Of a stretch of DNA of 64,000 bases, positions 1 to 64,000 are shown piece by piece. The notes beneath the pieces are model-generated. The model saw nothing but the letters and a program-made list of their open reading frames with translations. It was not told the DNA's origin and did no database searches. How positions within the stretch are numbered: position 1 is the first letter of the stretch; every line of letters begins with the position of its first letter. This DNA is from Escherichia phage HildyBeyeler, in the sequence record MZ501074; one strand, written 5' to 3'. The translations under genes and the position numbers were made by a program.

Positions 1-1220
1 TTAGAGTTATTAACAAAGGCTTTTAATGCCTGTTTTCGACCGTTATTAAAATAATCTTGAATATTACGACTATTATCTTTAGTTGCAATATACTCAGATA
101 AAGCTGGGCGGATCTCCTTCTCTAGCCAACCAAAATCTACACCATCCTCTAACGCTCGGTGATATAGCTTTGGAATAATACGTAGATATACACCATCCTC
201 AGCCTCTTCTAACTCGCTAATGGTTTCTTCTACTTTATCAGAAGCAATCTTTTTGCCTTTAATTTGATCGAGTAAAGAGTAGAATTCCTCTTTAAACTCC
301 CCTCTAGTTGTTTCATAGTCAACCAGATTATTAGGTAAATTTACTTTAGAACCCTTAACAAATACCAGACGTGAAGCACCCTCCGCTTTAAACGGATCAA
401 CTATACCATCAGTAAATAAAGGATCTGCAAAGTAATGGAGCTGTACGGAAGAGTAATAAGCTAAGTCGGCAATATCAAAGCCATACTTTTGTCTACTACT
501 TTCATTGATAGATGTAAATAAGAACTTGATCTGACCCTGTGTAACTTTAACATTAGATTCTAGTATTAAGTGCATTCGGATACCTGGTTTTAGTCCAGCC
601 GAAGACGATGCATGAGCAATAAACCCTGCATCAAGAGGAAACATATCCTCACTAATACTATTCAACATTCTAATAATATGACGCGCCATGCCAACAAGAT
701 CAAACTTGTTACAACCTCCTGTATCTACAATACCATCCACGTCCATTGCAATTATATGACTTGGGTTAGATACATTAAAGTTGTCCTTCTTACGCCGCAC
801 ATTATTTTTAGGTGCAAGACATCGACCTCGTACCGCAACGATATGGGGGTCAGACGTTAAACGTCTCATAAGAGGGAGCATTTCTACTAGGGTTTGAGGA
901 TCAACTTCATCAATTACATCAAACTTGAAGGGCATTGAAGCTGGTTTACCTTCAGGATGCTTTGAGGAAAATCTTTTAGCAAAAAGATAATCTTCTGCTT
1001 TAACTTCTCGCCAATTGCCCGTGGCTAAATCGCGATGAAATCCTGCATGACCTTGTAGGATTGAGAACACAACAATACTCCTGTGTTGGAAATGAAATAA
1101 GTTTTCTTTAGGACTATTCAGAAAGAATAGAACAACTGTTACTGTCAATTTCTCAACAATTAATCGCAAATACTGAAGTGGGGTGGCAACTTCCACTTTC
1201 ACGCTGCGCTGCTGCCTCAT
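1..1220 (-). CDS. hypothetical protein, C-terminal part runs off window start; possible primase/polymerase-like protein
   Basis: Hand translation: ATG at 1220-1218 stays open to position 1 (over 400 codons); absent from ORF track (no stop in window); IIAMDVDG and SAGLKPGIRMH motifs. Confidence 0.5.
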   Translation of the reverse strand, partial: MRQQRSVKVEVATPLQYLRLIVEKLTVTVVLFFLNSPKENLFHFQHRSIVVFSILQGHAGFHRDLATGNWREVKAEDYLFAKRFSSKHPEGKPASMPFKFDVIDEVDPQTLVEMLPLMRRLTSDPHIVAVRGRCLAPKNNVRRKKDNFNVSNPSHIIAMDVDGIVDTGGCNKFDLVGMARHIIRMLNSISEDMFPLDAGFIAHASSSAGLKPGIRMHLILESNVKVTQGQIKFLFTSINESSRQKYGFDIADLAYYSSVQLHYFADPLFTDGIVDPFKAEGASRLVFVKGSKVNLPNNLVDYETTRGEFKEEFYSLLDQIKGKKIASDKVEETISELEEAEDGVYLRIIPKLYHRALEDGVDFGWLEKEIRPALSEYIATKDNSRNIQDYFNNGRKQALKAFVNNS

Positions 1221-1771
1221 TATACCGCACAAATCCTTGAGGATGGCCGCTAAGCCGGATTTGCTCACCTAATGCTTCATATACTAGCTCATACTAGATG
1301 CAATATAACTTACAGAATCACGTCTCGGTAGTTTTTCACTCCTCCCATCTCACTTCACAACCACCTCATACTAGGTTGCTTCGAGGCCTTACCAGGGTTC
1401 CTATGGGACGCAGATCGCTAAGTATTCTATTAACTATTTGTTTAAAAACTAACACGTAACAGTTAAAACAACCCTTAATGGGGCAGCCTAACTGTTCCGT
1501 ATCGCGGATTGTAAACAAGAAAAAACTTTTTCGTAAAGCTCTAGCAACGTACCTTATGCAGCTATTTACGGGTCATCGATTCCTCTCGCCGTAAATCCAT
1601 TGTCAGCTTCACTAAGAAAAATTAGCAAAATCAATTTTTACTAATGTCTCTCAATTCAATATAAATATTATAGCAAGATTTTGAGCATCATGCAAGTAAA
1701 TTTTTAAGGAGAATGCTATCAGTGTCTTTGAGCACAGTGAAAACCGAGCCAAAATGACTCGGTTATGTGGA

Positions 1772-1966
1772 TTAGACACTTAAAATACTTCTAATCTCTT
1801 CTATATACTTATCTACTTTTTTAGCATCTATTTTACTTAGTTTTCCTATATCAAAATCAGGATCAGTCAAATATCTTGCCATAAATTTTACTTGTTTAGC
1901 TGAAAGTTGACCCTTATTCCACTTTTTAATTTTACCATAACATACCCAATATTCTTTATTCATCAT
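1772..1966 (-). CDS. hypothetical small protein
   Basis: ORF track; last gene of compact minus-strand array. Confidence 0.4.
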   Translation of the reverse strand: MMNKEYWVCYGKIKKWNKGQLSAKQVKFMARYLTDPDFDIGKLSKIDAKKVDKYIEEIRSILSV

Positions 1967-2348
1967 TTAGTCCCGAAACATAAATCCCAACACGGTTTAA
2001 TTGTTCTTTGGCTTCTTTGAGAATATCTGGAGTGTACTCCCAAATATCATCTTCCACCTGTAAAAGATGGGGCGAACAACCGTCATCGGGCACACGACAT
2101 ATGGCCAAACCACGTGGATGGAACAAAGAGAAATTTAGTGCAACAATTAAACCCATAGCAGACAACTCATTCCAATCCAATTCCCATTCCCTAGCGTAGC
2201 CTGATAGGAAAACACCAATACAGGGATCGTCTATTTGCTGCTCCGGAAAAGTAAAGGAGGCTTGTCTTACCCCCAACCAACGTTGTAGCAGCTTCTCCGC
2301 ACGCTTCACCAAACTAGGATCAATCTGACGCCAATATACTTGTTCCAT
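1956..2348 (-). CDS. hypothetical protein, paralog of 2358-2786
   Basis: ORF track; shares CIG...MGL(I/V)xALN...LF(H/M)P motifs with neighbour. Confidence 0.55.
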   Translation of the reverse strand: MEQVYWRQIDPSLVKRAEKLLQRWLGVRQASFTFPEQQIDDPCIGVFLSGYAREWELDWNELSAMGLIVALNFSLFHPRGLAICRVPDDGCSPHLLQVEDDIWEYTPDILKEAKEQLNRVGIYVSGLNDE

Positions 2349-2357
2349 TGTGCCACC

Positions 2358-2786
2358 TTAGGCAGTTAAACCAGGAATTTGATAACCAAAACGACGAAGT
2401 TTCTGGATACCATCATTTACTTCTTCCGGTGAGTAAGACCAACCGTAATGTTCATCAACTTGAAAGCCAGGAGATTCACTGGTTTTATAGTTAACAACAA
2501 TACGGTGTTTATTGGGCATAAATAGCTTATAGTTTAATGCAAAAACCAACCCCATTTCATCCAGCTCTTTCCAGCCGACAATCTCTTCCAGACCATCCTC
2601 TACCTGCACAACTAGACCAATACACGGGGCCTCATCAATATCATCTTTAAAAGCAAAGGAGATTTCATTATTTTCACACCATATTTTCAAGGAGTTAATA
2701 GTCTCATTATACAGGCTAGCTGGGAGAGTACGCCAGAAGTTAACCAAAATTGGATTAGCTTCTTTAGAGAATACATTATTGAACAT
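2358..2786 (-). CDS. hypothetical protein, paralog of 1956-2348
   Basis: ORF track; tandem duplicate. Confidence 0.55.
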   Translation of the reverse strand: MFNNVFSKEANPILVNFWRTLPASLYNETINSLKIWCENNEISFAFKDDIDEAPCIGLVVQVEDGLEEIVGWKELDEMGLVFALNYKLFMPNKHRIVVNYKTSESPGFQVDEHYGWSYSPEEVNDGIQKLRRFGYQIPGLTA

Positions 2787-2788
2787 AT

Positions 2789-3295
2789 TTACACCTTAAG
2801 TTGTTGTAGGGCTTTACACATTTCAAGATCTGGACTAAATTCTAGCATATAGCTAACAGCCATTAAATCTTGAAGGTTTATTCCAGTTCTACCGTTGACT
2901 ATAACCGTTGGATACTGGTACATCATAGCACCAGCGTCATCCAGCACACACCAATGTTTGAGCTTATGCTTTTCAACGAAGCGAAGAACAGAATTACCCC
3001 TAGATAGCCCACCACCAGTAAAATCCGTTGTACCAAGAAAACGATCAATAAGATCTAATCTGGTCATAATCTGAACGTTCTCCATCTCATTCCTGACAGA
3101 GAACCATGAAGATACCCCAACAATCATTATTGGAGAAGGACGAATAAAGTCCTGAAAAGCCTTGAGAAGCGGCTTAAAAACCCAGTCACTTCCAAAGAAA
3201 ATCTTTTCATCATCAGGTGCATGATGGTGGGAGATGCTCGAATTAAGCACCCCATCGATGTCTAGAAAAATAATTGGAGTATTACTTATTTCCAT
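2789..3295 (-). CDS. HAD-superfamily phosphatase-like protein
   Basis: N-terminal IIFLDIDGVLN (DxDG HAD motif I). Confidence 0.5.
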   Translation of the reverse strand: MEISNTPIIFLDIDGVLNSSISHHHAPDDEKIFFGSDWVFKPLLKAFQDFIRPSPIMIVGVSSWFSVRNEMENVQIMTRLDLIDRFLGTTDFTGGGLSRGNSVLRFVEKHKLKHWCVLDDAGAMMYQYPTVIVNGRTGINLQDLMAVSYMLEFSPDLEMCKALQQLKV

Positions 3296-3464
3296 TTCTG
3301 TTCCTTTCTAAGAACGTATCATACTCAACCGTATCAACATATATGACACCATAGTCATCGGATTTATAGTCCATTTCCCATAGCTCACATCGATAGCACC
3401 AACTACCATCCGCCCATACAAATATATCATCGGGATGTGTATACACAGATTTAACTATGGACAT
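3282..3464 (-). CDS. hypothetical small protein
   Basis: ORF track; overlaps neighbours by a few nt. Confidence 0.4.
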   Translation of the reverse strand: MSIVKSVYTHPDDIFVWADGSWCYRCELWEMDYKSDDYGVIYVDTVEYDTFLERNRNGNK

Positions 3465-4279
3465 ATTTGTTTTCCCGGCATATAAGGTCTACCCTCTAGA
3501 TGAGCTTCTACACGAGCAATAAAACCAGGATCACTGAAAGCATCTACTGCACCTTTACTCCAGTAAGGAATACCACGATCTTCCAGTTGGTACATATCAC
3601 TACGAGTCATACCTTGATAGCCTGGTTTCGACGCTAGGGCACTATCATAGTAGTTAACTACCATAAGTTTCGCAGCAGTCCGATTAAGAACAGGGAATAG
3701 TTCCCAGTAGAAGTTAATTACTTGGTTAGAGCAACCAACTACAACGATCATATCTTGACTGGTAATACCATCAAAAATATTGTACATTTCTGCGTACGCT
3801 GGAGCATGCTCACCAAAAAAGATTACATTAGGTTTAACCCATTTATAATCATCTGGGTCAATAGAGTTATACCCAACATCAATAACCCGTTTATTACTAC
3901 TATTGTAGCTATCAGCTACAACAACCTCTTTTAAATATCCGTGAATGTGCAGAATATCACTATGTGGAACGCCAGCACGCTCAATAAGGTCATCAACGTT
4001 GGTAGTCAAGTTTACTACTTGACCCGGATATTTCTTATACCATTCACCAATACGCAAGTGTGCAAGATTAGGTTCAACAGTTTCTAACTCTTCACGCCGC
4101 TTGTTGTAAAACATATGGGTTTTATGATAAAAGTTACCACGAAAGGCGTGAATATTACATACTTCTTCTAGATCATAATCATCCCACAGTGCTTTACCAC
4201 TAGCAGTATCGGTACGAAAAGCTCGTACACCACTTTCAACGCTCAAACCTGCACCGCTAATAATAATTAATCTACGCAC
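3455..4279 (-). CDS. Sir2-family NAD-dependent protein (sirtuin-like)
   Basis: GAGLSVESG near N-terminus, TTNVD, HG and VVVGCS motifs in sirtuin order. Confidence 0.65.
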   Translation of the reverse strand: MRRLIIISGAGLSVESGVRAFRTDTASGKALWDDYDLEEVCNIHAFRGNFYHKTHMFYNKRREELETVEPNLAHLRIGEWYKKYPGQVVNLTTNVDDLIERAGVPHSDILHIHGYLKEVVVADSYNSSNKRVIDVGYNSIDPDDYKWVKPNVIFFGEHAPAYAEMYNIFDGITSQDMIVVVGCSNQVINFYWELFPVLNRTAAKLMVVNYYDSALASKPGYQGMTRSDMYQLEDRGIPYWSKGAVDAFSDPGFIARVEAHLEGRPYMPGKQICP

Positions 4280-4473
4280 TATACGATTCCTCGCTTAAAT
4301 CCTTCGATAATATTTCGGAGTAAAATTGCTTCCTCCGGGCGTACCTTCTCTTGCTTAATAAGCATATCCAATCCAGCAATACAACTAGTTACACCAGCAT
4401 TATAACCAGAGTTCCATTGCTCAATGAGCATGTTTTCTAGATTACTTTTTAGATTCTGATTCAAGAAGTCCAT
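4279..4473 (-). CDS. hypothetical protein
   Basis: ORF track; AGGAG 7 nt upstream of ATG. Confidence 0.45.
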   Translation of the reverse strand: MDFLNQNLKSNLENMLIEQWNSGYNAGVTSCIAGLDMLIKQEKVRPEEAILLRNIIEGFKRGIV

Positions 4474-4648
4474 AAAGTTTCTCCTCTAGTCCCATAATAC
4501 GATTTTCATAAGAAGCACGCAACTTTTCAATTGCCAGCGCACGCACTGTAACCTCATTAGAATTAATAGCTAACTGGGCCAGATCTTCTGTTTCCATACG
4601 TCCGTTGTAAATTAAGCGATATTTAAGGTGTTTCACATTCTTGGTCAT
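4442..4648 (-). CDS. hypothetical protein
   Basis: ORF track frame; start moved to internal ATG 4648 preceded by GGAG. Confidence 0.4.
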   Translation of the reverse strand: MTKNVKHLKYRLIYNGRMETEDLAQLAINSNEVTVRALAIEKLRASYENRIMGLEEKLYGLLESESKK

Positions 4649-5021
4649 TATTAAACTCCACTGCAACTGTTTCTAGGTCTTCGTCAAAAAAACTAGAGTA
4701 TGTATCTTTAAGATACTGTTTAATACTCCAAGTAATATCTTCGTATCCATCTGGACTACGTTGGTATACTTTTAACACTCTATTATACACAAATTCAAGA
4801 TTACATTTTACTTCATCTCTGTCTTCATCAAACAAGCAATATGGGTTATATGGCGATACATCTAGATTTGTTTCCACCCAATCACCAATAACGGTGGGGT
4901 ATCCAGCACCATCTATATGAGAGTAATCACCTGTGGCAGCAAAGACAGCCTCAGCAATATCATCCACGCCCAGATGGAAATCACCACATGTAGATTCAAC
5001 TATATAGGGCTTTAATTCCAT
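4623..5021 (-). CDS. hypothetical acidic protein
   Basis: ORF track; immediately downstream of nrdD, no radical-SAM CxxxCxxC so not NrdG. Confidence 0.5.
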   Translation of the reverse strand: MELKPYIVESTCGDFHLGVDDIAEAVFAATGDYSHIDGAGYPTVIGDWVETNLDVSPYNPYCLFDEDRDEVKCNLEFVYNRVLKVYQRSPDGYEDITWSIKQYLKDTYSSFFDEDLETVAVEFNNDQECETP

Positions 5022-5120
5022 ATCTTTCTCCTCTCAAATTTATAAATCTATTATACATAAATTTTTAGCTGAAAGCAAATAAAATAAAAGCCAGGTCGAC
5101 TAGCAACCCGGCTGATTAGC

Positions 5121-6947
5121 TTACTTAAGATTTAAGTGTTTTACTCTACCAAGAACTTCTTTTTGTTTCCCAGAATTGAAAGGCCTACTGCTAGGGGATC
5201 CCAAGTACCCGCAAACCCTACGTGTAACCTCTATTTCTTCAGACCCACAACTCGGACATACAAACCCACGTTCAGAGGCAACAGATTCACCCATATACCC
5301 ACAGTTGAAGCACTCATCAATTGGTATATTAACACCAATATAATGGCTACATTCTAGCCCCTTATCCACCACATACTCAAGAGCTTTGTGGAACTTTTTC
5401 ATTTGAGGTAGTTCCACAAATGATATATTACCACCATTAGCTATTTTGGTAAAATGAGCCTCGTACTCAAATTTAGTATCTGGGGCTACCTTCTCTCTTA
5501 CGTCCAAATGGTGACTATTAGTGAGATAGCCTTTATCTGTTAGCCAAGAATACTCTGGGAATCTACGTTCTAGTAATTTATTAAAACGATTACATAGAGA
5601 CTCACTAGGAGTAGCGTATAAGCTAAATCCAAGATTAGTCTCATTAGCTTTAACTTCGCAACGATTTTTTAGGTGAGTAAGAACTTCTTCTGTAAATTCA
5701 ATACAATCCCTATGGGTTTGTGGTAGACCAAACATTATTTGGCACATCTCATAGACCCCAATGTATCCAAGAGATACAGAAGATCTACCCTCAAAAATAG
5801 GCCATACATACTCTTCCCCATCTAAACGCACACCAAAACCACCGTGCATATAAAGAATAGGGGCTTGTTTAGCCTTAACTTTCTTCAGTCTGTTTAAGAA
5901 GAAGTCATGCGCTTCAAAAGCCTCATCCACATATTTGTCTAGAATATCCCAGAAATCTTCAAAAACCCCATCTGCCTCAGCAGCAACCATAGGTAGATTA
6001 ATAGACACTACACCTAAATTATTGCGCCCTGCAATTTCTCCGGAGGGGATAGCAGATAAAAAGCTACGACAACCCATAGGTGCTTTAAAATCACCAGTAA
6101 CAGCTACAACTTTCTCATAGCTTAAATAGTCCGGGTACATACGGGTAGCAGAACACTCAAGTGCTAGCTGTTTTATATCGTAGTTAGGATCGCCTGGATT
6201 TTTATTTAACCCTTCTTTAACTGAGAATACTAGTTTAGGGAAGATAGGGGTTGACTCAGCAGCACCTAAACCTTTAATACGGTTTTGGAGGATGGCTTTC
6301 TGAATCATCCTTTCCTCCCACTCCTGTCCTAGCCCAAAGCCAAGCGTAACAAAAGGAGTCTGTCCATTAGAGTTAAATAATGAATTAGTTTCATACTCTA
6401 GGGCTTGGAATGCGTCATAACACTCTTTTTCAGTGAGTTCAGTAGCATATACAGCAGCTTTCCTTTCATCCTTGAGCCAACGTAGACCACGACCCAGGTG
6501 CTTATCATAAGACTTTCTGACATAAGGGGCTAAAACCTCATCGATACGATCAATAGAAGTGCCACCATACTGAGCACCAGATACTTGGGCAATAATCTGA
6601 GCAGTGATTGCACATGCAGTAGTTATGGATTTAGGAGTTTCAATATTTGCATTACCAATTTTAGTACCATTCTTCAGCATGCCACCAAGGTCTACTAAAC
6701 AACAGTTAGTGTATCCCTGTGCCCTGTAATCCATATCATGGATGTGTATTTTACCTAGATTATGGGAGTCTAATAGATGTTTAGGTAATTCTTGTGCTAC
6801 TAAATACTTGTTGATTTCTCCAGCTAATAAGTCTCTTTGGGTATGGAACATCTCACTAGGCTTATTAGCATTATTATGTTGTAAGTCCTTATCAGCAGTT
6901 AGAGTGAGCAGGCCTTTGCAATTCTCAATTAATTCATTCTCTGTCAT
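5121..6947 (-). CDS. nrdD: anaerobic ribonucleoside-triphosphate reductase (class III RNR)
   Basis: 608 aa; C-terminal CxxC..CxxC zinc ribbon followed by RVCGY glycyl-radical motif. Confidence 0.9.
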   Translation of the reverse strand: MTENELIENCKGLLTLTADKDLQHNNANKPSEMFHTQRDLLAGEINKYLVAQELPKHLLDSHNLGKIHIHDMDYRAQGYTNCCLVDLGGMLKNGTKIGNANIETPKSITTACAITAQIIAQVSGAQYGGTSIDRIDEVLAPYVRKSYDKHLGRGLRWLKDERKAAVYATELTEKECYDAFQALEYETNSLFNSNGQTPFVTLGFGLGQEWEERMIQKAILQNRIKGLGAAESTPIFPKLVFSVKEGLNKNPGDPNYDIKQLALECSATRMYPDYLSYEKVVAVTGDFKAPMGCRSFLSAIPSGEIAGRNNLGVVSINLPMVAAEADGVFEDFWDILDKYVDEAFEAHDFFLNRLKKVKAKQAPILYMHGGFGVRLDGEEYVWPIFEGRSSVSLGYIGVYEMCQIMFGLPQTHRDCIEFTEEVLTHLKNRCEVKANETNLGFSLYATPSESLCNRFNKLLERRFPEYSWLTDKGYLTNSHHLDVREKVAPDTKFEYEAHFTKIANGGNISFVELPQMKKFHKALEYVVDKGLECSHYIGVNIPIDECFNCGYMGESVASERGFVCPSCGSEEIEVTRRVCGYLGSPSSRPFNSGKQKEVLGRVKHLNLK

Positions 6948-7137
6948 TGATTATTTCCTCAATAAACTTTATAGCTACTTTTGGTTCAATATTGAAGAAT
7001 TCCGTAGCGCCGTCAAAATCTTTGTACTGGCAATTCTGCTCTTTAAAGTAGTTATGGGCTAATTTTTCTATTCGAACTGCACTACTATATTCTCCAATTT
7101 CAAATACTTTAATTTTTTCGGCATTACTCTTCTCCAC
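6934..7137 (-). CDS. hypothetical protein
   Basis: ORF track; first gene of leftward operon. Confidence 0.45.
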   Translation of the reverse strand: MEKSNAEKIKVFEIGEYSSAVRIEKLAHNYFKEQNCQYKDFDGATEFFNIEPKVAIKFIEEIINDRE

Positions 7138-7318
7138 AGAATTTTCACACCTATTATACTAAACATTATCCACTATGTCAATTAAAATTTTCTTTCGCCA
7201 CCTAATACTGTAATATTCCGCGTATAAATAAATGATTATCTAATACCATACATTTCCCGTTAAAAGCAAGCAAATTTTTTATTTAAATGCAATATCATAG
7301 GCTTATTTAAAATTGTAG

Positions 7319-7347
7319 TTGCTTTTTACTGCATATACTGGTATAAT
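7319..7347 (+). promoter_or_regulatory. sigma70-type promoter (TTGCTT-17-TATAAT)
   Basis: Hexamers read directly; upstream A/T tract; precedes phoH. Confidence 0.6.
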
Positions 7348-7423
7348 ATATTTGTAAGTTGATAAACAAGATCTCTTTGTTGATCCTCTGTTAGAAGCGA
7401 AGTACACTATAGGAGTGTTATGT

Positions 7424-8176
7424 ATGGGAAAAGCACGTCAAAAAAGAGAGAACCGCAATGGTTCAAGAAAGCGTGGCAACAAATATGAGAATAACGTAAT
7501 TCAGGCTGATTTTTCTAATGATTACGCTAACCCAGTTGCTAAATCCCTAGTAGGTAAAAACCGAGAGCAAAAATCATATATCAATATGATCAAGAACAAC
7601 ACAGTGACTGTGGGTATCGGTGAGCCAGGTACAGGTAAAACCTTTATCCCGTCTGTTCTTGCAGCTCAGGAACTCGTAGACATTCACTCAGATATTGAGC
7701 AAGTGATCCTCGTACGTCCTAATGAACCTCTAGGTAAGTCTCTTGGTATGCTTCCTGGTGATCTAGCAGAAAAGCTAGAGCCTTGGTTGGAGCCAATAGC
7801 TGATGGTATGAAATGGGCCATCGGTGATCATGCCTATAGGGGATACGTCGAACGTCAGAAAATTAAATTTTTGGCTATCGAACATGCTCGTGGCAGAACT
7901 TTCAACAACTCCTATGTAATTGTCGATGAAGCTCAGAATATTTCCGTTGAGGCAATGATTTGTCTCCTAACTCGTGTAGGACAAGACTGCCGTTTAATTA
8001 TCTGCGGAGATATAGCTCAGAAAGACATTAAAGGTGACTCAGGTCTAGCACTCCTTATGGAAGTCTATGAGAAATACGAAAATGCCCCCTTCTCAATGAT
8101 CGAATTGATTGATAACGTTCGTTCTGCTGAGTCTAAAGCATTCTACGATATTTTTAAAGACATGGGGAAGGTGTAA
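7424..8176 (+). CDS. phoH: PhoH-like ATPase
   Basis: Walker A GEPGTGKTF and VDEAQN; ATG 7424 with AGGAG 8 nt upstream (track start 7415 is GTG). Confidence 0.8.
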   Translation: MGKARQKRENRNGSRKRGNKYENNVIQADFSNDYANPVAKSLVGKNREQKSYINMIKNNTVTVGIGEPGTGKTFIPSVLAAQELVDIHSDIEQVILVRPNEPLGKSLGMLPGDLAEKLEPWLEPIADGMKWAIGDHAYRGYVERQKIKFLAIEHARGRTFNNSYVIVDEAQNISVEAMICLLTRVGQDCRLIICGDIAQKDIKGDSGLALLMEVYEKYENAPFSMIELIDNVRSAESKAFYDIFKDMGKV

Positions 8177-8177
8177 T

Positions 8178-8375
8178 ATGGGAGACGTTGTACATCTACA
8201 CCGAAAAACTAAAATACATCGTACTTCACTGAGTGCTGCTAATATGATTACACGTAAGGAAGGGGAAGAAAGTCCTAAGACTACCCTAGCGTGGAAAATT
8301 GTAACCTCAAATCCAAATCGGCCCTTCAATTATAACGAACTAAGTACCTCAATAGATATTCTGCTGAGAACTTAA
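8178..8375 (+). CDS. hypothetical small protein
   Basis: ATG directly after phoH stop; in frame with track ORF 8109-8375. Confidence 0.3.
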   Translation: MGDVVHLHRKTKIHRTSLSAANMITRKEGEESPKTTLAWKIVTSNPNRPFNYNELSTSIDILLRT

Positions 8376-8519
8376 GTGGCCAAAAACTAGACTGACAACA
8401 CAGAAGGCCTGGGTATGAAAGTACTCGGGCCTTTTCTATCAGAAAATTTTATTTGCCAAATGACTGAGAATAAAGTAAACTATTTCCTAAATCCTGATAA
8501 CTATAAAAAGGAAAGCCAA

Positions 8520-10853
8520 ATGAGCCATCGCATTGAAAAGGTAATTAAACGTGACGGTACTGTAGAAGACTTTGCTCCTGAAAAACTCAATGGTTGGGCA
8601 GAGTATGGTTGCAAAACAGTTGATGTAAGTTGGTCTGCCATTACTATGGCTGCTCAAAAAACTCTGCCTAAAGGGGTTGTAGATTCCGACACTCTGATGG
8701 ATGCGTTAATTAAAGCTGCTGAAAGTCTTATCAAAGATAATCCAGCATACGACGTGCCAGCAAAGGAATTACGTCTTGCGCAGATGCGTAAACGCCTTTA
8801 TGATTCCTTTGAACCACCTTCTCTACGCTTCTTCCACGATCATATGGTTAGTGTAGGTGCATGGGAAGACATGAGTGCATGGATTACCGATGAGCAATTT
8901 GAAGCTCTGAATCAGGTTATCGACCATGATCGTGACCGTCTTTTCACTAGTGGAGGACTGAAACAATTCTTTGATAAGTATTCCCGTCGTAACATAGCCA
9001 CCGGTGAAATTTATGAAACCCCGCAGTTTGCCTACATGGGTATGGCAATGGCGATGCTATCTCAACCTAACTGGACAATTCTCGATGCAATCGACCTATA
9101 CAACGCAATGTCACTCCACAAAATCAACGTTCCTACGCCGCCACTGGTTGGTCTGCGCTCTAGTGATCGTGGATTTGCTAGTTGTTGCCTCGTTGATTCC
9201 ACTGACACATTGGATTCAATCGACACAGCCGAGCACATCGTTTTTAAAATGGTCGCAGCCAGAGCGGGAATCGGGTATCATCTTGAAAGCAGATCAATTG
9301 CTGATCCGGTGCGAAATGGGGCATTCCCGCATTCCGGAAAACTGCCATATTATCGACACATTGACCGCTCAGTAAAGGCCAACACTCAGCAAACTCGTGG
9401 TGGTTCTGCTACAGTGTCTTATCCATACTTTGATCCTGAAATCATTCAGTTGATGCAGGTTAAGCAACAACGTGCTACAGACGAGAATAAAATCGATAAG
9501 ATGGATTATTCTCTGAGCTTCAACAATCTTTTGTTAAAACGTTATCTTAAAAATGAAGATATTACGCTAATGTCATACTTCTATGCTCCGGAAGTTCATG
9601 AAGCGTTTTATAGTGATGACGAGGCTAAATTTGAAGAAATCTATGTGGCAGCGGAGAAACGTGTGGCATCTCTTACAAAGATCGACCACGAAGGAAAAAC
9701 AGTTCCAGCAGCTCCTAAAGTCTCTGCAAAAGAAATCCTAGATACTTGGCTGCGTATCCGAATGGAAACAGGACGTATGTATGCCCACCACATTGGGGAA
9801 TCTAATCGTCACGGTAACTTCCTTGATCCGATCCGTATGACAAACCTTTGTGTTGAAATTACTCAGCCTACACGCCCGTTCCATCATATCACGGAACTGT
9901 ATAAAACGAAAGAGCAGCTTGACCAAATGAAGCCGGAGGATATTGGGGAAGTATCTCTATGTAACTTAGGTGGTGTTGTACTAGGACGCATGGAATCTCT
10001 AGCTGAGTGGGAAAAAACTTGCTACATCCTCCTGAAATTCGTTGATACAATTATTGAAATTCAGGATTATCCGTTCCCAACTATGGAATATACGGCTAAG
10101 AAACGTCGTAATGTTGGTATTGGCCTGATGAACGCAGCAGGTGCAATGGCAGCAGAAGGTCTGGCTTATGAAGGTATTGAAGCCCGTAACTGGATTCACC
10201 GTGAGGCTGAAAAACTGTCTTACTTCCTGCATAAAGCCTCTGTACGCCTAGCTAAAGAACAGGGTGCATGTGAGTGGTTTGATCGTACTAAACCATCTAA
10301 AGGAATTCTGGTAATCGACACATACAAGAAAACTGTTGATGAGCTGGTATCCGTAGGTCTAGAAATGGATTGGGAATCTCTGCGTGCAGATATTCTGAAA
10401 TACGGTATGCGTAACTCTGTTCTGACTGCGCAGATGCCTGGAGAAAGTTCCTCTGTACTATTGGGTGTTACCAACTCAATTGAGCCACCTCGTAGGATTG
10501 TATCTATCAAGGGTAGTGCAGTGAATAAAGTAATTGCAATTGCTCCGGGTGCAACTGATTGGGATACTCTCATGAGCTATAAACTGGCCTATGATATTGA
10601 TCGCACTGAGTGGATCAAATGGAACGCCGTTTACCAAAAATTCTTGAGCCAGTCATCAAGTTTCCAGATGTATTATGATTACTCTAAATTCGAGAATGAA
10701 ATCATTCCTGGCCCAGTAGTAGTTCGTGACTTTATGACTGCGGTTAAGTATGGTATAAAGACCTGGTATTATGCTAACTTTAACACTGCGAATGGTGGAG
10801 GAGCTGGTGAAGAGGCGGCAACAGGTTGTGCATCAGGCGGTTGTCAGTTATAA
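8520..10853 (+). CDS. nrdA: ribonucleotide reductase large subunit (class Ia)
   Basis: ATP-cone KRDGTVEDF, NLCVEI active-site loop, C-terminal CASGGC tail; ATG 8520 has AAGGAAA RBS (track start 8415). Confidence 0.9.
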   Translation: MSHRIEKVIKRDGTVEDFAPEKLNGWAEYGCKTVDVSWSAITMAAQKTLPKGVVDSDTLMDALIKAAESLIKDNPAYDVPAKELRLAQMRKRLYDSFEPPSLRFFHDHMVSVGAWEDMSAWITDEQFEALNQVIDHDRDRLFTSGGLKQFFDKYSRRNIATGEIYETPQFAYMGMAMAMLSQPNWTILDAIDLYNAMSLHKINVPTPPLVGLRSSDRGFASCCLVDSTDTLDSIDTAEHIVFKMVAARAGIGYHLESRSIADPVRNGAFPHSGKLPYYRHIDRSVKANTQQTRGGSATVSYPYFDPEIIQLMQVKQQRATDENKIDKMDYSLSFNNLLLKRYLKNEDITLMSYFYAPEVHEAFYSDDEAKFEEIYVAAEKRVASLTKIDHEGKTVPAAPKVSAKEILDTWLRIRMETGRMYAHHIGESNRHGNFLDPIRMTNLCVEITQPTRPFHHITELYKTKEQLDQMKPEDIGEVSLCNLGGVVLGRMESLAEWEKTCYILLKFVDTIIEIQDYPFPTMEYTAKKRRNVGIGLMNAAGAMAAEGLAYEGIEARNWIHREAEKLSYFLHKASVRLAKEQGACEWFDRTKPSKGILVIDTYKKTVDELVSVGLEMDWESLRADILKYGMRNSVLTAQMPGESSSVLLGVTNSIEPPRRIVSIKGSAVNKVIAIAPGATDWDTLMSYKLAYDIDRTEWIKWNAVYQKFLSQSSSFQMYYDYSKFENEIIPGPVVVRDFMTAVKYGIKTWYYANFNTANGGGAGEEAATGCASGGCQL

Positions 10854-10861
10854 TAAAAACA

Positions 10862-10890
10862 AGGAGATCTTCGGGTCTCCTTTTTCTTTG
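10862..10890 (+). terminator. rho-independent terminator
   Basis: GGAGATCTTCGGGTCTCC hairpin followed by TTTTTCTTT. Confidence 0.6.
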
Positions 10891-10899
10891 AAATTTTAC

Positions 10900-10928
10900 T
10901 TGCTAATCGCTACCAGATTTGCTATAAT
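10900..10928 (+). promoter_or_regulatory. sigma70-type promoter (TTGCTA-17-TATAAT)
   Basis: Hexamers read directly. Confidence 0.6.
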
Positions 10929-10954
10929 ATCTCCATTAGTTAAGGAGATTAGTT

Positions 10955-11470
10955 TTGATAACACAAGATGAATTAAAAAGGATTCTGGAGTATAATCCAG
11001 ATGAAGGAACATTTACTTGGTTAAATAACCAGGAAGTACACAATAAAGTAAGGGGACTACCTGCTGGCTGTTTAAAACCCCACTCAGTAGATCCTAACCG
11101 AAAAGACTTAGTAATACAAATCAAGGGTAAGAAGTATCCCGCACAAAATATTGCTTTCCTGTACATGACAGGAAACTTACCTAAAGTTATGGTTGACCAT
11201 ATAGATGGAGATTCACTAAACTATAAGTGGGCTAATCTAAGAGAAGCAGACTGGCAGTTAAATAGTCAAAATAGAAAAACTAGTAAAAACAATATATTGG
11301 GTACTAAGAATATTCGGAAGAAAGGGTCTGGATTTCAAGTTAGAAAATCCATTAACGGAAAAGAATATGTGAAAACTCTCCCAACTCTAGAAGAGGCGAT
11401 AGAGTATCGAGATTCTTTAATCCTCTCTATAACCAAAGATCCAACACTACTTAGAAACACAGATAAATAG
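10955..11470 (+). CDS. HNH homing endonuclease (free-standing, between nrdA and nrdB)
   Basis: VDHIDGD...N..WANLR HNH motif; TTG start with AAGGAG RBS. Confidence 0.75.
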   Translation: MITQDELKRILEYNPDEGTFTWLNNQEVHNKVRGLPAGCLKPHSVDPNRKDLVIQIKGKKYPAQNIAFLYMTGNLPKVMVDHIDGDSLNYKWANLREADWQLNSQNRKTSKNNILGTKNIRKKGSGFQVRKSINGKEYVKTLPTLEEAIEYRDSLILSITKDPTLLRNTDK

Positions 11471-11478
11471 GAGAACTA

Positions 11479-12624
11479 ATGACAACTTTACTTAACTTAA
11501 ACTGGGATCATACCAATAAAGATCTATTTCTCGGTGATTCTCTTGGTATTGCAGATTATGTACGAGTAGCCCATCCAGAGCTGGAAAGGCTGGCGTTATT
11601 AGCTCGCTCTCAATTCTGGACTGAAACTGAAATCAGTCTGGAAGCAGATAAGAAACAATGGCCTAATCTCCCACGAGAAATTCAGGAAATTACCCTCCTG
11701 AATTTAGCATGGCAGACTCAAACTGATTCCTTTATCAGTCGAGCGCCTGAAGCAGCTATTATGCCACTTGTAAGTCGTCCAGAATTGGAAGGTATGCTAA
11801 AGCAGTGGAGCTACTTCGAAGACCTGCATAGTCGCGCCTATAGCAATATTATTCGTAATGTGCTGACTGATCCAGCAGAATTTATTGATTCTGTAACCAA
11901 AAACCAGGAAGCATTCGCACGCATCGCTGATTCTGTTGAACTGTTCGATGAACTGTATCAGTTAGGTCAGTATTTCCTCGCAGTACGCGATCATCGTGGT
12001 GACAATACATATCCAGAAACTGAGTTCCCTGAAGTTAAACGTGAAACTCAGGCTAAACTATTAGACGCTTACTTTGCGATCTATGGTCTGGAAGCAATGC
12101 AGTTTTACGCATCCTTTGCATGTACTTTTGCTCTAGCAGAGAACGATATTCTGCAAGGTATTGCTAAGAACCTGCAATTAATCGCTAAAGATGAGGCTCT
12201 GCACACCCAGATGTCTAAAGCAATCATCCAGATTATGTTCCAGCAGTTTGACAAAGATCTGGTAGATGAAGCAGTGGCTAAAGCACCAGCACAGCTCCTG
12301 AAAACTCTGAAAACTGAAATTGAATGGGGTCATTTCATTTTCAAAGGTCGTAGTCTGATTGGCTTGAATGCAGAACTTCTAGAAGAATATCTGTACTTTG
12401 TGGGGCGTAATGCATTTATGCACATCGGTGTAGAATGGCCTAGTCATTTACCAGTAATCACTAAGAACCCCATTCCGTGGATCATGAACTGGCTGGATAC
12501 CACTTCTTTACAGCCTGCTCCACAAGAAATCCAGATTGGTGCAGCCTACCGTGTAGGTCAGGTAACTGAGACCTCTACTGATACTCTGAAAGATCTGGGT
12601 AATGAATTTGGAGATTTCTTATGA
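11479..12624 (+). CDS. nrdB: ribonucleotide reductase small subunit
   Basis: 381 aa immediately after nrdA/HNH; ferritin-like E/H-rich helices. Confidence 0.8.
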   Translation: MTTLLNLNWDHTNKDLFLGDSLGIADYVRVAHPELERLALLARSQFWTETEISLEADKKQWPNLPREIQEITLLNLAWQTQTDSFISRAPEAAIMPLVSRPELEGMLKQWSYFEDLHSRAYSNIIRNVLTDPAEFIDSVTKNQEAFARIADSVELFDELYQLGQYFLAVRDHRGDNTYPETEFPEVKRETQAKLLDAYFAIYGLEAMQFYASFACTFALAENDILQGIAKNLQLIAKDEALHTQMSKAIIQIMFQQFDKDLVDEAVAKAPAQLLKTLKTEIEWGHFIFKGRSLIGLNAELLEEYLYFVGRNAFMHIGVEWPSHLPVITKNPIPWIMNWLDTTSLQPAPQEIQIGAAYRVGQVTETSTDTLKDLGNEFGDFL

Positions 12625-13151
12625 TTACAGCAATGTATGCAGTTGGGCCGAATGGAGAGTTCGGCCTCCGAGGTAAACTTCCCTGGGGTTCCTTCAAAGA
12701 AGAGTTAGATGCTTTCTATTCTCAACTGGACGTGTTGAATCCAGATAACATCATCATTGGTGCGGGTACTTATTTAGCACTTCCAGAAGTTGTTAGGCAA
12801 CGTATGATTGGAGAATCCGACCTCTTTATTCGTGCTGACCGACCTCTGGCTGATAGCATCAAAGAAACTTACACTGCCATATCAAGGATAGGTGATACAC
12901 TACCTACTTTCCTAAAAGATCAGCAAACAGTAGTTCTAGGCGGAGCTAATCTTCTCCTAGAAATGTATCAGCATGGGCATATAGAAAGTGCTTTTGTATC
13001 TACAATCTTTAGTGAGCAGAAGCTAGAGGCAGATACATACCTAGATAGTATGATACTGGATTATAACTATGAATCCACTCGATTAGTCTATGCAGTTGGC
13101 GCAAACAGTGATAACAGCCTGCGATTTGTACAGGAATTGGTTACTTATTAA
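12621..13151 (+). CDS. frd: dihydrofolate reductase-like protein
   Basis: 176 aa; GLRGKLPW near N-terminus; positioned between nrdB and thyA. Confidence 0.55.
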   Translation: MITAMYAVGPNGEFGLRGKLPWGSFKEELDAFYSQLDVLNPDNIIIGAGTYLALPEVVRQRMIGESDLFIRADRPLADSIKETYTAISRIGDTLPTFLKDQQTVVLGGANLLLEMYQHGHIESAFVSTIFSEQKLEADTYLDSMILDYNYESTRLVYAVGANSDNSLRFVQELVTY

Positions 13152-13990
13152 TGCAACAATACTTAAAAATTTTGACAGATGTAATTTTACTAGGTGAACC
13201 CCGTAATGACCGTACAGGAACAGGCACAGTTTCAATTTTTGATTCCTATGCTAAGTTCGATCTACGTGAGGGATTCCCTGCCGTAACCACTAAACGTCTA
13301 GCCTGGAAATCAGTAGTAGGAGAACTTTTATGGTTCTTGTCTGGTTCCACAAATCTTCATGATCTACGTGTATTCACATTTGGGCGTGACGAAGGACAGT
13401 GGACCATCTGGACTCCAAATTATGAAGACCAAGCTATAAGTATGGGGTATGATAAGGGTAATCTAGGACCGGTATATGGTAAACAGTGGCGTAACTTTGG
13501 TGGGCGAGATCAGATTCTAGAACTTATTGAAGGACTCAAGAATAATCCTCATGGCCGCAGACATCTAGTTTCTGCATGGAACGTAGCTGAACTTGATAAA
13601 ATGGCATTACCGCCCTGCCACTACGGCTTCCAGTGCTATGTAAGTAACGATGGATACCTAGATCTTAAATGGACACAACGTTCTGTAGATTGTTTCCTCG
13701 GTTTACCCTTCAATATTGCTAGTTATGCTTTATTAACGCATATATTAGCAAAACTGACAGGATTAAAACCTCGTTATCTCATCTTTAGTGGTGGAGATAC
13801 TCATATCTATAATGACCACATGGAACAGGTAGAAGAACAGGTAAAACGCAAGCCACGCCCTCTACCAACTCTAGTAATGCCAGAGTTTGTAGATCTTTAC
13901 GATTTATTAGAAAATAATACGGCAGCTTGGTCCTTCCAGCTTGAAGGATATGATCCGCATCCGGCTCTTAAAGCTAAAATGTCTTCCTAA
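13151..13990 (+). CDS. thyA: thymidylate synthase
   Basis: Active-site LPPCHYGFQCYV motif. Confidence 0.9.
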   Translation: MQQYLKILTDVILLGEPRNDRTGTGTVSIFDSYAKFDLREGFPAVTTKRLAWKSVVGELLWFLSGSTNLHDLRVFTFGRDEGQWTIWTPNYEDQAISMGYDKGNLGPVYGKQWRNFGGRDQILELIEGLKNNPHGRRHLVSAWNVAELDKMALPPCHYGFQCYVSNDGYLDLKWTQRSVDCFLGLPFNIASYALLTHILAKLTGLKPRYLIFSGGDTHIYNDHMEQVEEQVKRKPRPLPTLVMPEFVDLYDLLENNTAAWSFQLEGYDPHPALKAKMSS

Positions 13991-13994
13991 CTCA

Positions 13995-14014
13995 AATAGC
14001 CCTTCGGGGCTATT
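13995..14014 (+). terminator. hairpin terminator
   Basis: AATAGCCCTTCGGGGCTATT palindrome after thyA. Confidence 0.5.
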
Positions 14015-14029
14015 ATATTTAAATTTCAT

Positions 14030-14058
14030 TTGCTTATTTAGTGAAATTTAAATATAAT
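14030..14058 (+). promoter_or_regulatory. sigma70-type promoter
   Basis: TTGCTT-17-TATAAT. Confidence 0.55.
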
Positions 14059-14083
14059 ATATTTTATAAATTGGAGGTATATA

Positions 14084-14365
14084 ATGATTTCAGCCAAAGA
14101 AGCTCAAGAACTTGCAGGATTAACAGAAGTACCCGCATTCCTAAAGTTTATAGAAGAAAAGATTGTAGAAGCTGCTAAGTCTGGAAATACAGAAGTAATT
14201 ATTCGAGATAATCCTTACGCTAGGTGGCTATATAATCCTAGAGAAATGCCAGGAGCAGCTAAATCGGTACTAAAAACCTTATCGGATAAGGGGTATCACC
14301 TCTCACAATACTACCGAGAAGCCGCCTTTGTAGACATGGGTCTTAAAATTAGTTGGGAGGTATAA
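14084..14365 (+). CDS. hypothetical protein
   Basis: ORF track; GGAGG RBS. Confidence 0.5.
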   Translation: MISAKEAQELAGLTEVPAFLKFIEEKIVEAAKSGNTEVIIRDNPYARWLYNPREMPGAAKSVLKTLSDKGYHLSQYYREAAFVDMGLKISWEV

Positions 14366-14841
14366 TGTCGGTTTTCCACATTTACACAGATGGTGCTTGT
14401 AAGTCTAACCCAGGTCCAGGTGCTTGGGGTTTTATTGTCTATAATGATAACGACGATCGTTTAGGTTCTAAATCTGGTTATAATCCTAAAACTACAAATA
14501 ATGAGATGGAACTCACAGCTATTGTAGAAGCTCTACGTTGGTCTGTTAAAAAAGATAATAGACCAATTGCTATCTATACTGATTCTGCTTATTGCAAAAA
14601 TGGCATGGAAAGTTGGATGTTTTCTTGGCAAAGGAAAGGCTGGAAGAAAGCAGATGGTGAAGTTCCCCTTAATCTAGAACTTTGGCAGGAAGCATTTAAA
14701 TTAACACAGCAGTATATCAACTTTCATAATATTAACCCTACTTTTATTAAGGTTAAAGGACATTCTGGTATTAGTGGTAATGAAGCTGTAGACGCCTTAT
14801 GTAACACAGTTATTACTGAGCAAGAACTTGCCGAGATGTGA
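14365..14841 (+). CDS. rnhA: ribonuclease H
   Basis: YTDGAC, MELTA, YTDS and GHSG...NE.D motifs; ATG 14365 with GGGAGG RBS. Confidence 0.8.
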   Translation: MSVFHIYTDGACKSNPGPGAWGFIVYNDNDDRLGSKSGYNPKTTNNEMELTAIVEALRWSVKKDNRPIAIYTDSAYCKNGMESWMFSWQRKGWKKADGEVPLNLELWQEAFKLTQQYINFHNINPTFIKVKGHSGISGNEAVDALCNTVITEQELAEM

Positions 14842-14861
14842 TAAGTAAATTAAAAATTCAA

Positions 14862-14890
14862 TTGCTTAAAGCCCTCTAATTTAGTATAAT
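14862..14890 (+). promoter_or_regulatory. sigma70-type promoter
   Basis: TTGCTT-17-TATAAT. Confidence 0.6.
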
Positions 14891-14917
14891 ATTCGTATTG
14901 AAAGTGAGGAGGGCTTT

Positions 14918-15202
14918 ATGAGAATTTATAACTCAAATTCATTAGGATTTAAACCATTGAGAAAACGTGCACAATCACCTCGTCAAATAAGAAAGGCTAA
15001 TATTGGTGAACCAGAAACACGTCTTCCACCTCCTCCAGAACAACGTTTAGTTTATCTGGACGAAGAATTAGCGGAACGCGAAAGAAAAGCTCAAGAAGAG
15101 ATTAAGCATAAGAAAATGTGTACTGCTCCAGCCTACTCCAAAGGGGCTTATCAATATATCTATACAGCCGAGGAGGCTAAAGATGCGGGGCGTAAAAAAT
15201 GA
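14918..15202 (+). CDS. hypothetical protein
   Basis: ORF track; GAGGAGGG RBS. Confidence 0.45.
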   Translation: MRIYNSNSLGFKPLRKRAQSPRQIRKANIGEPETRLPPPPEQRLVYLDEELAERERKAQEEIKHKKMCTAPAYSKGAYQYIYTAEEAKDAGRKK

Positions 15203-15648
15203 AGATTACTGAATTTAAAGGTACTTATAGTTTTTTATCTAACTTTTATTTATCACCAATTACTTTCGAATATCTAAATGAGATATGGCATGCTGATACT
15301 GTAGAACATGCTTTTCAGGCTATGAAATCCGACCAAAAAGATGATGTAGCTCATGTGCTGCGCTCCCTAAATGCAGGAGTTGCCAAACGTAGAGGACGTA
15401 AATTAACTCTGCGCTCTGACTGGGATAAGGTAAAAGATGATGTAATGTTAGAGCTTTTACGGTTAAAGTTTGCAATCCCTGATTTGAGGGACAAACTGTT
15501 AGCAACAAAAAATGCAACTTTGATCGAAGGAAATACCTGGGGAGATACATACTGGGGTGTTTGCCGAGGCATCGGGGATAATACTTTAGGAGTTCTTTTG
15601 ATGCAGGTAAGGTCTGAAATTAAAAGAAGTTTACAGTTAATAAATTAA
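15199..15648 (+). CDS. NADAR-domain (YbiA-like) protein
   Basis: FLSNFY, EHAFQAMK and WGD..WG motifs typical of NADAR/DUF1768. Confidence 0.55.
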   Translation: MKITEFKGTYSFLSNFYLSPITFEYLNEIWHADTVEHAFQAMKSDQKDDVAHVLRSLNAGVAKRRGRKLTLRSDWDKVKDDVMLELLRLKFAIPDLRDKLLATKNATLIEGNTWGDTYWGVCRGIGDNTLGVLLMQVRSEIKRSLQLIN

Positions 15649-15656
15649 AAATTCAT

Positions 15657-15685
15657 TTGCTAAACGCTTCAAATTCTAGTATAAT
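15657..15685 (+). promoter_or_regulatory. sigma70-type promoter
   Basis: TTGCTA-17-TATAAT. Confidence 0.6.
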
Positions 15686-15723
15686 ATACTTCATAAATTG
15701 ATAAACAAAAAGGAAAATAAATA

Positions 15724-16239
15724 ATGGCTAAGCAGAAAAACGCAAAAACTCAAGCAGCAACTACAGTTAAAACTTTCCCTCAGACTGAGGCTAACCGCAA
15801 AGCTCGTCTGGAACGCCACCTGCGCAAGCATCCTACTGATGCTCAAGCTGCACAGGCACTGAATCGTCCGGCTCCGATTCGTCAAAAGCCGAAGGCTAAG
15901 AATGCTACTCGTTCTGTAACCCGCCTTGTGACCTATGTACAGGGTTATGGCCACAAATCTGTTCCAGTAACACTGAGTTTCAATGCTGGAGCTGAATTGT
16001 TCCCTCGTAATGGCATGGCCATGAAAGATTACGAGAAAGCAGTTAACCAGAAACGCAAGCCAACGGCAGATGTGCTTCGTGACACTCATGGACAGTTTGG
16101 CTCTGTTAAGCCAAATATCTTTGGCGTAGAGTATAGTAAAGATAGTGTTCGTGCTCTGTGTTACGGTGTAGGCATTAAGTTCACTGGTGATTCTGCTCGT
16201 AAATCTGCTAAACCAGCTCGTAAACGTAAAGCGAAGTAA
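15724..16239 (+). CDS. hypothetical basic protein
   Basis: ORF track; promoter and RBS upstream; antisense ORF 15691-16266 rejected. Confidence 0.5.
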   Translation: MAKQKNAKTQAATTVKTFPQTEANRKARLERHLRKHPTDAQAAQALNRPAPIRQKPKAKNATRSVTRLVTYVQGYGHKSVPVTLSFNAGAELFPRNGMAMKDYEKAVNQKRKPTADVLRDTHGQFGSVKPNIFGVEYSKDSVRALCYGVGIKFTGDSARKSAKPARKRKAK

Positions 16240-16280
16240 TAGATAGGAGGGGCGAAAGCCCCTCATATTTTGGAGAAACT

Positions 16281-16517
16281 ATGCGTAATTTTGTAGTAAA
16301 GAATGATTTTAACCGTGCTAGCACCCATAAGTCCGCTAGAGATTATACACGACTTTCTAGTCATGAGGTAATGGATACCTGTTATGAAGAGCTGGAAGAT
16401 AACTGGAATGAATGGCCAGACTTTTCTATGGAAGAAAACTGGGATGTTAGTGAAGATATGCTTCCTGGTTTTAAAGACCCCAAGAAGTGGGAGTCTATTA
16501 AAGAGACAGCTCTTTAA
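16281..16517 (+). CDS. hypothetical acidic protein
   Basis: ORF track. Confidence 0.45.
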   Translation: MRNFVVKNDFNRASTHKSARDYTRLSSHEVMDTCYEELEDNWNEWPDFSMEENWDVSEDMLPGFKDPKKWESIKETAL

Positions 16518-16545
16518 TAGTTTTCTACACAATAAAGGATAAGTT

Positions 16546-17247
16546 ATGAAAGTAAAACCATTTGGTATGCTAGATATTGAATCTCTAGGAACTCCGGGGG
16601 ATTGTGGTACTACTCATATCGCAATGCCTTCTTTCGCTTTTGTGGCTATGCATGGGATTGATAAAGACCCTGACTTAGTATTTGCTACTTTGGATGTGCA
16701 GGATCAGCTTAATTCTGGTGCCAAAGTTACAGCATCTACTCTAGCATTCTGGATGGATCAAGCTAAAAATAGCCCGTCTGCTATTCACATTATGGAAGCT
16801 ATGAAGGAACGTAATCCAAAACTGATTGCCTTCCAAAATGGTAAACATCATTGCACTACTAAATTAGGCTCAAACTATGCTGCCTTCTCTATGGCTCAAA
16901 ATATTATGGAGTTGGCTCTAGGCGAAAATGCTTTGTATTATGGCAATGGCCCAGAGTTTGATATGACTATCTACTCTGCAAACACGTTCCATGCTGGAAC
17001 CAATGAAGAGGTAGTTCCGTGGAAATTCTGGAATTTAGGCAATGTTCGATCTCTTCGTAATCTCTGGATGCAAGCGGGTTATAGTTACAAAGATCTAGAG
17101 GCTGAAGGTATTAGCTGGGCAAAAGCTAAAATGGAGAAGATGGACACCATTCGTTATGGGATCTATCCGGTTAAGCACGACCCAGCATTCGATGCCCTAG
17201 TTGAGGGCTATTGTGTTGCAGCTATGATCGAAAAAATGAAAATTTGA
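16546..17247 (+). CDS. DEDDh-type 3-5 exonuclease-like protein
   Basis: LDIESLG (exo I) and KHDPAFDA (exo III) motifs. Confidence 0.5.
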   Translation: MKVKPFGMLDIESLGTPGDCGTTHIAMPSFAFVAMHGIDKDPDLVFATLDVQDQLNSGAKVTASTLAFWMDQAKNSPSAIHIMEAMKERNPKLIAFQNGKHHCTTKLGSNYAAFSMAQNIMELALGENALYYGNGPEFDMTIYSANTFHAGTNEEVVPWKFWNLGNVRSLRNLWMQAGYSYKDLEAEGISWAKAKMEKMDTIRYGIYPVKHDPAFDALVEGYCVAAMIEKMKI

Positions 17248-17248
17248 T

Positions 17249-17277
17249 TTGCTTCCGGCTCCAAAATTCTGTATAAT
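17249..17277 (+). promoter_or_regulatory. sigma70-type promoter
   Basis: TTGCTT-17-TATAAT. Confidence 0.6.
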
Positions 17278-17318
17278 ATATTTATAAATTTGAGAAAACA
17301 ATAAAAGGAAAAACAAAT

Positions 17319-17501
17319 ATGCCAGTATCTAAAAATGTTCGTAAAAATGGTAAGAAAGCTACTCGTAATCTGGGTATCCGTCGTATGGCCGAACGTCAAT
17401 CAGGTGTCCAGAAAATCTTTGATCTGTTAAATCGTGCTAATCCTAAAATTGATAACAGTAATGATACTGTTCTGCGCACTCTGCTGGCAATTGGTCTGTA
17501 A
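17319..17501 (+). CDS. hypothetical small basic protein
   Basis: ORF track; AAGGAAA RBS. Confidence 0.4.
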   Translation: MPVSKNVRKNGKKATRNLGIRRMAERQSGVQKIFDLLNRANPKIDNSNDTVLRTLLAIGL

Positions 17502-17554
17502 TAGATCAAATTTAAACAAATTCAAATCTCAAACTTCATATAAGGAAGCAAATA

Positions 17555-18193
17555 ATGACTACTCGTATTTCTAAAACTCGCGCTCTGGCAACTATCAAAT
17601 CTCTGGAAGCTAAAATCCGTAAAGCTGCTGAACAGCAGGTTCTGATCGCTGTTGGTGAAGGTAAGGATAAAAATAAGGTTGTAGTTGGCGCTGCAATCGA
17701 AGTAGACGATCTGTCCGCCCGTATTAAGGCAGATTTCCAATCTCTCCTGGATATGATGTCCCAGCGTGATCGTATCAAAGCTGCTCTGATTAAGAGCAAT
17801 GCGGAAACAATCGTTGAGATTGGCTCTCGTAAGATGACTGTTGCGGAAGCAATTGAAGCTAAGCGTTCTATGGAACTTAAAGCCCAACTGCTGGCTAACA
17901 TGCGTAAGCAGTTCCAAGCCGCTACGGCTAAGTTTAATACGCAGAAAGCACAGTTTGATGCTAAATATGAGCGTTTGCAGGATAGCATGGCTACCCGCGA
18001 TAAGAAAACTTCCGAAGATGAAGTTAAAATGCAGCTCAACCTGCTGGAACTCAAGAATACTCCATTCTTGATTGATCCGCTGGAACTGGAGAAGCTGATT
18101 AAGCAGCATGACGAGGAATACCAGGACTTTGCAACAAATGTTGACTTTGTTCTGTCCGAGTCTAACGCCTCTACCTTCATTGAAGTAGAGTAA
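17555..18193 (+). CDS. hypothetical coiled-coil protein
   Basis: ORF track; AAGGAAG RBS; overlapping minus ORFs rejected. Confidence 0.5.
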   Translation: MTTRISKTRALATIKSLEAKIRKAAEQQVLIAVGEGKDKNKVVVGAAIEVDDLSARIKADFQSLLDMMSQRDRIKAALIKSNAETIVEIGSRKMTVAEAIEAKRSMELKAQLLANMRKQFQAATAKFNTQKAQFDAKYERLQDSMATRDKKTSEDEVKMQLNLLELKNTPFLIDPLELEKLIKQHDEEYQDFATNVDFVLSESNASTFIEVE

Positions 18194-18576
18194 TAATTTA
18201 AAAGCTAGTAAATCGGTAGACGAAAGCCCAAGCATCTTACCTCGCAGCAGCGGTTGAAATACGAGGTTAAATAAGACCGCTGACCATACTATAAAGTATA
18301 ATCTATTGGAGATTATGTTTATTACATCAGACATTTAATCTGACACGTAAAAACAAAGCGTCGTTGATATTACCGACACAACTTCAAAGATCAACATTTA
18401 AGTATGAAAGCTGAAAAGTTTAAAGAACTCAAACTTCTAAACTTCTAAAGCTAAAAGATGCAAAGTATTCGTTGATGATTCAAACCCTAGATCAAAGGTA
18501 CATGGCTCATAAGATATGGCCTGTGGCGCCTCTAGGCTGTTTATCGGTTTACTAGTTTCACAATTTAAAAATGTAT

Positions 18577-18605
18577 TTGCTAATTTATTAAGTTATCTGT
18601 ATAAT
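18577..18605 (+). promoter_or_regulatory. sigma70-type promoter
   Basis: TTGCTA-17-TATAAT. Confidence 0.6.
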
Positions 18606-18635
18606 ATATTTTTAAATTGATGAAACGAGGCTATT

Positions 18636-19457
18636 ATGGGTAAATTACAAAAACAAATACTACCATATATAGATTATATCCGAGAAATTATAGAGTATAA
18701 TCCCTATACTGGTAAATTATTCTATAAGCCTAATAAATATAAGAATAAAACTTGGCATACTTTATATGCTGGGAGAGAAATATGTAGTAAGAACTCTGAT
18801 GGGTACATCAGAGTTAGTTTGCTCTTAGATAATAAACCCACAATTATTTATGGACACCGAATAGCGTGGCTCCTTCACTATGGGGAGGAACCACCTGCTA
18901 TGATTGATCATATAAATACTATACCGTGGGATAATAGAATTATTAACCTAAGAGAGACAAATTTTAAGTTAAACAGACTTAATACTAACAAAACGGTAGG
19001 TGTAGAGCTGCTGCCAGAAGGATTTGTGTACAGCATTACATTAGGTGAAAAGTTTTTTGTATCCCCCGGCTTCCCCACTTTCGAACAAGCTAAAGTGGAA
19101 AGAGAAAAACTAGTAAATGGTTTATGTAATGCAGAAATTGGGAAGCAGACCAATATTCTAATAGACGATGTTAGAGATTTACCTGAAATGTCCATTATTT
19201 GTCGTACAGTTATAGGTGCGCTGGAACTATCAGATGTGTTTAGTTTCACAGGATCCTATTTATTTATGGACTCAGATTTAGGAGATTCAGAGGTACAAGG
19301 AAAAGATTTATTAGATCATATACTATTATTAGGTCAAAGACCCCTAAAAGTGATTCTAGTAACATCTAATCCTGTTGACGCAGAGTACATGAGAGGTACT
19401 CTTACGTCTTATGGATACCGAGAAAATCCCAATAGATTAGAATATGATCTATTTTAA
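18636..19457 (+). CDS. HNH homing endonuclease
   Basis: GHRIAWLLHYGEEPPAMIDHIN...NLRETN HNH signature. Confidence 0.7.
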   Translation: MGKLQKQILPYIDYIREIIEYNPYTGKLFYKPNKYKNKTWHTLYAGREICSKNSDGYIRVSLLLDNKPTIIYGHRIAWLLHYGEEPPAMIDHINTIPWDNRIINLRETNFKLNRLNTNKTVGVELLPEGFVYSITLGEKFFVSPGFPTFEQAKVEREKLVNGLCNAEIGKQTNILIDDVRDLPEMSIICRTVIGALELSDVFSFTGSYLFMDSDLGDSEVQGKDLLDHILLLGQRPLKVILVTSNPVDAEYMRGTLTSYGYRENPNRLEYDLF

Positions 19458-19469
19458 GGAGTAAAAAGA

Positions 19470-19919
19470 ATGAAGGCAGCTTTGCTTTTAGTAGCTGCCC
19501 TTACCTTCAGCTTCAATAGTCATGCGACCTACGACTCAAAGCAGATTGATTGCATTGCAAAAAATATCTACTTCGAAGCACGAGGTGAGGGCATAAAGGG
19601 AATGACGGCGATTGCACACGTTACTAAAAACCGTGTTAACTCTGGTACTTTTCCTGATTCTTACTGTAAAGTAGTATATCAGTCTAACCAGTTCTCTTGG
19701 GTATCTAAGAGACCAAAAGTTGATAAAACTGATGAGGCTTGGAAAACCGCCAAGAATTTAGCTAGAGTGATATACTACGTTGATTCACCACAAGATCCTA
19801 CACATGGAGCGTTATACTTCCATAGTGGTAAAGATAAACCGCGCTGGACAAAGAAGTTTAAGAAAACAACTAAGATTGAGGGACATACATTTTATAAGCC
19901 TGTTGTCACTAAAACTTAA
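19470..19919 (+). CDS. secreted SleB/CwlJ-like cell-wall hydrolase
   Basis: Signal peptide then NIYFEARGE...AIAHVTKNR...CKVVYQSNQFSW motif. Confidence 0.5.
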   Translation: MKAALLLVAALTFSFNSHATYDSKQIDCIAKNIYFEARGEGIKGMTAIAHVTKNRVNSGTFPDSYCKVVYQSNQFSWVSKRPKVDKTDEAWKTAKNLARVIYYVDSPQDPTHGALYFHSGKDKPRWTKKFKKTTKIEGHTFYKPVVTKT

Positions 19920-19927
19920 AAATTTAT

Positions 19928-19956
19928 TTGCTTAAATACTTAAACTTCTGTATAAT
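19928..19956 (+). promoter_or_regulatory. sigma70-type promoter
   Basis: TTGCTT-17-TATAAT. Confidence 0.6.
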
Positions 19957-19987
19957 ACTTTCATAAATTAATGAGAGGAAGCGAAAT

Positions 19988-20158
19988 ATGAAAAACTTGA
20001 TCGTCATTGGTGTTAACACTCGCGGTATTCGTACTACGAAAACTGTTAAAACTTCTAACGTTGCTGAGATCACTACGAACCCTAAAAAGTTTGATTTCGC
20101 CAAAGTCTCAGCAGTTATGACAGAACAATCTTTTAACCAAGCGTTAGGAATGAAATAA
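19988..20158 (+). CDS. hypothetical small protein (56 aa)
   Basis: Not in ORF track (under 60 aa); GAGAGGAAG RBS; stop overlaps next ATG as TAATG. Confidence 0.45.
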   Translation: MKNLIVIGVNTRGIRTTKTVKTSNVAEITTNPKKFDFAKVSAVMTEQSFNQALGMK

Positions 20159-20601
20159 TGGGAGAGAATATTTTAGATGTTTTGCGTAGAGCTTTGCAGG
20201 ATTCTAAGTTTAATGGTTCTGATAAAGAAGTCGCTAAAAGCTATCAGACCATAATCGGGGATCTTCAGCGTATTGATAAAGATTTCATCACTTCTGAACA
20301 ATTTGTGTCTTATCTCAAAGCTCAACTAAAAAGCATTAACCAGATGAAAGCTAAACTTCATGGTCAAGATCTTGATAGTTATAGCTTGCAGTCCGCTCAG
20401 TATGAATACATTCTAAATAAGTGGTTGCAGGAGTATCTGCCTCCTCAGTTATCTGATACTGAGATTCGTAAATACTTTGCAGAATTAGTTAAGCTAAACC
20501 CTGGAATTACAAAAGGTATGCTGATGAAAGCGATTAAGGAAGAATTTCCTGGGCGTTATGATGGTGGTACTGCTGCTCAGATTGCTGGCGAATTTAATTA
20601 A
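20158..20601 (+). CDS. hypothetical protein
   Basis: ORF track. Confidence 0.5.
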   Translation: MGENILDVLRRALQDSKFNGSDKEVAKSYQTIIGDLQRIDKDFITSEQFVSYLKAQLKSINQMKAKLHGQDLDSYSLQSAQYEYILNKWLQEYLPPQLSDTEIRKYFAELVKLNPGITKGMLMKAIKEEFPGRYDGGTAAQIAGEFN

Positions 20602-20609
20602 AAATTTAT

Positions 20610-20638
20610 TTGCTAAATGCCTATAAATTCTGTATAAT
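20610..20638 (+). promoter_or_regulatory. sigma70-type promoter
   Basis: TTGCTA-17-TATAAT; drives ORF-free region. Confidence 0.55.
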
Positions 20639-20861
20639 ATATTAATAAATTAGAGAACAGCGGGCCGATTACGCTGAGTGCAGAATCCAAACCGGAGTGC
20701 ATTGAATAGAGTCGGTGGGTTAGTTGTAAAACTAGTACACAGTGGGCGGCAATCCCGGTTAGTGGCTAGAACGTGTAAAATGGGGCGTCTGAAACCTCTC
20801 CCCTAAACTCTTCTCTAGTTTATAAATAGTGGGGTGTGGAAATCACTTATGTAGTAACACT

Positions 20862-20933
20862 GCCGATCTAGTATAAACGGTATTATCAAGCCGTAACTGG
20901 TGGAAGATGTAGGTTCGAATCCTACGATCGGTA
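20862..20933 (+). ncRNA. tRNA-like element (acceptor plus canonical T-arm, poor anticodon arm)
   Basis: GCCGATC/GATCGGT acceptor pairing and GTAGG-TTCGAAT-CCTAC T-arm. Confidence 0.3.
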
Positions 20934-21434
20934 AGAACTGGATAACTGGTGCTTTTAACGTAAAAGCTTCCGAGGTTAGTTGCGCACTGCCTAAACCACG
21001 CGGTAGTTGGTTCCAGACTAACCAACCAGTCTGCTGAATAGTTTTATTACGATTTAACTATGTCCAGGCTAAAGAAGAACTTTAGAAGGTATTCTAGGTG
21101 GTGAAGTTTTTCCTCCATATCGGAGTAGTTTTTCAAGCTACCAACAAAGTGGGAAATGCTGACATGAGAGATGTCACTAATGGTGCACAATAGCACAGGT
21201 AATTCGCGATAACTCCTGTTGAGTAGCAGCAAAAGGCGGGAAGTCATGACCCCAAGCCTAACCGAGTCCTCAATATACCGCAGGACATAACCACTAAGTC
21301 ACCCTGACTTAAACTGGAAAATAATAGACGTTACTGTATTTTGTCTTGAAATACTTAATGAGTGAGACTTATGACTCTCCCGGTATCGTCTGTATTTTTA
21401 AGAGTTTTTACGAGAGTTCTTAAAAATACTTAAA

Positions 21435-21509
21435 CGGGGTGTAGTCTAAGGGAGAGGCAGGAGTCTTCTAAATTCCTTTATGCAGGTTCGAATCCTGTCA
21501 CCTCGGCCA
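21435..21509 (+). tRNA. tRNA-Arg (anticodon TCT)
   Basis: Hand-folded cloverleaf; 7-bp acceptor, loop CTTCTAA, T-loop TTCGAAT, encoded CCA. Confidence 0.7.
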
Positions 21510-21543
21510 ATTTTATTAACTGTAACTAAAACAAAGGAAATAT

Positions 21544-22491
21544 ATGTTTAATACTAAAAATATGAAAGAACTGACTTCTGAGCAAAAAGTAATTCGCACT
21601 ATTAAACGTTGGGGTATTGGTTCTGTAGTTGGTTTAGCAGGTTTAATCCTAGCTTTTAATTCATATACTATTGTTTCTGATGGTACAGTTAAAACCCAAA
21701 CATTTCTGGGTAAAGTAGATCCTAACCCAGTATTACCTGGTTTCCATCTTGTAAACCCATTTGCATCTTTCGATACTTTTAGTACAAAAGATATTGCTGT
21801 AAAATTAGATAAACTTCAGGTTCCTAGCCAGGATAAGTTTAAATCCACTGTTGACCTGACTGTTATGTTGCAGTTTGATGGTTCTAAGGCACCGATCAAC
21901 CGTATTAATGCAGGTACTCAGGATCAGGCGTTAGACAAATATGTTACTGAAAAATTACTGTCTACCATCCGTGAGTTTGGTAAGTCTGTACCTAAAGCAC
22001 AAGATTTGTTTGATGCTAAAATTCAAGCACAATTACAAACTGCAATTCAACAGGAAGTTGAAGAGTATGCACGCCCTTATGGTTACACAGTTAAGCAAGT
22101 GTTCCTTCAGGATATTACATTGCCACCGGTAATTATGGAACAGGTACAGAATACCAAAGTTCGTGAAGAACAAGTTAATGCTGCGAAAGCTGAATTGGCT
22201 CGTGTTGAACAAGAAGCACAGCAGAAGGTTAAACAAGCAGAAGCAGATCGTGAAGCTCGTAACAACCAAGCTATTGCAAACGAACGTGATGCAGATGCTA
22301 AACTGTATGCAGCTAAGAAAGAAGCCGAAGCTAACGCCGCTCTGCAACGTACTATTACTCCTGAGATGATTCGCTGGAAACAACTAGAAGTTGAAATGAC
22401 TCGTGCTCAGAAGTATCAAGGTGGTGTGCCTCAGACTGTAGTAGGTACTGGTTACGATGGTCAAATGATCATGGATATGCGTAACAAGTAA
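21544..22491 (+). CDS. SPFH/Band-7 (prohibitin-like) membrane protein
   Basis: N-terminal TM helix, Band-7-like core, long A/E/Q-rich coiled coil. Confidence 0.6.
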   Translation: MFNTKNMKELTSEQKVIRTIKRWGIGSVVGLAGLILAFNSYTIVSDGTVKTQTFLGKVDPNPVLPGFHLVNPFASFDTFSTKDIAVKLDKLQVPSQDKFKSTVDLTVMLQFDGSKAPINRINAGTQDQALDKYVTEKLLSTIREFGKSVPKAQDLFDAKIQAQLQTAIQQEVEEYARPYGYTVKQVFLQDITLPPVIMEQVQNTKVREEQVNAAKAELARVEQEAQQKVKQAEADREARNNQAIANERDADAKLYAAKKEAEANAALQRTITPEMIRWKQLEVEMTRAQKYQGGVPQTVVGTGYDGQMIMDMRNK

Positions 22492-22515
22492 TAGTTACAC
22501 GTAATCTTCGAAGTA

Positions 22516-22556
22516 AGCCCTGTGTTCCCTGGAGAGCGCAGGGCTTTTCTGTTTTA
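22516..22556 (+). terminator. rho-independent terminator
   Basis: AGCCCTG...CAGGGCT stem followed by TTTTCTGTTTT. Confidence 0.65.
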
Positions 22557-22717
22557 AGGTAGAGGATAAGTGTGTCTCTTTGGTCACTCAGCTATGACAA
22601 ATACTTTACACTATATCACATTGAAAATCAAGTGGGGATAACAATTTTGGGGTCTATCCACTTACCTGCTACCCTTAAGCATCCTGTTATTTTCCTCTAA
22701 AAAGTTAAAAAATTCAA

Positions 22718-22746
22718 TTGCTTGAATGCTAAATTCTCTGTATAAT
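22718..22746 (+). promoter_or_regulatory. sigma70-type promoter
   Basis: TTGCTT-17-TATAAT. Confidence 0.6.
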
Positions 22747-22778
22747 ATACTTATAAATTTGAGAGAGAGGAATCTAGT

Positions 22779-23297
22779 ATGACTGTTGATGAACTAACAG
22801 AACATCTCTTATCTAGAGGGTTTGATACAGATAAGTATCATTGCTGGTTAAGTCCGGAAGGATGGCTAACAGTCCCGTTGTATGACTTCTCTGGGATGTT
22901 GAGAGGCTATCAGACTTATAATCCTTCTGCTCCAAAAGGTCATGGTAAGTGCCCCTTTGAAGCTAAATATTTTACTTATTCAACTACACAGTGTGTATGG
23001 GGATTAGAAACTCTCAATGGAGATGAAAAAGTAGTATTGATTGCTGAATCTGTATTTAAGGCAGTTGCGTTACATAACGCTGGTTATCCAGCCCTGGCAA
23101 TGTTGGGTTCTTCCCCCGGAAAAGCATTGTTAAAGCAATTGAAATTATTACCTTTTAAATTGGTAGCTGTCGGAGATAATGATCCTGCGGGTGAAAAATT
23201 TGCTAGAAAATTAAACGGCTTTGTTTCTCCTGTAGATGTAGATGAGATGTCTACCGAAAACTTGAAAAATTTTCTTGCTATGAAGCTAAATTTCTAA
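22779..23297 (+). CDS. Toprim-domain protein
   Basis: VVLIAES (Glu) and VGDNDPAGE (DxD) Toprim motifs. Confidence 0.45.
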   Translation: MTVDELTEHLLSRGFDTDKYHCWLSPEGWLTVPLYDFSGMLRGYQTYNPSAPKGHGKCPFEAKYFTYSTTQCVWGLETLNGDEKVVLIAESVFKAVALHNAGYPALAMLGSSPGKALLKQLKLLPFKLVAVGDNDPAGEKFARKLNGFVSPVDVDEMSTENLKNFLAMKLNF

Positions 23298-23303
23298 TAT
23301 AAT
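23275..23303 (+). promoter_or_regulatory. sigma70-type promoter embedded in 3-prime end of CDS
   Basis: TTGCTA-17-TATAAT directly upstream of tRNA-Ser. Confidence 0.5.
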
Positions 23304-23317
23304 ATATTTATAAATTC

Positions 23318-23406
23318 GGAAGAATAGCATAACGGTATTGCAGCAGATTGCTAATCTGTCGGTTTGAAATATAGCCTTGTGGGTTCGATTCCCACTTCTT
23401 CCGCCA
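23318..23406 (+). tRNA. tRNA-Ser (anticodon GCT), class II
   Basis: GGAAGAA/TTCTTCC acceptor, loop TTGCTAA, long variable arm, T-loop TTCGATT, CCA. Confidence 0.7.
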
Positions 23407-23412
23407 AATTCT

Positions 23413-23490
23413 GGTTCTCAAGCTCATATGGTATGAGCACCCAGCTCATAACTGGAAGGTACGTAGGTTCGAATCCTCGGGGAGCCACCA
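23413..23490 (+). tRNA. tRNA with CAT anticodon (Met or Ile2)
   Basis: Acceptor with two GU pairs, D-arm GCTC/GAGC, loop CTCATAA, CCA. Confidence 0.5.
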
Positions 23491-23509
23491 AATTAAATAA
23501 GGACAACTA

Positions 23510-23698
23510 ATGGAATTATTCATAGTTTCTGTTAAATTTGCACAAGATAGAGAACGTTCGGATGAGTTTAAACAAGGGTACAGACTAGTAAAGGCTACAT
23601 CTGAACTCCATGCTATGGACAAAGTAGTAGACTATATGTATAATGTAGAAGATGTTTACTACGTCAATGCTTTAGAAGCCTCAAAAGTAATTGACTAA
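23510..23698 (+). CDS. hypothetical small protein
   Basis: ORF track; AAGGA RBS. Confidence 0.4.
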   Translation: MELFIVSVKFAQDRERSDEFKQGYRLVKATSELHAMDKVVDYMYNVEDVYYVNALEASKVID

Positions 23699-23707
23699 GG
23701 AGACTAT

Positions 23708-23893
23708 ATGTCTAAGTTTCAAGAACTCAAGCAAGAGCTAGAAGAATGTGCCTGCCCTGAGTGTAGAGGAATTGGTGAAAGTTCTGATGCAGAAGCAGTG
23801 GATACTTTTTGCAATATCTGGGTTTGCCCAAATTGCAAGGGTACAGGTATTAATCCTAACTGTGGTATTTCTCTAGATATTGAAAGAGGATAA
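23708..23893 (+). CDS. small zinc-finger protein with two DnaJ-type CxxCxGxG motifs
   Basis: CPECRGIG and CPNCKGTG in 61 aa. Confidence 0.45.
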   Translation: MSKFQELKQELEECACPECRGIGESSDAEAVDTFCNIWVCPNCKGTGINPNCGISLDIERG

Positions 23894-23993
23894 TACCTGT
23901 GAAACTAAAAGATTATTATATTGGTTGGTTTGTGGGACTAGTAGTAGGATTTTCACTAGGCTATAATATGTATCAACTAATAAACTGATTACA

Positions 23994-24070
23994 TGGGGGT
24001 GTAATCGAATTGGCATAGGTACTGTACTTAAAATTCAGGTTTTGTGGGTTCGAATCCCACCACCCCTACC
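23994..24070 (+). tRNA. tRNA, anticodon read as TAA (Leu-like) but class I architecture
   Basis: Acceptor GGGGGTG/CACCCCT, T-arm GTGGG-TTCGAAT-CCCAC, CCA; loop CTTAAAA. Confidence 0.45.
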
Positions 24071-24246
24071 AAATTAAGGAAATAAGATGTATAGACATCC
24101 ACCTCCGCCAACACGTCGTTCTAGAGAAGTTATTCTCATGGAATTGACGAAAAACTTCAAGGCAACCCTTGAGGATAGAGACTTAGGTACAGATGAAGAC
24201 GTTGATTTTATCTGTAAACTATTAAAAATGAAACTGGAGAAGCAAC

Positions 24247-24453
24247 ATGGCTAATCCTGAAATTACCATGCAACGACTCATGACTAAAGGTATGATATCC
24301 GAGGCAGGCATTGAACAAGAAGTAAAAAGTTATTACGAACAGATTAAGGGTATTATAGACTCTGCTAAAAACACAGGAGAAAAAGAACACGGTGCAGCAA
24401 TTATGGCTATAACTCTTATTAGTCTAGACTTGGCAGAAGAATCTGGAGTTTAG
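24247..24453 (+). CDS. hypothetical protein
   Basis: ORF track. Confidence 0.4.
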   Translation: MANPEITMQRLMTKGMISEAGIEQEVKSYYEQIKGIIDSAKNTGEKEHGAAIMAITLISLDLAEESGV

Positions 24454-24543
24454 CTCCTCCAAACAGAATTTTTAAAAATGTACTTGCCTTTTGCTTTAAA
24501 TTTCTGGTATAATAGTTATATAAATTGATGAAGGAGTTAACGA

Positions 24544-24819
24544 ATGCAAAATCGTGTTATAGCAACTGGTATTGAAAGTGCAATCTGTAAATCCTGGGAA
24601 GGCTGGGAAGGTGAGATTGAATGGCTTTATTTCTACGATGTAGAACTTCTGCCGGAAATTAAAGCTAAATGTGTTGAAGCTGGCATGGCTCCAGATGCAA
24701 AAGCTGATATTGATATTTCAATGTCTGAACTTAAAGGTCGTGTAGTTACCGTTAGTAATGAGGGCGAAGAAGTTTTTGAACTTCCGTTCTCCTTAGCTGT
24801 CACTCCTAAGTTCGACTAA
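24544..24819 (+). CDS. hypothetical protein
   Basis: ORF track; AAGGAG RBS. Confidence 0.45.
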   Translation: MQNRVIATGIESAICKSWEGWEGEIEWLYFYDVELLPEIKAKCVEAGMAPDAKADIDISMSELKGRVVTVSNEGEEVFELPFSLAVTPKFD

Positions 24820-24828
24820 CTAATACAG

Positions 24829-24866
24829 CACTGAGCAAGTCCTTTAAAATTTGACTTGCTCAGTGC
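24829..24866 (+). terminator. perfect 14-bp hairpin overlapping next promoter
   Basis: GCACTGAGCAAGTC...GACTTGCTCAGTGC; downstream TTGCTC-17-TATAAT. Confidence 0.5.
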
Positions 24867-25018
24867 CTTAAAACTTGGTATAATAGTTATCTAATTTGGA
24901 AAGTTCTTTTTAAGGTAGTTCTTACTTTAGCAGAGTAAACTTTCGGCAGATGGTGGCAGCCACTTTACCGATATTCCATAGTCAGTGCCGCAAACACTGG
25001 CTACCTTAAAGAGAATTT

Positions 25019-25106
25019 GGGCGTTTATTCCGTAAGTGGTAGCGGAGGGGATTGTAAATCCCTGGTCATTGCGACTCGAGTGGTTCGACTCCATTAACGC
25101 CCACCA
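25019..25106 (+). tRNA. tRNA-Tyr (anticodon GTA), class II
   Basis: GGGCGTT/AACGCCC acceptor, loop TTGTAAA, long variable arm, CCA. Confidence 0.65.
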
Positions 25107-25114
25107 AATTTAAT

Positions 25115-25189
25115 GCACCTATCGTCTAATGGCTAGGACATCAGGATTTCAATCTGAGAATCGGAGTTCAATTCTCCGTGGGTGTACCA
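25115..25189 (+). tRNA. tRNA-Glu (anticodon TTC)
   Basis: Loop ATTTCAA, T-arm CGGAG-TTCAATT-CTCCG, CCA. Confidence 0.6.
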
Positions 25190-25198
25190 ATTTCTGCA

Positions 25199-25274
25199 TT
25201 CCTAGAGTGTTACTGGACAGCATGTCGGTCTCCAAAACCGTACGGTCTAGGTTCGAGTCCTAGTAGGTTTGCCA
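25199..25274 (+). tRNA. possible tRNA-Trp (CCA anticodon loop CTCCAAA); acceptor pairing unresolved
   Basis: T-arm CTAGG-TTCGAGT-CCTAG and 3-prime GCCA; 5-prime acceptor not found by hand. Confidence 0.3.
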
Positions 25275-25280
25275 AAATTT

Positions 25281-25355
25281 GCACCTTTAGCTGAGATGGA
25301 TTAGCGCTTGCCTGAAGAGCTTGAGAGGTTGGATCGTTACCAACGGGGTGCACCA
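25281..25355 (+). tRNA. tRNA, anticodon uncertain (GAA or CTG)
   Basis: GCACCTT/GGGGTGC acceptor, unusual T-loop ATCGTTA, CCA. Confidence 0.45.
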
Positions 25356-25372
25356 AATTGAAGGAGCTGCTG

Positions 25373-25645
25373 ATGCATCCTGAAAACTTCTTTATTTACT
25401 GCGCGGATAAGTCGCTGAAACGTAGAATTAACAAAGTCTATCATTATCGTGCTAGTCAACAGCCTTATGTATACGCTTTTGACGGTGATCACATTCCACT
25501 AGAACAATTATCTTGTGATTACATGATATTGAAGAACTTTGACGAGACGAAGATCTCAAGCGTTTATAATCGACAGAATCCATTAACGTGGAAATATAAG
25601 AAGAAAAAGAAAGGCATCAAATTCTTAAAAAATATAGTTGCTTAG
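25373..25645 (+). CDS. hypothetical protein
   Basis: ATG 25373 with AAGGAG RBS (track start 25358 is TTG). Confidence 0.4.
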   Translation: MHPENFFIYCADKSLKRRINKVYHYRASQQPYVYAFDGDHIPLEQLSCDYMILKNFDETKISSVYNRQNPLTWKYKKKKKGIKFLKNIVA

Positions 25646-25666
25646 TTTCCAAAAGTTCTGTATAAT
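25638..25666 (+). promoter_or_regulatory. sigma70-type promoter
   Basis: TTGCTT-17-TATAAT. Confidence 0.6.
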
Positions 25667-25714
25667 AATTACATAAATTGAACTGGAGAAGCAACATGAT
25701 AGAACAAGATAAAT

Positions 25715-25790
25715 CGACCGTTGGCTGAATGGCTTAGGCGAAGGATTGCAAATCCTTTTTATGTGAGTTCAAATCTCATGCGGTCGTCCA
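25715..25790 (+). tRNA. tRNA-Cys (anticodon GCA)
   Basis: CGACCGT/GCGGTCG acceptor, anticodon stem AAGGA/TCCTT, loop TTGCAAA, CCA. Confidence 0.7.
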
Positions 25791-25792
25791 AT

Positions 25793-25933
25793 TTGCTGAA
25801 AGAATTGTTAAATCAATTCAGGCACGCGTAGGAACACTGTCTCCGTAATTGAAAGATGAGGCACGGTTTGGAGAGGTATGCCGCTACACGCTACGGTGCT
25901 AACTCCGTCTAGGTGAAAATCCTAGTCAGCAAT
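25793..25933 (+). ncRNA. 141-nt tRNA-like structured RNA candidate
   Basis: Perfect 7-bp terminal pairing TTGCTGA/TCAGCAA, 6-bp hairpin GAATTG/CAATTC, T-arm-like CTAGG-TGAAAAT-CCTAG. Confidence 0.35.
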
Positions 25934-25942
25934 GTAAATTTA

Positions 25943-26028
25943 GGGTCGTTGGCTGAACGGTTTAAGCGCCGGACTGTTAATCCGTATCCGCAAGGATAAA
26001 GTAGGTTCAACTCCTACACGGCCCGCCA
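25943..26028 (+). tRNA. class II tRNA, anticodon loop reads GTT (identity uncertain)
   Basis: GGGTCGT/ACGGCCC acceptor, variable-arm hairpin TATCC-GCAA-GGATA, T-loop TTCAACT, CCA. Confidence 0.5.
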
Positions 26029-26130
26029 AATTCTGTGTAGAGTTAAGTAAACCGGTAGCCAACCAGCTATCATTGCTGACATCGAATTCAGCCACAGATA
26101 CCATTTTCATTAATAACTAAGGAAACAAGC

Positions 26131-26316
26131 ATGTCCAAGAATGTGATTGCGCAGCTAGAAGTTCATCGTGATAGCACTATCAACAATATTAAGTGCCGAC
26201 AAAAAGATATTGAAGCTCAAAAGGCTGATCTTTTAATGAGTATTCGAGAGCTTAATGTACGAAAAGAGTTTCTTAAAGAACTTAATGCAGCTATTGAAAA
26301 ACTCAAAGCTGAGTAA
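26131..26316 (+). CDS. hypothetical small protein
   Basis: ORF track; AAGGAAA RBS. Confidence 0.4.
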   Translation: MSKNVIAQLEVHRDSTINNIKCRQKDIEAQKADLLMSIRELNVRKEFLKELNAAIEKLKAE

Positions 26317-26325
26317 ATGAATTAT

Positions 26326-26402
26326 GCGACCGGGGCTGGCTTGGTAATGGTACTCCCCTGTCACGGGAGGGAATGTGGGTTCAAATCCCATCGGTCGCGC
26401 CA
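26326..26402 (+). tRNA. tRNA-Asp (anticodon GTC)
   Basis: GCGACCG/CGGTCGC acceptor, stem CTCCC/GGGAG, loop CTGTCAC, CCA. Confidence 0.7.
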
Positions 26403-26419
26403 GATAAGGTAGGTTAGCT

Positions 26420-26578
26420 ATGGAACGTAGGGAGTTTACTCCAGAAGAGATAGAGCAGATAAAAGAATCTGCTATGAAAAATGCTAGAATATCTCTGTCA
26501 CTGGAAGGTATCATTATTAGTGATGTAAACTTTGAAAAAATCAAAGCCATAGCTGATGAACTGGAAAAAGTAATTTAA
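26420..26578 (+). CDS. hypothetical small protein (52 aa)
   Basis: Not in ORF track; AAGGTAGG RBS; fills gap between two tRNAs. Confidence 0.35.
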   Translation: MERREFTPEEIEQIKESAMKNARISLSLEGIIISDVNFEKIKAIADELEKVI

Positions 26579-26579
26579 T

Positions 26580-26655
26580 ACATCCATAGCTCAATGGTTA
26601 GAGCTACCGCCTCTTAAGCGGAGGGTTCTAGGTTCAAGTCCTAGTGGGTGTACCA
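26580..26655 (+). tRNA. tRNA-Lys (anticodon CTT)
   Basis: D-arm GCTC-AATGGTTA-GAGC, loop CTCTTAA, T-loop TTCAAGT, CCA. Confidence 0.6.
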
Positions 26656-26685
26656 AACAAACTAAACTAGCACGAGAAATATGCT

Positions 26686-27033
26686 ATGATTAATGCTAAA
26701 GAAGAATTGTTACTTGCCCTAAAGAATACTAATTCTGAAGTTAAGTGTATTAAGATAGAATTCGGTTATTATGGGGACAAAGAAGTTTTGGTATTACCCA
26801 TAGGTTACACAGAAAAAGATATTGAAGATTTTCTAAATAATCTAGACTTTAAATATGATTCTGGTTTCGGTGGACAATTGCTTTATGGTAACGTATGGTT
26901 TACTGATGGAACTTGGTTAGAACGTGGTGAATATGATGGTTCTGAATGGTGGGAATATAAGACTACACCAGCAATTCCAGAGGAATGCCGAACAATTAAT
27001 GGTGAAGTAGATCGTACTTTACTATTAAATTAA
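26686..27033 (+). CDS. hypothetical protein
   Basis: ORF track. Confidence 0.45.
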   Translation: MINAKEELLLALKNTNSEVKCIKIEFGYYGDKEVLVLPIGYTEKDIEDFLNNLDFKYDSGFGGQLLYGNVWFTDGTWLERGEYDGSEWWEYKTTPAIPEECRTINGEVDRTLLLN

Positions 27034-27155
27034 CAAAATCTCAGTGCAGAACACGGAGCTAGCAATTCGGAAATGCTGACTCATGATAAGCTGCCTATGT
27101 ACTTGCGAAGCGGTCGTGTCCAAGACTCGGACTCTTGCACTGAAAACAATCAAAC

Positions 27156-27276
27156 ATTCTAGCGTGGTTGATGGGGAAACCAGCTTGGCTAGGGCAGAAG
27201 CTCGTTCGATTCGAGTGAAAGAATGGTTCTCGTAAGTCCGCACAAGTGATAACAGGTTCGAGTCCTGTCTAGAATG
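27156..27276 (+). ncRNA. 121-nt tRNA-like structured RNA candidate
   Basis: Perfect 7-bp terminal pairing ATTCTAG/CTAGAAT, T-arm ACAGG-TTCGAGT-CCTGT, internal TTCGATT loop. Confidence 0.35.
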
Positions 27277-27425
27277 ACACTATAAAGTTTACTTATTATG
27301 TAGGTTCCGATAGACCGGCGGGTCTATTCTGGCATTTAAGAGAGGTCTCGCAAACTTCTTTGTCAGCCGTGGGGTTGATAGCCCCCAGGTGGCCTACACA
27401 ATAAGTAAATTTATGAAAAATGTAG

Positions 27426-27454
27426 TTGCTATTTAGCTTAATTCTCTGTATAAT
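27426..27454 (+). promoter_or_regulatory. sigma70-type promoter
   Basis: TTGCTA-17-TATAAT. Confidence 0.6.
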
Positions 27455-27486
27455 ATATTCTATAAAGTGAAGAGAAGGAAAGCAAA

Positions 27487-28062
27487 ATGGAAGGATTTAA
27501 ACCAATACCCGAGTATCCAGAATACTTAGTATCTGAGAAGGGAGAAATATACTCCACTATCAGTAATAAATATTTAAAACCTACCATAAACGGGAGCGGC
27601 TATTACCACTTTGCAGTACGTGAAGATACTAATGAGTATAGATGGCTTCTGCTGCACAGAGTTATATGCAGGGTTTATGGTAATCTCCCCTCTTTAGATA
27701 GTGAAATGGAAGTAGATCATAATGATTGTAATAGGCTTAATATACTCCCTAGTAATTTAGTTGCCAGAGAGAAGAAAGATCATTACGATAAAACTACACT
27801 GGAGAGAGGAAAAACTATAGGGGGCACTAGATGTATAGTCTGTAATAAGAGGATACACTCTGGTCGAGAATACTGCATAAATTGCAGTCCAGTTAAACAG
27901 ACTAAATCCCCAGAGATTACCGCAGAACAGATAGAATATTGGGTATCAAAGTATTCCTGGACTAGAGCTGCAAAAGAGTTAAATTTATCTGATAATGGTC
28001 TACGAAAACGGTATACTAAATTAACAGGTAAATCCCCAAAAGAAATTAAAAAATCAGGGTAA
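27487..28062 (+). CDS. HNH endonuclease inside tRNA cluster
   Basis: EVDHNDCNRLN...N HNH motif plus C-terminal Cys cluster; 3-prime end overlaps tRNA-Pro. Confidence 0.6.
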   Translation: MEGFKPIPEYPEYLVSEKGEIYSTISNKYLKPTINGSGYYHFAVREDTNEYRWLLLHRVICRVYGNLPSLDSEMEVDHNDCNRLNILPSNLVAREKKDHYDKTTLERGKTIGGTRCIVCNKRIHSGREYCINCSPVKQTKSPEITAEQIEYWVSKYSWTRAAKELNLSDNGLRKRYTKLTGKSPKEIKKSG

Positions 28063-28132
28063 GGGCGATAAGGTACGCCACCTCGTTTGGGGCGAGGAAA
28101 TCTTTAGAGTTCGAATCTCTATACCCTGACCA
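28055..28132 (+). tRNA. tRNA-Pro (anticodon TGG)
   Basis: D-stem GGCG/CGCC, stem CCTCG/CGAGG, loop TTTGGGG, CCA. Confidence 0.65.
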
Positions 28133-28138
28133 AACAAT

Positions 28139-28214
28139 TGCGGGTGGGAGGCATAGAGTTCTTCTTAGTCTCATAAGCTAAGTAAGTCCAGGGCAGTACT
28201 GGAACCCGCTACCA
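28139..28214 (+). tRNA. tRNA with CAT anticodon, atypical (1-72 mismatch, non-standard T-loop)
   Basis: Loop CTCATAA; T-arm TCCAG-GGCAGTA-CTGGA; CCA encoded. Confidence 0.4.
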
Positions 28215-28232
28215 ATTTCAAGAAAAACGCAG

Positions 28233-28261
28233 TTGCTTAATGCTTAATTTCTTGTTATAAT
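28233..28261 (+). promoter_or_regulatory. sigma70-type promoter
   Basis: TTGCTT-17-TATAAT; no ORF for 330 bp downstream. Confidence 0.6.
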
Positions 28262-28264
28262 ATT

Positions 28265-28597
28265 TATATAAATTGATGCGAAAATAGCTGCCTAGATACC
28301 AGGTGTATGACGTCTACACTAGCAGAGCTACCGAAAAAGAGATCCCCAGGATAAACGTCGTAGCAAAATTAGTCTGGTATCCATCAATTTAGTTCACTAA
28401 GGTATTAGCTCGACCTAGGACTGGCTGCCAAAAAGCACGATCCCTACGATTCGGGAGAAGTTCTAGATTAGTCCACTAGATTCAGCGGCAACTGAATAGT
28501 GTATTGGGTTTGCGAGATGACGCAGTTCCTTCCGCTCGAAGCGAAGGTGCTGTAGTTACGCCGAGCTAATAGCCTTAGTAAACTAGAAGGAATATCT
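28265..28597 (+). ncRNA. candidate promoter-driven non-coding RNA region
   Basis: ORF-free (longest ORF 15 codons), several imperfect hairpins, no tRNA T-loop. Confidence 0.35.
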
Positions 28598-28861
28598 ATG
28601 TTTGATCTGAAAGATATGGCTAAAAAGTTAATGTCGCAACGCTATCAACAAAGAACACTCCATAAACGAGTTTCCGATATGAAAAAACGTTGCAATAATG
28701 CTAAATATTATAATAGTCTTAATAAACTATCTGATGCAGATCTTGTTAAAACTGAAGCAATATATAATCACTTAGCAGTAGAGTATGATATAGTGAATAA
28801 AGATATTGCTAGGCTAGAAGCTCAGATTGTAGCAACTGTACTTGACATGTACAGGGAATAA
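28598..28861 (+). CDS. hypothetical protein
   Basis: ORF track; GAAGGAA RBS. Confidence 0.45.
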   Translation: MFDLKDMAKKLMSQRYQQRTLHKRVSDMKKRCNNAKYYNSLNKLSDADLVKTEAIYNHLAVEYDIVNKDIARLEAQIVATVLDMYRE

Positions 28862-28872
28862 ATAAAGAATTT

Positions 28873-28951
28873 GGGGGATGGGTCTGCTGGGAGTGGACAC
28901 CTCGCTTGCACCGAGGACATCAGAACGATTCGAATTCGTTATCCTCCACCA
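28873..28951 (+). tRNA. tRNA-Ala (anticodon TGC)
   Basis: GGGGGAT/ATCCTCC acceptor, stem CCTCG/CGAGG, loop CTTGCAC, CCA. Confidence 0.65.
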
Positions 28952-28956
28952 AATAC

Positions 28957-29033
28957 GCGTGATTGATGGAATTGGCATACATACCGTCCTTAGAAGTCGG
29001 GTTTTGAGGGTTCGAATCCCTTGTCACGCACCA
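28957..29033 (+). tRNA. tRNA, anticodon read as TAG (Leu-like) but class I architecture
   Basis: GCGTGAT/GTCACGC acceptor, loop CTTAGAA, T-arm GAGGG-TTCGAAT-CCCTT, CCA. Confidence 0.45.
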
Positions 29034-29157
29034 AATTTGATGGTCAGAGTAAATTAAACCTACTATCTCGGTTGAGCTGTTTTAATGGGTTCGAATCCCA
29101 GCGAGGCGTAACTGCCTGGTGTGATAGAGGCATCATTCCACTAATATTGGAAAACTA

Positions 29158-29388
29158 ATGAAACGAAAATTAAAAAAATCTTATATAATTAAGATAAATA
29201 AGCTAAGAAGTAGGGCAAAAGGATGGCCACTTCGGATATTAATTGCGGATAACCATATTAGATACCATGCGGAACAACGTCATTATAAACAGTGGGAGTC
29301 ATACTGCCGCTCAAAAGCAGGTCGTTTAGATGGATCTTATGAGTTTCTATTTGGTAAGAAGCCTACTAGAGTAGCTTTAGGTAATTAA
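29158..29388 (+). CDS. hypothetical basic protein
   Basis: ORF track. Confidence 0.4.
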   Translation: MKRKLKKSYIIKINKLRSRAKGWPLRILIADNHIRYHAEQRHYKQWESYCRSKAGRLDGSYEFLFGKKPTRVALGN

Positions 29389-29393
29389 TACTT

Positions 29394-29484
29394 GGAAGAG
29401 CAAATCGAATTGGCGACGAAAACCGCTTGGAAAGTGGCTGACCGGTAAAACGGCTTGAGAGTTCAAATCTCTCCTCTTCCGCCA
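29394..29484 (+). tRNA. tRNA-Ser (anticodon GGA), class II
   Basis: Perfect GGAAGAG/CTCTTCC acceptor, loop TTGGAAA, long variable arm, CCA. Confidence 0.65.
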
Positions 29485-29496
29485 AACAATTTATAT

Positions 29497-29591
29497 GGTA
29501 GGTCAATCCAACGGCTGGCGCTGGACTCCGACTTGAAATCGGTTGATCGTAGTGATACGGTGTAAGGGTTCGATCCCCTTACCTACCTCCA
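29497..29591 (+). tRNA. tRNA-Ser (anticodon TGA), class II
   Basis: Perfect GGTAGGT/ACCTACC acceptor, loop CTTGAAA, long variable arm, CCA. Confidence 0.65.
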
Positions 29592-29957
29592 AATCTTGAA
29601 GTATGCCGGAATCGGTAGACGGGGCTGCCTAAAAGGTTTATAGGGAACATCCACTCCCTGCAACATACCTCATAAAGCGGCTGAGATAAATGGTCTATCT
29701 CGTGAAGGTTCAAGTCCTTCTGCTTCTTGATACATCTATGGCTCAAAGTGTAACGGTGCTATTTGATGCTCTTGGTAAGACTTCCCCGACATGCGTTCGG
29801 GAGTAAGCTGCTAAGACTAGAGTAGAAGAGTTTCTGAGAGCCGCCACAATTGAAAATTCGTACTCGTCTTGAGCTGCGTGCAATAGGAGATAACTTGATT
29901 AGTATTCTAGAACATGCTAATTGAGGATGGTTTCGCTAACCCTGCGAGTTTTCAATT

Positions 29958-30034
29958 GTGGCTATATCATAATTGGTTAATGATCCTGATTGTGAATCAG
30001 GCCTATGTGGATTCGAATTCCACTAGCCACCCCA
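29958..30034 (+). tRNA. tRNA-His (anticodon GTG)
   Basis: Perfect GTGGCTA/TAGCCAC acceptor, stem CCTGA/TCAGG, loop TTGTGAA, CCA. Confidence 0.7.
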
Positions 30035-30059
30035 AATTAACTTAAATAGGAAATAAAAT

Positions 30060-30257
30060 ATGGCTGATTTCTGCAAACAATGCTCCATTGATATGTGGGG
30101 CAGAGATACTGGTGATCTTTCTGGTTTGATTACAGAAGCCGAAGTCAAAGAAGGTTATGGTGCAGTTGTGGTTTGCGAAGGATGCGGAGTTATTCGAGTA
30201 GATCATGAAGGCAAACGTTTAGAAGAACCGGAAAATTTAGGAGAAACAAATGAGTAA
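30060..30257 (+). CDS. hypothetical small zinc-ribbon protein
   Basis: CxxC...CxxC spacing; GGAAA RBS. Confidence 0.4.
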   Translation: MADFCKQCSIDMWGRDTGDLSGLITEAEVKEGYGAVVVCEGCGVIRVDHEGKRLEEPENLGETNE

Positions 30258-30486
30258 TGCTTTAATTAGTGAAATTATGTTAACACGTCTTGCAGAACTG
30301 CAAACTCTTCGAGATGAATCTCAGAATAACTTATCCTACCATAAACAGATGGTAGATACTCTTACTACTCGTATTGAAACTTACGAGCGTGATATTGCAG
30401 CATTACAAGCTCTTTTCTCCGTATCAGCACCAGATACGTTAGAACAGCCTGCTGTATCTCAGCCAGTAGAGACAGCATCTAGTTAA
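30250..30486 (+). CDS. hypothetical protein
   Basis: ORF track; translationally coupled to upstream ORF. Confidence 0.4.
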   Translation: MSNALISEIMLTRLAELQTLRDESQNNLSYHKQMVDTLTTRIETYERDIAALQALFSVSAPDTLEQPAVSQPVETASS

Positions 30487-30495
30487 TAGCATTTT

Positions 30496-30571
30496 TGGAG
30501 TGTAGATCAATTGGCAGATCGTCGGCCTCTGACTCCGAAGGTTCCTGGTTCGATCCCAGGCACTCCAGCCA
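30496..30571 (+). tRNA. tRNA-Gln (anticodon CTG)
   Basis: TGGAGTG/CACTCCA acceptor, D-stem GATC/GATC, loop CTCTGAC, CCA. Confidence 0.6.
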
Positions 30572-30577
30572 AATAAT

Positions 30578-30653
30578 TGGAGAGTAGTGTAACGGTTAGC
30601 ACAACGGCCTTTGACTCCGTTAATGGTAGGTTCGATTCCTCCTTCTCCAGCCA
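30578..30653 (+). tRNA. tRNA-Gln (anticodon TTG)
   Basis: TGGAGAG/TTCTCCA acceptor, loop CTTTGAC, T-loop TTCGATT, CCA. Confidence 0.6.
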
Positions 30654-30660
30654 AAATAAT

Positions 30661-30735
30661 GCGTGATTAGTTCAGTGGCTAGAACAACTGGCTTCCAACC
30701 AGTAGACACGAGTTCGACTCTCGTATCCCGCACCA
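30661..30735 (+). tRNA. tRNA-Gly (anticodon TCC)
   Basis: D-arm GTTC-AGTGGCTA-GAAC, stem ACTGG/CCAGT, loop CTTCCAA, CCA. Confidence 0.7.
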
Positions 30736-30749
30736 AATAAGGAATCTCT

Positions 30750-31001
30750 ATGCACGTTTTTGAGTTTCGTAATAAAAGTACCAATAAACGAGTTATTGTT
30801 ATTGGGGAAACATATCGAGCATATGAACAAACTGACGGCTCTGTTATCTTGAATGATGAGAAAGGGGGTTTTAGCTTTTATCCAGAAGAACCTTATGAAG
30901 AGTTTCGAAAACAATTTAACCTAGACTGGAGAAAGCATTTAAACACTGTTGCTTCATCTGTAGTACTGCCAACTACCAGTACTGTACTATCTAATGGCTG
31001 A
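30750..31001 (+). CDS. hypothetical protein
   Basis: ORF track; AAGGAA RBS. Confidence 0.4.
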   Translation: MHVFEFRNKSTNKRVIVIGETYRAYEQTDGSVILNDEKGGFSFYPEEPYEEFRKQFNLDWRKHLNTVASSVVLPTTSTVLSNG

Positions 31002-31158
31002 TAACCTAAAAGTCAAGATCGACAAACAAAAGAAACGTGTAGAAGTAGAGATTGGTGAAGAACGTGTAGCCTTCACCTTTGAATTTCTACAACAAATGGC
31101 AATGACAGTTATGACTGATAAGTCTCCTGTTATTGAAAAAGAAATCCCGTTGAAATAA
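30994..31158 (+). CDS. hypothetical small protein (54 aa)
   Basis: Not in ORF track; ATG overlaps upstream stop (ATGGCTGA); followed by hairpin. Confidence 0.3.
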   Translation: MADNLKVKIDKQKKRVEVEIGEERVAFTFEFLQQMAMTVMTDKSPVIEKEIPLK

Positions 31159-31166
31159 CGGGTTCT

Positions 31167-31253
31167 GCTGGGTTGGCAGAATGGTTGAATGCACCTGATT
31201 TGTAATCAGGAGGAGTAATCCCGTTGCAGGTTCGAATCCTGTGCCCAGCACCA
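31167..31253 (+). tRNA. tRNA with 15-nt variable region, anticodon loop reads TGT (identity uncertain)
   Basis: GCTGGGT/GCCCAGC acceptor, perfect stem CCTGA/TCAGG, loop TTTGTAA, CCA. Confidence 0.5.
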
Positions 31254-31267
31254 ATTTAAGGACTATT

Positions 31268-31435
31268 ATGTTTAAACTGTTAGTAGTTATCTGGTATAGT
31301 CAATCAAATAGAGCGAATACCTCCCACGTTATAGACTTTACTACTAAAAATGAAGCTGAAAAAGCATATGCTAATTTAATAGAACGCAATAAAGAATCTC
31401 GTAGTATAGTTTATGAAGTGACTAAACTTTATTAA
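31268..31435 (+). CDS. hypothetical small protein
   Basis: ATG 31268 after tRNA; AAGGAC RBS. Confidence 0.35.
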   Translation: MFKLLVVIWYSQSNRANTSHVIDFTTKNEAEKAYANLIERNKESRSIVYEVTKLY

Positions 31436-31443
31436 AAATTCAT

Positions 31444-31472
31444 TTGCTTTCCCTCTTATTTATTGTTATAAT
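31444..31472 (+). promoter_or_regulatory. sigma70-type promoter
   Basis: TTGCTT-17-TATAAT. Confidence 0.6.
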
Positions 31473-31502
31473 ATTTATATAAATTAATGAGAGGGAAACC
31501 AA

Positions 31503-31793
31503 ATGAAACGTTATCTTTCTGTTATGTTCCAAACCGGCGGCCAAAGATACACCTATGAATTTCCACCTTCCTGGAAAATCAGGGAAGGTGATCAAATAGT
31601 TGTGTTGACACCGCGTGAAGAATATAAAGTAGTGACGGTTAAACAAGTATTTCCAAAAGATCATGAACCAGCTATAGGCATCCGATATAAGATGATTCAT
31701 GGCGTGGTTCGTCAAGTACCACGAACTGAGGTAGAAGTAGATAATACTGGAGAAACTAAATTCCATTATACTTCTTACTTAGACAGTGTGTGA
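31503..31793 (+). CDS. hypothetical protein
   Basis: ORF track; GAGAGGGAAA RBS. Confidence 0.45.
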   Translation: MKRYLSVMFQTGGQRYTYEFPPSWKIREGDQIVVLTPREEYKVVTVKQVFPKDHEPAIGIRYKMIHGVVRQVPRTEVEVDNTGETKFHYTSYLDSV

Positions 31794-31807
31794 TGTAAAT
31801 ATTTTAA

Positions 31808-31884
31808 TGCTTCGGTAGCTTAGCGATCTAAAGCACTCGGCTGATAACCGAGAGATCAGGGGTTTAAATCCCTCCCGGAGTACC
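31808..31884 (+). tRNA. tRNA-Ile (anticodon GAT)
   Basis: D-stem GCTT/AAGC, perfect stem CTCGG/CCGAG, loop CTGATAA, CCA. Confidence 0.65.
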
Positions 31885-31981
31885 AAATCTAGGAATTAAG
31901 ACTATGCGTCCAGGAAAGTTTAAAAAAGCTAGTTGGTCTAAAGAGTACAAAGAATACTTACTTAGCCTAGTAAAACGTAAT

Positions 31982-32057
31982 AGTTAGTTGGCAGAGTGGT
32001 TATGCGCCTCCTTCATACGGAGCGACTACAGTGGTTCAAATCCACTACTAACTACCA
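31982..32057 (+). tRNA. tRNA with CAT anticodon (Met or Ile2)
   Basis: Perfect AGTTAGT/ACTAACT acceptor, loop TTCATAC, T-arm AGTGG-TTCAAAT-CCACT, CCA. Confidence 0.6.
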
Positions 32058-32070
32058 AACAGGAGATCTA

Positions 32071-32439
32071 ATGAAAGCGTATCAAAATCTTAAATCTGGC
32101 GTAATTAATATTGTTCATAATAATCAGATTATTCAACTGTACTCTAAAGATGGTGAACTTAAACAAAAGGTTCTAGTTGAAGATCTAGATGGTATCACAC
32201 CTCATTTTGACCCAGAATCCTTTCGTGAAGTCAAAGTGGAAGTCGCCCCTCAAATTGAAGGTGGTCAACACCTAAATGTCAATGTGTTAAGTCGTGATCA
32301 GCTTTTGGATGCGCAGAAACATCCTGAAAAATACCCTCAATTAACTATCCGTGTTTCAGGGTACGCTGTGCGTTTTAACGCACTGACGCGTGAACAGCAG
32401 AACGACGTTATTAGTCGTACATTTACTCAGGCGATGTAA
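32071..32439 (+). CDS. grcA: autonomous glycyl-radical cofactor (GrcA/YfiD-like)
   Basis: C-terminus [11 protein letters not shown]...[20 protein letters not shown] matches the PFL/YfiD glycyl-radical signature; ATG 32071 after AGGAG. Confidence 0.8.
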
Positions 32440-32520
32440 TGGGGCTTGGATACGGTTTCTACGAACTACGTAAGGTAGTCGAGCAAACTCCATTTATCTC
32501 CCAAGTTTTAGGAGAAATGT

Positions 32521-32835
32521 GTGGATCGAGCATTAAGACGTCATCACCGGCAACGTGTAAAGAACAACCGCAAGAAGTATTGGACAGTCTTCCCACATGA
32601 AGAAAGCCCTAAACGGTTAGGTATTATCACTACTACTCCTTGTATCTGTTCTTGTTGGATGTGCGGGAACCCTCGCAAACACTTTAAGAATAGTAAAGCA
32701 GGGATGAAAACCTCGGAGATTAGGAAAATGGAAGCAATGATTACGGATATTTCAAATGATGAATTTGATGGCTTCGTAGGATTCGGGGAAGATATTAGCT
32801 CGGACTGTTTCGAAGATGAGCTCCCAGGTCTATGA
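32521..32835 (+). CDS. hypothetical protein
   Basis: ORF track (GTG start after AGGAG). Confidence 0.4.
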   Translation: MDRALRRHHRQRVKNNRKKYWTVFPHEESPKRLGIITTTPCICSCWMCGNPRKHFKNSKAGMKTSEIRKMEAMITDISNDEFDGFVGFGEDISSDCFEDELPGL

Positions 32836-32843
32836 TTAATAAC

Positions 32844-32881
32844 AAACCCCAGCTATTGAATAAGTAGTCTGGGGTTTTTCT
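32844..32881 (+). terminator. rho-independent terminator
   Basis: AAACCCCAG...CTGGGGTTT stem followed by TTCTG. Confidence 0.6.
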
Positions 32882-32956
32882 GTATACAGGTAGATAATTT
32901 ATGTATAATAAAATTCATCCACATTAGGTTAATTCAAAAGACTTAATGGAGGTAAT

Positions 32957-33304
32957 ATGAGCCGTACTTATCGTAGACAAACTGGTGATCAGTGGTGGAA
33001 GTCTAAAGCTAATTACACCCAGGGATATACTTTCCTCAAAGCAAGTGACTACTACATTCGTGTTACTTATGCTAAATCCTGGGATGAGGTAGAACAGGAA
33101 ATGGAAGAAGCAACCATTCGTAATGAGAAAAAGGATGGTTATAGCTGGAATTCTGTTAGTAAGAATGTTAAGTGGCATTCTAATAAAATGGTTCGTCAAG
33201 GAAATCGTCAAGAACTCCACCGCGTGATGAAAGACCCAGAAAATTACGACTATAATCGCGATCATGACATGCGTAAGCGTGGGTTACGGTGGTGCTATGA
33301 CTAA
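32957..33304 (+). CDS. hypothetical protein
   Basis: ORF track; GGAGG RBS. Confidence 0.45.
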   Translation: MSRTYRRQTGDQWWKSKANYTQGYTFLKASDYYIRVTYAKSWDEVEQEMEEATIRNEKKDGYSWNSVSKNVKWHSNKMVRQGNRQELHRVMKDPENYDYNRDHDMRKRGLRWCYD

Positions 33305-33321
33305 ATTCTGAAATAATTCAT

Positions 33322-33350
33322 TTGCTAAACCTCTCTTTTCTTGCTATAAT
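33322..33350 (+). promoter_or_regulatory. sigma70-type promoter
   Basis: TTGCTA-17-TATAAT. Confidence 0.6.
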
Positions 33351-33380
33351 ATATTTATAAATTGATGAGAGAGGTTTGAA

Positions 33381-33662
33381 ATGAAAACTCGTCTAGACTG
33401 TGCTGTTCATGTTCTTGAACATGATGTTGTGGGAACCTGTATGTCTTATCACGAAGCAGGTCGTTTAATTAAAGAACGTGTGGCAGATGTATGTGGGTTG
33501 AAGATTACTGCTGAGGAAGCTGATGATCTTCTAGACCAGGCACTGGGGAAAACAGAAATATTCCTCTGCGATTCCTGCTCCTGGTGGTGTGAAGCTCACG
33601 AACATTCCTTCAACGATTATGATGTATGCCGTGACTGTAATGAGGGGGACCATGATGAATAA
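33381..33662 (+). CDS. hypothetical Cys-rich protein
   Basis: ORF track; C-terminal CDSCSWWC...CRDC cluster. Confidence 0.45.
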   Translation: MKTRLDCAVHVLEHDVVGTCMSYHEAGRLIKERVADVCGLKITAEEADDLLDQALGKTEIFLCDSCSWWCEAHEHSFNDYDVCRDCNEGDHDE

Positions 33663-33954
33663 GTTTATTGTTGCACTGATGGTTTCAGCAGTTAGTTTCG
33701 GTTCTCTAGCATCTACCAAAGTTTTTATGAAAAACGGTAATGTTAGGGTACAACAGAATGGTATTATTACCGAGTATGGTAAAGTGCGTGATATTAAAGA
33801 ACGTAATGGCAAAGTAGAAATATATACTAATAAAAACTTCTCTACTCCAGCCGTTACTGTTAGCAAACGCGGTGAAATAACCACTCAACGTACTAATAGC
33901 TCTAGTTCTTTTACTTGTCGTTATGATTGCGACTTTGAAGGTGAAGATGAATAA
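33652..33954 (+). CDS. hypothetical secreted protein
   Basis: Start moved to ATG 33652 (MMNKFIVALMVSAVSFGSLAS signal peptide). Confidence 0.45.
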   Translation: MMNKFIVALMVSAVSFGSLASTKVFMKNGNVRVQQNGIITEYGKVRDIKERNGKVEIYTNKNFSTPAVTVSKRGEITTQRTNSSSSFTCRYDCDFEGEDE

Positions 33955-34297
33955 TTTAGATCCTAGAATTAAATTTGCAATTACAGAAATCCAAGATCAA
34001 ATTGATGAAGACTTCACTGTTTGGTCAAGGTCCGGTAACGGGGAATACTGCCAGCTTTATAGCATGAAAATGGGTATCTCAATTGAGCTTAATATCAACT
34101 CTGAAGGTAGAGTAGAAGCCCAACCCATGTTCAGTGTTCCAGGCTTCTCTGGATTTGTTGCAGGTATGAAATTGTGTCTACCAAATAACCATCTTCATCG
34201 AGTTATTTGTCAACTAGAGACTATTAAACACTTCTTGCCAGAAGGTAATATTAATGACTACTACCATGAAGTTGTAGCAGCTCATATGATGAAATAA
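33947..34297 (+). CDS. hypothetical protein
   Basis: In-frame ATG 33947 after GGTGA RBS; track ORF 33923-34297. Confidence 0.4.
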   Translation: MNNLDPRIKFAITEIQDQIDEDFTVWSRSGNGEYCQLYSMKMGISIELNINSEGRVEAQPMFSVPGFSGFVAGMKLCLPNNHLHRVICQLETIKHFLPEGNINDYYHEVVAAHMMK

Positions 34298-34319
34298 TGC
34301 AAACGTCGGAGAGAAGAAC

Positions 34320-34616
34320 GTGAAAAGACTAAACATCAACAGCACAGTGCAGATTCCAGCAACTAAGGATATTTTAACCTTCCTACGGAGTGAAAACGCT
34401 CAGTTTTGGCATGATCATGTTGTAAAGAACGGTAGTACTCCAGATGTAGTTGCCTTTGCTAAAAAACGTATCGAGGAGTACAAAGATCCAGAGATTAAAG
34501 ATGGTATGATTACTATGCAGTTGTGGGTAGCTATGCAAACCTTTGGCCCCACCATGTGTTTAGGAAATACTCCATTATTTACAAATATTTTAATTAATGA
34601 AAAGGATTTGAAATGA
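34320..34616 (+). CDS. hypothetical protein
   Basis: ORF track. Confidence 0.45.
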   Translation: MKRLNINSTVQIPATKDILTFLRSENAQFWHDHVVKNGSTPDVVAFAKKRIEEYKDPEIKDGMITMQLWVAMQTFGPTMCLGNTPLFTNILINEKDLK

Positions 34617-34897
34617 TTGTTTCTCCATTTGCTCTTTGGTTCGTCATTGGGTCTATAGTTGCTATTTATAGTCTAATAGATGATTTATTCATCTCCAAGA
34701 ATAAAGATGTGTTCTTATATGTTGCACACAAAACACGCCCATCAGACCTAGCACCTCTTGATGATAAAACGCTACTAAGATGTGCTAGAGCTGCAATATT
34801 TATTATGGATATTCTGCTAGGACCAGCATCTGTATTTTTCTATTACCGAAAAACTCGTAATATGAAAAAATTTAAAGCAGAAATGCAGAATAACTAA
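34613..34897 (+). CDS. hypothetical membrane protein
   Basis: ORF track; two hydrophobic segments; ATGA overlap. Confidence 0.45.
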   Translation: MIVSPFALWFVIGSIVAIYSLIDDLFISKNKDVFLYVAHKTRPSDLAPLDDKTLLRCARAAIFIMDILLGPASVFFYYRKTRNMKKFKAEMQNN

Positions 34898-35007
34898 AGA
34901 ACTCGCGTAGGACCGAGTTGCGTCACCTGCAACTGTTACGGATAAGGGAGTCGTGCCCCTTAGTGCGGTAAGTGGTGAGTTGGTCGCTGACCCTAACTGG
35001 AGATGAT

Positions 35008-35352
35008 ATGACTATATTACTAATTCTTGTTACTACCTGGTTTTTAATCGGTGCTGGATATGCAATAGCTATTATTAGACATTTGGATGAACATTCTGCT
35101 GAATGGTTTGTTAAATATCTACGTATAGACAACAAGGATCACGAGTTTAAAGATGAAAAGCAGAAAAAAGCAGTTGAAGAAATGACAGGCGAAGAATGTT
35201 TATTCTATATGCGTGCAATAGGATTCTTAGGATTATTTAGTGCTGGCCCACTAGGTTTTACCATAGCTCCTTATAAAGAAACAGTAGACGATATTAAGTT
35301 ATGGAGAAATGCAGGGGTACTACGCAAAGCTAGAGAAACTAATATTACATAA
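35008..35352 (+). CDS. hypothetical membrane protein
   Basis: ATG 35008 after GGAG; N-terminal TM helix. Confidence 0.45.
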   Translation: MTILLILVTTWFLIGAGYAIAIIRHLDEHSAEWFVKYLRIDNKDHEFKDEKQKKAVEEMTGEECLFYMRAIGFLGLFSAGPLGFTIAPYKETVDDIKLWRNAGVLRKARETNIT

Positions 35353-35446
35353 GATTGACACTAAGTCAGCTTACTAGCAAAAGCAAATAATGACAAAGCC
35401 CAGCCTGCACTTTTGCAACTGGGCTATTTTTATAATAAAATTTTAG

Positions 35447-35475
35447 TTGCTTAGATGCCCAAACTTTTGTATAAT
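35447..35475 (+). promoter_or_regulatory. sigma70-type promoter
   Basis: TTGCTT-17-TATAAT. Confidence 0.6.
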
Positions 35476-35506
35476 ATGTTTATAGATTGAGGCAAGAGGA
35501 TTAAAT

Positions 35507-36187
35507 ATGAGGATTATTTCTAAGTTCGCCGATGTGTATGATCTGCAGAACAGTTTGTTTGACCCAGATCGTGTGTGGGAACGTAAAACTGAAGAGCTAA
35601 CAATAAAAGCCCCAGATGATGACAACTATACGATCATGCAAGAACGTAGGATTGCTCGTATTGAGGGAAAGATTGGTTACTTTAAAATTTTGCCTTTCTT
35701 CCTAGCTGGGGAGATTTACTGGTTATACCACATTGATGTACTGGATACCCAAGTAAAAACCTTCAGTTTGGACGAGGCGTTAGAAATTTTGGAGGAGAAG
35801 GGATGGTCAACAGGGTTTTCTTTGCTAGACATAAATAGGGGGAAGCCAAAAGAGTCTATCTTAGCATGGCAAGAAGAAGTTACCCCCAAAGCTAAAGAAG
35901 CCTTAACTGAGTTAAGAGTACCCTTAGCAATTCTAGACTCAGTAGTTCCAAATGATAAAGATAACAATAAATACTTCAAGGTTATAACTAATCCACGCCT
36001 ACACCTATCAGGAATACCGTGGCAGAGTGTGGAACCTAACTTATATCGACTGCACCAAAGAATCGAGCAGTATATTTGGGGTGTACTAGGAACTGGTGAG
36101 CCTGATATGATTACTGTGTCAGATAAAGACCGCCTAGCAGCACATGGATTTGATACGGTTACGTCATTCAGGAATATGAAAAGATGA
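35507..36187 (+). CDS. hypothetical protein
   Basis: ORF track; AAGAGGA RBS. Confidence 0.5.
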   Translation: MRIISKFADVYDLQNSLFDPDRVWERKTEELTIKAPDDDNYTIMQERRIARIEGKIGYFKILPFFLAGEIYWLYHIDVLDTQVKTFSLDEALEILEEKGWSTGFSLLDINRGKPKESILAWQEEVTPKAKEALTELRVPLAILDSVVPNDKDNNKYFKVITNPRLHLSGIPWQSVEPNLYRLHQRIEQYIWGVLGTGEPDMITVSDKDRLAAHGFDTVTSFRNMKR

Positions 36188-36627
36188 TAAAAAACTTTAT
36201 TAGTTCTCTATGGCAAGGTAAATGGTATATCCTGGGAGCAGGTCTAGCGATAGGCATCGGATTCGGTGCTTATCACTTAGTAGATAAAGTGGAGACTTTA
36301 GCAGGAGATCTTGCGGTAGCTACTAAAAAGATTTCTTCCCTAGAAACTTCCCTCAATAAGGTGAAAGCTGAAAGCGAACTTCGTGAGACTAGAATGAATC
36401 AGTATTTCACAATGAATAATATTTCGCAAGCAGATCTAGACAAAAAGATTAAGCAGTTAGATAAAGCTCTTAGTCGCCAAGATATTATAGCTGCAAAGCC
36501 TGGATTGGTAACATTAATTGCTAAAAAGCAGAGTAAAGAATTTGAGGAGAGATTAGCATGTCTTTCTGGAAGTGTGGAATACTGCTCGCAGCCGCAATCA
36601 CAATCACAGGCTGTGCACAAGAAATAA
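36184..36627 (+). CDS. i-spanin-like protein (N-terminal TM plus coiled coil)
   Basis: ILGAGLAIGIGFGAY TM helix then coiled coil; overlaps downstream lipoprotein gene. Confidence 0.4.
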   Translation: MIKNFISSLWQGKWYILGAGLAIGIGFGAYHLVDKVETLAGDLAVATKKISSLETSLNKVKAESELRETRMNQYFTMNNISQADLDKKIKQLDKALSRQDIIAAKPGLVTLIAKKQSKEFEERLACLSGSVEYCSQPQSQSQAVHKK

Positions 36628-36911
36628 AGCCAGAGCCCTCTCATGAGCTACCAACAGCTCACGTAGATTGGCCTAAAGGACTTCAACCTTGTAGCTTTGA
36701 CTTTAAGTTTGAAAAGAAAGTAGCTACAAATGGAGAAGAGGGCGTAGTAGTTGTTGTACCATATAAAGATTGGAATATGTTGGCAAAATGCCGTGAGGCA
36801 GAATATTCCTTTATTTCACGACTGACTAGTATGGTTTGCTTCTATCGCCAAGATTTACAAGAAAAACGTTGCTTAATTTACTATCCACCCATTAACAGTA
36901 GGAAAGATTAA
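36558..36911 (+). CDS. o-spanin-like lipoprotein
   Basis: Signal peptide with lipobox ITGC; start embedded in 3-prime end of 36184-36627. Confidence 0.4.
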   Translation: MSFWKCGILLAAAITITGCAQEIKPEPSHELPTAHVDWPKGLQPCSFDFKFEKKVATNGEEGVVVVVPYKDWNMLAKCREAEYSFISRLTSMVCFYRQDLQEKRCLIYYPPINSRKD

Positions 36912-37663
36912 TGTCAGTATTAGTAGGTTTACATGGCGAGGCAGGTGCAGGAAAAGATACCGTTGCAAAATTAATTATCGATTGGTGTAATGACACGTAT
37001 CCAACGTGTTTACCACGTCGTTACAGTTTTGCTAAACCAGTTTATGAGCTTGCATCCGTAATCCTCGGGGTAACTCCAGAGTTTCTAGGAGAGCGCAGGG
37101 GAAAAGAAATTGACCAATGGTTTACGGTCACACAATCTCAATTGGAGCGAGCTAGAGACGTATGGTTTAAATATGGTATCGATAAGTTTGAAGACTTCTC
37201 GTACGTTTGGCCGATTTTTGAGGAAAAATATCTTAATCCTCAACAACTTATCTCAGAGAATAAAGAAGACGGACTTTATAGTTTATTTATTTCTCCGAGA
37301 AAAATGTTACAGCTCGTAGGAACAGAGCTAGGAAGGCAGCTGGTACATGAACGCATTTGGCTCATAATTCTGGAGCAATCCATCGCTAAAGACGACCCAG
37401 ATGTCGCCGTAATAACAGATGTGAGATTCCCCAATGAAGGAGAGTTACTCAGAGAAACGAACCATTTAGATATGGATTCTTTACTAATAAATGTAGTGCC
37501 CGCTGAGCAGAAGTTCACTATTAAATCAGATCATCCATCTGAAAGTGGTATTCCTACAAAATATATCACTCACGAATTAGTTAATAAATTCGATGGTATC
37601 AATAACCTTAAACTAGAAGTGTATAACTTCTGTGACTTAGAGCTAGAACCACTAGTTGGATAA
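36911..37663 (+). CDS. deoxynucleoside monophosphate kinase-like P-loop kinase
   Basis: GLHGEAGAGKDT P-loop at N-terminus; 250 aa. Confidence 0.5.
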   Translation: MSVLVGLHGEAGAGKDTVAKLIIDWCNDTYPTCLPRRYSFAKPVYELASVILGVTPEFLGERRGKEIDQWFTVTQSQLERARDVWFKYGIDKFEDFSYVWPIFEEKYLNPQQLISENKEDGLYSLFISPRKMLQLVGTELGRQLVHERIWLIILEQSIAKDDPDVAVITDVRFPNEGELLRETNHLDMDSLLINVVPAEQKFTIKSDHPSESGIPTKYITHELVNKFDGINNLKLEVYNFCDLELEPLVG

Positions 37664-37675
37664 TCAAGGATTGCT

Positions 37676-38269
37676 ATGGCTAATAAAAAAGAAGAAAAGA
37701 CTAACCTGTTTCACTCCATTCGCCAATCTAACGAGTATACCTTTTTCTTTGATGAAGAACTTGGTCCGCCTGATGAATACCGTGATTTATCAATGGTACT
37801 TATGCAGGCAAATGAGGACGACGAAATTAATCTGATGATTAATGGCCCTGGTGGCTATGTTGATACCGCTGCACAGTTATCTAACTTAATTGCCAATTGC
37901 CGTGGAACAGTTATAGGACATCTGATTGGTCCTAGTGCTTCTGCTTATTGCACAATTTTCCTATCCTGTCATAGATGGGTAGTACATCCACATGCTACGC
38001 TAATGGGACACACGTTCTCTGGCGGATTCTGTGAGAAAGGTCAAGAAATCAAGAAAGCCTATGAATCTTACAACAAGTTTGTAGAAGATATGATGCTAGA
38101 TGTCTACTATCCGTTCTTCTCAATAGATGAAATCGACGAGATGGTAAAAGACAACAAAAATATCTATCTAGATAGCAAGGAAATTCATAAGCGTATTGAA
38201 ATCTTGGCAAAATATCGATCTGAGCAATATAATAAAGCCCAGTTACCTCAATCCTGGGGGCACAACTAA
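37676..38269 (+). CDS. ClpP-family serine peptidase-like protein
   Basis: INGPGGYV, GPSASAY (Ser) and HPHATLMGH (His) in ClpP order. Confidence 0.45.
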   Translation: MANKKEEKTNLFHSIRQSNEYTFFFDEELGPPDEYRDLSMVLMQANEDDEINLMINGPGGYVDTAAQLSNLIANCRGTVIGHLIGPSASAYCTIFLSCHRWVVHPHATLMGHTFSGGFCEKGQEIKKAYESYNKFVEDMMLDVYYPFFSIDEIDEMVKDNKNIYLDSKEIHKRIEILAKYRSEQYNKAQLPQSWGHN

Positions 38270-38285
38270 GAGTAAGTAGTTTTAA

Positions 38286-38316
38286 GCCAGGGTTTAACGA
38301 CCCTGGCCTTTCTTTT
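38286..38316 (+). terminator. rho-independent terminator
   Basis: GCCAGGGT...ACCCTGGC stem followed by CTTTCTTTT. Confidence 0.65.
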
Positions 38317-38378
38317 ATCTAAAATTCTTCTTGACAACGACATAATTTTGTGCTCCAAGTGTAACGTTTAAAAACCAA

Positions 38379-38407
38379 TTGAAATTTTCCTCCAAAATTA
38401 GTATAAT
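38379..38407 (+). promoter_or_regulatory. sigma70-type promoter
   Basis: TTGAAA-17-TATAAT; also TTGACA at 38329. Confidence 0.55.
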
Positions 38408-38432
38408 GGTACTGGTTAGAGGAGGTTACAAA

Positions 38433-39089
38433 TTGGAAAAGTTCTTACAATTATTAACAGTACTGCTCCAAGAAGCGAAAGACCCAGCATCGCTTCTTAA
38501 ACGTCTGCTAACTATCTTAGTTGCTGTCATTATTTTCTTATTTGTTAGTAATACTAGTGAGGTGATGTCATTCTTAAAGACTTTCTCCACGTCTGCGGTT
38601 CTACAGGATGTTCAAACTCAAAGGATAAGTAATTTTCCTAACGTAGCTAGAGAAAAGAGCATGGTGCTTTTTTCCCAAACGGGTGCGGATGCTGTTTTTG
38701 TAGTCAAGTATAAACCCGATGCCATTAATGATTATTCTAACATTATTGCATGGGAAAGCAATGCGCAATTAGATAGGGCTGACTTGGCTGATAAAGCGGT
38801 AAATAAGACGTCTGAGCTATATAGACGTCACTTAGACGGCTTTAACTACGCATCGGATTTAAGTGTAAAAGTAAATAAATACATGGGGTTAAATATACCT
38901 GCGTTTAAGAACGTTACTTTTAATTACATATACACTTGTCCGTATTTCAATCTAAACAATATCTATGCTGGATATATTGGTATTGCTTGGAAAGATAATC
39001 CTGTAGATACAGCTGATTCTGAACAGTTCAAGGAATATTTAGCAAAGCTCTGTTCCCCACAACAGAGATCTTTAGGTAGGTCAATATGA
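38433..39089 (+). CDS. holin-like membrane protein
   Basis: TTG 38433 after GAGGAGG (218 codons); TM segment; immediately upstream of endolysin with ATGA overlap. Confidence 0.5.
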   Translation: MEKFLQLLTVLLQEAKDPASLLKRLLTILVAVIIFLFVSNTSEVMSFLKTFSTSAVLQDVQTQRISNFPNVAREKSMVLFSQTGADAVFVVKYKPDAINDYSNIIAWESNAQLDRADLADKAVNKTSELYRRHLDGFNYASDLSVKVNKYMGLNIPAFKNVTFNYIYTCPYFNLNNIYAGYIGIAWKDNPVDTADSEQFKEYLAKLCSPQQRSLGRSI

Positions 39090-39499
39090 GTTTTAAATTT
39101 AGTAAAAGAAGTTTAGATAGATTAAAGGGTGTTCATCCAGATTTAGTAAAAGTAACTCATAGAGCTTTAGAATTAAGCCCATATGATTTTACTATTACAG
39201 AAGGATTACGTTCCTTAGAACAAAGCGCCCAAAATATTAAGAATGGAACCTCGTTTTTAAAAGACCCGAGCAAGTCAAAACACGTACAAGGGCTGGCTGT
39301 TGACTTTGCTCCTCTTAAAAATGGGGAGATTGATTGGAATGATTTAGAATCATTCAAATTAGTGGCAGATGCCTTCTTTAAGGCAGCAGAAGAGCTAGGA
39401 GTAAAGATTAGATGGGGTGGTGATTGGAACCAGAACGGAAGTTATAAGGATGAAATCCAACGTGGTACTTTTGATGGCCCACATATAGAATTGATTTAA
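39086..39499 (+). CDS. lys: endolysin, L-alanyl-D-glutamate peptidase (M15-type)
   Basis: 137 aa; SKSKHVQGLAVDFAP...GGDWN...DGPHIEL zinc-peptidase motifs. Confidence 0.85.
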   Translation: MSFKFSKRSLDRLKGVHPDLVKVTHRALELSPYDFTITEGLRSLEQSAQNIKNGTSFLKDPSKSKHVQGLAVDFAPLKNGEIDWNDLESFKLVADAFFKAAEELGVKIRWGGDWNQNGSYKDEIQRGTFDGPHIELI

Positions 39500-39508
39500 G
39501 TAAAATAC

Positions 39509-39531
39509 GGCGGGAATACTCCCGCCTTTTT
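39509..39531 (+). terminator. rho-independent terminator
   Basis: GGCGGGA-ATAC-TCCCGCC followed by TTTTT. Confidence 0.7.
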
Positions 39532-39574
39532 AGGCAAAGGGGGCTTTAATAACTTTTGAAGATAGGAGAAAGCC

Positions 39575-39991
39575 ATGTTTGCAGAACTATTCACTACGAT
39601 GCTGCTAGGTATCTGGAAAATAAGTCTAGTAGTATTCGTTTTAATAATAGTCTTTACTATCCTTGCACTAACTACCAGAAATATCTTATTAATAAAGATT
39701 ACTCATGGACTAGAGTATATAATTATGGGTTCATTCGGCGTTTGTAAATGCAATTGCCATAGAGATACGAAATATTGTTGGTTATGGATGGAACTAGAGA
39801 ATCCTATATCCATAGCTTTGGCTGTTTCATTCGGTATGATTCTTATGGCCCTTACTCTAGCATTAATACCTTTGATGTTAGCTGGGGGAGTTACAGCGTA
39901 TTTCACCCTTTTATCCCCGATACTTATGTACTCAATTTACCCAATAACTATGTATCTAGTTAGGAAAAGATTTATACATGCAGTAGATTAA
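39575..39991 (+). CDS. hypothetical multi-pass membrane protein
   Basis: ORF track; AGGAGAAAG RBS; several hydrophobic helices. Confidence 0.45.
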   Translation: MFAELFTTMLLGIWKISLVVFVLIIVFTILALTTRNILLIKITHGLEYIIMGSFGVCKCNCHRDTKYCWLWMELENPISIALAVSFGMILMALTLALIPLMLAGGVTAYFTLLSPILMYSIYPITMYLVRKRFIHAVD

Positions 39992-40004
39992 GATAAAAAA
40001 GTAG

Positions 40005-40033
40005 TTGACTTTTAGCCCTAGTTATTATATAAT
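40005..40033 (+). promoter_or_regulatory. sigma70-type promoter
   Basis: TTGACT-17-TATAAT. Confidence 0.6.
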
Positions 40034-40066
40034 ATATACATAAATTAGTTAAGAGAGGTATATATT

Positions 40067-40474
40067 ATGTCTGATCGTTTCTATACTCAAATGGCGGAAC
40101 ATTATAACATGGCTCCATATGAGTTGAACATCGCATTACGTGACCTCGATTCACCAGAGCGTAAAAAACTTGAGAAGAAGGCAGGAACTACTATGTCTAA
40201 AGGCAAAAAGTTAACTCGTCTTGATCTTAATAAAATTTTAACTGAACTTTTGGGTACTGATATTGAAGGTGCTAAATTACCGCTTCTTGTACTAGAGACT
40301 ATGATTAAAAAGGTCAAAAATAAAGAATATAAGAAGGTAGAAGTCCCAGAAGGCAGATTAAAGGCTCCTTATCAGGAAGCATTAACCGAGTGTTTGGGTG
40401 TAAATCTTGATCTGAGCACCGCAACCGTAAAAACTATGAAAAACTTCTTAGAGGCCATTAATAACTATGAGTAA
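40067..40474 (+). CDS. hypothetical protein
   Basis: ORF track; GAGAGG RBS. Confidence 0.45.
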   Translation: MSDRFYTQMAEHYNMAPYELNIALRDLDSPERKKLEKKAGTTMSKGKKLTRLDLNKILTELLGTDIEGAKLPLLVLETMIKKVKNKEYKKVEVPEGRLKAPYQEALTECLGVNLDLSTATVKTMKNFLEAINNYE

Positions 40475-40757
40475 ATTAGTATATCTATTAAAAGGTTCCA
40501 CGTGTCGTCCTTGTGCTCTTTTCGAGCCAGTATTTGATAAAGTAGTCAATGAGTATAATTTGGAAGTCCATAAAGAGACTGATAATACAGAATTAATGCA
40601 GAAATTTGGCGTACGCCAAGTTCCTGTAGTAGTTCTGGCGGATCGCTTACCTAATGGTCGAGTAGAAGCTAATCATATTTTGATTGGACGTCAGCTTCGT
40701 AAAGAAACTATGCACGAAGCTATTAAAAATTTCCTGGATGATAATCCAGAAGGTTAA
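40467..40757 (+). CDS. thioredoxin/glutaredoxin-like protein
   Basis: CRPC CxxC motif in thioredoxin-fold context (VPVVVL). Confidence 0.5.
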   Translation: MSKLVYLLKGSTCRPCALFEPVFDKVVNEYNLEVHKETDNTELMQKFGVRQVPVVVLADRLPNGRVEANHILIGRQLRKETMHEAIKNFLDDNPEG

Positions 40758-40763
40758 TAAACC

Positions 40764-40796
40764 AAGCCTGATCTTAGCGGATCAGGCTTTTATTTT
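40764..40796 (+). terminator. rho-independent terminator
   Basis: AGCCTGAT...ATCAGGCT stem followed by TTTTATTTT. Confidence 0.65.
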
Positions 40797-40798
40797 AC

Positions 40799-40827
40799 TT
40801 GCTTTTTGCTAAAAATTTTGGTATAAT
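40799..40827 (+). promoter_or_regulatory. sigma70-type promoter
   Basis: TTGCTT-17-TATAAT. Confidence 0.55.
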
Positions 40828-40884
40828 ACTTATATAAATTGATAAGAAGGCTATCTACGCACTACAAAAAATAGGAGTATTCCA

Positions 40885-41262
40885 ATGAACTATGCATATC
40901 TAATTATTAATAATAACGTAGTTTGTGGTACTCGCGCTGTTGAGATGGGTATTACAGAAGAAGAGTATAAGTCACTTCCAGAAAAGGAACAACAATATTA
41001 TGTTGAAGAAGCTGCTTGGGAGTATGCTGAGGTTTATCCCGAACAACGTGAAGATCGCGTTACTATTGTTGTTTCTTTGGGGCTGGTTGGCTGTGATACC
41101 GAAGTTGATACAGACCTAGAGACTTTAGAGGAGTGGGAAGAGTTAGATATTTCAGCTAAAAACTCCTTAATCCGTGAAGCCTTTTGGGAAGCTGTAGATT
41201 GCCACGTAGTATTTGAGCCTAATGATGAAGAGGCTGAAAAACATACTAACCATTGGAGATAA
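40885..41262 (+). CDS. hypothetical acidic protein
   Basis: ORF track; GGAG RBS. Confidence 0.45.
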   Translation: MNYAYLIINNNVVCGTRAVEMGITEEEYKSLPEKEQQYYVEEAAWEYAEVYPEQREDRVTIVVSLGLVGCDTEVDTDLETLEEWEELDISAKNSLIREAFWEAVDCHVVFEPNDEEAEKHTNHWR

Positions 41263-41266
41263 TTAA

Positions 41267-41512
41267 ATGTTAGCAGAGCGAGCAAAACGTTTAGCTAGGG
41301 TTAATAGAGCTGCTCTTCTCAAGAGCAGGAAGAAATCATATAAGTATGTTAAAAGACGGATTATAGCTTCTGTAGAGGCTGGAGGTTCTTATGTGCAGTT
41401 TAACCGTGACGAAATTAGTTATGAAGCTATAAAAGCCCTCAATAAAGATGGTTATACTCTCAAACTATCTAATGAGTATGGCACAACTATTTTAACTGTT
41501 ATTTGGGAATAA
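41267..41512 (+). CDS. hypothetical protein
   Basis: ORF track. Confidence 0.4.
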   Translation: MLAERAKRLARVNRAALLKSRKKSYKYVKRRIIASVEAGGSYVQFNRDEISYEAIKALNKDGYTLKLSNEYGTTILTVIWE

Positions 41513-42366
41513 TTATGAAAAAAGAATTTAATGTACATAAAACTCTAGTAGTGCCAGATGATGCCAACTTGTTTTTCGTTGGTGATATTCATGGGTGCAA
41601 CGATTTGCTAGAAGATGCACTACAATTAGCTGGCTATAACGGCAAGAAAGATTGCGTTGTATGCGTAGGGGATTTAATTGACCGAGGCACGCAGAACCTA
41701 CAAGTTTTAGCCAAATTCCTGTATAATCCACGCTTTATCAGTGTCCGTGGTAATCATGACCAATTTATGATTGTGGGAGATTGGGCTAACTGGATGTATA
41801 ACGGTGGTATGTGGGCTATGAATGAACTAGATGCAGATACCATTAAAAATATTGCCGAAGACATGGCTGAAAAAATGCCAGTATTCCTAACTGTTAAACA
41901 TCGTGGCAAGAAGTATGGTGTTGTTCACGGTGCGGTTCCCTACAGGCATAAAGGGGATAATAACATATCTAAAATCCCAAATTGGGACACTCTTATTCTG
42001 GAGGCAGAGCAGGCCAAAGGGCTTGATTTAGCAGATATTATAGACGATGCTCTATGGGATAGGGATGTGATCCAAGATGTATTTTCCCATATGTCTGAGG
42101 ATGCTGACCACCCGTATTTTCAAAGATATGCTGGACTTCCAGAAAACTTAATTAATCACATTCCTAAGGTAGAAGGAGTAGAATTCGTATTTCACGGGCA
42201 TACTGGAGTTCCTTACCCAATATTATATAAGAACCGTGTCTATCTTGATACTGGCGGTGTTTTCAACGGGCAGTTGACGGTTGCGCAGGTTAATGATGAA
42301 ACTGGCAAAATCACCACATTTACCACAGACAAAAATGATAGCTGCGGTGTACAGAGGGTTCTTTAA
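41503..42366 (+). CDS. Ser/Thr protein phosphatase (calcineurin-like metallophosphoesterase)
   Basis: GDIHG, GDLIDRG and GNHD motifs in order. Confidence 0.7.
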   Translation: MGIIMKKEFNVHKTLVVPDDANLFFVGDIHGCNDLLEDALQLAGYNGKKDCVVCVGDLIDRGTQNLQVLAKFLYNPRFISVRGNHDQFMIVGDWANWMYNGGMWAMNELDADTIKNIAEDMAEKMPVFLTVKHRGKKYGVVHGAVPYRHKGDNNISKIPNWDTLILEAEQAKGLDLADIIDDALWDRDVIQDVFSHMSEDADHPYFQRYAGLPENLINHIPKVEGVEFVFHGHTGVPYPILYKNRVYLDTGGVFNGQLTVAQVNDETGKITTFTTDKNDSCGVQRVL

Positions 42367-42653
42367 TGAATGATAGAATGAAAGAAGTACAAGAAGAGTT
42401 ACGAGCAATGCGTATTGATGCCCTTCGTTGGAGGGCATTAGTTAATGCTTTCGTAAAAGGAGATACCGGAGTAATATATTCTGGAATAGCAGTCAATTTT
42501 TGTTTTAATTCTCCTGCTGAAATAGAGATAGAAACAAGGCTTACTACCTTCCTTAATGAGGTAGACCTTAAGGAAGGAGAGACTCCCGAGGAGTTTAAAA
42601 CTAGAGTATTAACTACCTGGGTTGATAATTTAATACAAAAAAGGAGTAAGTGA
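42366..42653 (+). CDS. hypothetical protein
   Basis: ORF track; ATGA overlap. Confidence 0.4.
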   Translation: MNDRMKEVQEELRAMRIDALRWRALVNAFVKGDTGVIYSGIAVNFCFNSPAEIEIETRLTTFLNEVDLKEGETPEEFKTRVLTTWVDNLIQKRSK

Positions 42654-43243
42654 TGAGGGTTAAATTCTGGTCAGACTTGCACTTAGACCACCCTGGAGCA
42701 CTACGTTTCCGTCCGTGGTTTAAGAACATGAAAGAGCACGATGAGTATATTCTAGATACTTTGTCCAAGCATATTGGTAAACGAACAAAACTTATTTTGC
42801 TAGGAGATATTGCAGTAGGTCGTGAAGGTCTGGCCAAATTAAAGTCGGTTATCCACAATGTCCCTAATCAACTCATTATGGGTAATCATGATGCGGAGCG
42901 TCAAGGACTGAGTATTAGGGACTTAGCGGAAGTTTATGACGATATTCAAGCTCTAGGCAAACAGACTGGAGGTGGCAAAAAGTTTTGGCTATCTCATTGC
43001 CCTTTGCACCCCAATGAGCTTCGGGGCAAATTAAATATTCACGGACACGTACATGCTACTTCTATACGTGACCCTCGTTACATCAATGTCTCATTTGAAA
43101 TGAGCAAAACTCCTATTCCTCTAGAAGATATTGTATCAGGTAAGTTTACTAGCTATGATAGAGTAGTTAATTGTACTACTGGCGAAGTATTACAAATAGG
43201 GGAAGATGTAGCTGCTGTATTACGTGGCGATATAAATGTCTAA
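42650..43243 (+). CDS. metallophosphoesterase
   Basis: SDLHLD, GD, GNHD and HGHVH motifs. Confidence 0.6.
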   Translation: MMRVKFWSDLHLDHPGALRFRPWFKNMKEHDEYILDTLSKHIGKRTKLILLGDIAVGREGLAKLKSVIHNVPNQLIMGNHDAERQGLSIRDLAEVYDDIQALGKQTGGGKKFWLSHCPLHPNELRGKLNIHGHVHATSIRDPRYINVSFEMSKTPIPLEDIVSGKFTSYDRVVNCTTGEVLQIGEDVAAVLRGDINV

Positions 43244-43351
43244 GTATATAGCTGGGGCTATAATTAAACGAGTCATACAAGCAGTAGCAATACTTATAAT
43301 CATTTGTATTGCTATTGGTACAGGACTAGGCATTTTAATTAAAAGTTTTAT

Positions 43352-43380
43352 TTGCTAAAATGCCTAAGTTTCTGTATAAT
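43352..43380 (+). promoter_or_regulatory. sigma70-type promoter
   Basis: TTGCTA-17-TATAAT. Confidence 0.6.
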
Positions 43381-43410
43381 TACTTTATAAATTGATGAGA
43401 GGGAAACAAA

Positions 43411-43842
43411 ATGAACAAAGTAGATAAAGCTCTAGTTTTTGCAGCAGCAGATAAGTTTGAACAAGTTAAAGCTACTTTCCGAACCCTGTTCCAGTCTTAC
43501 GTTCAGGATAAGTCTAATCCTATTTCTGAACGCTTGATGGTTTGGGAGTGTCATGCTTGCAATGCCTTGCTAATTGCTGATTACCGTAGTGATATAGATA
43601 AAGATCTTTGTGAAATCCTTATCCCCGAGGAAGCAGAACGTTATCAGTTAATCTCTTTTCAAGATTTAGCAGAACAGATCATCCCTGATGATCTTTGGGA
43701 CAAGTATTATGGTGATCCTGAAGACGAAGGAATGACTCCAGAAGCATGTATTGAACTGATCTGCAAAGATCATCCTGAAATTGCAGAAAAATTTGAGAAA
43801 GTTTTTGTTTCTGAGTTCTCCGGTGTTGTTAACGATTGGTAA
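43411..43842 (+). CDS. hypothetical protein
   Basis: ORF track; GAGAGGGAAA RBS. Confidence 0.45.
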   Translation: MNKVDKALVFAAADKFEQVKATFRTLFQSYVQDKSNPISERLMVWECHACNALLIADYRSDIDKDLCEILIPEEAERYQLISFQDLAEQIIPDDLWDKYYGDPEDEGMTPEACIELICKDHPEIAEKFEKVFVSEFSGVVNDW

Positions 43843-43859
43843 GTAATTAAAAAATTCAG

Positions 43860-43888
43860 TTGCTTCAAGCCTTAAAATTCTGTATAAT
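43860..43888 (+). promoter_or_regulatory. sigma70-type promoter
   Basis: TTGCTT-17-TATAAT. Confidence 0.6.
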
Positions 43889-43920
43889 AAGTTCATAAAT
43901 TAATGAGAGAGGAAATTCTA

Positions 43921-44199
43921 ATGGAAAACATGACTAAAGACTTCGACGCCTCTAACCTTACCAAGACTGAAATGGCCAATGTATTAGCAATTCTCCTCGA
44001 CATGCAAGGATTTGAGGGGCAACTGATGAAAATGTCTATTCCGGCGATGAAGAAGATGTATGATTCTCTTAACAAGAACGCCATGGCCTTTAACTTAGCA
44101 AAACAAGAGGCACGCTTTGCTAAGGAGCACCAAGCAGTGGCAGAACGCCGAGCAGCTAGCTTTGAGCGTGAAGTTAAGCAATTAAAGAAAAAATGCTAA
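43921..44199 (+). CDS. hypothetical protein
   Basis: ATG 43921 after GAGAGAGG (track start 43903 lies in promoter-proximal sequence). Confidence 0.45.
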   Translation: MENMTKDFDASNLTKTEMANVLAILLDMQGFEGQLMKMSIPAMKKMYDSLNKNAMAFNLAKQEARFAKEHQAVAERRAASFEREVKQLKKKC

Positions 44200-44729
44200 C
44201 ACAAGAAAGATTAAAAGAGCTATTTGAATACCGCCCGGAAACGGGCGAGTTTATTAGATTAGTAAGTATAGGTAATCAAAAAGCTGGTAGTACTGCTGGC
44301 TGTCTAAGAAAGACTGGGTATATAGAAATAAGAGTAGATAAAGTAGGCTACAAAGCACATCGACTAGCCTTCCTCTATATGGAAGGTTATATTCCCGAAG
44401 TAATAGACCACGTAAATCGTATACGGAGTGATAATAGGTGGGCTAACCTTAGAGAATCTAATAACCAAGAAAATTCTAGAAATAGAACAGCAAGGAGCAA
44501 ATCATGGTATTTGGGAATCTTTTGGCATAAACAAAAGCAAAAATGGGAAGTAAGGGTTGTAGATTCGTACAAAAAGTTAGTGCATGGTGGGTATTTTGAT
44601 TTTCTAGATCTAGAATTAGCGGTTCAAAGAGCTAATGAACTACGTTTAGAACTACATGGGCCTAACGCTGTTATAGAAACTTTTGATCATACAAAACCCT
44701 TACCTACTTTAGAGGAATTAAATAAATGA
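44193..44729 (+). CDS. HNH homing endonuclease
   Basis: HRLAFLYMEGYIPEVIDHVN...NRWANLRESN HNH signature. Confidence 0.65.
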   Translation: MLTQERLKELFEYRPETGEFIRLVSIGNQKAGSTAGCLRKTGYIEIRVDKVGYKAHRLAFLYMEGYIPEVIDHVNRIRSDNRWANLRESNNQENSRNRTARSKSWYLGIFWHKQKQKWEVRVVDSYKKLVHGGYFDFLDLELAVQRANELRLELHGPNAVIETFDHTKPLPTLEELNK

Positions 44730-45007
44730 TTACAGAAATTCTTATTGGGTTACTAGTTCTTACTACACTAGTAGCGATTGGCGGAGTTATTGGGATTGTG
44801 AATGCACGAAAAAACATGGAAAATATGCTCATTACTAATGATGGGCTACACCACCGCTTGCTAGAGCAAGAGCAGGATATTGAACTAGCACAGAGACGCT
44901 CAGATATTCTTAAAGAAAAATTAAATAATATAGAAGCAATAGTTGGGAATAATAAATTACCTGCTAAAGTAATGCGTACACAGATAATTACGGAGATTAA
45001 AAAATGA
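44726..45007 (+). CDS. hypothetical membrane protein
   Basis: ORF track; N-terminal TM helix. Confidence 0.4.
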   Translation: MITEILIGLLVLTTLVAIGGVIGIVNARKNMENMLITNDGLHHRLLEQEQDIELAQRRSDILKEKLNNIEAIVGNNKLPAKVMRTQIITEIKK

Positions 45008-45246
45008 TGTTTATTCTAGCGTTTTATTTGATTGTGGTAGGAGTTCTGGTTACTAAGTACCATACATGGGCACCAAAGAATGTAGCTAAGGTAGCACTAT
45101 TTGTTATCCCAGTTCCACTTATTATACTTTCTATGTTACTGGTGATGTTAATCGGTAAAGTGACGAAGACCGATATTAAGCGCATTGCTGACGAATTGCA
45201 ACAGTCCTGTGATATGATTGAGGATATTATTAAAGATGAAACTTAA
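45004..45246 (+). CDS. hypothetical membrane protein
   Basis: ORF track; two TM helices. Confidence 0.4.
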   Translation: MMFILAFYLIVVGVLVTKYHTWAPKNVAKVALFVIPVPLIILSMLLVMLIGKVTKTDIKRIADELQQSCDMIEDIIKDET

Positions 45247-45562
45247 TTTCAATGAGTTAAATACCTTGCATGAGCTGTTACAGTTTGTAAATAATAATAT
45301 TAGTATTCCAGCTGACACACTAGAAGTTCTCACGGTAATCGAGAAAAAGGTAGGAATTGAAATTGAGGACTCTTGGAAACCACTTTCTGTATTAACGCCA
45401 CTCAATATGAAAGTGATTGTTAAAAATATCAATACCGGAGAAGAACGTGAGATGGTTCGTACAGAACTGGCTGATAGTTACTCTCCAACGTCTGTAGTGA
45501 TGCAACATGATGGTGTTTCTGAAGTTCTACAGACAGCTAATTACGTATGGCGTCTCCCATGA
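45236..45562 (+). CDS. hypothetical protein
   Basis: In-frame ATG 45236; track ORF 45218-45562. Confidence 0.4.
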   Translation: MKLNFNELNTLHELLQFVNNNISIPADTLEVLTVIEKKVGIEIEDSWKPLSVLTPLNMKVIVKNINTGEEREMVRTELADSYSPTSVVMQHDGVSEVLQTANYVWRLP

Positions 45563-45661
45563 TTGATCTAGTACCAATTACTGCGGGACTAATAGCACTA
45601 TTAGTGCTCGCAGTTTTCATTATTGTGGAGCAGGCCAAAGTAATAAGGAGACTTAAAAACA

Positions 45662-45862
45662 ATGATAAAACGTCTTGTTTATCAGACACCAAAGATTGTA
45701 ACTGAGTATTTTGTATTACTGCCTCAAATTGTATTTCTAACAGCATTATTTAATATACTTTTTCGACATCTAGGAATAACAGAAAATATATTCTATACTT
45801 CTGGGTTACTTCCTTTTATGTACGAAGGCATCATTATGGCGATTAACGGGGTTCGTAAATGA
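45662..45862 (+). CDS. hypothetical membrane protein
   Basis: ORF track; AAGGAG RBS. Confidence 0.4.
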   Translation: MIKRLVYQTPKIVTEYFVLLPQIVFLTALFNILFRHLGITENIFYTSGLLPFMYEGIIMAINGVRK

Positions 45863-46326
45863 CAGCGCTACAACAACTACAGAATTACTGGTTTGATAAC
45901 CAATTTAACGATCTTTTCATCCAGTTGTTTGTCGAAACGAACGGACGCTTCAACTACCGATTCTTTAATAAGTTTCATGAAACAAAATTCTCACATACAG
46001 AAATTAATGCAGCGATCCAAGACCTAACTGGTTCTAAAGTAATTCAATATCGCGAAGTAGACTTTACACCAGATTGTTTTGGGTTTGAATTGTTTAAGAA
46101 AGCATATAAGTTTGGTAAGTTTGAAGATGCTCGTCAATGGGTTCACGATTTTTGGTATAACACCGATATTGTTCCTAGTCGCGTGCTGATTCTTAACTGG
46201 ATTGCTAAGCAACATCCACCTAAAATGCAATCATCCTTCTTACCGACTGCCACAGGAAACCTCTACCATGACAGAAAAGAAGAATCCATTATTGGAGCAG
46301 ATGAAGGAGTGGGAGAGCAATATTGA
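45859..46326 (+). CDS. hypothetical protein
   Basis: ORF track; ATGA overlap. Confidence 0.45.
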   Translation: MTALQQLQNYWFDNQFNDLFIQLFVETNGRFNYRFFNKFHETKFSHTEINAAIQDLTGSKVIQYREVDFTPDCFGFELFKKAYKFGKFEDARQWVHDFWYNTDIVPSRVLILNWIAKQHPPKMQSSFLPTATGNLYHDRKEESIIGADEGVGEQY

Positions 46327-46639
46327 ATCTGGTCTAATAGACGGTGAAGATATTGTTAATTCCATGTTAGAAGTAACAGTAGATAATATTAATCCTATTT
46401 TGGAGGGAGAAACCTCAGATCTTATAGGACTCTCTAGCACATTTGATTCTTTGGCTAAATTAGCTTTAGACGATGAAGAGATAACCAAAGAAGATCTCGC
46501 TACAGCTATGAATATGGCTATTAATGCTTACATCGGTAAACGTACTGATGAACTTGGTAAACAGATCAAAAAGCGTGATGCTACGCTAGGTCTTATGGAA
46601 ACGGCCACTATGTTACGAAGTGGTAAACAACTTCATTAA
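46268..46639 (+). CDS. hypothetical acidic protein
   Basis: In-frame ATG 46268 after AGGAAA; track ORF 46202-46639. Confidence 0.4.
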   Translation: MTEKKNPLLEQMKEWESNIESGLIDGEDIVNSMLEVTVDNINPILEGETSDLIGLSSTFDSLAKLALDDEEITKEDLATAMNMAINAYIGKRTDELGKQIKKRDATLGLMETATMLRSGKQLH

Positions 46640-46695
46640 TTTTAGGGGGCCAGGGCTTAACTGTTCTGGCCTTTTATGTTTTCAAGGAAATTCAA

Positions 46696-46899
46696 ATGCA
46701 AGTATATGTCCTTACTAGAGATATAAATGAGTATAATCAGGATGGTGAGTATTTTGTAAAAGTATTCGCTGAAAAGCCAAGTAAACAACAATTATTAGAT
46801 GTTGGAGTACCGGAAGACCAGGCTAAGTGTTTATTACAGGATAAAGAGTTTACTGGAGATGCTTACGAATGTTTCCACCTTAGCTGTGAGACTATTTAG
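46696..46899 (+). CDS. hypothetical small protein
   Basis: ORF track. Confidence 0.4.
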   Translation: MQVYVLTRDINEYNQDGEYFVKVFAEKPSKQQLLDVGVPEDQAKCLLQDKEFTGDAYECFHLSCETI

Positions 46900-46900
46900 T

Positions 46901-47347
46901 ATGAGAGAAAAAGTAAATGAATTATTAATCGAGGAAGCTAACAACTTTCCAATAAATAGGTTCGTCAAATCAGATGGGTCTATTAATAGAACTAAGATTA
47001 AGCAGCTACACCCCGACTTCCAGCAAGAAGCGCTAAACCTTATCTTTATCAAGAAAGCCATTGCAGCTCACGGGGCTTTCTTTGGGTATGAGCGTGTAAA
47101 TTATAAAACAATGCAGCAGCAAGTCGAGATCTATTGTCCAGACCATGATGGTTATTACTGGCAAACTGCTAGATCTCATTTAGAAGGGCATGGATGTCGA
47201 CTGTGCGCACACAAGGTTGTGCAGCGTGTCACGGATTATGGAACTTATACCGTACCAGCATGTTACCATAAATTTGTAATTGACGATAATCACATAGTTT
47301 GGTATAATAAGTTTTCAAAGTTAAGAATGGAGATAAGTAGTGAGTAG
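46901..47347 (+). CDS. hypothetical protein with CxxH...CxxC zinc-binding-like motif
   Basis: ATG 46901 directly after upstream stop; CPDHDGYYW...HGCRLCAH. Confidence 0.45.
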   Translation: MREKVNELLIEEANNFPINRFVKSDGSINRTKIKQLHPDFQQEALNLIFIKKAIAAHGAFFGYERVNYKTMQQQVEIYCPDHDGYYWQTARSHLEGHGCRLCAHKVVQRVTDYGTYTVPACYHKFVIDDNHIVWYNKFSKLRMEISSE

Positions 47348-47630
47348 CTATATTGTATGGTCAAACCCACTAGCAGCACTTAGTAACAAACTATTTAAAA
47401 CAACGTGGGGGTATAATGAAATAGACTTAGGTAGTCACCCAATACCAAACAAACATCCCTTAGTTCCAGAGCTGTATAGGGTAGTGATAAATGGCGCGGA
47501 GTATTTGGTTGATAAATTTGACAGAAAACGTTTACTAGAGGGTATCTACGATAATTCTACATCAATAAATGAATTAGTAGAACATGCCCAAATATATGAT
47601 AAAAGCTGGATGTTAATATGGAGATCATAG
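47340..47630 (+). CDS. hypothetical protein
   Basis: ORF track. Confidence 0.4.
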   Translation: MSSYIVWSNPLAALSNKLFKTTWGYNEIDLGSHPIPNKHPLVPELYRVVINGAEYLVDKFDRKRLLEGIYDNSTSINELVEHAQIYDKSWMLIWRS

Positions 47631-47842
47631 TAATTATTTTAGCAGTTATGTTGTTTATTGTAACATTTGTATCATTTGCTATTATGCGCAGAGCTAGAGA
47701 ACTAGCGGAAGATATAACAAAATTACGTGGTGAGTTGGCTGCCCTTAAACTACAGCGCGAGGCTTTAAAGTTATTTGTGGTTCAAGTAGCGTGGAGCATA
47801 CAACAGAAGACTTCATCACGTATCTCAAACATTACATGGTAA
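47618..47842 (+). CDS. hypothetical membrane protein
   Basis: ORF track; TM helix. Confidence 0.35.
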   Translation: MEIIVIILAVMLFIVTFVSFAIMRRARELAEDITKLRGELAALKLQREALKLFVVQVAWSIQQKTSSRISNITW

Positions 47843-47849
47843 TTAAATA

Positions 47850-48035
47850 ATGGAAACTCTTTTTCTTTTAATGCTTGTAGGTTCCCTGCTAGTCATATTA
47901 GCACTTCTACTAATCTGCAATATTCTTAATAATAAGAATTTAGAGTTAAAGTGTGAGAACCAAATCCTTAATCGTGAACTTAAACAATATAATCTAGCAG
48001 CTCATAAACTGCTAGACAAACTGGAGAATAAATAA
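47850..48035 (+). CDS. hypothetical membrane protein
   Basis: ORF track; TM helix. Confidence 0.35.
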   Translation: METLFLLMLVGSLLVILALLLICNILNNKNLELKCENQILNRELKQYNLAAHKLLDKLENK

Positions 48036-48643
48036 TGTTTACACAACAACCTATTCAAGTAGTACCAGATCATGAACTGAATACATGGGATTATAGCTTT
48101 AAAGATTTAACTGCTACTGTACAATTCAAATCTATGAAGCTAACCTTTGCACACACTAATATTAAAGCATGTAAAGATTTTGAAGGTAGGCTCAACAACG
48201 CTCGTAAGATTTTTGGTACGGCTCGGATTCCAGCTGATAACCTTATTAACGCATTAATAGATGCGGGCTATAAACTCGTGAAGGCTGAGGTGAACCGCCC
48301 TAGTACTCCAGTAACTGTTAGTGATCCGTGGCAGTCAGGGCCAATTATAAGGTGGAACAGTCCTAAAATAACGTCGGATTTGCACAATGTTCCATGCGGT
48401 GGTGCGCTGTCGTCTAATCAGTCCTATCGAGTTGGGGAAGATTATGGGCCTTCTGCACAGTTGAAACATACTCAAGAAGCTTTTGAATCTGACATGAAAA
48501 GCGTAGCACCTGCAGATGCTGGAGTTTCTAGGAGTTCTGTTTGTACTATTCATTTTAATAATCCTAGTAAACATGGAAGTCTAGAAGATGCTATTATGGG
48601 GGCGTTGGGAGCTGCTCTTAATGAAGATAAGAGAGGTAATTAA
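48035..48643 (+). CDS. hypothetical protein
   Basis: ORF track; ATGA overlaps. Confidence 0.45.
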   Translation: MFTQQPIQVVPDHELNTWDYSFKDLTATVQFKSMKLTFAHTNIKACKDFEGRLNNARKIFGTARIPADNLINALIDAGYKLVKAEVNRPSTPVTVSDPWQSGPIIRWNSPKITSDLHNVPCGGALSSNQSYRVGEDYGPSAQLKHTQEAFESDMKSVAPADAGVSRSSVCTIHFNNPSKHGSLEDAIMGALGAALNEDKRGN

Positions 48644-49368
48644 TGAGTATTAAAAAGAATTTAGCAGAGATTATTAAATTAGCTAGAGCTTGTAATGGAA
48701 AATGTGTTTCTCAACTTAATGAACTAGAGGCACATGCAGTAGCGTTTTGTGCAGAGTTTTATCCTGCATATATTAACGCTAGTGGACAGCCGAAATATAA
48801 TAAAGATGCAGAAGAAGTTACGTTAGCTCCTTCGTATATTAGTATACGTCGTCTGATTCAAACTGTTGACCCTAATATTAAAGGATTTTCAGCAGATTCA
48901 TTCCATGTTTTTGCGGATAAAGAACTCCCACATTTTAAAGAAGGAAGTGCAAAGACAGCCCTAGAATGTTATCCTAATATTTTGATGATTCCACCTAAGC
49001 AATGTAAGTATGATCATCTTCCTAGACTTACAAAGAAAGTAGAACCACCTTATTCTTCTCTATCTGAATTAAAGCTAGGAATTGTATCTACACTTGCGCA
49101 GGTTCATCTAAGTATAGTTGACGACTCAACAACATCTAATCCAGTCTTAGATGCTGCACATTATGAAATTTTACGTGACCCTGAACAGGCTAGAAAAGTT
49201 GCGAAGTCTGTTAAGTTTGACATCTCAACAATTCTTGATACGATGCAAGATACGAGACCTAGAGGAAGTGTAGATTATTCTGCGCTAAATTCCGAGTCAT
49301 CTTACCTAGCAACATTCCTTTTCATGGCATCGAAGGGAATCATACTCAAAGTCAATCACGATGTATAA
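48643..49368 (+). CDS. hypothetical protein
   Basis: ORF track; last gene before repeat region. Confidence 0.45.
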   Translation: MSIKKNLAEIIKLARACNGKCVSQLNELEAHAVAFCAEFYPAYINASGQPKYNKDAEEVTLAPSYISIRRLIQTVDPNIKGFSADSFHVFADKELPHFKEGSAKTALECYPNILMIPPKQCKYDHLPRLTKKVEPPYSSLSELKLGIVSTLAQVHLSIVDDSTTSNPVLDAAHYEILRDPEQARKVAKSVKFDISTILDTMQDTRPRGSVDYSALNSESSYLATFLFMASKGIILKVNHDV

Positions 49369-49385
49369 ACGTTAACAAAATCTTC

Positions 49386-49414
49386 TTGACATTATTTGAG
49401 CTGTATGTTATAAT
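49386..49414 (+). promoter_or_regulatory. consensus sigma70 promoter TTGACA-17-TATAAT
   Basis: Both hexamers perfect, 17-bp spacer; no ORF downstream. Confidence 0.7.
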
Positions 49415-49767
49415 AATCTCATAGATTAAAAACATCAACTTGTTTTTACCTCTAGGCCGTAGATTTACATCATTCCTCGTAGGAAAACACTTGATGACGG
49501 TTCTGTTCGCAGGTTCTCGTCAATTGTTCTTCCTCCCCGAGACTCAGGAGGATGTATCAAATCGCACGCGCCTAGAGGGGCTAACTCTCATGAAATGGGG
49601 GTATATTAACTTTTAAATAACTGATAAATATTTAAAGGCAATATCTGTGTTCAAGATGATACACCTGTTGCCGCTCATCTGCTAGGATGGCACAACACTT
49701 TCTTCTAGACTCCTAAGTTTCTAGGAAATTGATAAGCACAAATTCTAGAGATCGCACAAAAATATTC

Positions 49768-50546
49768 ATCGGATTTGCACATATTCTAGGAAATTGATAA
49801 GTACAAAAATATTCATCGGATTTGCACATATTCTAGGGCAGTTTCTCTCAAACGTTACACATACTAGGCGGTTAATATAGGGCGGTTATAGGGAGGGCGG
49901 TTATTTCTAGGAGACATTTTTTGAAAACACATTTCTGGATTTTACTGTCGGATTTGCACACTGCATTTCTAGAAATTTATGGTCGGATTTGCACAAACGC
50001 CTAAGTTTTTAGGAACATATAATCTCTTGAAAATGGCAGCATTATTTCGGGCCGAAGGCCCATGATTGCCTGAGTTTTTAGAGCCACAGGAATTTTCACT
50101 TGTCAAGCTATTTTGCCCCATTTTGCTAATAAAATTTTACTTTTTCTGCACCTATCTCAAATTTCCCCAAATTATCTCAACTCTTCCCCAAAACCCCGCA
50201 AATCAGGTGCTCCGCACCAATCCTGCGCCCACACCATTCTAGCCTCCCAAATTTCTCTCGCTCTCTCATCTTCTCCTCAAACCTATACAATCACACACCC
50301 TCTCATCGAAGTCACAAAAATTTCATCGGATTCGCACAAATAAACCCATGTCGGATTTGCACATATTCTAGCTAATTCCACAGGATTGATGCGCAGCATC
50401 GGATTGCTGGAGTTTTTGGGAAAATTCGTCGTCGGATTCGCACATCACAAAAGTTTTTAGGGTCGGATTTGCACACTACCAAAAATTGTCGGATTCGCAC
50501 ATACACGCCCGCACGTAACACCCGTGGAGCAATGTCGGATTTGCAC
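49768..50546 (+). repeat. ten direct copies of 13-bp iteron TCGGATT(T/C)GCACA
   Basis: Copies start at 49768, 49815, 49947, 49982, 50325, 50350, 50431, 50462, 50488, 50534, all same orientation. Confidence 0.85.
49866..49902 (+). repeat. three direct copies of GGCGGTTA at 14-15 bp spacing
   Basis: Copies at 49866, 49880, 49895. Confidence 0.7.
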
Positions 50547-50575
50547 AAAAGCGCAGGGCAATTGCCCTGCGACTT

Positions 50576-50800
50576 TGAATGAGAATCATTATCATTTAAG
50601 AAGTGGAATGCAAATGATAATTATTCTCATTTAAGAAGTGGAATGATTCTCATTTAATAAGTGGAATGCAAATGATAATTATTCTCATTTAAGAAGTGGA
50701 ATGAGAACTATTCAAGAAGTGAAACGATTCTCATTAAAGAAGCGAAACGATTCTCATCCTAGAAAGGGAATGCAAATGATAATGATTCTCATTTAAAAAC
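50576..50800 (+). repeat. tandem array of about 24-bp units (GATTCTCATTTAAGAAGTGGAATG and variants)
   Basis: About eight degenerate contiguous units read directly. Confidence 0.8.
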
Positions 50801-50822
50801 GGAAGTGAGAAACACTGTTATT

Positions 50823-50936
50823 TAAGTTATCCACAGACTTATTAACAGCACGATTTGACTTGACAGAATCCTAGCCATTTTGAGGCGTTATCCACAGACT
50901 TATCCACAGCTTATTCTACTGTATAAATATACAGTA
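50823..50936 (+). promoter_or_regulatory. left inverted repeat with three perfect DnaA boxes and 20-bp palindrome
   Basis: TTATCCACA at 50827, 50888, 50900; TACTGTATAAATATACAGTA at 50917-50936. Confidence 0.8.
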
Positions 50937-51191
50937 TTCCTACGCAGTGAATAATTCTAATATAGGCCTAAAACGTCCTGAATCGCATTCTAGCGCGTTT
51001 TATTTTGGCGGGGATACTAAAACAAGGGCAAAACTGGAGGAGGCTTAGAAATTAGTTAGCTCGCTAACGATCACACAAGGCGACACGTAACACCCTAATC
51101 ATTAGCAGGCTAACCATCGCGGGCGCGGTCAAATGAGAATCATTCTCATTTGAGGATTGGGGGCACTTCCTGATAATTGCCCCCGTGATTA

Positions 51192-51386
51192 TTAGTCCGG
51201 TAATTGATGCGTGATCTTCTCCTCTTCCCCGTAGGAATCGACTAAATGCTGATAATAACCATCATGATCATAAATGACTTTATCATATTCGCCCAGCTCG
51301 ACCGCTTGCCGGTTTTCCGGAGTATCGGGCACATAAAAAACGTCAACCATTGTGGTAGTTTTGGTCACAATAATTTTATCGCTCAT
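51192..51386 (-). CDS. hypothetical protein
   Basis: ORF track; last gene of leftward operon. Confidence 0.4.
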   Translation of the reverse strand: MSDKIIVTKTTTMVDVFYVPDTPENRQAVELGEYDKVIYDHDGYYQHLVDSYGEEEKITHQLPD

Positions 51387-51401
51387 AATAACGCCCCGTT
51401 A

Positions 51402-51683
51402 TTAGTTGACTATCTCAAAGATAGCGTTCTCAAGTGTCGCCCTTAGGATCCCATCGCGCCCTACTACGGAATACTTGAGATCAGGTATTTTGTAACGCTC
51501 AATTGCTTTGAGTAATTGATCTTTTTGGGCTTTATATTTTTGCCCTTCTCGCGCTATCGTGTCGCCTTCGGCTTTAATGCAAATCAGTGTAACCATAATA
51601 ATCCCCCTAGTAAATATATTTTTGCCAATAGCGGCGAACGTTATCGCCACCAGCGGAATCATTAGCTGCCTTACTATTACCAA
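51402..51683 (-). CDS. hypothetical protein (start uncertain)
   Basis: ORF track; possible internal start at MVTLICIK. Confidence 0.4.
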   Translation of the reverse strand: MVIVRQLMIPLVAITFAAIGKNIFTRGIIMVTLICIKAEGDTIAREGQKYKAQKDQLLKAIERYKIPDLKYSVVGRDGILRATLENAIFEIVN

Positions 51684-51707
51684 CGAAAATATATAATCTC
51701 ATTAGTA

Positions 51708-51869
51708 TTATTTTCCCCGCATTAATTTATACATAACTAACATCCCGCAAAACTGACCTAAGATAGTGCAGACAACAAGGGATAACACAATATTGCCTAT
51801 GGTGTTATAAGTAACCACACCAACAATAAGGGATAATGCATACCCTAGCAGGGCAATATAAACAGCCAT
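51708..51869 (-). CDS. hypothetical mini membrane protein (53 aa)
   Basis: Hand translation MAVYIALLGYALSLIVGVV...; not in ORF track. Confidence 0.35.
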   Translation of the reverse strand: MAVYIALLGYALSLIVGVVTYNTIGNIVLSLVVCTILGQFCGMLVMYKLMRGK

Positions 51870-51878
51870 ATTATTTAC

Positions 51879-52214
51879 CTATTTTCGAAACGCTGTTTCA
51901 ATACTATCAGCCGTGGATTGAATATACGCGCCTTTCATTATCAGGCGCTCGGTGCATACTTTGCGAAAAATATTAATAAAATCATCTTCATTTTCTGCGA
52001 TTAACGCCTCCCCCATGACCTGAATATCACACGATGCAAAGGTCAAAAATTGAAACGCTAGTTCACGGGCGACGACCGCATTAATTTTATAATGCGCCTT
52101 TCCATCGTAAATATTAACAACGCCCTTATATTCAGGCGAAAGCTGATTTAAGTAGTTTGCTAATAATCCCGGGCGGCAATTAGTAACAAAGCGATTCCCT
52201 TCATAAATTACCAT
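51879..52214 (-). CDS. hypothetical protein
   Basis: ATG 52214 (MVIYEGNRF) preceded by GGGAGG; track ORF 51879-52229. Confidence 0.45.
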   Translation of the reverse strand: MVIYEGNRFVTNCRPGLLANYLNQLSPEYKGVVNIYDGKAHYKINAVVARELAFQFLTFASCDIQVMGEALIAENEDDFINIFRKVCTERLIMKGAYIQSTADSIETAFRK

Positions 52215-52215
52215 T

Positions 52216-52341
52216 TTATAACCTCCCAATCAGATAGCCAGATAAAAGCATAAAAATCCCCAGCGAACTAGGGTCATTCTTAAACAAGGTGGCGGTAAAA
52301 CCGCCAACCATTGCAAGGATAACAACAATAACGCTTTTCAT
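52216..52341 (-). CDS. hypothetical mini membrane protein (41 aa)
   Basis: Hand translation MKSVIVVILAMVGGFTATLF...; ATGA-coupled to upstream gene; not in ORF track. Confidence 0.35.
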   Translation of the reverse strand: MKSVIVVILAMVGGFTATLFKNDPSSLGIFMLLSGYLIGRL

Positions 52342-52550
52342 AGTACCCCACGAAACGCAGCGTAAAAGGTGGCAAAGTGTCTAACCGTTTCAGCTATCAC
52401 GTTGCCGCGCTTATCGAATTTTTTCTCGGTAACACGAAAGGCGTTTTTATTCCGTGCTACATATTCGATTTTACAATCTTCCCGCTCGAACGTGTTAACG
52501 TCCACCAGCTTAAAGCCTTTGGAACGAGCAAGGGAAACATTACGAATCAT
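52338..52550 (-). CDS. hypothetical protein
   Basis: ORF track. Confidence 0.4.
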   Translation of the reverse strand: MIRNVSLARSKGFKLVDVNTFEREDCKIEYVARNKNAFRVTEKKFDKRGNVIAETVRHFATFYAAFRGVL

Positions 52551-52552
52551 TT

Positions 52553-52741
52553 TTATTCTCCTTTACTATTCATGCAGCCCAGCAGATAAGAAAATACAGC
52601 GACACCCGCGCCAATAATAACCATAGGTTTAGTATTTGCTAAACTGCAATAAGAATCCTGAATACCATAAGCGGTGGCGAAAAGAGTCAAAATAGCGCCC
52701 AAGATACCTGCTAAAAAAGCCCGAAAAATAACCATTTTCAT
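52553..52741 (-). CDS. hypothetical two-helix membrane protein
   Basis: ORF track; two hydrophobic stretches. Confidence 0.4.
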   Translation of the reverse strand: MKMVIFRAFLAGILGAILTLFATAYGIQDSYCSLANTKPMVIIGAGVAVFSYLLGCMNSKGE

Positions 52742-52781
52742 TCTCCTAGTTAGTGGGGCGAAAGTAGCGCCCCGTTATTAC

Positions 52782-53012
52782 TTACATTAAAACGATTTTG
52801 GCGGCTTGTTTTTTGGTGCAATGTTCTGCTTTCAGGGTATCCAGCAAAAAGCCCGCCGTTTGCTGATCGATTTGATCATTATCATAAAGCGCCTGAATGG
52901 TAGTGTAAGTTTTAGCAATGCCGTATTCTTGCACCATTTCTTGAATGATCCAGCGATTTGATACCCAGCCTTTTCCAGTGAAAAGATGACTAGCAGAAGA
53001 ATAAGCAACCAT
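52782..53012 (-). CDS. hypothetical protein
   Basis: ORF track. Confidence 0.4.
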   Translation of the reverse strand: MVAYSSASHLFTGKGWVSNRWIIQEMVQEYGIAKTYTTIQALYDNDQIDQQTAGFLLDTLKAEHCTKKQAAKIVLM

Positions 53013-53130
53013 TATAAGCCTCCAAAATTTTTTGGGAAATTTTCAACCGTCCTCAAACGGTGTAAGGGCATTATAACAAAAAGGCCGCCATAATCGGCGA
53101 CCTTTACAAAACTTTACATTAGATTATTTA

Positions 53131-54123
53131 TTACTCGTTTTCGGTGTTAGTGGTAAAAGTAGAAATATCGATACCTTTTACCATTTCATCAATCATCTCA
53201 GCGATGTTAAAACTTTGCACCATTTCCAACATTGCCGCTTCCATAGCCGCTCCTGCTACCGCTTTCGCTTTCTGGTTATTCGGGGCGTACTGGTCAACCG
53301 CTACACTCAGCAGGTTAGCGATCACTACTCGACCGATCGGCGTATCAATATAGCCTTTAATCATAAATGGCGCTTTTTTAGCCGCTACTTTCGTGATTTG
53401 AGTTAGTGCAATTTTACCCGCTTCCAGTTTTGCAGCATTTACAACAGCGGATTTATTAGCGGCAACGATGTTAGCGATCTTAGTCATGGTATTTTTTCCT
53501 TTGTTTTCAGTGGTTTGAGTGTTAACGCTTTGAGTGTTAGAATTTACAGCATGTTTTTCTATATTGTCAATAGGCTGATCTTCATCTTTCCAGAAAGAAA
53601 AGCCCGCGCTTTCTATATCCCCATCGTATACGTATGGGTATACTTCCGACGGTAGCAAAAAATTGCCATCATCATCAAAGGCCATTACAGCCGCCAGACG
53701 ATACCCGTCACCGATTGACCGATTCCAGCCAACTGATAAATAACGCCAAAATGAATCAAGAAAGTTTTCAACGTCATAAAGATCCTTATCATAAGGCTCA
53801 TAATTTTCTATTGAAAAAACTTCTAAGCCCGCCCCAGCATCATAGGCTTTTACTGTGCTACCTTTTACGATTATGAAATCAGTGTCCGGCCCCCTACTAG
53901 TAAGCAGGTGATTATCCCTATTATATAAGATAATAGTTGCCCCTTGCTTATATAATGGTAGAAAACTACTCATATCATAGGCGTCGAAATCATCAAAAAA
54001 ATTCTGGTGAATATCTTCGGCCTTGTTAACAAAGTGCTTAATGCTGGTTGTTCTGCTACCGTCCAGCAGGTTGCGCAGCGCACCTTTTAAGACGGTTGCG
54101 TTATCTGGTTTATATAGCCTCAT
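53131..54123 (-). CDS. hypothetical two-domain protein (330 aa)
   Basis: ORF track; acidic N-terminal domain, N/T/Q-rich linker, A/K-rich C-terminal domain; no motif recognised. Confidence 0.55.
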   Translation of the reverse strand: MRLYKPDNATVLKGALRNLLDGSRTTSIKHFVNKAEDIHQNFFDDFDAYDMSSFLPLYKQGATIILYNRDNHLLTSRGPDTDFIIVKGSTVKAYDAGAGLEVFSIENYEPYDKDLYDVENFLDSFWRYLSVGWNRSIGDGYRLAAVMAFDDDGNFLLPSEVYPYVYDGDIESAGFSFWKDEDQPIDNIEKHAVNSNTQSVNTQTTENKGKNTMTKIANIVAANKSAVVNAAKLEAGKIALTQITKVAAKKAPFMIKGYIDTPIGRVVIANLLSVAVDQYAPNNQKAKAVAGAAMEAAMLEMVQSFNIAEMIDEMVKGIDISTFTTNTENE

Positions 54124-54389
54124 TTGTTGGCCTCCCTCGTTAATCGGTGAGTGAATGATAAAGGCAATTTTCTAGCATAGGCAAATATTATTTTACCTTT
54201 TTATTTTCCTTGCCTAGCGCCTAGTTTTATGCTAACCGCGCAGCGGTACAGTAAAGAGCAAAACACGGTGAAGCCACCAGGCCGACGCGTTGAGGCTTTA
54301 CTTTAATATTACCCCACTGCGTTTAGCTCGTTAGAAAGCGATTTAGGCCGCTTAAAATTGATTGCAGTTGTTAACACTACCTTTTTACC

Positions 54390-54497
54390 CTGTATATTTA
54401 TACAGTAGGATAACCTGTGGATAAGTCTGTGGATAAGCCCTTATATCGCCGCCTATTGTGTCAAATCATTTTGTGCTGTGATTAAGTCTGTGGATAA
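54390..54497 (-). promoter_or_regulatory. right inverted repeat with three DnaA boxes (reverse orientation) and palindrome
   Basis: TGTGGATAA at 54416, 54428, 54489; CTGTATATTTATACAG at 54390-54405; mirrors 50823-50936. Confidence 0.8.
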
Positions 54498-54538
54498 CTT
54501 AAATGATAGTTTTTCTCACTTAGGCCGATAGTTTCTTA

Positions 54539-54580
54539 TAGTGATTATTTTTATAGTGATTATTTTTATAGTTATTATTT
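54539..54580 (+). repeat. tandem 15-bp AT-rich repeats (ATAGTGATTATTTTT)
   Basis: Two perfect units plus one degenerate, read directly. Confidence 0.6.
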
Positions 54581-55247
54581 CTCATTAATTTATATGTATA
54601 TTATATAATATGAAATAGTTAGTTGGCTAATGAGATTTTACGGGATTAGTAGTCTGCTAATGGTTCAGGCTGTTACAATCCACCAGCACGATTATCATTC
54701 TAGTAATTATTAGTCTGCTATCTTTCTAATACACAACAACAAATAAAAGTCAATTAATTAATTTTATAAAATAACTCATTTAGTCTTGATTTTTAAAAGT
54801 CAATACCTTTTACAACTATTTTTCAATTTTGCTTTTATTAAATATTTGTTAAGTCGAAAATAAGCCGCCTAAAACGCCCTAGAAAGCGGTAAAATTTTCA
54901 GGTATCCCATCATAAGGGGATAGCCCGTTTATCGTCACCTGATGGATTCTAGAAAAATCAAGTAGGGCAAGGCAAATATAAGTGAAAAAATTACTTGCCT
55001 ATCTGCTATGTTTTGTGGTATCCGCGCGCCCGTTTCCTTTAAACTTGGGCAATCGCCGGACACCTTGCTTTCTTTACATTTCTTTACAAAAATAAGGTTG
55101 CGCCATTTTTGGTATTTGCTATTATTTACCTCGTAGGGCGGCAATGACGAACTACACGGCGGGAAGTTTACCGCCGCGCTCTTTAAAAATTGGGTATATC
55201 TTAAAGTCTATCGGCGGCAAACTTATACATTATAAGGAATCGCAGAT

Positions 55248-55451
55248 ATGAAACAAACTTTATTGATCACTGGCAAGCCAGCTAAAAAACTGGATGGCAA
55301 TACTAGAAAGCTGTTGACAGTAGCGCAAAGATCAGTAAAATATCGATTTAAGCAGTACAAGAAAGGCCGCCAGCAAGGTCTAGAAATGATCTGGCGAAAT
55401 ATTATGATCGACCTAAAGGAAAATCATAAAAAACTGCAAAAAATTGTTTGA
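55248..55451 (+). CDS. hypothetical basic protein
   Basis: ORF track; AAGGAA RBS. Confidence 0.4.
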   Translation: MKQTLLITGKPAKKLDGNTRKLLTVAQRSVKYRFKQYKKGRQQGLEMIWRNIMIDLKENHKKLQKIV

Positions 55452-55679
55452 CAACCTAGCCGATAGGCTTTAAGATGTACCCAGTTCGATAAGAGCGATA
55501 ACTTGATACAATTTGACGGCCGGTACTTGCCATAATGTGCCCCGCCCCCTAACTGGGATATAGCGGCCCGCGTGGAGTTCTTTAAATTGATTATATTGGC
55601 AAGCGGATTTTTTCTTATTACCTGCTAGAAAGTAGCAGGTAATGCGGAACAATCCACTAAATAAACTGGAGTTTATACT

Positions 55680-55931
55680 ATGCAAAACATTACTAATGCG
55701 CCGAAAGTTGGTCAATCCGTTTTTATCCCTTTCGTTACTAAAACGGACGAGGCAACCGGAAAGGCCGAACGCATCAAAGGCGCGGCGCTTATGCCGTTTG
55801 ATGTGATTGATGCGGTATACGCTGAAACGGAACAGAGTAACAACGGGAAAACCGTTTTTAGCGTTCGCGTTAAATCCGGCGACGTTGTAAAGGTTGCCCA
55901 GCGTAACGAAAAATGGGAAGCTGTAGCGTAA
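55680..55931 (+). CDS. hypothetical protein
   Basis: ORF track; followed by CCCCCAG...CGGGGGG hairpin. Confidence 0.45.
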   Translation: MQNITNAPKVGQSVFIPFVTKTDEATGKAERIKGAALMPFDVIDAVYAETEQSNNGKTVFSVRVKSGDVVKVAQRNEKWEAVA

Positions 55932-56034
55932 TATAGTGTTAACTTTATATTCCCCCAGTAGTTCGGGGGGAATATAACGATTAACATTATGTTAATCATT
56001 TAATCCCTTAAATTAAATCGATAGGAGCTATATC

Positions 56035-56451
56035 ATGACTAACGTTAAAGCCGAAAAATCCGCAAAATTTGCTTGGAATGAAGAAAACACCCAGCAGGCG
56101 GTTACTATGTATCAGCAGTTAATTAATGAAAACGGATTAGATTTTGCAAATAGCGACGGTTTAAAAGAGATTGCGAAAGCAGTTGGCGCGGCTTCTCCCG
56201 TGTCCGTTCGGTCAAAATTGACCAGCGCGAAAGCCTATCAAAAAAGCGATAAGCCGCGCAAAGTTGGCGGCGGCAGTTCAATCCGCAAAGCGCATTACGT
56301 GCGCGTTATTGCAAAACATGCCATCGATTCCGGCATTATCAAGGACGCCGATGATCTGGCATCACTGGAAAGCGCAAAATTAGAAACGTTGGACGTCGTG
56401 GCGCAGATGTTAGGCGTTGCCGATGAAGTAAAACAAGCCGCAGGCGAATAA
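56035..56451 (+). CDS. hypothetical protein
   Basis: ORF track; GGAG RBS. Confidence 0.45.
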   Translation: MTNVKAEKSAKFAWNEENTQQAVTMYQQLINENGLDFANSDGLKEIAKAVGAASPVSVRSKLTSAKAYQKSDKPRKVGGGSSIRKAHYVRVIAKHAIDSGIIKDADDLASLESAKLETLDVVAQMLGVADEVKQAAGE

Positions 56452-56540
56452 TAGTTATATCTTGCCCCTTCTAGCGAGGGGGCAATAATATAACTGTTTA
56501 GCGATAGTTATTTTCTTCCCCTAAATCAGGAGTTTTAAAA

Positions 56541-56738
56541 ATGATCTTTTACCCTACTGAATCGCTCATTCTAGGATTATTTATTATGGCGGCCTCATTA
56601 TTGTTTGCTTATTTCCAAAATGATCTGGATTCGTATTATTTTAAGCGCAAAGCTAAATTAGCAAAGCGGTTGGGCTTACTTTGCTTAATTGCCGCCGTTG
56701 CTTGTGGTGTTAGTTCTAGCCTGATGCCGATTAGTTAA
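56541..56738 (+). CDS. hypothetical membrane protein
   Basis: ORF track; two TM helices; hairpin ATAACGCC...GGCGTTAT downstream. Confidence 0.4.
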   Translation: MIFYPTESLILGLFIMAASLLFAYFQNDLDSYYFKRKAKLAKRLGLLCLIAAVACGVSSSLMPIS

Positions 56739-56835
56739 ATATCGCAAGTTATAACGCCTATTATTTAAGGCGTTATATCTGGCAATATTGCCAATAACAA
56801 ACGTTTTTTAATCCCTTTAATGGAGTTTTATTATT

Positions 56836-58506
56836 ATGGTTATTTCCGCAGAAAAACAAACCCAGATCCTCAACCTTGCCGCTGATTTCAATTTCTATGG
56901 TAAACGTCTGCGCGCTACTAAGCTGGAAGTTTGTGACGATATTTCAAAAGCTGTTTATGATACGCCGAAACATTCCACCGCTATTTGTGACTGGTTGGAA
57001 GCAAATAAACCAGCGAAACCGAAAGCGGCGAAAGTAGCAAAAGCCATAAAAAACGATGACCGCCCTGAAGCCGCTGGAGTTATTTCTAGCACGGTGGAGC
57101 AATGGGAAGTAAAACAAGGCAAACGCTTTATCATTACATCGATTCAGAATAATACTTTCCCGCATAAAAACTTTTTGGCCGCGCTTGAACAATATGCCCA
57201 ATTTATTGGAGCTGATTTGCTGGTTAGCAAGTATATTTATAATAAAAACGGTTTTCAAAATGGGGAAGGGGCAGACGGAATCAAATATGATTCTGCATTT
57301 GACAAATATATTTGCAGCAAAAACGTGTTTTTAAATAACCGCCGCTTTGCTTTCATGGCTGAAATTAATGTTTTGCCAACCGCAGATTATCCGCTATCTG
57401 GATTTGCTGAAACTGCAACCGCGCTTAATCTGGAAGGTCTGGCAATTGGTCACGCTAAAATCACCGCCGAAAGCGTGCCAGCTTTAAAAGGTGAAGTAGT
57501 GCGCCGCATGTATTCAACCGGAACGGCAACGCTAAAAAATTACATTCAGCAGAAGGCAGGGCAAAAAGCGGAAGCGTTACATAATTTTGGTGCGCTGATT
57601 GTCGAGTTCGACGAGGACGGAGAATTTTTTGTTCGCCAGCTTGAAACGATGGACGAAAGCGGCGTTTTTTACGATTTGAATATTTGCGCCACTCCCACCG
57701 GATGCTATGAAACAACGGGGCACGTTTTAGGTTTACAGTATGGTGACATCCACGCTGAAAAATTAGATGAAGAGTGCGCCGCTGCATCATGGGGGCATGG
57801 TGATACCTATGGGCTTGTGGATATTCTCAAACCAAAATATCAATTCGTCCATGACGTGCATGATTTTACATCACGCAACCATCACAACCGCGCCTCCGGT
57901 GTATTCCTAGCAAAACAGTACGCCGCCGGACGTGATAAGGTTCTGGATGATCTTATCGATACGGGGCGCGTACTGGAAGCAATGGAGCGTGATTTCTCTC
58001 AAACAATCATTGTTGAATCGAATCACGATCTGGCGTTATCCCGCTGGCTTGATGATCGTAATGCTAACATTAAAGACGACCCAGCAAACGCGGAACTATA
58101 TCACCGCCTGAATGCCGCGATTTACGGAGCTATCGCAGAAAAAGACGAAACCTTCAACGTGCTTGATTATGCGTTGCGCAAGGTTGCAGGTTGCGAGTTT
58201 AACGCCATTTTCCTAACGACTGACCAATCTTTCAAGATTGCAGGCATTGAATGCGGCGTACACGGTCACAATGGCATTAACGGGAGTCGTGGCAATCCTA
58301 AACAGTTTAAGAAATTGGGCAAATTAAACACGGGGCATACTCATACGGCAAGCATTTACGGCGGTGTATATACCGCTGGCGTTGCTGGTAGTCTGGACAT
58401 GGGTTACAACGTTGGCGCGTCAAGCTGGACGCAAACGCATATTATTACCTATGTAAACGGTCAGCGCACTTTGATTGACTTTAAGAATGGTAAATTTTTC
58501 GCATAA
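56836..58506 (+). CDS. A1: A1-like pre-early protein, metallophosphoesterase-type nuclease
   Basis: 556 aa; GDIH, ESNHD and GVHGHNG phosphoesterase motifs; size and context recalled to match T5 A1. Confidence 0.5.
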   Translation: MVISAEKQTQILNLAADFNFYGKRLRATKLEVCDDISKAVYDTPKHSTAICDWLEANKPAKPKAAKVAKAIKNDDRPEAAGVISSTVEQWEVKQGKRFIITSIQNNTFPHKNFLAALEQYAQFIGADLLVSKYIYNKNGFQNGEGADGIKYDSAFDKYICSKNVFLNNRRFAFMAEINVLPTADYPLSGFAETATALNLEGLAIGHAKITAESVPALKGEVVRRMYSTGTATLKNYIQQKAGQKAEALHNFGALIVEFDEDGEFFVRQLETMDESGVFYDLNICATPTGCYETTGHVLGLQYGDIHAEKLDEECAAASWGHGDTYGLVDILKPKYQFVHDVHDFTSRNHHNRASGVFLAKQYAAGRDKVLDDLIDTGRVLEAMERDFSQTIIVESNHDLALSRWLDDRNANIKDDPANAELYHRLNAAIYGAIAEKDETFNVLDYALRKVAGCEFNAIFLTTDQSFKIAGIECGVHGHNGINGSRGNPKQFKKLGKLNTGHTHTASIYGGVYTAGVAGSLDMGYNVGASSWTQTHIITYVNGQRTLIDFKNGKFFA

Positions 58507-58561
58507 TTAAATTATTCCCTAGCGGCTTGAAATATAGCCGCTATTACAGGAGCCACAAAAA

Positions 58562-58852
58562 ATGAAAATTAATTTACCTAGCAATGAATTTTCCCCTAAA
58601 ACTTCTTTACTAGATGATATTTCTTATCAAGATGCTTATATAAATGAGGAAGTATATCGCGCTTGTTCTGACCTCCTAGAATATCCCGATTATCCAATCT
58701 ATAAAGGTGATTTCATTATACCCGTTTATAATGGTGTGCTAGTAGTAGGCAAAGCTGGGGTTATTGTTATAGATAGTTGTACATTGTCACAAGAAACGTT
58801 TAAAGTGCCACTAGAGTTAACTAATTATTCTCCTAGTATTACAGTACAATAA
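58562..58852 (+). CDS. hypothetical protein
   Basis: ORF track. Confidence 0.4.
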   Translation: MKINLPSNEFSPKTSLLDDISYQDAYINEEVYRACSDLLEYPDYPIYKGDFIIPVYNGVLVVGKAGVIVIDSCTLSQETFKVPLELTNYSPSITVQ

Positions 58853-58889
58853 ATTAAGTCCCTTATTAAACTAATTGGAGTTTATAAAT

Positions 58890-59282
58890 ATGAAAAAGCA
58901 AAATATCCCATTCGATCGCGCTCAGTCTTCTATCGTTCTGGTTTATTCTAATGGTGCGCGGTATCACGTCGAGGCCGGTCACGTTGTCGATGACTTAATC
59001 GAGTTTAATGACGTTTTGCAGGTTACTACTTTCGCCTATACCACGGGCAAGCTATCCAGCCGCATCAAGGCGAAAGGCGTTCACATTGACACGATGAAAC
59101 AAGAAACCATCATTATTGACGCGGTAAAATCCGGCCTAGCCTTTGCAGTTGTCGCGCCTTGCCCCGCTTGCCTTGATGATCAGCTAATGAGCGCAAAAGT
59201 ATTTACTTGTGCGGGGATTCGTTCCGATGTATCAGGTGAAGATATTAGTTTTATCGCTGATGCGCTGGCTTATGGTCTTTGA
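58890..59282 (+). CDS. A2-like pre-early protein (about 15 kDa)
   Basis: ATG 58890 after GGAG; position between A1-like and dmp-like genes. Confidence 0.35.
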   Translation: MKKQNIPFDRAQSSIVLVYSNGARYHVEAGHVVDDLIEFNDVLQVTTFAYTTGKLSSRIKAKGVHIDTMKQETIIIDAVKSGLAFAVVAPCPACLDDQLMSAKVFTCAGIRSDVSGEDISFIADALAYGL

Positions 59283-59320
59283 TAGTTGATTTATTATTGC
59301 CCGCTGATAAATAGCGGGCA

Positions 59321-60097
59321 ATGCTGGATAAACTAAATCCCTTTAATGGAGAACGTAACAAAATGAATCAAGTTAAAACGAATATTACCCGTAATTTCCC
59401 GCATGTTTCCCGCGTCATGATCTGGGATCTGGATGGCACTATCGTTAACTCATTCCATCGCGTAGCGCCTTGCTTTGATAGTGATGGTAATCTAGATCTG
59501 AATAAGTATAAAAATGAAGCGTGCAAACATGATTTAATAATGCAAGATACTTTATTGCCGCTTGTTACATATATGCGCCAATGCATGAATGACGCAAATA
59601 CTTTAAACATTATTTGTACCGCTCGACTGATGAGCAAGTCGGACTATTATTATTTGCGCAAACAAGGCTTGCGAGGGCGTGGGAATAGCAATATCCGTGT
59701 ATTTTCCCGCGATACACTGCATAAGTATTTTGAAGCTGATAAAGTTAGCGAAATATACCACAGTAAGGACGCAGTTTATAAAAGCCACTACTTTGAGTTA
59801 TTTAAGCAGTTATATCCGAACGCTGATTTCACGATGATAGACGATCATAAAGGTGTGCTAGCAGCGGCGGCATCATACGGATTTAAAACGTTGGACGCGC
59901 AAGCCGTTAACGATATTCTATCAATCGGTGTTACATTGATAGGCGAAACCTTTATCGACGAATCTCTTGAGGATGATAATGATTATCAGTTCCTAGTCGA
60001 TCGCTTGCAATTATGTTGGGAAAGTATGACCGAGGAAGAACGCGCAGAATATAGTTGCAGCCCGCAACAATATATCGAGAAACTAAAAGTTGCATAG
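59321..60097 (+). CDS. dmp: HAD-superfamily 5-prime deoxyribonucleotidase-like protein
   Basis: MIWDLDGTIVNS HAD motif I; 258 aa; pre-early context. Confidence 0.55.
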   Translation: MLDKLNPFNGERNKMNQVKTNITRNFPHVSRVMIWDLDGTIVNSFHRVAPCFDSDGNLDLNKYKNEACKHDLIMQDTLLPLVTYMRQCMNDANTLNIICTARLMSKSDYYYLRKQGLRGRGNSNIRVFSRDTLHKYFEADKVSEIYHSKDAVYKSHYFELFKQLYPNADFTMIDDHKGVLAAAASYGFKTLDAQAVNDILSIGVTLIGETFIDESLEDDNDYQFLVDRLQLCWESMTEEERAEYSCSPQQYIEKLKVA

Positions 60098-60103
60098 TAA
60101 TTA

Positions 60104-60140
60104 AAGTTGATATTGTTTCACCTTGCAATTAAAATGGTTG
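60104..60140. terminator. bidirectional terminator, perfect 14-bp hairpin
   Basis: GTTTCACCTTGCAA-TTAAAATGG-TTGCAAGGTGAAAC between convergent genes. Confidence 0.7.
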
Positions 60141-60272
60141 CAAGGTGAAACAGTTAGCATGATAATAGTAACGGGGGTGGCGGTTAGCAGACTAAGTATT
60201 TTCGCCCAGCCCACTGCACCCACCCACGCGTACGTAATCCAAAGAATTTGGCAAAAGTCATTTTAGCGCTAA

Positions 60273-60812
60273 TTACCTGTTTAATTGGGCAACGTCTGGT
60301 ATACTTCCTTTGAACATCTCCTGTATTGCAAAGTCACCATGAAATGTCCTTCTTAGTAAATTTGCATAATTTACGGCATCTTCTAATTCGCTATAGGGAA
60401 AGTACTTAGTAGTGCCCCTTATCAGCCCCTGTTTATCGTGTAATCTTACCATCCACTTCTGAAGTTCTTTATGCCATGTAACATTTAGATAGCCTGATGA
60501 TGCTCTTGAGATTCTGCCATTATGATTATTCTCTGTAATTGAAGCCTCTCTTAAATTTGACCATCTATTATTTAGTTTATTCCTATCTATGTGGTCTACA
60601 CATTCCTCTGGCCATCTATTCTCCATAATAACAAAAGCTACTTGATGTGCATAAGCTTTAAACCCTCGATACTTGAGCTGCCTATATCCCCTATTTAAAG
60701 TACCTGCTTCTTTACCCTTACGATTGCCGCTTTTCCAGGTAAAAACTCCAGTTTCGGGGTCATAAGCAAATACTTCTTGTATTTCCTGTATATTTAGATT
60801 ATTCTTCACCAT
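60273..60812 (-). CDS. HNH homing endonuclease
   Basis: HQVAFVIMENRWPEECVDHIDRN...NRWSNLREAS HNH signature. Confidence 0.65.
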   Translation of the reverse strand: MVKNNLNIQEIQEVFAYDPETGVFTWKSGNRKGKEAGTLNRGYRQLKYRGFKAYAHQVAFVIMENRWPEECVDHIDRNKLNNRWSNLREASITENNHNGRISRASSGYLNVTWHKELQKWMVRLHDKQGLIRGTTKYFPYSELEDAVNYANLLRRTFHGDFAIQEMFKGSIPDVAQLNR

Positions 60813-60854
60813 GAACCTCCATGTGTAATCTTATGAAATTTGGCAAAAGTCAAA

Positions 60855-61100
60855 TTAGTGCATAGAAGGGTCATCAAACCTGTGTTCTGGTCTAAACTCA
60901 CGGAATCTCTTCCGCGACGCCCGAGAACCATCATTCCACTCCCGTTCAAACTCCGCACGTTTCTCATCGAACTTCCGCTCCCTTTCCGCAATCTCCCGCG
61001 ATACTTCCGCAATATATTTACGATGCCTGTCGATAGCCGCAGTCATCCCGAAAACTCCCGCAAGTACCCCGATAATAAAAGCAATTATAATACTAAACAT
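60855..61100 (-). CDS. mini membrane protein (array member a)
   Basis: ORF track; N-terminal TM IIIAFIIGVLAGVFG then charged tail. Confidence 0.45.
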   Translation of the reverse strand: MFSIIIAFIIGVLAGVFGMTAAIDRHRKYIAEVSREIAERERKFDEKRAEFEREWNDGSRASRKRFREFRPEHRFDDPSMH

Positions 61101-61287
61101 CTAATTCCCTCTCAATTTGCAGAATACGGGTGCTACCACAACGTTGCAGTAGTACTAGCTTTTCTAGAGCAACTTGTTGTTGTTTTACTTGAGCTTCTAG
61201 AGTTTTTAGGCGAACATACGCGTTATAAGAAACAATGAAAGTTGCCCAGACTAGTATTACTATTAGTGTAGCTACTATTTCCATCAT
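61093..61287 (-). CDS. mini membrane protein (array member b)
   Basis: ORF track; TM helix then coiled coil. Confidence 0.45.
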   Translation of the reverse strand: MMEIVATLIVILVWATFIVSYNAYVRLKTLEAQVKQQQVALEKLVLLQRCGSTRILQIERELDV

Positions 61288-61391
61288 TTACGCTTCTCCG
61301 TTAATAAGGTTTCAATTCTAGCTAAGTGATTATCTAAAATACATTGCCCGATAATCACAATCCCTAGTAGTGCAATAATTACCCATTCCAT
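61284..61391 (-). CDS. mini membrane protein (array member c, 35 aa)
   Basis: Hand translation MEWVIIALLGIVIIG...RIETLLTEKRK; ATGA/TAATG coupling; not in ORF track. Confidence 0.4.
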   Translation of the reverse strand: MEWVIIALLGIVIIGQCILDNHLARIETLLTEKRK

Positions 61392-61546
61392 TATTTACGC
61401 TCCTCTAATAAAGTTTCAATTCTAGATAATCTATTGCTCAACTGCATTAATTTAACCTCTACTTGGGTTACAGAGGTATCTATTACACGTAAGCCTACAA
61501 AGAGAAGTATTAGTAAGACGAATATGCCAATAATTACCCATTCCAT
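61391..61546 (-). CDS. mini membrane protein (array member d, paralog of c)
   Basis: Start MEWVIIGIFVLL at internal ATG of track ORF; C-terminus RIETLLEERK. Confidence 0.45.
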   Translation of the reverse strand: MEWVIIGIFVLLILLFVGLRVIDTSVTQVEVKLMQLSNRLSRIETLLEERK

Positions 61547-61683
61547 TAAATCCACCCCGCCATAGCTGCTAACCAAAAACCTACGAAAATAAAGAATAGA
61601 ATAGTTCCGAATCCAAAGCTATTAATCCAGCTATCGTACACTTCCCCACGTCTACTTTTTCTTCTGTTTGACATATCTTTCAT
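61546..61683 (-). CDS. mini membrane protein (array member e, C-terminal TM)
   Basis: Hand translation MKDMSNRRKSRRGEV...TILFFIFVGFWLAAMAGWI; TAATG coupling to d; not in ORF track. Confidence 0.4.
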   Translation of the reverse strand: MKDMSNRRKSRRGEVYDSWINSFGFGTILFFIFVGFWLAAMAGWI

Positions 61684-61850
61684 GCTCCTATAAGTGCGGT
61701 ATTTGAAATATTCTATAACTTGTGCACAACCAACCGTGCCTATGAACTCCTAGAAGGACTTCTACTTTTCCTACCTAGTGGTTTCTGCCAGTACACCATC
61801 CGAGAAATAAAAAATTTAGTTTACTTGGATGTCTTTTTGCTTTATACTAA

Positions 61851-62117
61851 TTACAGGTAGTTAGATTGCTCTAGTTTAAATTTACAATCACCGTATTTAA
61901 GATCAAACTGACTGAGATCCCACCACCCAAACTTAGTACGGAGCTGTACTACTGGAAAGCGATCTCCCTTAATACGAACTTTTTGAACCTTGAGGCCGTA
62001 ATGCTCCTCCCCAGCACCGCCAAAAGATTTTACAAATCCCGTACAAAATGGTTTGGGAGCAGGTGCACAACCAGATAACATAGCTGCGGCAACTAGTGCA
62101 ATTACAAACTTTTTCAT
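61851..62117 (-). CDS. llp: Llp-like lipoprotein (candidate receptor-blocking superinfection exclusion protein)
   Basis: Signal peptide with lipobox LSGC; divergent from receptor-binding-protein gene as in T5. Confidence 0.5.
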   Translation of the reverse strand: MKKFVIALVAAAMLSGCAPAPKPFCTGFVKSFGGAGEEHYGLKVQKVRIKGDRFPVVQLRTKFGWWDLSQFDLKYGDCKFKLEQSNYL

Positions 62118-62202
62118 ATTTATCTCTCCATTTCTAATTTATGAATCTATTATAGCAAAATAGAGGGATGAAAGCAAATACATTTTTATAATAGGAGATT
62201 AT

Positions 62203-63990
62203 ATGGGTTTTTTCGCTGGAAAATATAGTGATGGTAAAACTGTATTATCACTAAACAAGGTGAATGGGGGGGATATTAATGCTCACAAAACTCCTAACGC
62301 CAATACTATATTTCATTCTGACATGCCATTTGTTCTAGTTGAGAGTACGTATGAGAGTGCGTTAAGTAGTGCTGGTAATGGGTTCTTTGTATGTCAAATG
62401 CCTTCTGATATAGCTAATTTAAAGAGCAACGACCCTGGTAGAGTTATACTAACCGCTGTTGAGATAAACGGTACACATAGAGCTTTTCTTAATGGTACTC
62501 AATCCCAGGTTGGGCAGTTCTCAGCATTTTTCGAGGATTTTGCTAGTGGTAGGGCTGGTGCTGAATTATCTGTAACATCTGCTTTTGCGATCGGTGATAG
62601 TTTAGCACACGGTACTTATACTTATAACTCTGGTTTAGGCCATGAGGAATCTATTGCTCGACAAGGTTCTGGGGGCAGTTTACTACAGGCCTCTGGGTTC
62701 CTGATCTATAGACCTGGTGGTGTTTCTGCTGGTGAAGCCATTTCCAGAGCCTGGAATCTTATGGGTTTTCCAGCGGGTGTCTCTACTGTTCCTTTAGATA
62801 GTAATCACGCAGATTATTGGGAGCCTAACTGGCAGGCACCTATTGGGTCTGCTGGTAGAGGTCACAATTGGTTTTATGTTTGTAACTCCAATATTCGTGG
62901 CTTTGCAGGTAAGAAAGGTGTATTACCAAATAACGTAAACGTTATTTATAAATCCCCCGCATACCCAGAAAAAATCTATGTTTGTAGAGGTTCTACCTCT
63001 AACTTAGCGAATCAAAGTGCTAAAAAAATGATTGTACAAGATAATTTTAATGTAACTCCAACTAAGGTTATTTGGTACGTATTGAATCTTAAGTACTCTA
63101 ATGGGGGTATGAGTGTTGCTAGTAATCCCTTTACTGGATCCGATATTCATATAAGTCCATCTAACTTTACTATAAAAGGTGTTAGTCTTCCAAACACTAG
63201 CTACAAATTCATTAATCAGAATGCTTTTGGTAATTTAGCGTCTAGACCTGATATGGAGTATGTTGGTAATAACGCTGCGTATACCGGAGTTTTTGGTGAT
63301 AATACTGCAAGATGTGAAATTGTAGGTTCTAATAAAGGCTCTTTATGGTCTCCAGTAGATTATGGTGGTTCTAAGTCTCAGATAAGTATTTACAAATTCT
63401 CTGCTGGTAAGCAATGGTATGTTAATTCCAACAATAATACTATAGGTAATGAGCATGGAGTTGTTTGGGGACCCTCTTCAGTACCTTTACGATTACTACC
63501 AAATAACGTAGCCAGTACTTATATAGGTGATGACATAAACCCTTCTTACCCGGGTACAGGTAACAAGTATGTAGCCTTATCCACAGTAAGTCTTGGACTA
63601 CCAAATGCAAACTCTACAGTAATCCTAACTACTGAAGTAGTTGCTGGAAATCTTAATACTGCTGGAATGCCTGTGCGTACTTACAGTGGTAGCGCTTGGC
63701 AGGTACAAGGTAGACGTAAACAAAGTTACACAGCTGGTGATGGCATATTCCATCAAATATTAACTTTACCACCCAACCATCTAGTACCATTCCATACTAC
63801 AGCTTCCTATAGCTATGCACAAACTCAGGCTAGTAGGCCTGATGATTTAACATTTACTAGAAATGGGTTTATTTATACTATTAAAAATTTGGGTAACGGT
63901 AACGTTGAGTTGGGTGTAGTTATACATGCTGCGGAAGCGGCAGCTGTTTTCTTACCAAGACTACGTGTAACAGTTCAACGCCTTACCTAA
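62203..63990 (+). CDS. receptor-binding tail protein candidate (pb5/Oad-like)
   Basis: 595 aa Gly/Asn/Ser-rich protein adjacent and divergent to llp-like gene; AGGAG RBS; no sequence motif recognised. Confidence 0.4.
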   Translation: MGFFAGKYSDGKTVLSLNKVNGGDINAHKTPNANTIFHSDMPFVLVESTYESALSSAGNGFFVCQMPSDIANLKSNDPGRVILTAVEINGTHRAFLNGTQSQVGQFSAFFEDFASGRAGAELSVTSAFAIGDSLAHGTYTYNSGLGHEESIARQGSGGSLLQASGFLIYRPGGVSAGEAISRAWNLMGFPAGVSTVPLDSNHADYWEPNWQAPIGSAGRGHNWFYVCNSNIRGFAGKKGVLPNNVNVIYKSPAYPEKIYVCRGSTSNLANQSAKKMIVQDNFNVTPTKVIWYVLNLKYSNGGMSVASNPFTGSDIHISPSNFTIKGVSLPNTSYKFINQNAFGNLASRPDMEYVGNNAAYTGVFGDNTARCEIVGSNKGSLWSPVDYGGSKSQISIYKFSAGKQWYVNSNNNTIGNEHGVVWGPSSVPLRLLPNNVASTYIGDDINPSYPGTGNKYVALSTVSLGLPNANSTVILTTEVVAGNLNTAGMPVRTYSGSAWQVQGRRKQSYTAGDGIFHQILTLPPNHLVPFHTTASYSYAQTQASRPDDLTFTRNGFIYTIKNLGNGNVELGVVIHAAEAAAVFLPRLRVTVQRLT

Positions 63991-64000
63991 AGGAGGAAAT

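What the first reader, a model, noticed from the sequence alone, without database searches (positions are those of the whole stretch)
1..1771. Long truncated ORF missed by the ORF track, followed by 550 bp without ORFs
The minus strand is open from 1220 to the window edge, so 612-860 plus is an antisense artefact. The product has DxD and SxxGxxH-like motifs hinting at a primase/polymerase fold. Positions 1221-1771 carry no ORF but include the hairpin AACCGAG-N9-CTCGGTT, so they must hold this gene's promoter and the terminator of the nrdD operon.
Basis: partly seen in the sequence, partly recalled or inferred. Interest (0 to 1): 0.35.

Follow-up and report, generated by a model that had tools for sequence, protein, structure and literature searches.

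The report
T5 primase-helicase gene with structured leader
The window starts inside a known T5-type phage replication gene (a primase-like domain fused to a helicase), and the "empty" 700 bases upstream hold a terminator, a standard T5 early promoter and a roughly 590-base conserved, folded untranslated leader that I could not find described anywhere.

Summary
The window comes from a T5-like phage (Demerecviridae; 93-98% nt identity to Salmonella phages EH1 and Tennessee).

**The gene.** The minus-strand ORF is real. It is the first 356 codons of the ~928-aa "replication origin-binding protein" (T5.108, the D2 helicase of Wong et al. 2013). It is open up to ATG 1220, but that extension is not conserved. 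The real start is GTG 1070, 7 nt after AGGAG, as T5 annotates. ORF 612-860(+) is an antisense artefact.

**The primase hint holds.** DxD, SxSxG..H and D motifs are invariant. An AlphaFold model (pLDDT 95) matches only AEP primase-polymerases among real fold hits, though weakly. Distant homologues carry VapE, D5 and PriCT_2 partner domains.

**The ORF-free stretch is 1071-1771:**
- an intrinsic terminator at 1764-1740, which ends the unit started at promoter P5078, not nrdD (nrdD has its own terminator);
- a canonical T5 early promoter (-35 at 1695-1690, -10 at 1672-1667);
- a ~590-nt leader with no conserved ORF.

**The leader is the new part.** It has 78 predicted pairs, 17 with compensatory changes, and a long-range helix that recurs in four sequence families. 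One hairpin carries an invariant UUAGCG loop. There is no Rfam match.

The gene, promoter and terminator are ordinary and already annotated. The leader's function is inferred: control of D2 expression is most likely, and a role in replication initiation is the rival.

The parts
1..1070 (-). 5' part (codons 1-356 of about 928) of the T5.108 / D2-type 'replication origin-binding' gene. This part encodes the N-terminal AEP-like primase-polymerase domain plus a helical domain. The gene runs off the window edge.
   Evidence: phrog_3712 matches at E 9e-189, starting at residue 51 of the 1220-start ORF. tblastn finds 904 phage records. AF2 gives pLDDT 95, with AEP fold hits.
1068..1082 (-). Ribosome-binding site AGGAG (1082-1078) and true start codon GTG (1070-1068).
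   Evidence: A GTG/ATG after GGAG is conserved in all 37 loci examined. It equals the annotated T5.108 start. The N-terminal MFSIL..GH motif is conserved out to Vibrio phages.
1071..1220 (-). In-frame extension that is open by chance in this phage. It is not coding and belongs to the leader.
   Evidence: Stops interrupt it in most relatives, and its sequence is replaced in T5-type genomes.
1068..1660 (-). Untranslated leader of about 590 nt, from the predicted transcription start to the start codon. It is conserved and highly structured.
   Evidence: RNAalifold predicts 78 pairs, 17 with compensatory changes. In one search, 99.9% of cells are paired, 0 of 500 shuffles reach the observed values, and slid controls give 0-3 pairs. 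The sense strand folds to -159.7 kcal/mol against -124.7 for the antisense. No ORF is conserved, and there is no Rfam hit.
1614..1652 (-). 5'-terminal hairpin A of the leader.
   Evidence: A hairpin is predicted at the same place with a different stem sequence in the Klebsiella-, Providencia- and Pectobacterium-phage lineages.
1517..1621 (-). Facultative 97-nt insertion forming an extra stem-loop domain. Its ends are ambiguous because of an 8-nt direct repeat, TTTTTCTT.
   Evidence: It is absent from T5 and most relatives. It is present once, with most matches unannotated and at central genome positions like the window's, in 49 phage records.
1468..1512 (-). Hairpin B, containing the conserved motif AUACGGAACAGUUNGGCUGCCCCAU (1502-1478).
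   Evidence: It is invariant in 27 T5-like leaders, and the motif is kept in Klebsiella and Pectobacterium phage lineages.
1408..1468 (-). 5' strand of the long-range helix.
   Evidence: It pairs with 1133-1175 and 1201-1215. Duplex energy is -39 to -53 kcal/mol, with z from -3.7 to -6.7 in seven leaders from four sequence families. Compensatory pairs are listed (helices 3 and 4).
1229..1264 (-). Hairpin D. It has an 8-bp outer stem, a 3'-side internal loop of about 8 nt, a 3-bp inner stem GGC/GCC and an invariant hexaloop UUAGCG (1253-1248).
   Evidence: CUUAGCGG is invariant in 12 sequences. Nine of the ten enterobacterial-phage leaders tested keep a fully paired inner stem, and eight have an 8-10-bp outer stem of differing sequence, with a 7-9-nt internal loop and shuffle P of 0.002-0.035. 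The inner stem covaries as GGC/GCC, GAC/GUC and GCC/GGU.
1176..1198 (-). Hairpin E (AAGUGG / CCACUU), with the loop AAGUUGCCACC.
   Evidence: The stem reads AAGGGG/CCCCUU in L005, AUAUGA/UCAUAU in T5, GUAUGA/UCAUAC in L026 and UAAGGG/CCCUUA in L044.
1133..1215 (-). 3' strands of the long-range helix (1133-1175 and 1201-1215), interrupted by hairpin E.
1102..1130 (-). Hairpin F (CUAUUC/GAAUAG, 1130-1114), followed by AAAGAAAA (1109-1102), which pairs with UUUUCUU near 1523-1517.
   Evidence: These are helices 11 and 1. The Klebsiella-phage lineage has CUAUC/GAUAG at the corresponding place.
1667..1705 (-). T5 early-type sigma-70 promoter. It has an A-rich upstream element, -35 TTGCAT (1695-1690), a 17-nt spacer and -10 TATAAT (1672-1667). 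The predicted start is near 1660.
   Evidence: The sequence is nearly identical to the promoter annotated upstream of T5.108. TTGCA-N17-TATAAT is conserved 500-650 nt upstream of the start in most lineages examined (about -800 in L073/L074). It is one of about 33 sites in the window with the same extended consensus, including the P-N25 type.
1740..1764 (-). Intrinsic terminator-like hairpin. It has a 10-bp stem, a UUU loop and a run of 4 U, and begins 8 nt after the stop of ORF 1772-1966.
   Evidence: the repeat finder I16. T5 annotates it as a putative rho-independent terminator. The Klebsiella-phage lineage keeps a hairpin plus U run with a different stem. The generic scan does not call it, because the U run is short.
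612..860 (+). Antisense ORF artefact inside the primase-helicase gene.
   Evidence: Internal stops occur in 26 of the 29 distinct relative sequences compared.

Best explanation
**What is shown**
- The window begins inside the first gene of the T5-type replication cluster, the homologue of T5.108. Its domain coordinates match the 'D2' bipolar SF2 helicase characterised by Wong et al. 2013.
- Translation starts at GTG 1070, not ATG 1220.
- Reading the minus strand from upstream, the sequence holds, in order:
  1. a terminator-like hairpin (1764-1740) that would end the unit started at the promoter at 5078;
  2. a canonical T5 early promoter (-35 at 1695-1690, -10 at 1672-1667);
  3. an untranslated leader of about 590 nt.
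- The leader folds into a closed multi-domain structure. It has a 5' hairpin, a conserved hairpin B, and a long interrupted helix pairing about 1468-1408 with about 1215-1133. That helix encloses a central domain containing a hairpin with an invariant UUAGCG hexaloop. A weak hairpin holds the Shine-Dalgarno sequence in its loop and pairs the start codon.

**What is inferred**
- The leader is a cis-acting RNA that sets how much primase-helicase is made.
- The 5' part pairs with the sequence just upstream of the ribosome-binding site.
- The long double-stranded helix is the kind of substrate that RNase III processes in phage early transcripts.
- The invariant loop is a likely docking site for a protein or for another RNA segment.
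- Transcription, processing and any regulator were not tested here.
For: **Gene identity**
- Megablast finds 445 T5-like records at 80-98% identity, with synteny to T5.099-T5.108.
- phrog_3712 matches at E 9e-189.
- Full-length relatives carry PF02399 at residues 389-533, the same coordinates as the D2 protein of PMC3632103.

**Start codon:**

**AEP domain**
- D110, D112, S155, G159, H167 and D202 are invariant or nearly invariant across 78 homologues down to 20% identity.
- Distant homologues carry VapE-like, DUF5906, PriCT_2, Pox_D5 and D5_N domains.
- The AF2 model has pLDDT 95 and pTM 0.81.
- Nearly all Foldseek PDB top hits are AEPs: LigD PolDom, ASFV PrimPol, RepB', S-2L PrimPol, vaccinia D5 AEP and human PrimPol.
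- BFVD gives 59 hits at E <= 1e-3, including named primases and primase-helicases.

**Promoter:**

**Terminator:**

**Leader**
- About 20 other promoters in the window are followed by an ORF start 25-41 nt after the -10 hexamer. This one is followed by 597 nt.
- No ORF is conserved in the leader, and no terminator-like site lies inside it.
- G+C is 44-46% in 1126-1425, against about 35-40% in the flanking sequence.
- Of 78 predicted pairs, 17 show compensatory changes. 99.9% of cells are paired, 0 of 500 shuffles reach the observed values, and slid controls give 0-3 such pairs.
- Many positions hold G-U pairs, which would be A-C mismatches on the other strand. The sense strand folds 35 kcal/mol better than the antisense.
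- The long-range helix recurs with different sequences in the window-type, T5-type and two Pectobacterium-type lineages, with z from -3.7 to -6.7.
- Hairpin D keeps its geometry with different stems in eight lineages.
Against: - No transcript data were available, so the start site, read-through into the gene and any processing are predictions.
- The structure was derived from the same alignment it is scored on. That alignment holds essentially three clades, so many 'compensatory' cells trace back to few events, or to recombinational replacement of a whole module.
- The energy z-score of the whole leader is modest (-2.2).
- The long-range helix was not significant by my test in the Klebsiella (z -1.2), Providencia and L073 lineages.
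- Vibrio-phage relatives lack the conserved motifs.
- T5 also encodes a separate putative primase (T5.121) and a DnaB-like helicase, so primase activity of this domain is not required a priori.
- The terminator has only 4 U, and the generic scan does not call it.
Confidence: 0.65

Rival explanations
1. The ORF-free region is, or contains, a phage replication origin or a primase-helicase loading site. On this view the promoter-driven transcript acts as a primer or R-loop, as in ColE1 RNA II or the T4 oriF/oriG origins. Alternatively, the hairpins form in single-stranded DNA and are recognised by the AEP domain of the adjacent protein, as RSF1010 RepB' recognises ssiA/ssiB hairpins.
For: - The region lies immediately upstream of the gene annotated as origin-binding, at the start of the replication cluster, and about 48% along the T5 genome.
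- A long ORF-poor stretch of 600-1600 bp precedes this gene in every Demerecviridae lineage looked at. This includes Vibrio and Aeromonas phages, where it lies between divergent genes.
- Aeromonas phage TS3 has three copies of TTAGCGG on the gene's sense strand in that stretch, one in a clear hairpin loop.
- RepB' is among the Foldseek hits.
- The C-terminal half resembles the cyanobacterial plasmid replication protein CyRepA1.
- Wong et al. proposed an initiator role for D2.
Against: - The stretch is G+C-enriched rather than an A+T-rich unwinding element.
- No iterons or conserved direct repeats were found.
- The covarying helices contain many G-U pairs and fold far better on the transcribed strand. 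That fits RNA, although sense-strand ssDNA is not excluded.
- Recombitron editing data suggest dominant unidirectional T5 replication from one genome end rather than from a central origin (PMC10055335).
- The origin has never been mapped to this site in any paper I could reach.
Confidence: 0.15
2. The structured RNA is a stand-alone non-coding RNA. It would be released from the leader by processing and act in trans, with the primase-helicase gene expressed from read-through or from a second promoter.
For: - The element is large and closed by a long helix that could be cut out by RNase III.
- A second promoter-like site (TTGATT-N18-TACAAT) exists about 465 nt upstream of the start in most relatives, and is split by the 97-nt insertion in this window.
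- L036, L073 and L074 have an extra promoter-like site 66-96 nt upstream of the start.
Against: - No terminator-like site lies between the promoter and the start codon.
- The element has no second copy in the window.
- Helix 1 ties the 5' part to the sequence next to the ribosome-binding site, which suggests action in cis.
- There is no similarity to any Rfam family.
Confidence: 0.1
3. There is nothing functional beyond a promoter and a terminator. The rest would be spacer or the remains of decayed genes, with the apparent structure a by-product of relatedness and base composition.
For: - The generic scans find no more promoter-like sites than shuffles do, and no terminator.
- The z-score of the fold is only -2.2.
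- The central part is replaced wholesale between window-type and T5-type genomes.
- PHANOTATE-style annotations place small ORFs here.
Against: - The length, the promoter position and several motifs are kept across lineages whose protein is only 60-76% identical.
- Where the sequence is replaced, pairing is kept. Slid-partner controls, which preserve relatedness, give 0-3 compensatory pairs against 17.
- Small ORFs differ in frame and length between lineages and lack ribosome-binding sites.
Confidence: 0.1

Closest known systems
Bacteriophage T5 gene T5.108, 'replication origin binding' protein (the D2 bipolar SF2 helicase of Wong, Sayers & Sanders 2013, PMC3632103)
   Same: - It is an orthologue: about 91% amino-acid identity over residues 1-356.
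- It has the same start codon context and the same upstream promoter and terminator.
- It has the same gene neighbourhood.
   Different: - Only the first 356 codons lie in the window.
- The central part of the leader is a different sequence family from T5's, and this phage carries an extra 97-nt insertion.
- The 2013 paper describes a helicase with a putative HTH and does not mention a primase domain.
AEP primase-polymerases fused to helicases, such as the All3500 family of the PrimPol-PV1 supergroup (Kazlauskas et al. 2018, PMC5862659), ASFV PrimPol C962R and vaccinia D5
   Same: - An N-terminal AEP-type domain with DxD, H and D motifs is followed by a helicase.
- Distant homologues of this domain carry VirE/VapE, D5 and PriCT_2 partner domains, the set listed for All3500-like proteins, some of which are fused to UL9-like SF2 helicases.
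- Structural hits go to ASFV PrimPol and to the poxvirus D5/E5 AEP domains.
   Different: - No AEP sequence model in Pfam or NCBIfam matches.
- Fold-search scores are weak.
- Motif II is spaced SxSxG(x7)H.
- Membership of the All3500 family itself could not be tested, because no model of it was available.
Long structured 5' leaders of phage and bacterial mRNAs that are processed by RNase III or bound by an autoregulator (lambda N leader, T7 early RNA sites, E. coli rnc and pnp leaders, T4 gene 32 and gene 43 operators). These are recalled from my own knowledge.
   Same: - It is a promoter-proximal untranslated RNA with long double-stranded segments.
- A hairpin with an invariant loop sits upstream of a gene whose dosage matters.
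- The start-codon region is base-paired.
   Different: - It is far longer (about 490-760 nt) and more elaborate than those operators.
- No sequence or Rfam similarity exists.
- Neither cleavage nor a binding protein has been shown.
Transcript- or hairpin-dependent origins: ColE1 RNA II, T4 oriF/oriG, and RSF1010 ssiA/ssiB recognised by RepB'. These are recalled from my own knowledge.
   Same: - A strong promoter drives a structured RNA of about 0.5 kb next to the initiator gene.
- The adjacent protein has a RepB'-like AEP fold hit.
   Different: - There is no A+T-rich unwinding element.
- There is no evidence of initiation here.
- Published editing data point to replication from a genome end.

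Membership tests
T5.108 / D2 'replication origin-binding protein' family (phrog_3712) | Sequence match to the family profile from its first position | tested here: met
   E 9.2e-189; profile positions 1-356 align to residues 51-406 of the 1220-start ORF, which corresponds to a start at 1070.
T5.108 / D2 'replication origin-binding protein' family (phrog_3712) | C-terminal UL9-like SF2 helicase (PF02399, Walker A near residue 400) | not testable with these tools
   This part lies beyond the window edge. It is present in T5 and in the relative whose N-terminal 356 aa are 99.7% identical (phage Tennessee) (PF02399 at 389-533).
T5.108 / D2 'replication origin-binding protein' family (phrog_3712) | Conserved position downstream of the nrdD / Sir2-like gene block, at the head of the replication cluster | tested here: met
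   The gene order matches EH1, Tennessee and T5.
Archaeo-eukaryotic primase (AEP) superfamily | Motif I: acidic DxD/DxE at the end of a beta strand | tested here: met
   D110-V-D112 is invariant in 11 Demerecviridae sequences and at least 90% conserved in 78 homologues. It lies in predicted strand 104-114.
Archaeo-eukaryotic primase (AEP) superfamily | Motif II: small residues followed by a conserved His (sGxGxH type) | tested here: met
   S155-S-S157-A-G159 ... G163-I-R-x-H167, with S155, G159 and H167 at least 90% conserved in 78 homologues. The spacing is longer than in the classical motif.
Archaeo-eukaryotic primase (AEP) superfamily | Motif III: conserved Asp | tested here: met
   D202 is invariant in all 78 aligned homologues.
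Archaeo-eukaryotic primase (AEP) superfamily | AEP catalytic fold | tested here: inconclusive
Archaeo-eukaryotic primase (AEP) superfamily | Match to a curated AEP sequence model | tested here: not met
   There was no Pfam family at E <= 1 and no NCBIfam family at E <= 0.1 for residues 1-356. PDB sequence search gave nothing relevant.
Archaeo-eukaryotic primase (AEP) superfamily | Primer synthesis or polymerase activity | not testable with these tools
   This needs biochemistry.
T5 early (sigma-70) promoter | -35 TTGC(T/A)T, 17-nt spacer, -10 TATAAT, A-rich upstream block and a conserved downstream ATAAATTGA..GAGAG block | tested here: met
   Window 1705-1640 fits the consensus of about 33 sites in the window and of T5 P-N25. 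It equals the promoter annotated in the T5 record and is conserved in all lineages. The generic scan misses it, because the -35 matches only 3 of 6 positions of TTGACA.
Intrinsic (rho-independent) terminator | G+C-containing stem-loop directly followed by a U run | tested here: inconclusive
   A 10-bp stem is present, and a hairpin is kept with a different stem in the Klebsiella-phage lineage. T5 annotates it as a putative terminator. The U run is only 4 long, and the scan's criterion of at least 5 T in 8 is not met.
Any described RNA family (Rfam 15) | Covariance-model match | tested here: not met
   There was no hit at gathering score in the window. In window 900-2000 the only hits at E <= 10 were two noise matches inside the coding region (E 1.2 and 9.3), none in the leader. 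Nothing was found in the leaders of six other lineages at E <= 0.1.
Replication origin | A+T-rich unwinding element and repeated initiator-binding sites | tested here: not met
   The stretch is G+C-enriched. There is no conserved direct-repeat family. Only Aeromonas phage TS3 has a repeated TTAGCGG.
Replication origin | Mapped initiation of DNA synthesis | not testable with these tools
   No mapping data could be reached. The 1976 electron-microscopy paper is not held.

The most novel reading that the evidence does not exclude
The conserved, folded element of about 0.5 kb upstream of the primase-helicase gene may be more than an expression leader. It could be the cis-acting site where T5-like phages start replication. 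The promoter-driven structured RNA, or the same hairpins in single-stranded DNA, notably the invariant UUAGCG loop, would be recognised by the AEP domain of the adjacent protein, which loads there and primes. That would give T5 a defined origin and a new kind of RNA- or hairpin-guided primase-helicase loading.
Probability: 0.13. Interest if true: 0.75.

Novelty: new member of a known kind. Interest (0 to 1): 0.42.

Why it matters
- **Annotation.** GenBank records start this gene at three different codons, equivalent to window 1220, 1070 and 935. The comparative evidence fixes GTG 1070.
- **Biology of the protein.** T5's D2 has been studied only as a helicase. An N-terminal AEP-type primase-polymerase domain with intact catalytic-type residues would make it a primase-helicase of the kind that initiates replication in plasmids and large DNA viruses. 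T5 also encodes a separate DnaB/DnaG-like pair.
- **RNA.** About 20 early promoters in the window are followed by an ORF start within about 25-41 nt (most of the remainder lie in the tRNA region or lack a nearby ORF). This one is followed by about 590 nt, and that stretch is conserved in length, motifs and pairing across enterobacterial Demerecviridae.
- **A test object.** The leader gives a concrete object for testing how T5 controls its replication initiator. Because the T5 origin is still undefined, it is also a candidate site to test for initiation.

Tried and rejected
- **Start at ATG 1220.** Rejected: the extension is interrupted or replaced in most relatives.
- **Start at ATG 935,** as annotated in phage EH1. 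Rejected: residues 1-45 are conserved at protein level out to Vibrio phages.
- **Small ORFs or a leader peptide in 1071-1660.** Rejected: they have TTG starts without a ribosome-binding site, and their frames and lengths differ between lineages.
- **Known RNA families.** Nothing was found in the leader.
- **Single-sequence AlphaFold.** It failed, with pLDDT 35.
- **The search for homologous proteins.** It returned only two fragments.
- **afdb50 library.** It was not available.
- **MAFFT alignments of hairpin D.** They could not be put in register column by column, because the internal loop varies in length. I therefore measured stems lineage by lineage against shuffles instead, and built no covariance model.
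- **Metagenome scan with ACRGAACAGTNNGGCTGC.** It was too unspecific: of 120 loci, only two were real T5-like sequences.
- **The 97-nt insertion as a mobile repeat.** Rejected: it occurs in one copy per genome, at what looks like the same locus where the match could be placed.
- **Second copies of the leader in the window.** None were found; only the promoter is repeated.
- **Vibrio-phage relatives.** No shared motifs with the enterobacterial leaders were found.
- **Literature.** Searches for a T5 origin map, a T5 transcriptome or a described leader found nothing usable. The 1976 origin paper is not held.
Full report
**1. Where the window comes from**

Bases 1-2400 match 445 phage records at 80-98% identity, almost all T5-like Salmonella and Escherichia phages. 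The best matches are Salmonella phages EH1 (Epseptimavirus) and Tennessee. Their annotation, and that of T5 itself, places the finding in a fixed gene order. On the minus strand this runs nrdD, a block of small genes including Sir2-like ones, a non-coding gap, and then the 'replication origin binding protein'. The window also holds a 21-gene tRNA array, as T5-like genomes do.

**2. Checking the observation**

- Translating the minus strand shows one frame without stops from about 1272 to the window edge. Its first ATG is at 1220.
- The ORF listing omits this ORF only because it runs off the source.
- ORF 612-860(+) lies inside it on the other strand. In relatives, that plus-strand frame has internal stops in 26 of the 29 distinct sequences compared.
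- The hairpin is at 1742-1764 and extends to a 10-bp stem with a 3-nt loop.

**3. The true start codon**

I fetched 32 related loci from IMG/VR. In most of them the in-frame extension upstream is cut by a stop 12-41 codons before a conserved GTG or ATG that follows GGAG. In T5-type genomes the sequence of the extension is simply different.

- The conserved start is GTG 1070-1068, with AGGAG at 1082-1078.
- This is the annotated start of T5.108.
- It is also where the PHROG profile begins.
- Residues 1-45 (MFSILxGH...) are conserved at protein level out to Vibrio phages. The ATG at 935 used in the EH1 record is therefore too far downstream.
- GenBank thus carries three different starts for this gene.
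- The ORF-free stretch is 1071-1771.

**4. The protein**

- phrog_3712, 'replication origin binding', matches at E 9e-189.
- Full-length relatives (928 aa) have the herpesvirus UL9-type domain PF02399 at 389-533. Those are the coordinates given for the T5 'D2' protein, which was shown to be a bipolar SF2 helicase (PMC3632103).
- The RefSeq T5 record puts the name D2 on T5.111 instead.
- The window holds residues 1-356, upstream of the helicase.
- This part has no Pfam, NCBIfam or PDB sequence match.

Evidence that it is an AEP-type domain:

- An alignment of 11 Demerecviridae homologues, down to 27% identity, keeps D110, D112, S155, S157, G159, G163-I-R, H167 and D202 invariant.
- An exhaustive HMMER search found 81 relatives. 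In a 78-sequence alignment the same D, D, S, G, H and D positions are at least 90% conserved.
- The distant relatives carry VapE-like, DUF5906, PriCT_2, Pox_D5 and D5_N domains, the usual partners of primase-polymerase domains.
- AlphaFold with that alignment gave pLDDT 95 and pTM 0.81. The single-sequence run had failed.
- Nearly all Foldseek PDB top hits are AEP enzymes: LigD polymerase domain, ASFV PrimPol, RepB', S-2L PrimPol, vaccinia D5 AEP domain, Prim-PolC and human PrimPol. The scores are weak, with E from 4e-3 upward and TM 0.2-0.4.
- BFVD gives 59 hits at E <= 1e-3, including named primases and primase-helicases.
- Fusions of an AEP domain to UL9-like SF2 helicases, VirE and D5 are described for the All3500 family (PMC5862659). 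I could not test membership of that family.
- The helicase half also resembles the cyanobacterial plasmid replication protein CyRepA1, below cutoff.

T5 separately encodes a DnaB-like helicase and a putative primase. This protein is therefore more likely an initiator-type primase-helicase than the fork primase. That last step is inference.

**5. Terminator and promoter**

On the minus strand, ORF 1772-1966 stops at 1772. Eight nucleotides later comes AACCGAGUCA-UUU-UGGCUCGGUU-UU (1764-1740).

- T5 annotates the equivalent as a putative rho-independent terminator.
- The Klebsiella-phage lineage keeps a hairpin plus a U run with a different stem.
- The generic scan does not call it, because the U run is short.

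It is not nrdD's terminator. nrdD stops at 5121 and is followed at once by its own hairpin (5113-5089) and T run, overlapped by a promoter at 5078. T5 has the same arrangement.

The promoter of the primase-helicase gene has -35 TTGCAT at 1695-1690, a 17-nt spacer and -10 TATAAT at 1672-1667.

- It has an A-rich block upstream and the block AUUUAUAUUGAAUUGAGAGAC downstream.
- It is almost identical to the promoter annotated upstream of T5.108.
- It is conserved 500-650 nt upstream of the start codon in most lineages examined (at about -800 in L073/L074).
- It is one of about 33 sites in the window with the same extended consensus as T5 P-N25.
- The start site near 1660 is predicted by analogy with P-N25, from my own knowledge.

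**6. The leader**

About 20 of the other promoters in the window are followed by a ribosome-binding site and an ORF 25-41 nt after the -10 hexamer. Here 597 nt intervene.

- The stretch has no conserved ORF.
- It has no terminator-like site.
- It has no second copy in the window.
- It has no Rfam match in this or six other lineages.
- It is G+C-enriched: 44-46% against about 35-40% nearby.

RNAalifold on 27 distinct T5-like leaders predicts 78 pairs, 17 of them with compensatory changes. Counting on that alignment gave the following:

| Measure | Observed | Control |
|---|---|---|
| Cells paired | 99.9% | 93.6% in shuffles; 37-48% in slid versions |
| Pairs with changes on both sides | 17 | mean 13.3 in shuffles (0 of 500 reach 17); 0-3 in slid versions |
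| Covariation score | 0.245 | at most 0.065 in slid versions |

The structure was derived from the same alignment, and the sequences form about three clades, so these numbers overstate independent support. However, some compensations are nested within clades (pairs 114/323 and 116/321 in L005 and L013), and some partition the sequences differently from the main clade split (pairs 65/392 and 264/298).

The architecture, 5' to 3' on the minus strand:

1. Hairpin A (1652-1614).
2. A 97-nt facultative insertion (about 1621-1517).
3. Hairpin B (1512-1468), with the conserved AUACGGAACAGUUNGGCUGCCCCAU.
4. A long interrupted helix pairing about 1468-1408 with 1215-1201 and 1175-1133.
5. Inside it, a variable central domain that contains hairpin D (1264-1229).
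6. Hairpin E (1198-1176), branching from the 3' strand.
7. Hairpin F (1130-1114).
8. Helix 1, which pairs UUUUCUU (about 1523-1517) with AAAGAAAA (1109-1102) just upstream of the ribosome-binding site.
9. A weak hairpin (1088-1068) with AGGAG in the loop and the GUG start codon paired.

Support beyond the T5-like clade:

- **Long helix.** The 70 nt after hairpin B and the 115 nt before the ribosome-binding site form duplexes of -39 to -53 kcal/mol. The z-scores are -3.7 to -6.7, with 0 of 300 shuffles as good. This holds in window-type, T5-type, L026-type and two Pectobacterium-type leaders, whose sequences there are unrelated. The test was not significant in the Klebsiella, Providencia and L073 lineages.
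- **Hairpin D.** Its hexaloop UUAGCG is invariant in all 12 sequences compared. The inner 3-bp stem covaries as GGC/GCC, GGC/GCU, GAC/GUC and GCC/GGU. The outer stem is 8-10 bp with a different sequence in eight lineages, always leaving a 7-9-nt internal loop on the 3' side, with per-lineage shuffle P of 0.002-0.035.
- **Hairpins A and E.** Both change sequence while keeping pairing.
- **Strand.** Many paired positions hold G-U, and the sense strand folds 35 kcal/mol better than the antisense. That fits an RNA made from the gene's strand.

**7. What the leader does**

Nothing here tests function.

The reading I favour is a cis-acting leader that controls expression of the primase-helicase:

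- It is transcribed from the gene's own promoter with no terminator in between.
- Its 5' part pairs next to the ribosome-binding site.
- The start codon is paired.
- The long double-stranded helix is the kind of target RNase III cuts in phage early RNAs.
- The invariant loop looks like a recognition site.

The main rival is a role in replication initiation:

- An ORF-poor stretch of 600-1600 bp precedes this gene in every Demerecviridae lineage I looked at, including Vibrio and Aeromonas phages.
- Aeromonas phage TS3 has three TTAGCGG copies on the sense strand there, one in a clear hairpin loop.
- The adjacent protein is a putative initiator, and RepB', a primase that recognises hairpins, is among its fold hits.

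Against the rival:

- The stretch is not A+T-rich.
- It has no iterons.
- The structure favours RNA.
- Published editing data suggest T5 replicates mainly from one genome end.

**8. Verdict**

- The gene, its promoter and the terminator are ordinary and already annotated in T5.
- The primase-type domain is hinted at in some GenBank product names ('DNA primase') but absent from the one functional paper I could read on the protein.
- The long structured leader is, as far as Rfam 15 and the searchable literature show, undescribed. It is the only part that deserves follow-up.

Noticed in passing
window 1517-1621 (minus strand): A 97-nt insertion in the leader forms its own stem-loops and is flanked by the 8-nt direct repeat TTTTTCTT. 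It is present in 49 of about 530 T5-like phage records, once each, apparently at the same locus, and is scattered across sub-lineages (for example the T5-type locus L024).
   Followed up: partly
window 1772-1966 (minus strand): A 64-aa ORF lies between the T5.107 homologue and the terminator. It exists only in a subset of relatives and is absent from T5. Loci L011, L015, L022 and L028 carry a different insert of about 500 bp at the same place.
   Followed up: no
window 1956-2348 and 2358-2786 (minus strand): These two adjacent ORFs (130 and 142 aa; the T5.107 and T5.106 homologues) are about 30% identical to each other, so they are tandem paralogues.
   Followed up: no
window 7000-62200, both strands: About 33 sites share an extended T5 early-promoter consensus (A-rich block, TTGCTw, 17 nt, TATAAT, atatttATAAATTGAtGAGAGG). 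About 20 are followed by an ORF start 25-41 nt after the -10 hexamer. Those with long gaps mostly sit in the tRNA array at 20.8-32 kb.
   Followed up: partly
window 5076-5113 and 6947-7181 (minus strand): nrdD has its own terminator hairpin (5113-5089 plus a T run), overlapped by the next promoter (5078). A promoter-like site at 7181 lies about 205 nt upstream of the nrdD start, which is another unusually long leader.
   Followed up: no
L077 (T5 NC_005859) 546-3332 and 4123-4827: The RefSeq T5 record gives the gene name D2 to T5.111, a 234-aa helicase. The 'D2' protein characterised in PMC3632103 (PF02399 at aa 392-532) fits T5.108 instead.
   Followed up: partly
L001 2281-4935; L002 2284-5220; L003 709-3495: GenBank records annotate three different start codons for this gene, equivalent to window 935, 1220 and 1070. 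They also use several product names: origin-binding protein, DNA primase, DNA primase C, helicase and hypothetical protein.
   Followed up: yes
L040 219-1808 (Aeromonas phage vB_AdhS_TS3): A 1.6-kb stretch without annotated genes lies between a small annotated hypothetical gene next to divergently oriented nrdD and the origin-binding gene. It has three TTAGCGG copies on the sense strand, one of them (at 699) in a clear hairpin loop. Vibrio phage phi 3 has a comparable 1.1-kb gap (L037 826-1928).
   Followed up: partly
L003 709-3495 (T5.108 protein residues 392-708): The helicase half matches the NCBIfam model CyRepA1, a cyanobacterial plasmid replication protein, at E 6e-35. The score of 121 bits is below the curated cutoff of 200.
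   Followed up: no

What the first reader, a model, noticed from the sequence alone, without database searches (positions are those of the whole stretch)
3455..15648. Sir2-like and NADAR-domain proteins: candidate NAD/ADP-ribose counter-defence enzymes
A sirtuin-fold protein (3455-4279) and a NADAR/YbiA-like protein (15199-15648) are both encoded in the early region. NADAR enzymes are reported to remove ADP-ribose from DNA guanine, and Sir2 domains act in NAD-depleting defence systems. The phage copies could antagonise DarT-like ADP-ribosylation or NAD-depletion immunity.
Basis: partly seen in the sequence, partly recalled or inferred. Interest (0 to 1): 0.6.

Follow-up and report, generated by a model that had tools for sequence, protein, structure and literature searches.

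The report
Known anti-DarT NADAR plus untested sirtuin
In this T5-like phage the NADAR gene is a 99%-identical copy of an enzyme already shown to neutralise the bacterial DarT1 toxin of the DarTG1 defence, while the separate sirtuin gene is a long-annotated, untested gene that more likely works with a neighbouring phosphatase on RNA or ADP-ribose-phosphate chemistry than against NAD-depleting defences.

Summary
Both ORFs exist at the stated coordinates and are significant domain matches: SIR2 at 3455-4279 on the minus strand, NADAR at 15199-15648 on the plus strand. The window is a T5-like phage (Markadamsvirinae).

**NADAR.** It is 147/149 identical to AdfN^Bas32. That protein neutralises DarT1 and rescues three DarTG1-sensitive phages, but not T5 on DarTG2 (Johannesman 2025). 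This half is already known.

**Sir2.**
- It is the classic T5 'sir2' gene. NAD-binding motifs and the catalytic His are intact, but there is no Cys4 zinc site.
- The nearest fold is CobB/SIRT5. It has no similarity to defence-type Sir2 NADases.
- I found no support for a role against NAD depletion.
- It is coupled to a capless HAD_SAK_2 phosphatase in both gene orders across divergent T5-like phages.
- Orthologues in three other phage lineages lie beside RNA ligase, a kinase and, in two of them, cREC genes. This matches a published but untested RNA-repair prediction (Iyer 2022).
- In three ~150-kb-type phage contigs the same HAD family sits inside NARP1-like NAD-reconstitution operons. That hints at an ADP-ribose-phosphate substrate.

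The two genes are unlinked and have different distributions.

**Verdict:** observation confirmed, interpretation half right, novelty low. The Sir2-HAD question is moderately interesting.

The parts
15199..15648 (+). NADAR-domain gene, an orthologue of AdfN^Bas32 (anti-DarT factor NADAR). The predicted catalytic and ADPr-binding residues are E36, K43, K63, R67, W75, E110, D116 and W119.
   Evidence: Pfam NADAR at E=6.3e-22. It is 147/149 identical to IrisVonRoten/Bas32 bas32_0066. Residues were mapped onto PnNADAR E43/K75/R79/W89/E125/D130/W133.
14918..15202 (+). T5.090-like small ORF. Its stop overlaps the NADAR start (ATGA). Its 3' end differs from that of phages lacking NADAR, so it marks the left edge of the NADAR presence/absence cassette.
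   Evidence: ORF list, phrog_4593, alignment with DT571/2 (no NADAR) and Bas32, junction sequence.
3455..4279 (-). Sirtuin gene, the T5 'sir2' orthologue. It carries G9AGxS13, F21R22, Y58xxR61, T92TNVDD97, H113G114, K149PxVxFFGE157, G182xS184 and N209. It has only 3 Cys, so no Cys4 zinc site.
   Evidence: Pfam SIR2. CobB is the best PDB sequence and fold match. Invariant columns come from 27 phage homologues. AF2 model has pLDDT 88.
3282..3464 (-). 60-aa ORF between Sir2 and HAD, overlapping both. It is conserved in the module in Sugarland and DaisyDussoix. Function unknown.
   Evidence: phrog_5116; tblastn in L001/L005/L006.
2789..3295 (-). Capless HAD-superfamily phosphatase (HAD_SAK_2), the conserved partner of Sir2. 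Motifs are D12xD14, S62S63, R99 and D119D120.
1956..2786 (-). Two tandem DUF7415 paralogues (2358-2786 and 1956-2348) at the end of the same gene string. They are kept even where Sir2/HAD are deleted (DT57C) or HAD is absent (Sugarland), so they are probably not obligate partners.
   Evidence: Pfam DUF7415 at E=1e-31 and 7e-34.
18636..19457 (+). ORF with an HNH_3 endonuclease N-terminal part and a cREC_REC (cyclic-phosphate-processing receiver) C-terminal domain. It corresponds to T5.084. It is a candidate third component, since cREC is adjacent to Sir2 in Vequintavirus- and Mydovirus-type phages.
   Evidence: Pfam cREC_REC at E=1.3e-12 and HNH_3 at 5e-11. Bas32 bas32_0073 is cREC alone at E=3.8e-15. 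cREC lies next to Sir2 in Gotham and Ro1.

Best explanation
The finding covers two unrelated genes of a T5-like phage.

**1. NADAR (sub-confidence about 0.9)**
- The NADAR protein is AdfN, an orphan antitoxin-like DNA ADP-ribosylglycohydrolase.
- The DarT1 toxin of the DarTG1 defence ADP-ribosylates guanine in phage single-stranded DNA and so blocks replication. The enzyme cleaves the ribose-guanine N-glycosidic bond and restores the DNA.
- Anti-DarT1 activity is shown for a 99%-identical protein. It is inferred for this copy.

**2. Sir2 (sub-confidence about 0.8 that it is not an answer to NAD depletion and that it works as a pair with the HAD phosphatase)**
- The Sir2 protein is a catalytically intact sirtuin that lacks the zinc site. 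It belongs to a phage-specific clade, is not a defence-type NADase, and does not look like an answer to NAD depletion.
- It works as a pair with the adjacent capless HAD_SAK_2 phosphatase.

**3. Most likely Sir2 mechanism (sub-confidence about 0.35-0.4, wholly inferred)**
- Sir2 uses NAD+ to remove a 2'-phosphate from RNA ends, as Tpt1/KptA does. Such ends arise after cleavage by host anticodon or other metal-independent nucleases.
- This releases ADP-ribose 1'',2''-cyclic phosphate.
- The phage cREC protein and the HAD phosphatase then convert that product through ADPR-1''-phosphate to ADP-ribose. This parallels yeast Tpt1 -> Cpd1 -> Poa1p.
For: **NADAR**
- It is 147/149 identical and syntenic with AdfN^Bas32.
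- Published rescue of DarT1 toxicity, and of T5, RB69 and Bas25 on DarTG1. No effect was seen on DarTG2.
- All ADPr-binding and catalytic residues defined in PnNADAR are conserved.
- No DarT is adjacent, so it is an orphan.
- T5 is DarTG1-sensitive. Its close relative DT571/2 lacks the gene, and the consecutive T5.090/T5.089 labels there imply T5 lacks it too.

**Sir2**
- NAD-binding and catalytic motifs are invariant across 27 homologues.
- The fold is closest to CobB/SIRT5, with TM 0.84.
- There is no PADLOC hit.
- HAD_SAK_2 overlaps it in the same gene string.
- The Sir2-HAD linkage survives a reversal of gene order in divergent T5-like contigs.
- The pair was deleted together in DT57C.
- Orthologues at 50-60% identity in Vequintavirus, Mydovirus and an Erwinia phage sit beside an Rnl1-type RNA ligase, an AAA_33 kinase and a Metallophos gene. 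A cREC gene is also there in Gotham and Ro1.
- T5-likes themselves encode cREC.
- The Y58xxR61 motif aligns with CobB Y92/R95, an anion-binding pocket. That assignment rests on established knowledge of class III sirtuins.
- The same HAD family sits inside Prs-like + NAPRTase (NARP1-like) operons in three phages. NARP1 chemistry also yields ADPR-phosphate species, and a non-homologous ADPR-1''P phosphatase, Adpp, is a known add-on there.
- The RNA-repair prediction for this clade is published.
Against: **NADAR**
- In the text I read, only ectopic expression was reported. No knockout in a T5-like phage is described.
- Two substitutions (T9A, K104E) are untested.

**Sir2**
- No biochemical or genetic data exist in the searched literature.
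- T5-like genomes show no detectable RNA ligase or 5'-kinase to finish a repair: tblastn E>0.8 for the ligase, and only weak P-loop hits for the kinase. The host enzyme RtcB, by established knowledge, does not need 2'-phosphate removal.
- The closest sequence and fold relatives are protein deacylases. The FGE loop and the YxxR motif are equally compatible with desuccinylase activity.
- HAD is missing from Sugarlandvirus, although Sir2 is present.
- Stephanstirmvirinae orthologues have no informative neighbours.
- The HAD fold search does not separate RNA-end substrates from small-molecule substrates.
- DT57C shows that the module is dispensable in the laboratory.
Confidence: 0.55

Rival explanations
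1. The Sir2 protein is an ordinary NAD+-dependent protein lysine deacylase, a CobB/SIRT5-like deacetylase or desuccinylase. It would reprogramme host or phage proteins during early infection. On this reading the HAD neighbour is unrelated.
For: - The best sequence and fold matches are CobB, Sir2Af and SIRT5.
- The catalytic His113, the FGE loop and the class-III Y58xxR61 motif are invariant.
Against: - There is no Cys4 zinc module; the protein has only 3 Cys.
- Scores are far below the NCBIfam CobB cut-offs, at 101 against 243 bits.
- The clade is phage-specific.
- Linkage to a phosphatase is conserved in both gene orders, and other lineages show linkage to RNA ligase, kinase and cREC genes.
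- The host already has CobB (established knowledge).
Confidence: 0.2
2. Sir2, HAD and cREC act on soluble NAD/ADP-ribose-derived molecules rather than on RNA. Candidates are ADPR-1''-phosphate made by RES-type NAD phosphorylases (aRES), ADPR cyclic phosphate, or a nucleotide immune signal. This would be a metabolic counter-defence.
For: - HAD_SAK_2 homologues sit inside NARP1-like operons in three phages.
- A non-homologous ADPR-1''P phosphatase extends NARP1 against aRES.
- cREC is classed among predicted ADPr-derivative processors.
- No RNA ligase is detectable in T5-likes.
Against: - T5-likes lack NARP1 genes that could use the ADP-ribose.
- No role for an NAD-consuming sirtuin is evident in such a pathway.
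- The association with Rnl1-type RNA ligase in other lineages favours RNA.
Confidence: 0.12
3. The phage Sir2 antagonises NAD-depleting or Sir2-based immunity (Thoeris, DSR, Sir2-HerA), for example as a decoy or competitor.
For: Only the shared fold name. Anti-defence genes do occur near some orthologues: an Acb2/Tad1-hairpin gene lies 4 kb upstream in ECO340P2.
Against: - There is no similarity to defence Sir2 models.
- The intact NAD-consuming active site would deepen depletion.
- T5-likes depend on an NAD-dependent DNA ligase.
- The known counter-measures use other mechanisms.
Confidence: 0.05
4. The NADAR protein is a housekeeping YbiA-type N-glycosidase acting on riboflavin intermediates, or a 'swarming motility' or GTP cyclohydrolase protein as many records annotate it. 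On this reading it is not a counter-defence enzyme.
For: - Its best PDB relative is YbiA.
- It matches TIGR02464 at E=2.6e-18.
- It has the Glu-type (YbiA-subfamily) catalytic residue E110.
- Database annotations say so.
Against: - The TIGR02464 score of 66.8 is below its cut-off of 73.7.
- A 99%-identical protein neutralises DarT1 in vivo.
- E. coli YbiA itself does not protect from DarT1.
- The gene is an accessory cassette present in a subset of T5-likes.
Confidence: 0.03

Closest known systems
AdfN^Bas32 (anti-DarT factor NADAR of Escherichia phages IrisVonRoten/Bas32 and KurtStettler/Bas33; Johannesman et al., Nat Commun 2025, PMC11825919)
   Same: It is 147/149 aa identical and the same length. 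It sits in the same position between the T5.090- and T5.089-like genes. It is a stand-alone NADAR with no N-terminal extension and no adjacent DarT.
   Different: Two substitutions (T9A, K104E) lie outside the mapped catalytic residues. This copy was not itself tested.
DarG1 / DarT1-associated NADAR antitoxins, PnNADAR and E. coli YbiA (Schuller et al., Mol Cell 2023, PMC11543638)
   Same: It shares the YbiA fold family and the conserved ADPr-binding and catalytic residues E36, K63, R67, W75, E110, D116 and W119.
   Different: It has Glu, not Asp (DarG1 type) or His (T4 AdfN type), at the subfamily-defining position. It lacks the N-terminal DNA-binding extension of DarG1. It is only 42% identical to YbiA and 33% to PnNADAR over the aligned fragments.
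Class III sirtuins: E. coli CobB, human SIRT5, Archaeoglobus Sir2Af
   Same: It shares the Rossmann NAD-binding motifs, the catalytic His, the FGE loop and the YxxR anion-recognition motif. The predicted fold gives TM 0.70/0.84 to CobB 1s5p.
   Different: Identity is about 24%. There is no Cys4 zinc ribbon. The motifs read TTNVD rather than TQNID and GIRAFR rather than GIPDFR. It has an extra C-terminal region and belongs to a phage-only clade. Scores fall below all CobB equivalog cut-offs.
Phage sirtuin clade predicted to act in NAD-dependent RNA repair, 'SP15-type' sirtuin + Swiss-army-knife HAD neighbourhood (Iyer, Burroughs, Anantharaman, Aravind, Viruses 2022, PMC9503650)
   Same: It shows the same Sir2-HAD_SAK_2 adjacency in a T5-like phage. 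Orthologues sit beside RNA ligase, kinase and Metallophos genes, and beside cREC in Gotham and Ro1, as that paper describes.
   Different: The prediction has not been tested anywhere. Added here are the cREC gene of T5-likes (T5.084), conservation of the pair in both gene orders, co-deletion in DT57C, and the HAD family's second context in NARP1-like operons.
Defence-associated Sir2 NADases (ThsA, DSR1/DSR2, Sir2-HerA/Nezha, SPARSA)
   Same: Only the Sir2 superfamily fold and NAD+ as substrate.
   Different: There is no PADLOC model hit. No sensor or partner domain is present (SLOG, HerA, pAgo, TIR). The fold-search top 50 are all deacylase-type sirtuins.
Tpt1/KptA RNA 2'-phosphotransferase with Cpd1 and Poa1p (yeast tRNA-splicing by-product pathway); Adpp of NARP1-AP (Osterman et al., bioRxiv 2026.01.28.702374)
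   Same: The proposed logic is the same: NAD-dependent 2'-phosphate removal, then a cyclic phosphodiesterase, then an ADPR-1''P phosphatase. Adpp is a Poa1p homologue attached to NARP1, just as HAD_SAK_2 is attached to NARP1-like operons in three phages.
   Different: The folds are unrelated throughout: sirtuin versus ART, cREC versus 2H, HAD versus Macro. This is a functional analogy only, and no activity was tested.

Membership tests
NADAR superfamily (PF08719) | Significant match to the family profile above the curated threshold | tested here: met
   E=6.3e-22, 79 bits against a gathering score of 35.1.
NADAR superfamily (PF08719) | Conserved ADPr-binding and catalytic residues (PnNADAR E43, K75, R79, W89, E125, D130, W133) | tested here: met
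   E36, K63, R67, W75, E110, D116 and W119 align with them.
AdfN (phage orphan anti-DarT1 NADAR) | Orthology to an experimentally validated AdfN | tested here: met
   147/149 identity and the same locus as AdfN^Bas32; the published phenotype is.
AdfN (phage orphan anti-DarT1 NADAR) | Stand-alone gene with no cognate DarT toxin next to it | tested here: met
   The neighbours are the T5.090-like (phrog_4593) and T5.089-like (DUF7022) ORFs.
AdfN (phage orphan anti-DarT1 NADAR) | Removes guanine-linked ADP-ribose from DNA and protects the phage from DarTG1 | not testable with these tools
   This needs enzyme and plaque assays. It is shown only for the 99%-identical Bas32 protein expressed ectopically.
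Canonical sirtuin deacylases (PF02146; CobB/SIRT5 type) | Profile match, NAD-binding motifs (GAGxS, (T/Q)N(I/V)D, GxS, N) and the catalytic His | tested here: met
   Pfam E=1.5e-24. G9AGxS13, N94/D96, H113, G182xS184 and N209 are invariant in 27 homologues.
Canonical sirtuin deacylases (PF02146; CobB/SIRT5 type) | Cys4 zinc-binding module in the small domain | tested here: not met
   There are only three Cys (C41, C183, C273). None lies in segment 115-148, where CobB has its cysteines.
Canonical sirtuin deacylases (PF02146; CobB/SIRT5 type) | Reaches the curated equivalog score for CobB-type deacylases | tested here: not met
   The best NCBIfam score is 101 bits against a cut-off of 243.
Defence-type Sir2 NADases (ThsA, DSR, Sir2-HerA) | Match to defence Sir2 models, or the presence of partner or sensor domains | tested here: not met
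   No PADLOC family at E<=0.1. It is a single-domain 274-aa protein. The fold-search top 50 are all deacylase-type.
Phage sirtuin-centred RNA-repair neighbourhoods (Iyer et al. 2022) | Sirtuin adjacent to a Swiss-army-knife HAD phosphatase (T5-like/SP15 type) | tested here: met
   HAD_SAK_2 at E=1.2e-20 lies two genes downstream in the same overlapping gene string. The adjacency is conserved in L006, L017, L020 and L022.
Phage sirtuin-centred RNA-repair neighbourhoods (Iyer et al. 2022) | An RNA ligase and a 5'-kinase available in the same genome to complete repair | tested here: not met
   tblastn with three phage Rnl1-type ligases and kinases against the window and the whole Bas32 genome gave no ligase hit better than E=0.8. 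The only kinase hit was a weak P-loop match to the dNMP kinase. No such product is annotated.
Phage sirtuin-centred RNA-repair neighbourhoods (Iyer et al. 2022) | NAD-dependent removal of RNA 2'-phosphate by the sirtuin | not testable with these tools
   This is a biochemical assay. No published test was found.
HAD superfamily phosphatases | Motif I DxD nucleophile and acid, motif II S/T, motif IV DD | tested here: met
NAD reconstitution pathways (NARP1/NARP3) | Adps (Prs-like) + Namat (Nampt-like), or NadR-like + PnuC-like genes | tested here: not met
   No tblastn hit at E<=1 for Prs-like or NAPRTase genes in the window or in Bas32. No ORF of NadR size (about 350 aa) among window ORFs of 140 aa or more between 20600 and 64000 matched such a family, and not all of those ORFs were profile-scanned.

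The most novel reading that the evidence does not exclude
The Sir2-HAD_SAK_2 pair, with cREC, may not be RNA repair at all. It could be a new NAD/ADP-ribose-centred counter-defence that makes or destroys a phosphorylated ADP-ribose species, such as ADPR-1''-phosphate from RES-type NAD phosphorylases or an ADPR-based immune signal. On this reading the HAD family would be a second, non-Macro type of 'NARP1-associated phosphatase'. The phage sirtuin would be the first canonical-type sirtuin with a non-protein substrate.
Probability: 0.1. Interest if true: 0.75.

Novelty: already known. Interest (0 to 1): 0.3.

Why it matters
**Practical value.** Carriage of this NADAR predicts that the phage escapes DarTG1, whereas T5 itself does not. 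That is useful for host-range prediction and for choosing or engineering therapeutic T5-like phages.

**Scientific value.** The open part is the sirtuin.
- The clade appears in roughly a thousand phage records across several families, and nobody has tested what it does.
- Its conserved pairing with a capless HAD phosphatase suggests a concrete biochemical experiment. So does that HAD family's appearance inside NARP1-like NAD-reconstitution operons.
- If the sirtuin proves to remove RNA 2'-phosphates, or to handle ADP-ribose phosphates, that would be a new catalytic use of the sirtuin fold in phage-host conflict.

Tried and rejected
- **PADLOC scan of Sir2 and HAD.** No hits, so the defence-type Sir2 analogy was dropped.
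- **PDB sequence search with HAD and DUF7415.** Nothing usable.
- **tblastn for other components in the window and the whole Bas32 genome.** Queries were RNA ligase, kinase, cREC and Metallophos. There was no ligase or kinase. The search did turn up cREC (T5.084) and a Metallophos gene.
- **Search for NARP1/NARP3 genes.** None found.
- **'Nicotinamide mononucleotide transporter' next to Sir2 in phage PSa2.** It is a 64-aa ORF, the orthologue of window 4279-4473, so I treated the annotation as an artefact.
- **RefSeq label 'Sir2' on the HAD gene (T5.105).** It traces to phrog_18062. That family appears to be built on truncated Sir2/HAD fusion remnants such as the one in DT57C.
- **Vibrio phage phi-Grn1 Sir2 neighbourhood.** Uninformative.
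- **Literature searches for experimental work on phage or T5 Sir2.** None found.
- **Functional link between Sir2 and NADAR.** Rejected. The genes are on opposite strands, 11 kb apart, with different distributions.

Full report
**What the window is.** Megablast of 3000-16000 finds 544 phage records. All the best hits are T5-like Demerecviridae (Markadamsvirinae), led by Escherichia phage DT571/2 at 93.8% identity. The annotated relative gives the local gene order: repA, T5.107, T5.106, T5.105, T5.104, sir2, small ORFs and nrdD on one strand. On the other strand come phoH, nrdA, a homing endonuclease, nrdB, frd, td, rnhA, T5.090, T5.089 and so on. By established knowledge of T5, this nucleotide-metabolism block lies in the early region.

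**Observation check.** Both ORFs are present exactly as stated.
- ORF 3455-4279 is on the minus strand (GTG start, 274 aa). It matches Pfam SIR2 at E=1.5e-24 and PHROG 2162 at E=9e-121.
- ORF 15199-15648 is on the plus strand (149 aa). It matches Pfam NADAR at E=6.3e-22 and PHROG 1017.
- The domain calls are far beyond chance.
- The two genes are 11 kb apart, on opposite strands, and separated by the whole nrd/frd/td block.

**NADAR gene.**
- Nucleotide search finds the gene in 94 phage records at 95-99% identity, all T5-like. DT571/2 lacks it.
- An alignment shows a presence/absence cassette. It comprises the NADAR ORF plus a diverged 3' end of the upstream T5.090-like ORF. The cassette lies just upstream of a shared promoter-like site, TTGCTA-17-TATAAT at 15657-15685, that precedes the T5.089-like gene.
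- The NADAR start overlaps the upstream stop (ATGA).
- One carrier is Escherichia phage IrisVonRoten, which is BASEL phage Bas32. Its protein bas32_0066 is 147/149 identical to the window protein.
- Johannesman et al. (Nat Commun 2025) named the identical NADAR of Bas32 and Bas33 AdfN^Bas32. They showed that it neutralises DarT1 toxicity in uninfected E. coli. When expressed ectopically, it restores plaquing of three DarTG1-sensitive phages (RB69, T5, Bas25). It has no effect on T5 plated on DarTG2, whose toxin modifies thymidine.
- Their discussion states that the archaeal-type and bacterial-type phage NADARs they tested have DNA ADP-ribosylglycohydrolase activity.
- The residues that bind ADP-ribose and catalyse hydrolysis in the Phytophthora NADAR structure are E43, K50, K75, R79, W89, E125, D130 and W133. 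They map to E36, K43, K63, R67, W75, E110, D116 and W119 here.
- The subfamily-defining residue is Glu (E110). In DarG1-type NADARs it is Asp, and in T4-type AdfN it is His.
- Many database records label the gene 'swarming motility protein', 'GTP cyclohydrolase II' or 'N-glycosidase'. The riboflavin-glycosidase model TIGR02464 scores below its cut-off, at 66.8 against 73.7 bits.
- I therefore file this gene as an AdfN orthologue with high confidence. One gap remains: in the text I read I saw no knockout in a T5-like phage.

**Sir2 gene: what it is.**
- It is the orthologue of the 'sir2' gene annotated in T5-like genomes.
- tblastn finds relatives in 996 phage records. These include T5-like phages, Sugarlandvirus, Vequintavirinae, Stephanstirmvirinae, and jumbo and Vibrio phages.
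- The 120 best hits in the large protein collection all carry PF02146. Those that carry names are phage proteins, apart from two Salmonella-labelled hypothetical proteins, and many sit on contigs of 100-150 kb.
- In an alignment of 27 diverse homologues the NAD-binding and catalytic elements are invariant. In protein numbering these are G9-A-G-x-S13, S16-G17, F21-R22, T92-T-N-V-D-D97, H113-G114, K149-P-x-V-x-F-F-x-E157, G182-x-S184 and N209.
- The protein has only three cysteines, and none lies where CobB has its zinc-binding cysteines.
- Y58 and R61 are invariant. They align with CobB Y92 and R95 (alignment; the numbering offset is my derivation). In class III sirtuins this pair recognises the carboxylate of succinyl- or malonyl-lysine (established knowledge). 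The pocket is therefore built for an anionic group.
- An AlphaFold2 model is confident (pLDDT 88, pTM 0.87). Its closest solved folds are CobB (E=2e-17, TM 0.70/0.84), SIRT5 and Sir2Af. No defence-type Sir2 appears in the top 50.
- PADLOC gives no hit. NCBIfam CobB models are matched far below their cut-offs.

**Sir2 gene: context.**
- The gene belongs to a string of tightly packed, mostly overlapping minus-strand ORFs: orf132, orf74, orf64, Sir2, orf60, a 168-aa ORF, two DUF7415 paralogues and a further small ORF.
- A terminator-like hairpin at 5113-5089 separates this string from nrdD. nrdD has a perfect consensus promoter-like site at 7181-7153. These are pattern matches only.
- The 168-aa ORF (2789-3295, T5.105) is a HAD_SAK_2 phosphatase (Pfam E=1.2e-20). 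The HAD motifs D12xD14, S62S63 and D119D120 are invariant.
- RefSeq labels this ORF 'Sir2' through PHROG 18062. That family seems to derive from truncated Sir2/HAD fusion remnants such as the 'defective sir2' of phage DT57C, where most of Sir2, orf60 and most of HAD are deleted together.
- The Sir2-HAD linkage holds in DaisyDussoix, where Sir2 is only 51% identical but HAD is 90% identical.
- It also holds with the reverse order, HAD-orf-Sir2, in three divergent T5-like metagenomic contigs whose HADs are 40-43% identical.
- Sugarlandvirus keeps Sir2, orf60 and the DUF7415 pair but lacks HAD.

**Sir2 orthologues elsewhere.**
- In Vequintavirus Gotham (57% identical) the operon runs RNA_lig_T4_1, cREC_REC, Sir2. 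A divergently transcribed AAA_33 kinase and a Metallophos phosphoesterase lie alongside.
- In Mydovirus Ro1 (60%) the order is Metallophos ... RNA ligase, cREC, AAA_33 kinase, Sir2, DNA ligase.
- In Erwinia phage pEa_SNUABM_55 (50%) the order is Metallophos, RNA ligase, kinase ... Sir2, DNA ligase.
- Two Stephanstirmvirinae loci are uninformative.
- This reproduces what Iyer, Burroughs, Anantharaman and Aravind (2022) described. They proposed that a distinct phage sirtuin clade acts like KptA/Tpt1, using NAD+ to remove 2'-phosphates from RNA ends left by metal-independent nucleases. Their clade includes an 'SP15-type' sirtuin + Swiss-army-knife HAD neighbourhood. In their scheme the associated enzymes either prepare the RNA end or process the ADP-ribose cyclic phosphate by-product.
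- I found no experimental test of this proposal.

1. T5-like phages do encode a cREC domain. Bas32 bas32_0073 (T5.084) matches cREC_REC at E=3.8e-15. The window ORF 18636-19457 carries the same domain fused in frame behind an HNH endonuclease domain. Iyer et al. class cREC among domains predicted to process ADP-ribose derivatives such as ADPr>P.
2. T5-likes have no detectable Rnl1-type RNA ligase or AAA_33 kinase. This is a real gap for a self-contained repair pathway.
3. Distant members of the same HAD family (37-41% identical) occur in Serratia phage ChuuTotoro and two metagenomic phage contigs. There they lie inside an operon of the form wHTH, HAD, (small ORF), Prs-like (PF14572), NAPRTase-family (PF04095).
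   - That Pfam pair is the signature of NARP1 (Adps + Namat), which rebuilds NAD+ from ADP-ribose and nicotinamide.
   - The Prs-like protein is 44% identical to that of Ro1. It is 39-42% identical to those of several ~88-kb Escherichia and Salmonella phages. I did not confirm how these relate to Bas63, the NARP1 prototype.
   - In one of the three loci (L019) this operon lies next to, and divergent from, the RNA ligase/kinase/Metallophos cluster. The same holds in Ro1 and pEa55, where the cluster also contains Sir2.
   - Osterman et al. (2026 preprint) showed that 15% of NARP1-carrying phages also carry a Macro-domain ADPR-1''-phosphate phosphatase in that operon. This enzyme, Adpp, is a homologue of yeast Poa1p. 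It lets NARP1 overcome the aRES defence, which phosphorolyses NAD+ to ADPR-1''P. Their text does not mention a HAD.
   - NARP1's intermediate ADPR-PP also decays to an ADPR cyclic phosphate.

**Inference.**
- The two contexts of this HAD family share one chemical theme: ADP-ribose bearing a 1''(2'')-phosphate. A Tpt1-like reaction produces exactly such a species. A deacylase or a plain NADase does not.
- This tilts me toward the following scheme: Sir2 as a 2'-phosphotransferase, cREC as the cyclic phosphodiesterase, HAD as the ADPR-1''P phosphatase. It parallels Tpt1, Cpd1 and Poa1p.
- Every step is inferred.

- The phage enzyme keeps an NAD-consuming active site.
- T5-likes rely on an NAD-dependent DNA ligase.
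- The documented phage answers to NAD depletion are NAD reconstitution, signal sponges and direct inhibitors. NARP1 and NARP3 genes are not found here.
- Nothing connects Sir2 to the NADAR gene. DT571/2 has Sir2-HAD but no NADAR. Sir2 and HAD occur in hundreds of records, against 94 for this NADAR.

**Verdict.** The NADAR interpretation is correct but already published with experiments on a 99%-identical protein. The Sir2 interpretation is unsupported in its stated form. Novelty: already known. Interest: about 0.3.

Noticed in passing
L016 5001-8217 (Serratia phage ChuuTotoro ON287369.1), L018 5001-8569, L019 6001-9519: Homologues of the window's HAD_SAK_2 phosphatase (37-41% identical) sit inside wHTH-HAD-Prs-like-NAPRTase operons that look like NARP1 (Adps+Namat). 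This may be a HAD-type counterpart of the Macro-domain 'NARP1-associated phosphatase' Adpp. The NARP1-AP preprint's text does not mention it.
   Followed up: partly
window 18636-19457 (+): A single 273-aa ORF joins an HNH_3 endonuclease domain to a cREC_REC domain. In Bas32 the cREC gene (T5.084) stands alone at 105 aa. The fused form occurs in 27 phage records at 80% coverage or more. In phage SelmaRatti it is annotated as an intein-containing protein.
   Followed up: partly
L007 2354-2626 (Escherichia phage DT57C); also SelmaRatti MZ501103: The 'defective sir2' is a 90-aa remnant that joins a Sir2 fragment (aa 169-233) to the HAD C-terminus. Sir2, orf60 and HAD were therefore lost in one deletion while the DUF7415 genes stayed. 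PHROG 18062 ('Sir2') appears to be built on such remnants. It makes RefSeq label the intact HAD gene (T5.105) as Sir2.
   Followed up: partly
window 1956-2348 and 2358-2786 (-): Two tandem paralogues, about 31% identical, each hold two DUF7415 repeats. They are conserved downstream of Sir2/HAD throughout the Demerecviridae, including Sugarland. Function unknown, and no solved relative was found.
   Followed up: partly
window 20861-32057 (+): A block of 21 tRNA genes interspersed with small ORFs and an HNH/NUMOD4 homing endonuclease (27487-28062). This is typical of T5-like phages. It is relevant background for any tRNA-directed defence or repair idea.
   Followed up: no
window 16546-17247 (+): The ORF annotated in relatives as 'putative metallopeptidase' or 'exonuclease' matches the Rv2179c-like 3'-5' exoribonuclease domain (E=1.6e-8).
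   Followed up: no
window 41503-42366 and 42650-43243 (+): Two calcineurin-like (Metallophos) phosphoesterases. The second is weakly similar (tblastn E=2e-4) to the Metallophos gene that accompanies the RNA ligase/Sir2 cluster in Mydovirus Ro1.
   Followed up: no
window 7181-7153 (-) and 5113-5089 (-): A perfect sigma-70 consensus site (TTGACA-17-TATAAT) lies upstream of nrdD. A 10-bp-stem terminator-like hairpin with a T-run lies directly after nrdD, ahead of the gene string that contains Sir2. These are pattern matches only.
   Followed up: no
window 10936-11470 (both strands): ORFs between nrdA and nrdB correspond in position and length to the F-TflVIII nicking homing endonuclease and the overlapping HNH ORF annotated in DT571/2.
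   Followed up: no
L008 2807-3001 (phage PSa2), orthologue of window 4279-4473: A 64-aa ORF upstream of Sir2 is annotated 'nicotinamide mononucleotide transporter'. That is implausible for its size and is probably an annotation artefact. In the same record the Sir2 gene is split into two CDS.
   Followed up: partly
L010 940-1215 (Escherichia phage ECO340P2): An Acb2/Tad1-hairpin family gene (an anti-CBASS/anti-Thoeris sponge family) lies about 4 kb upstream of the Sir2 orthologue in this Stephanstirmvirinae phage.
   Followed up: no
window 21544-22491 and 22779-23297 (+): A Band_7/SPFH-domain ORF and a small Toprim-domain ORF lie at the start of the tRNA region. Bas32 has three extra minus-strand genes between them, two of which were scanned and have no Pfam match. 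The window lacks these three genes.
   Followed up: no
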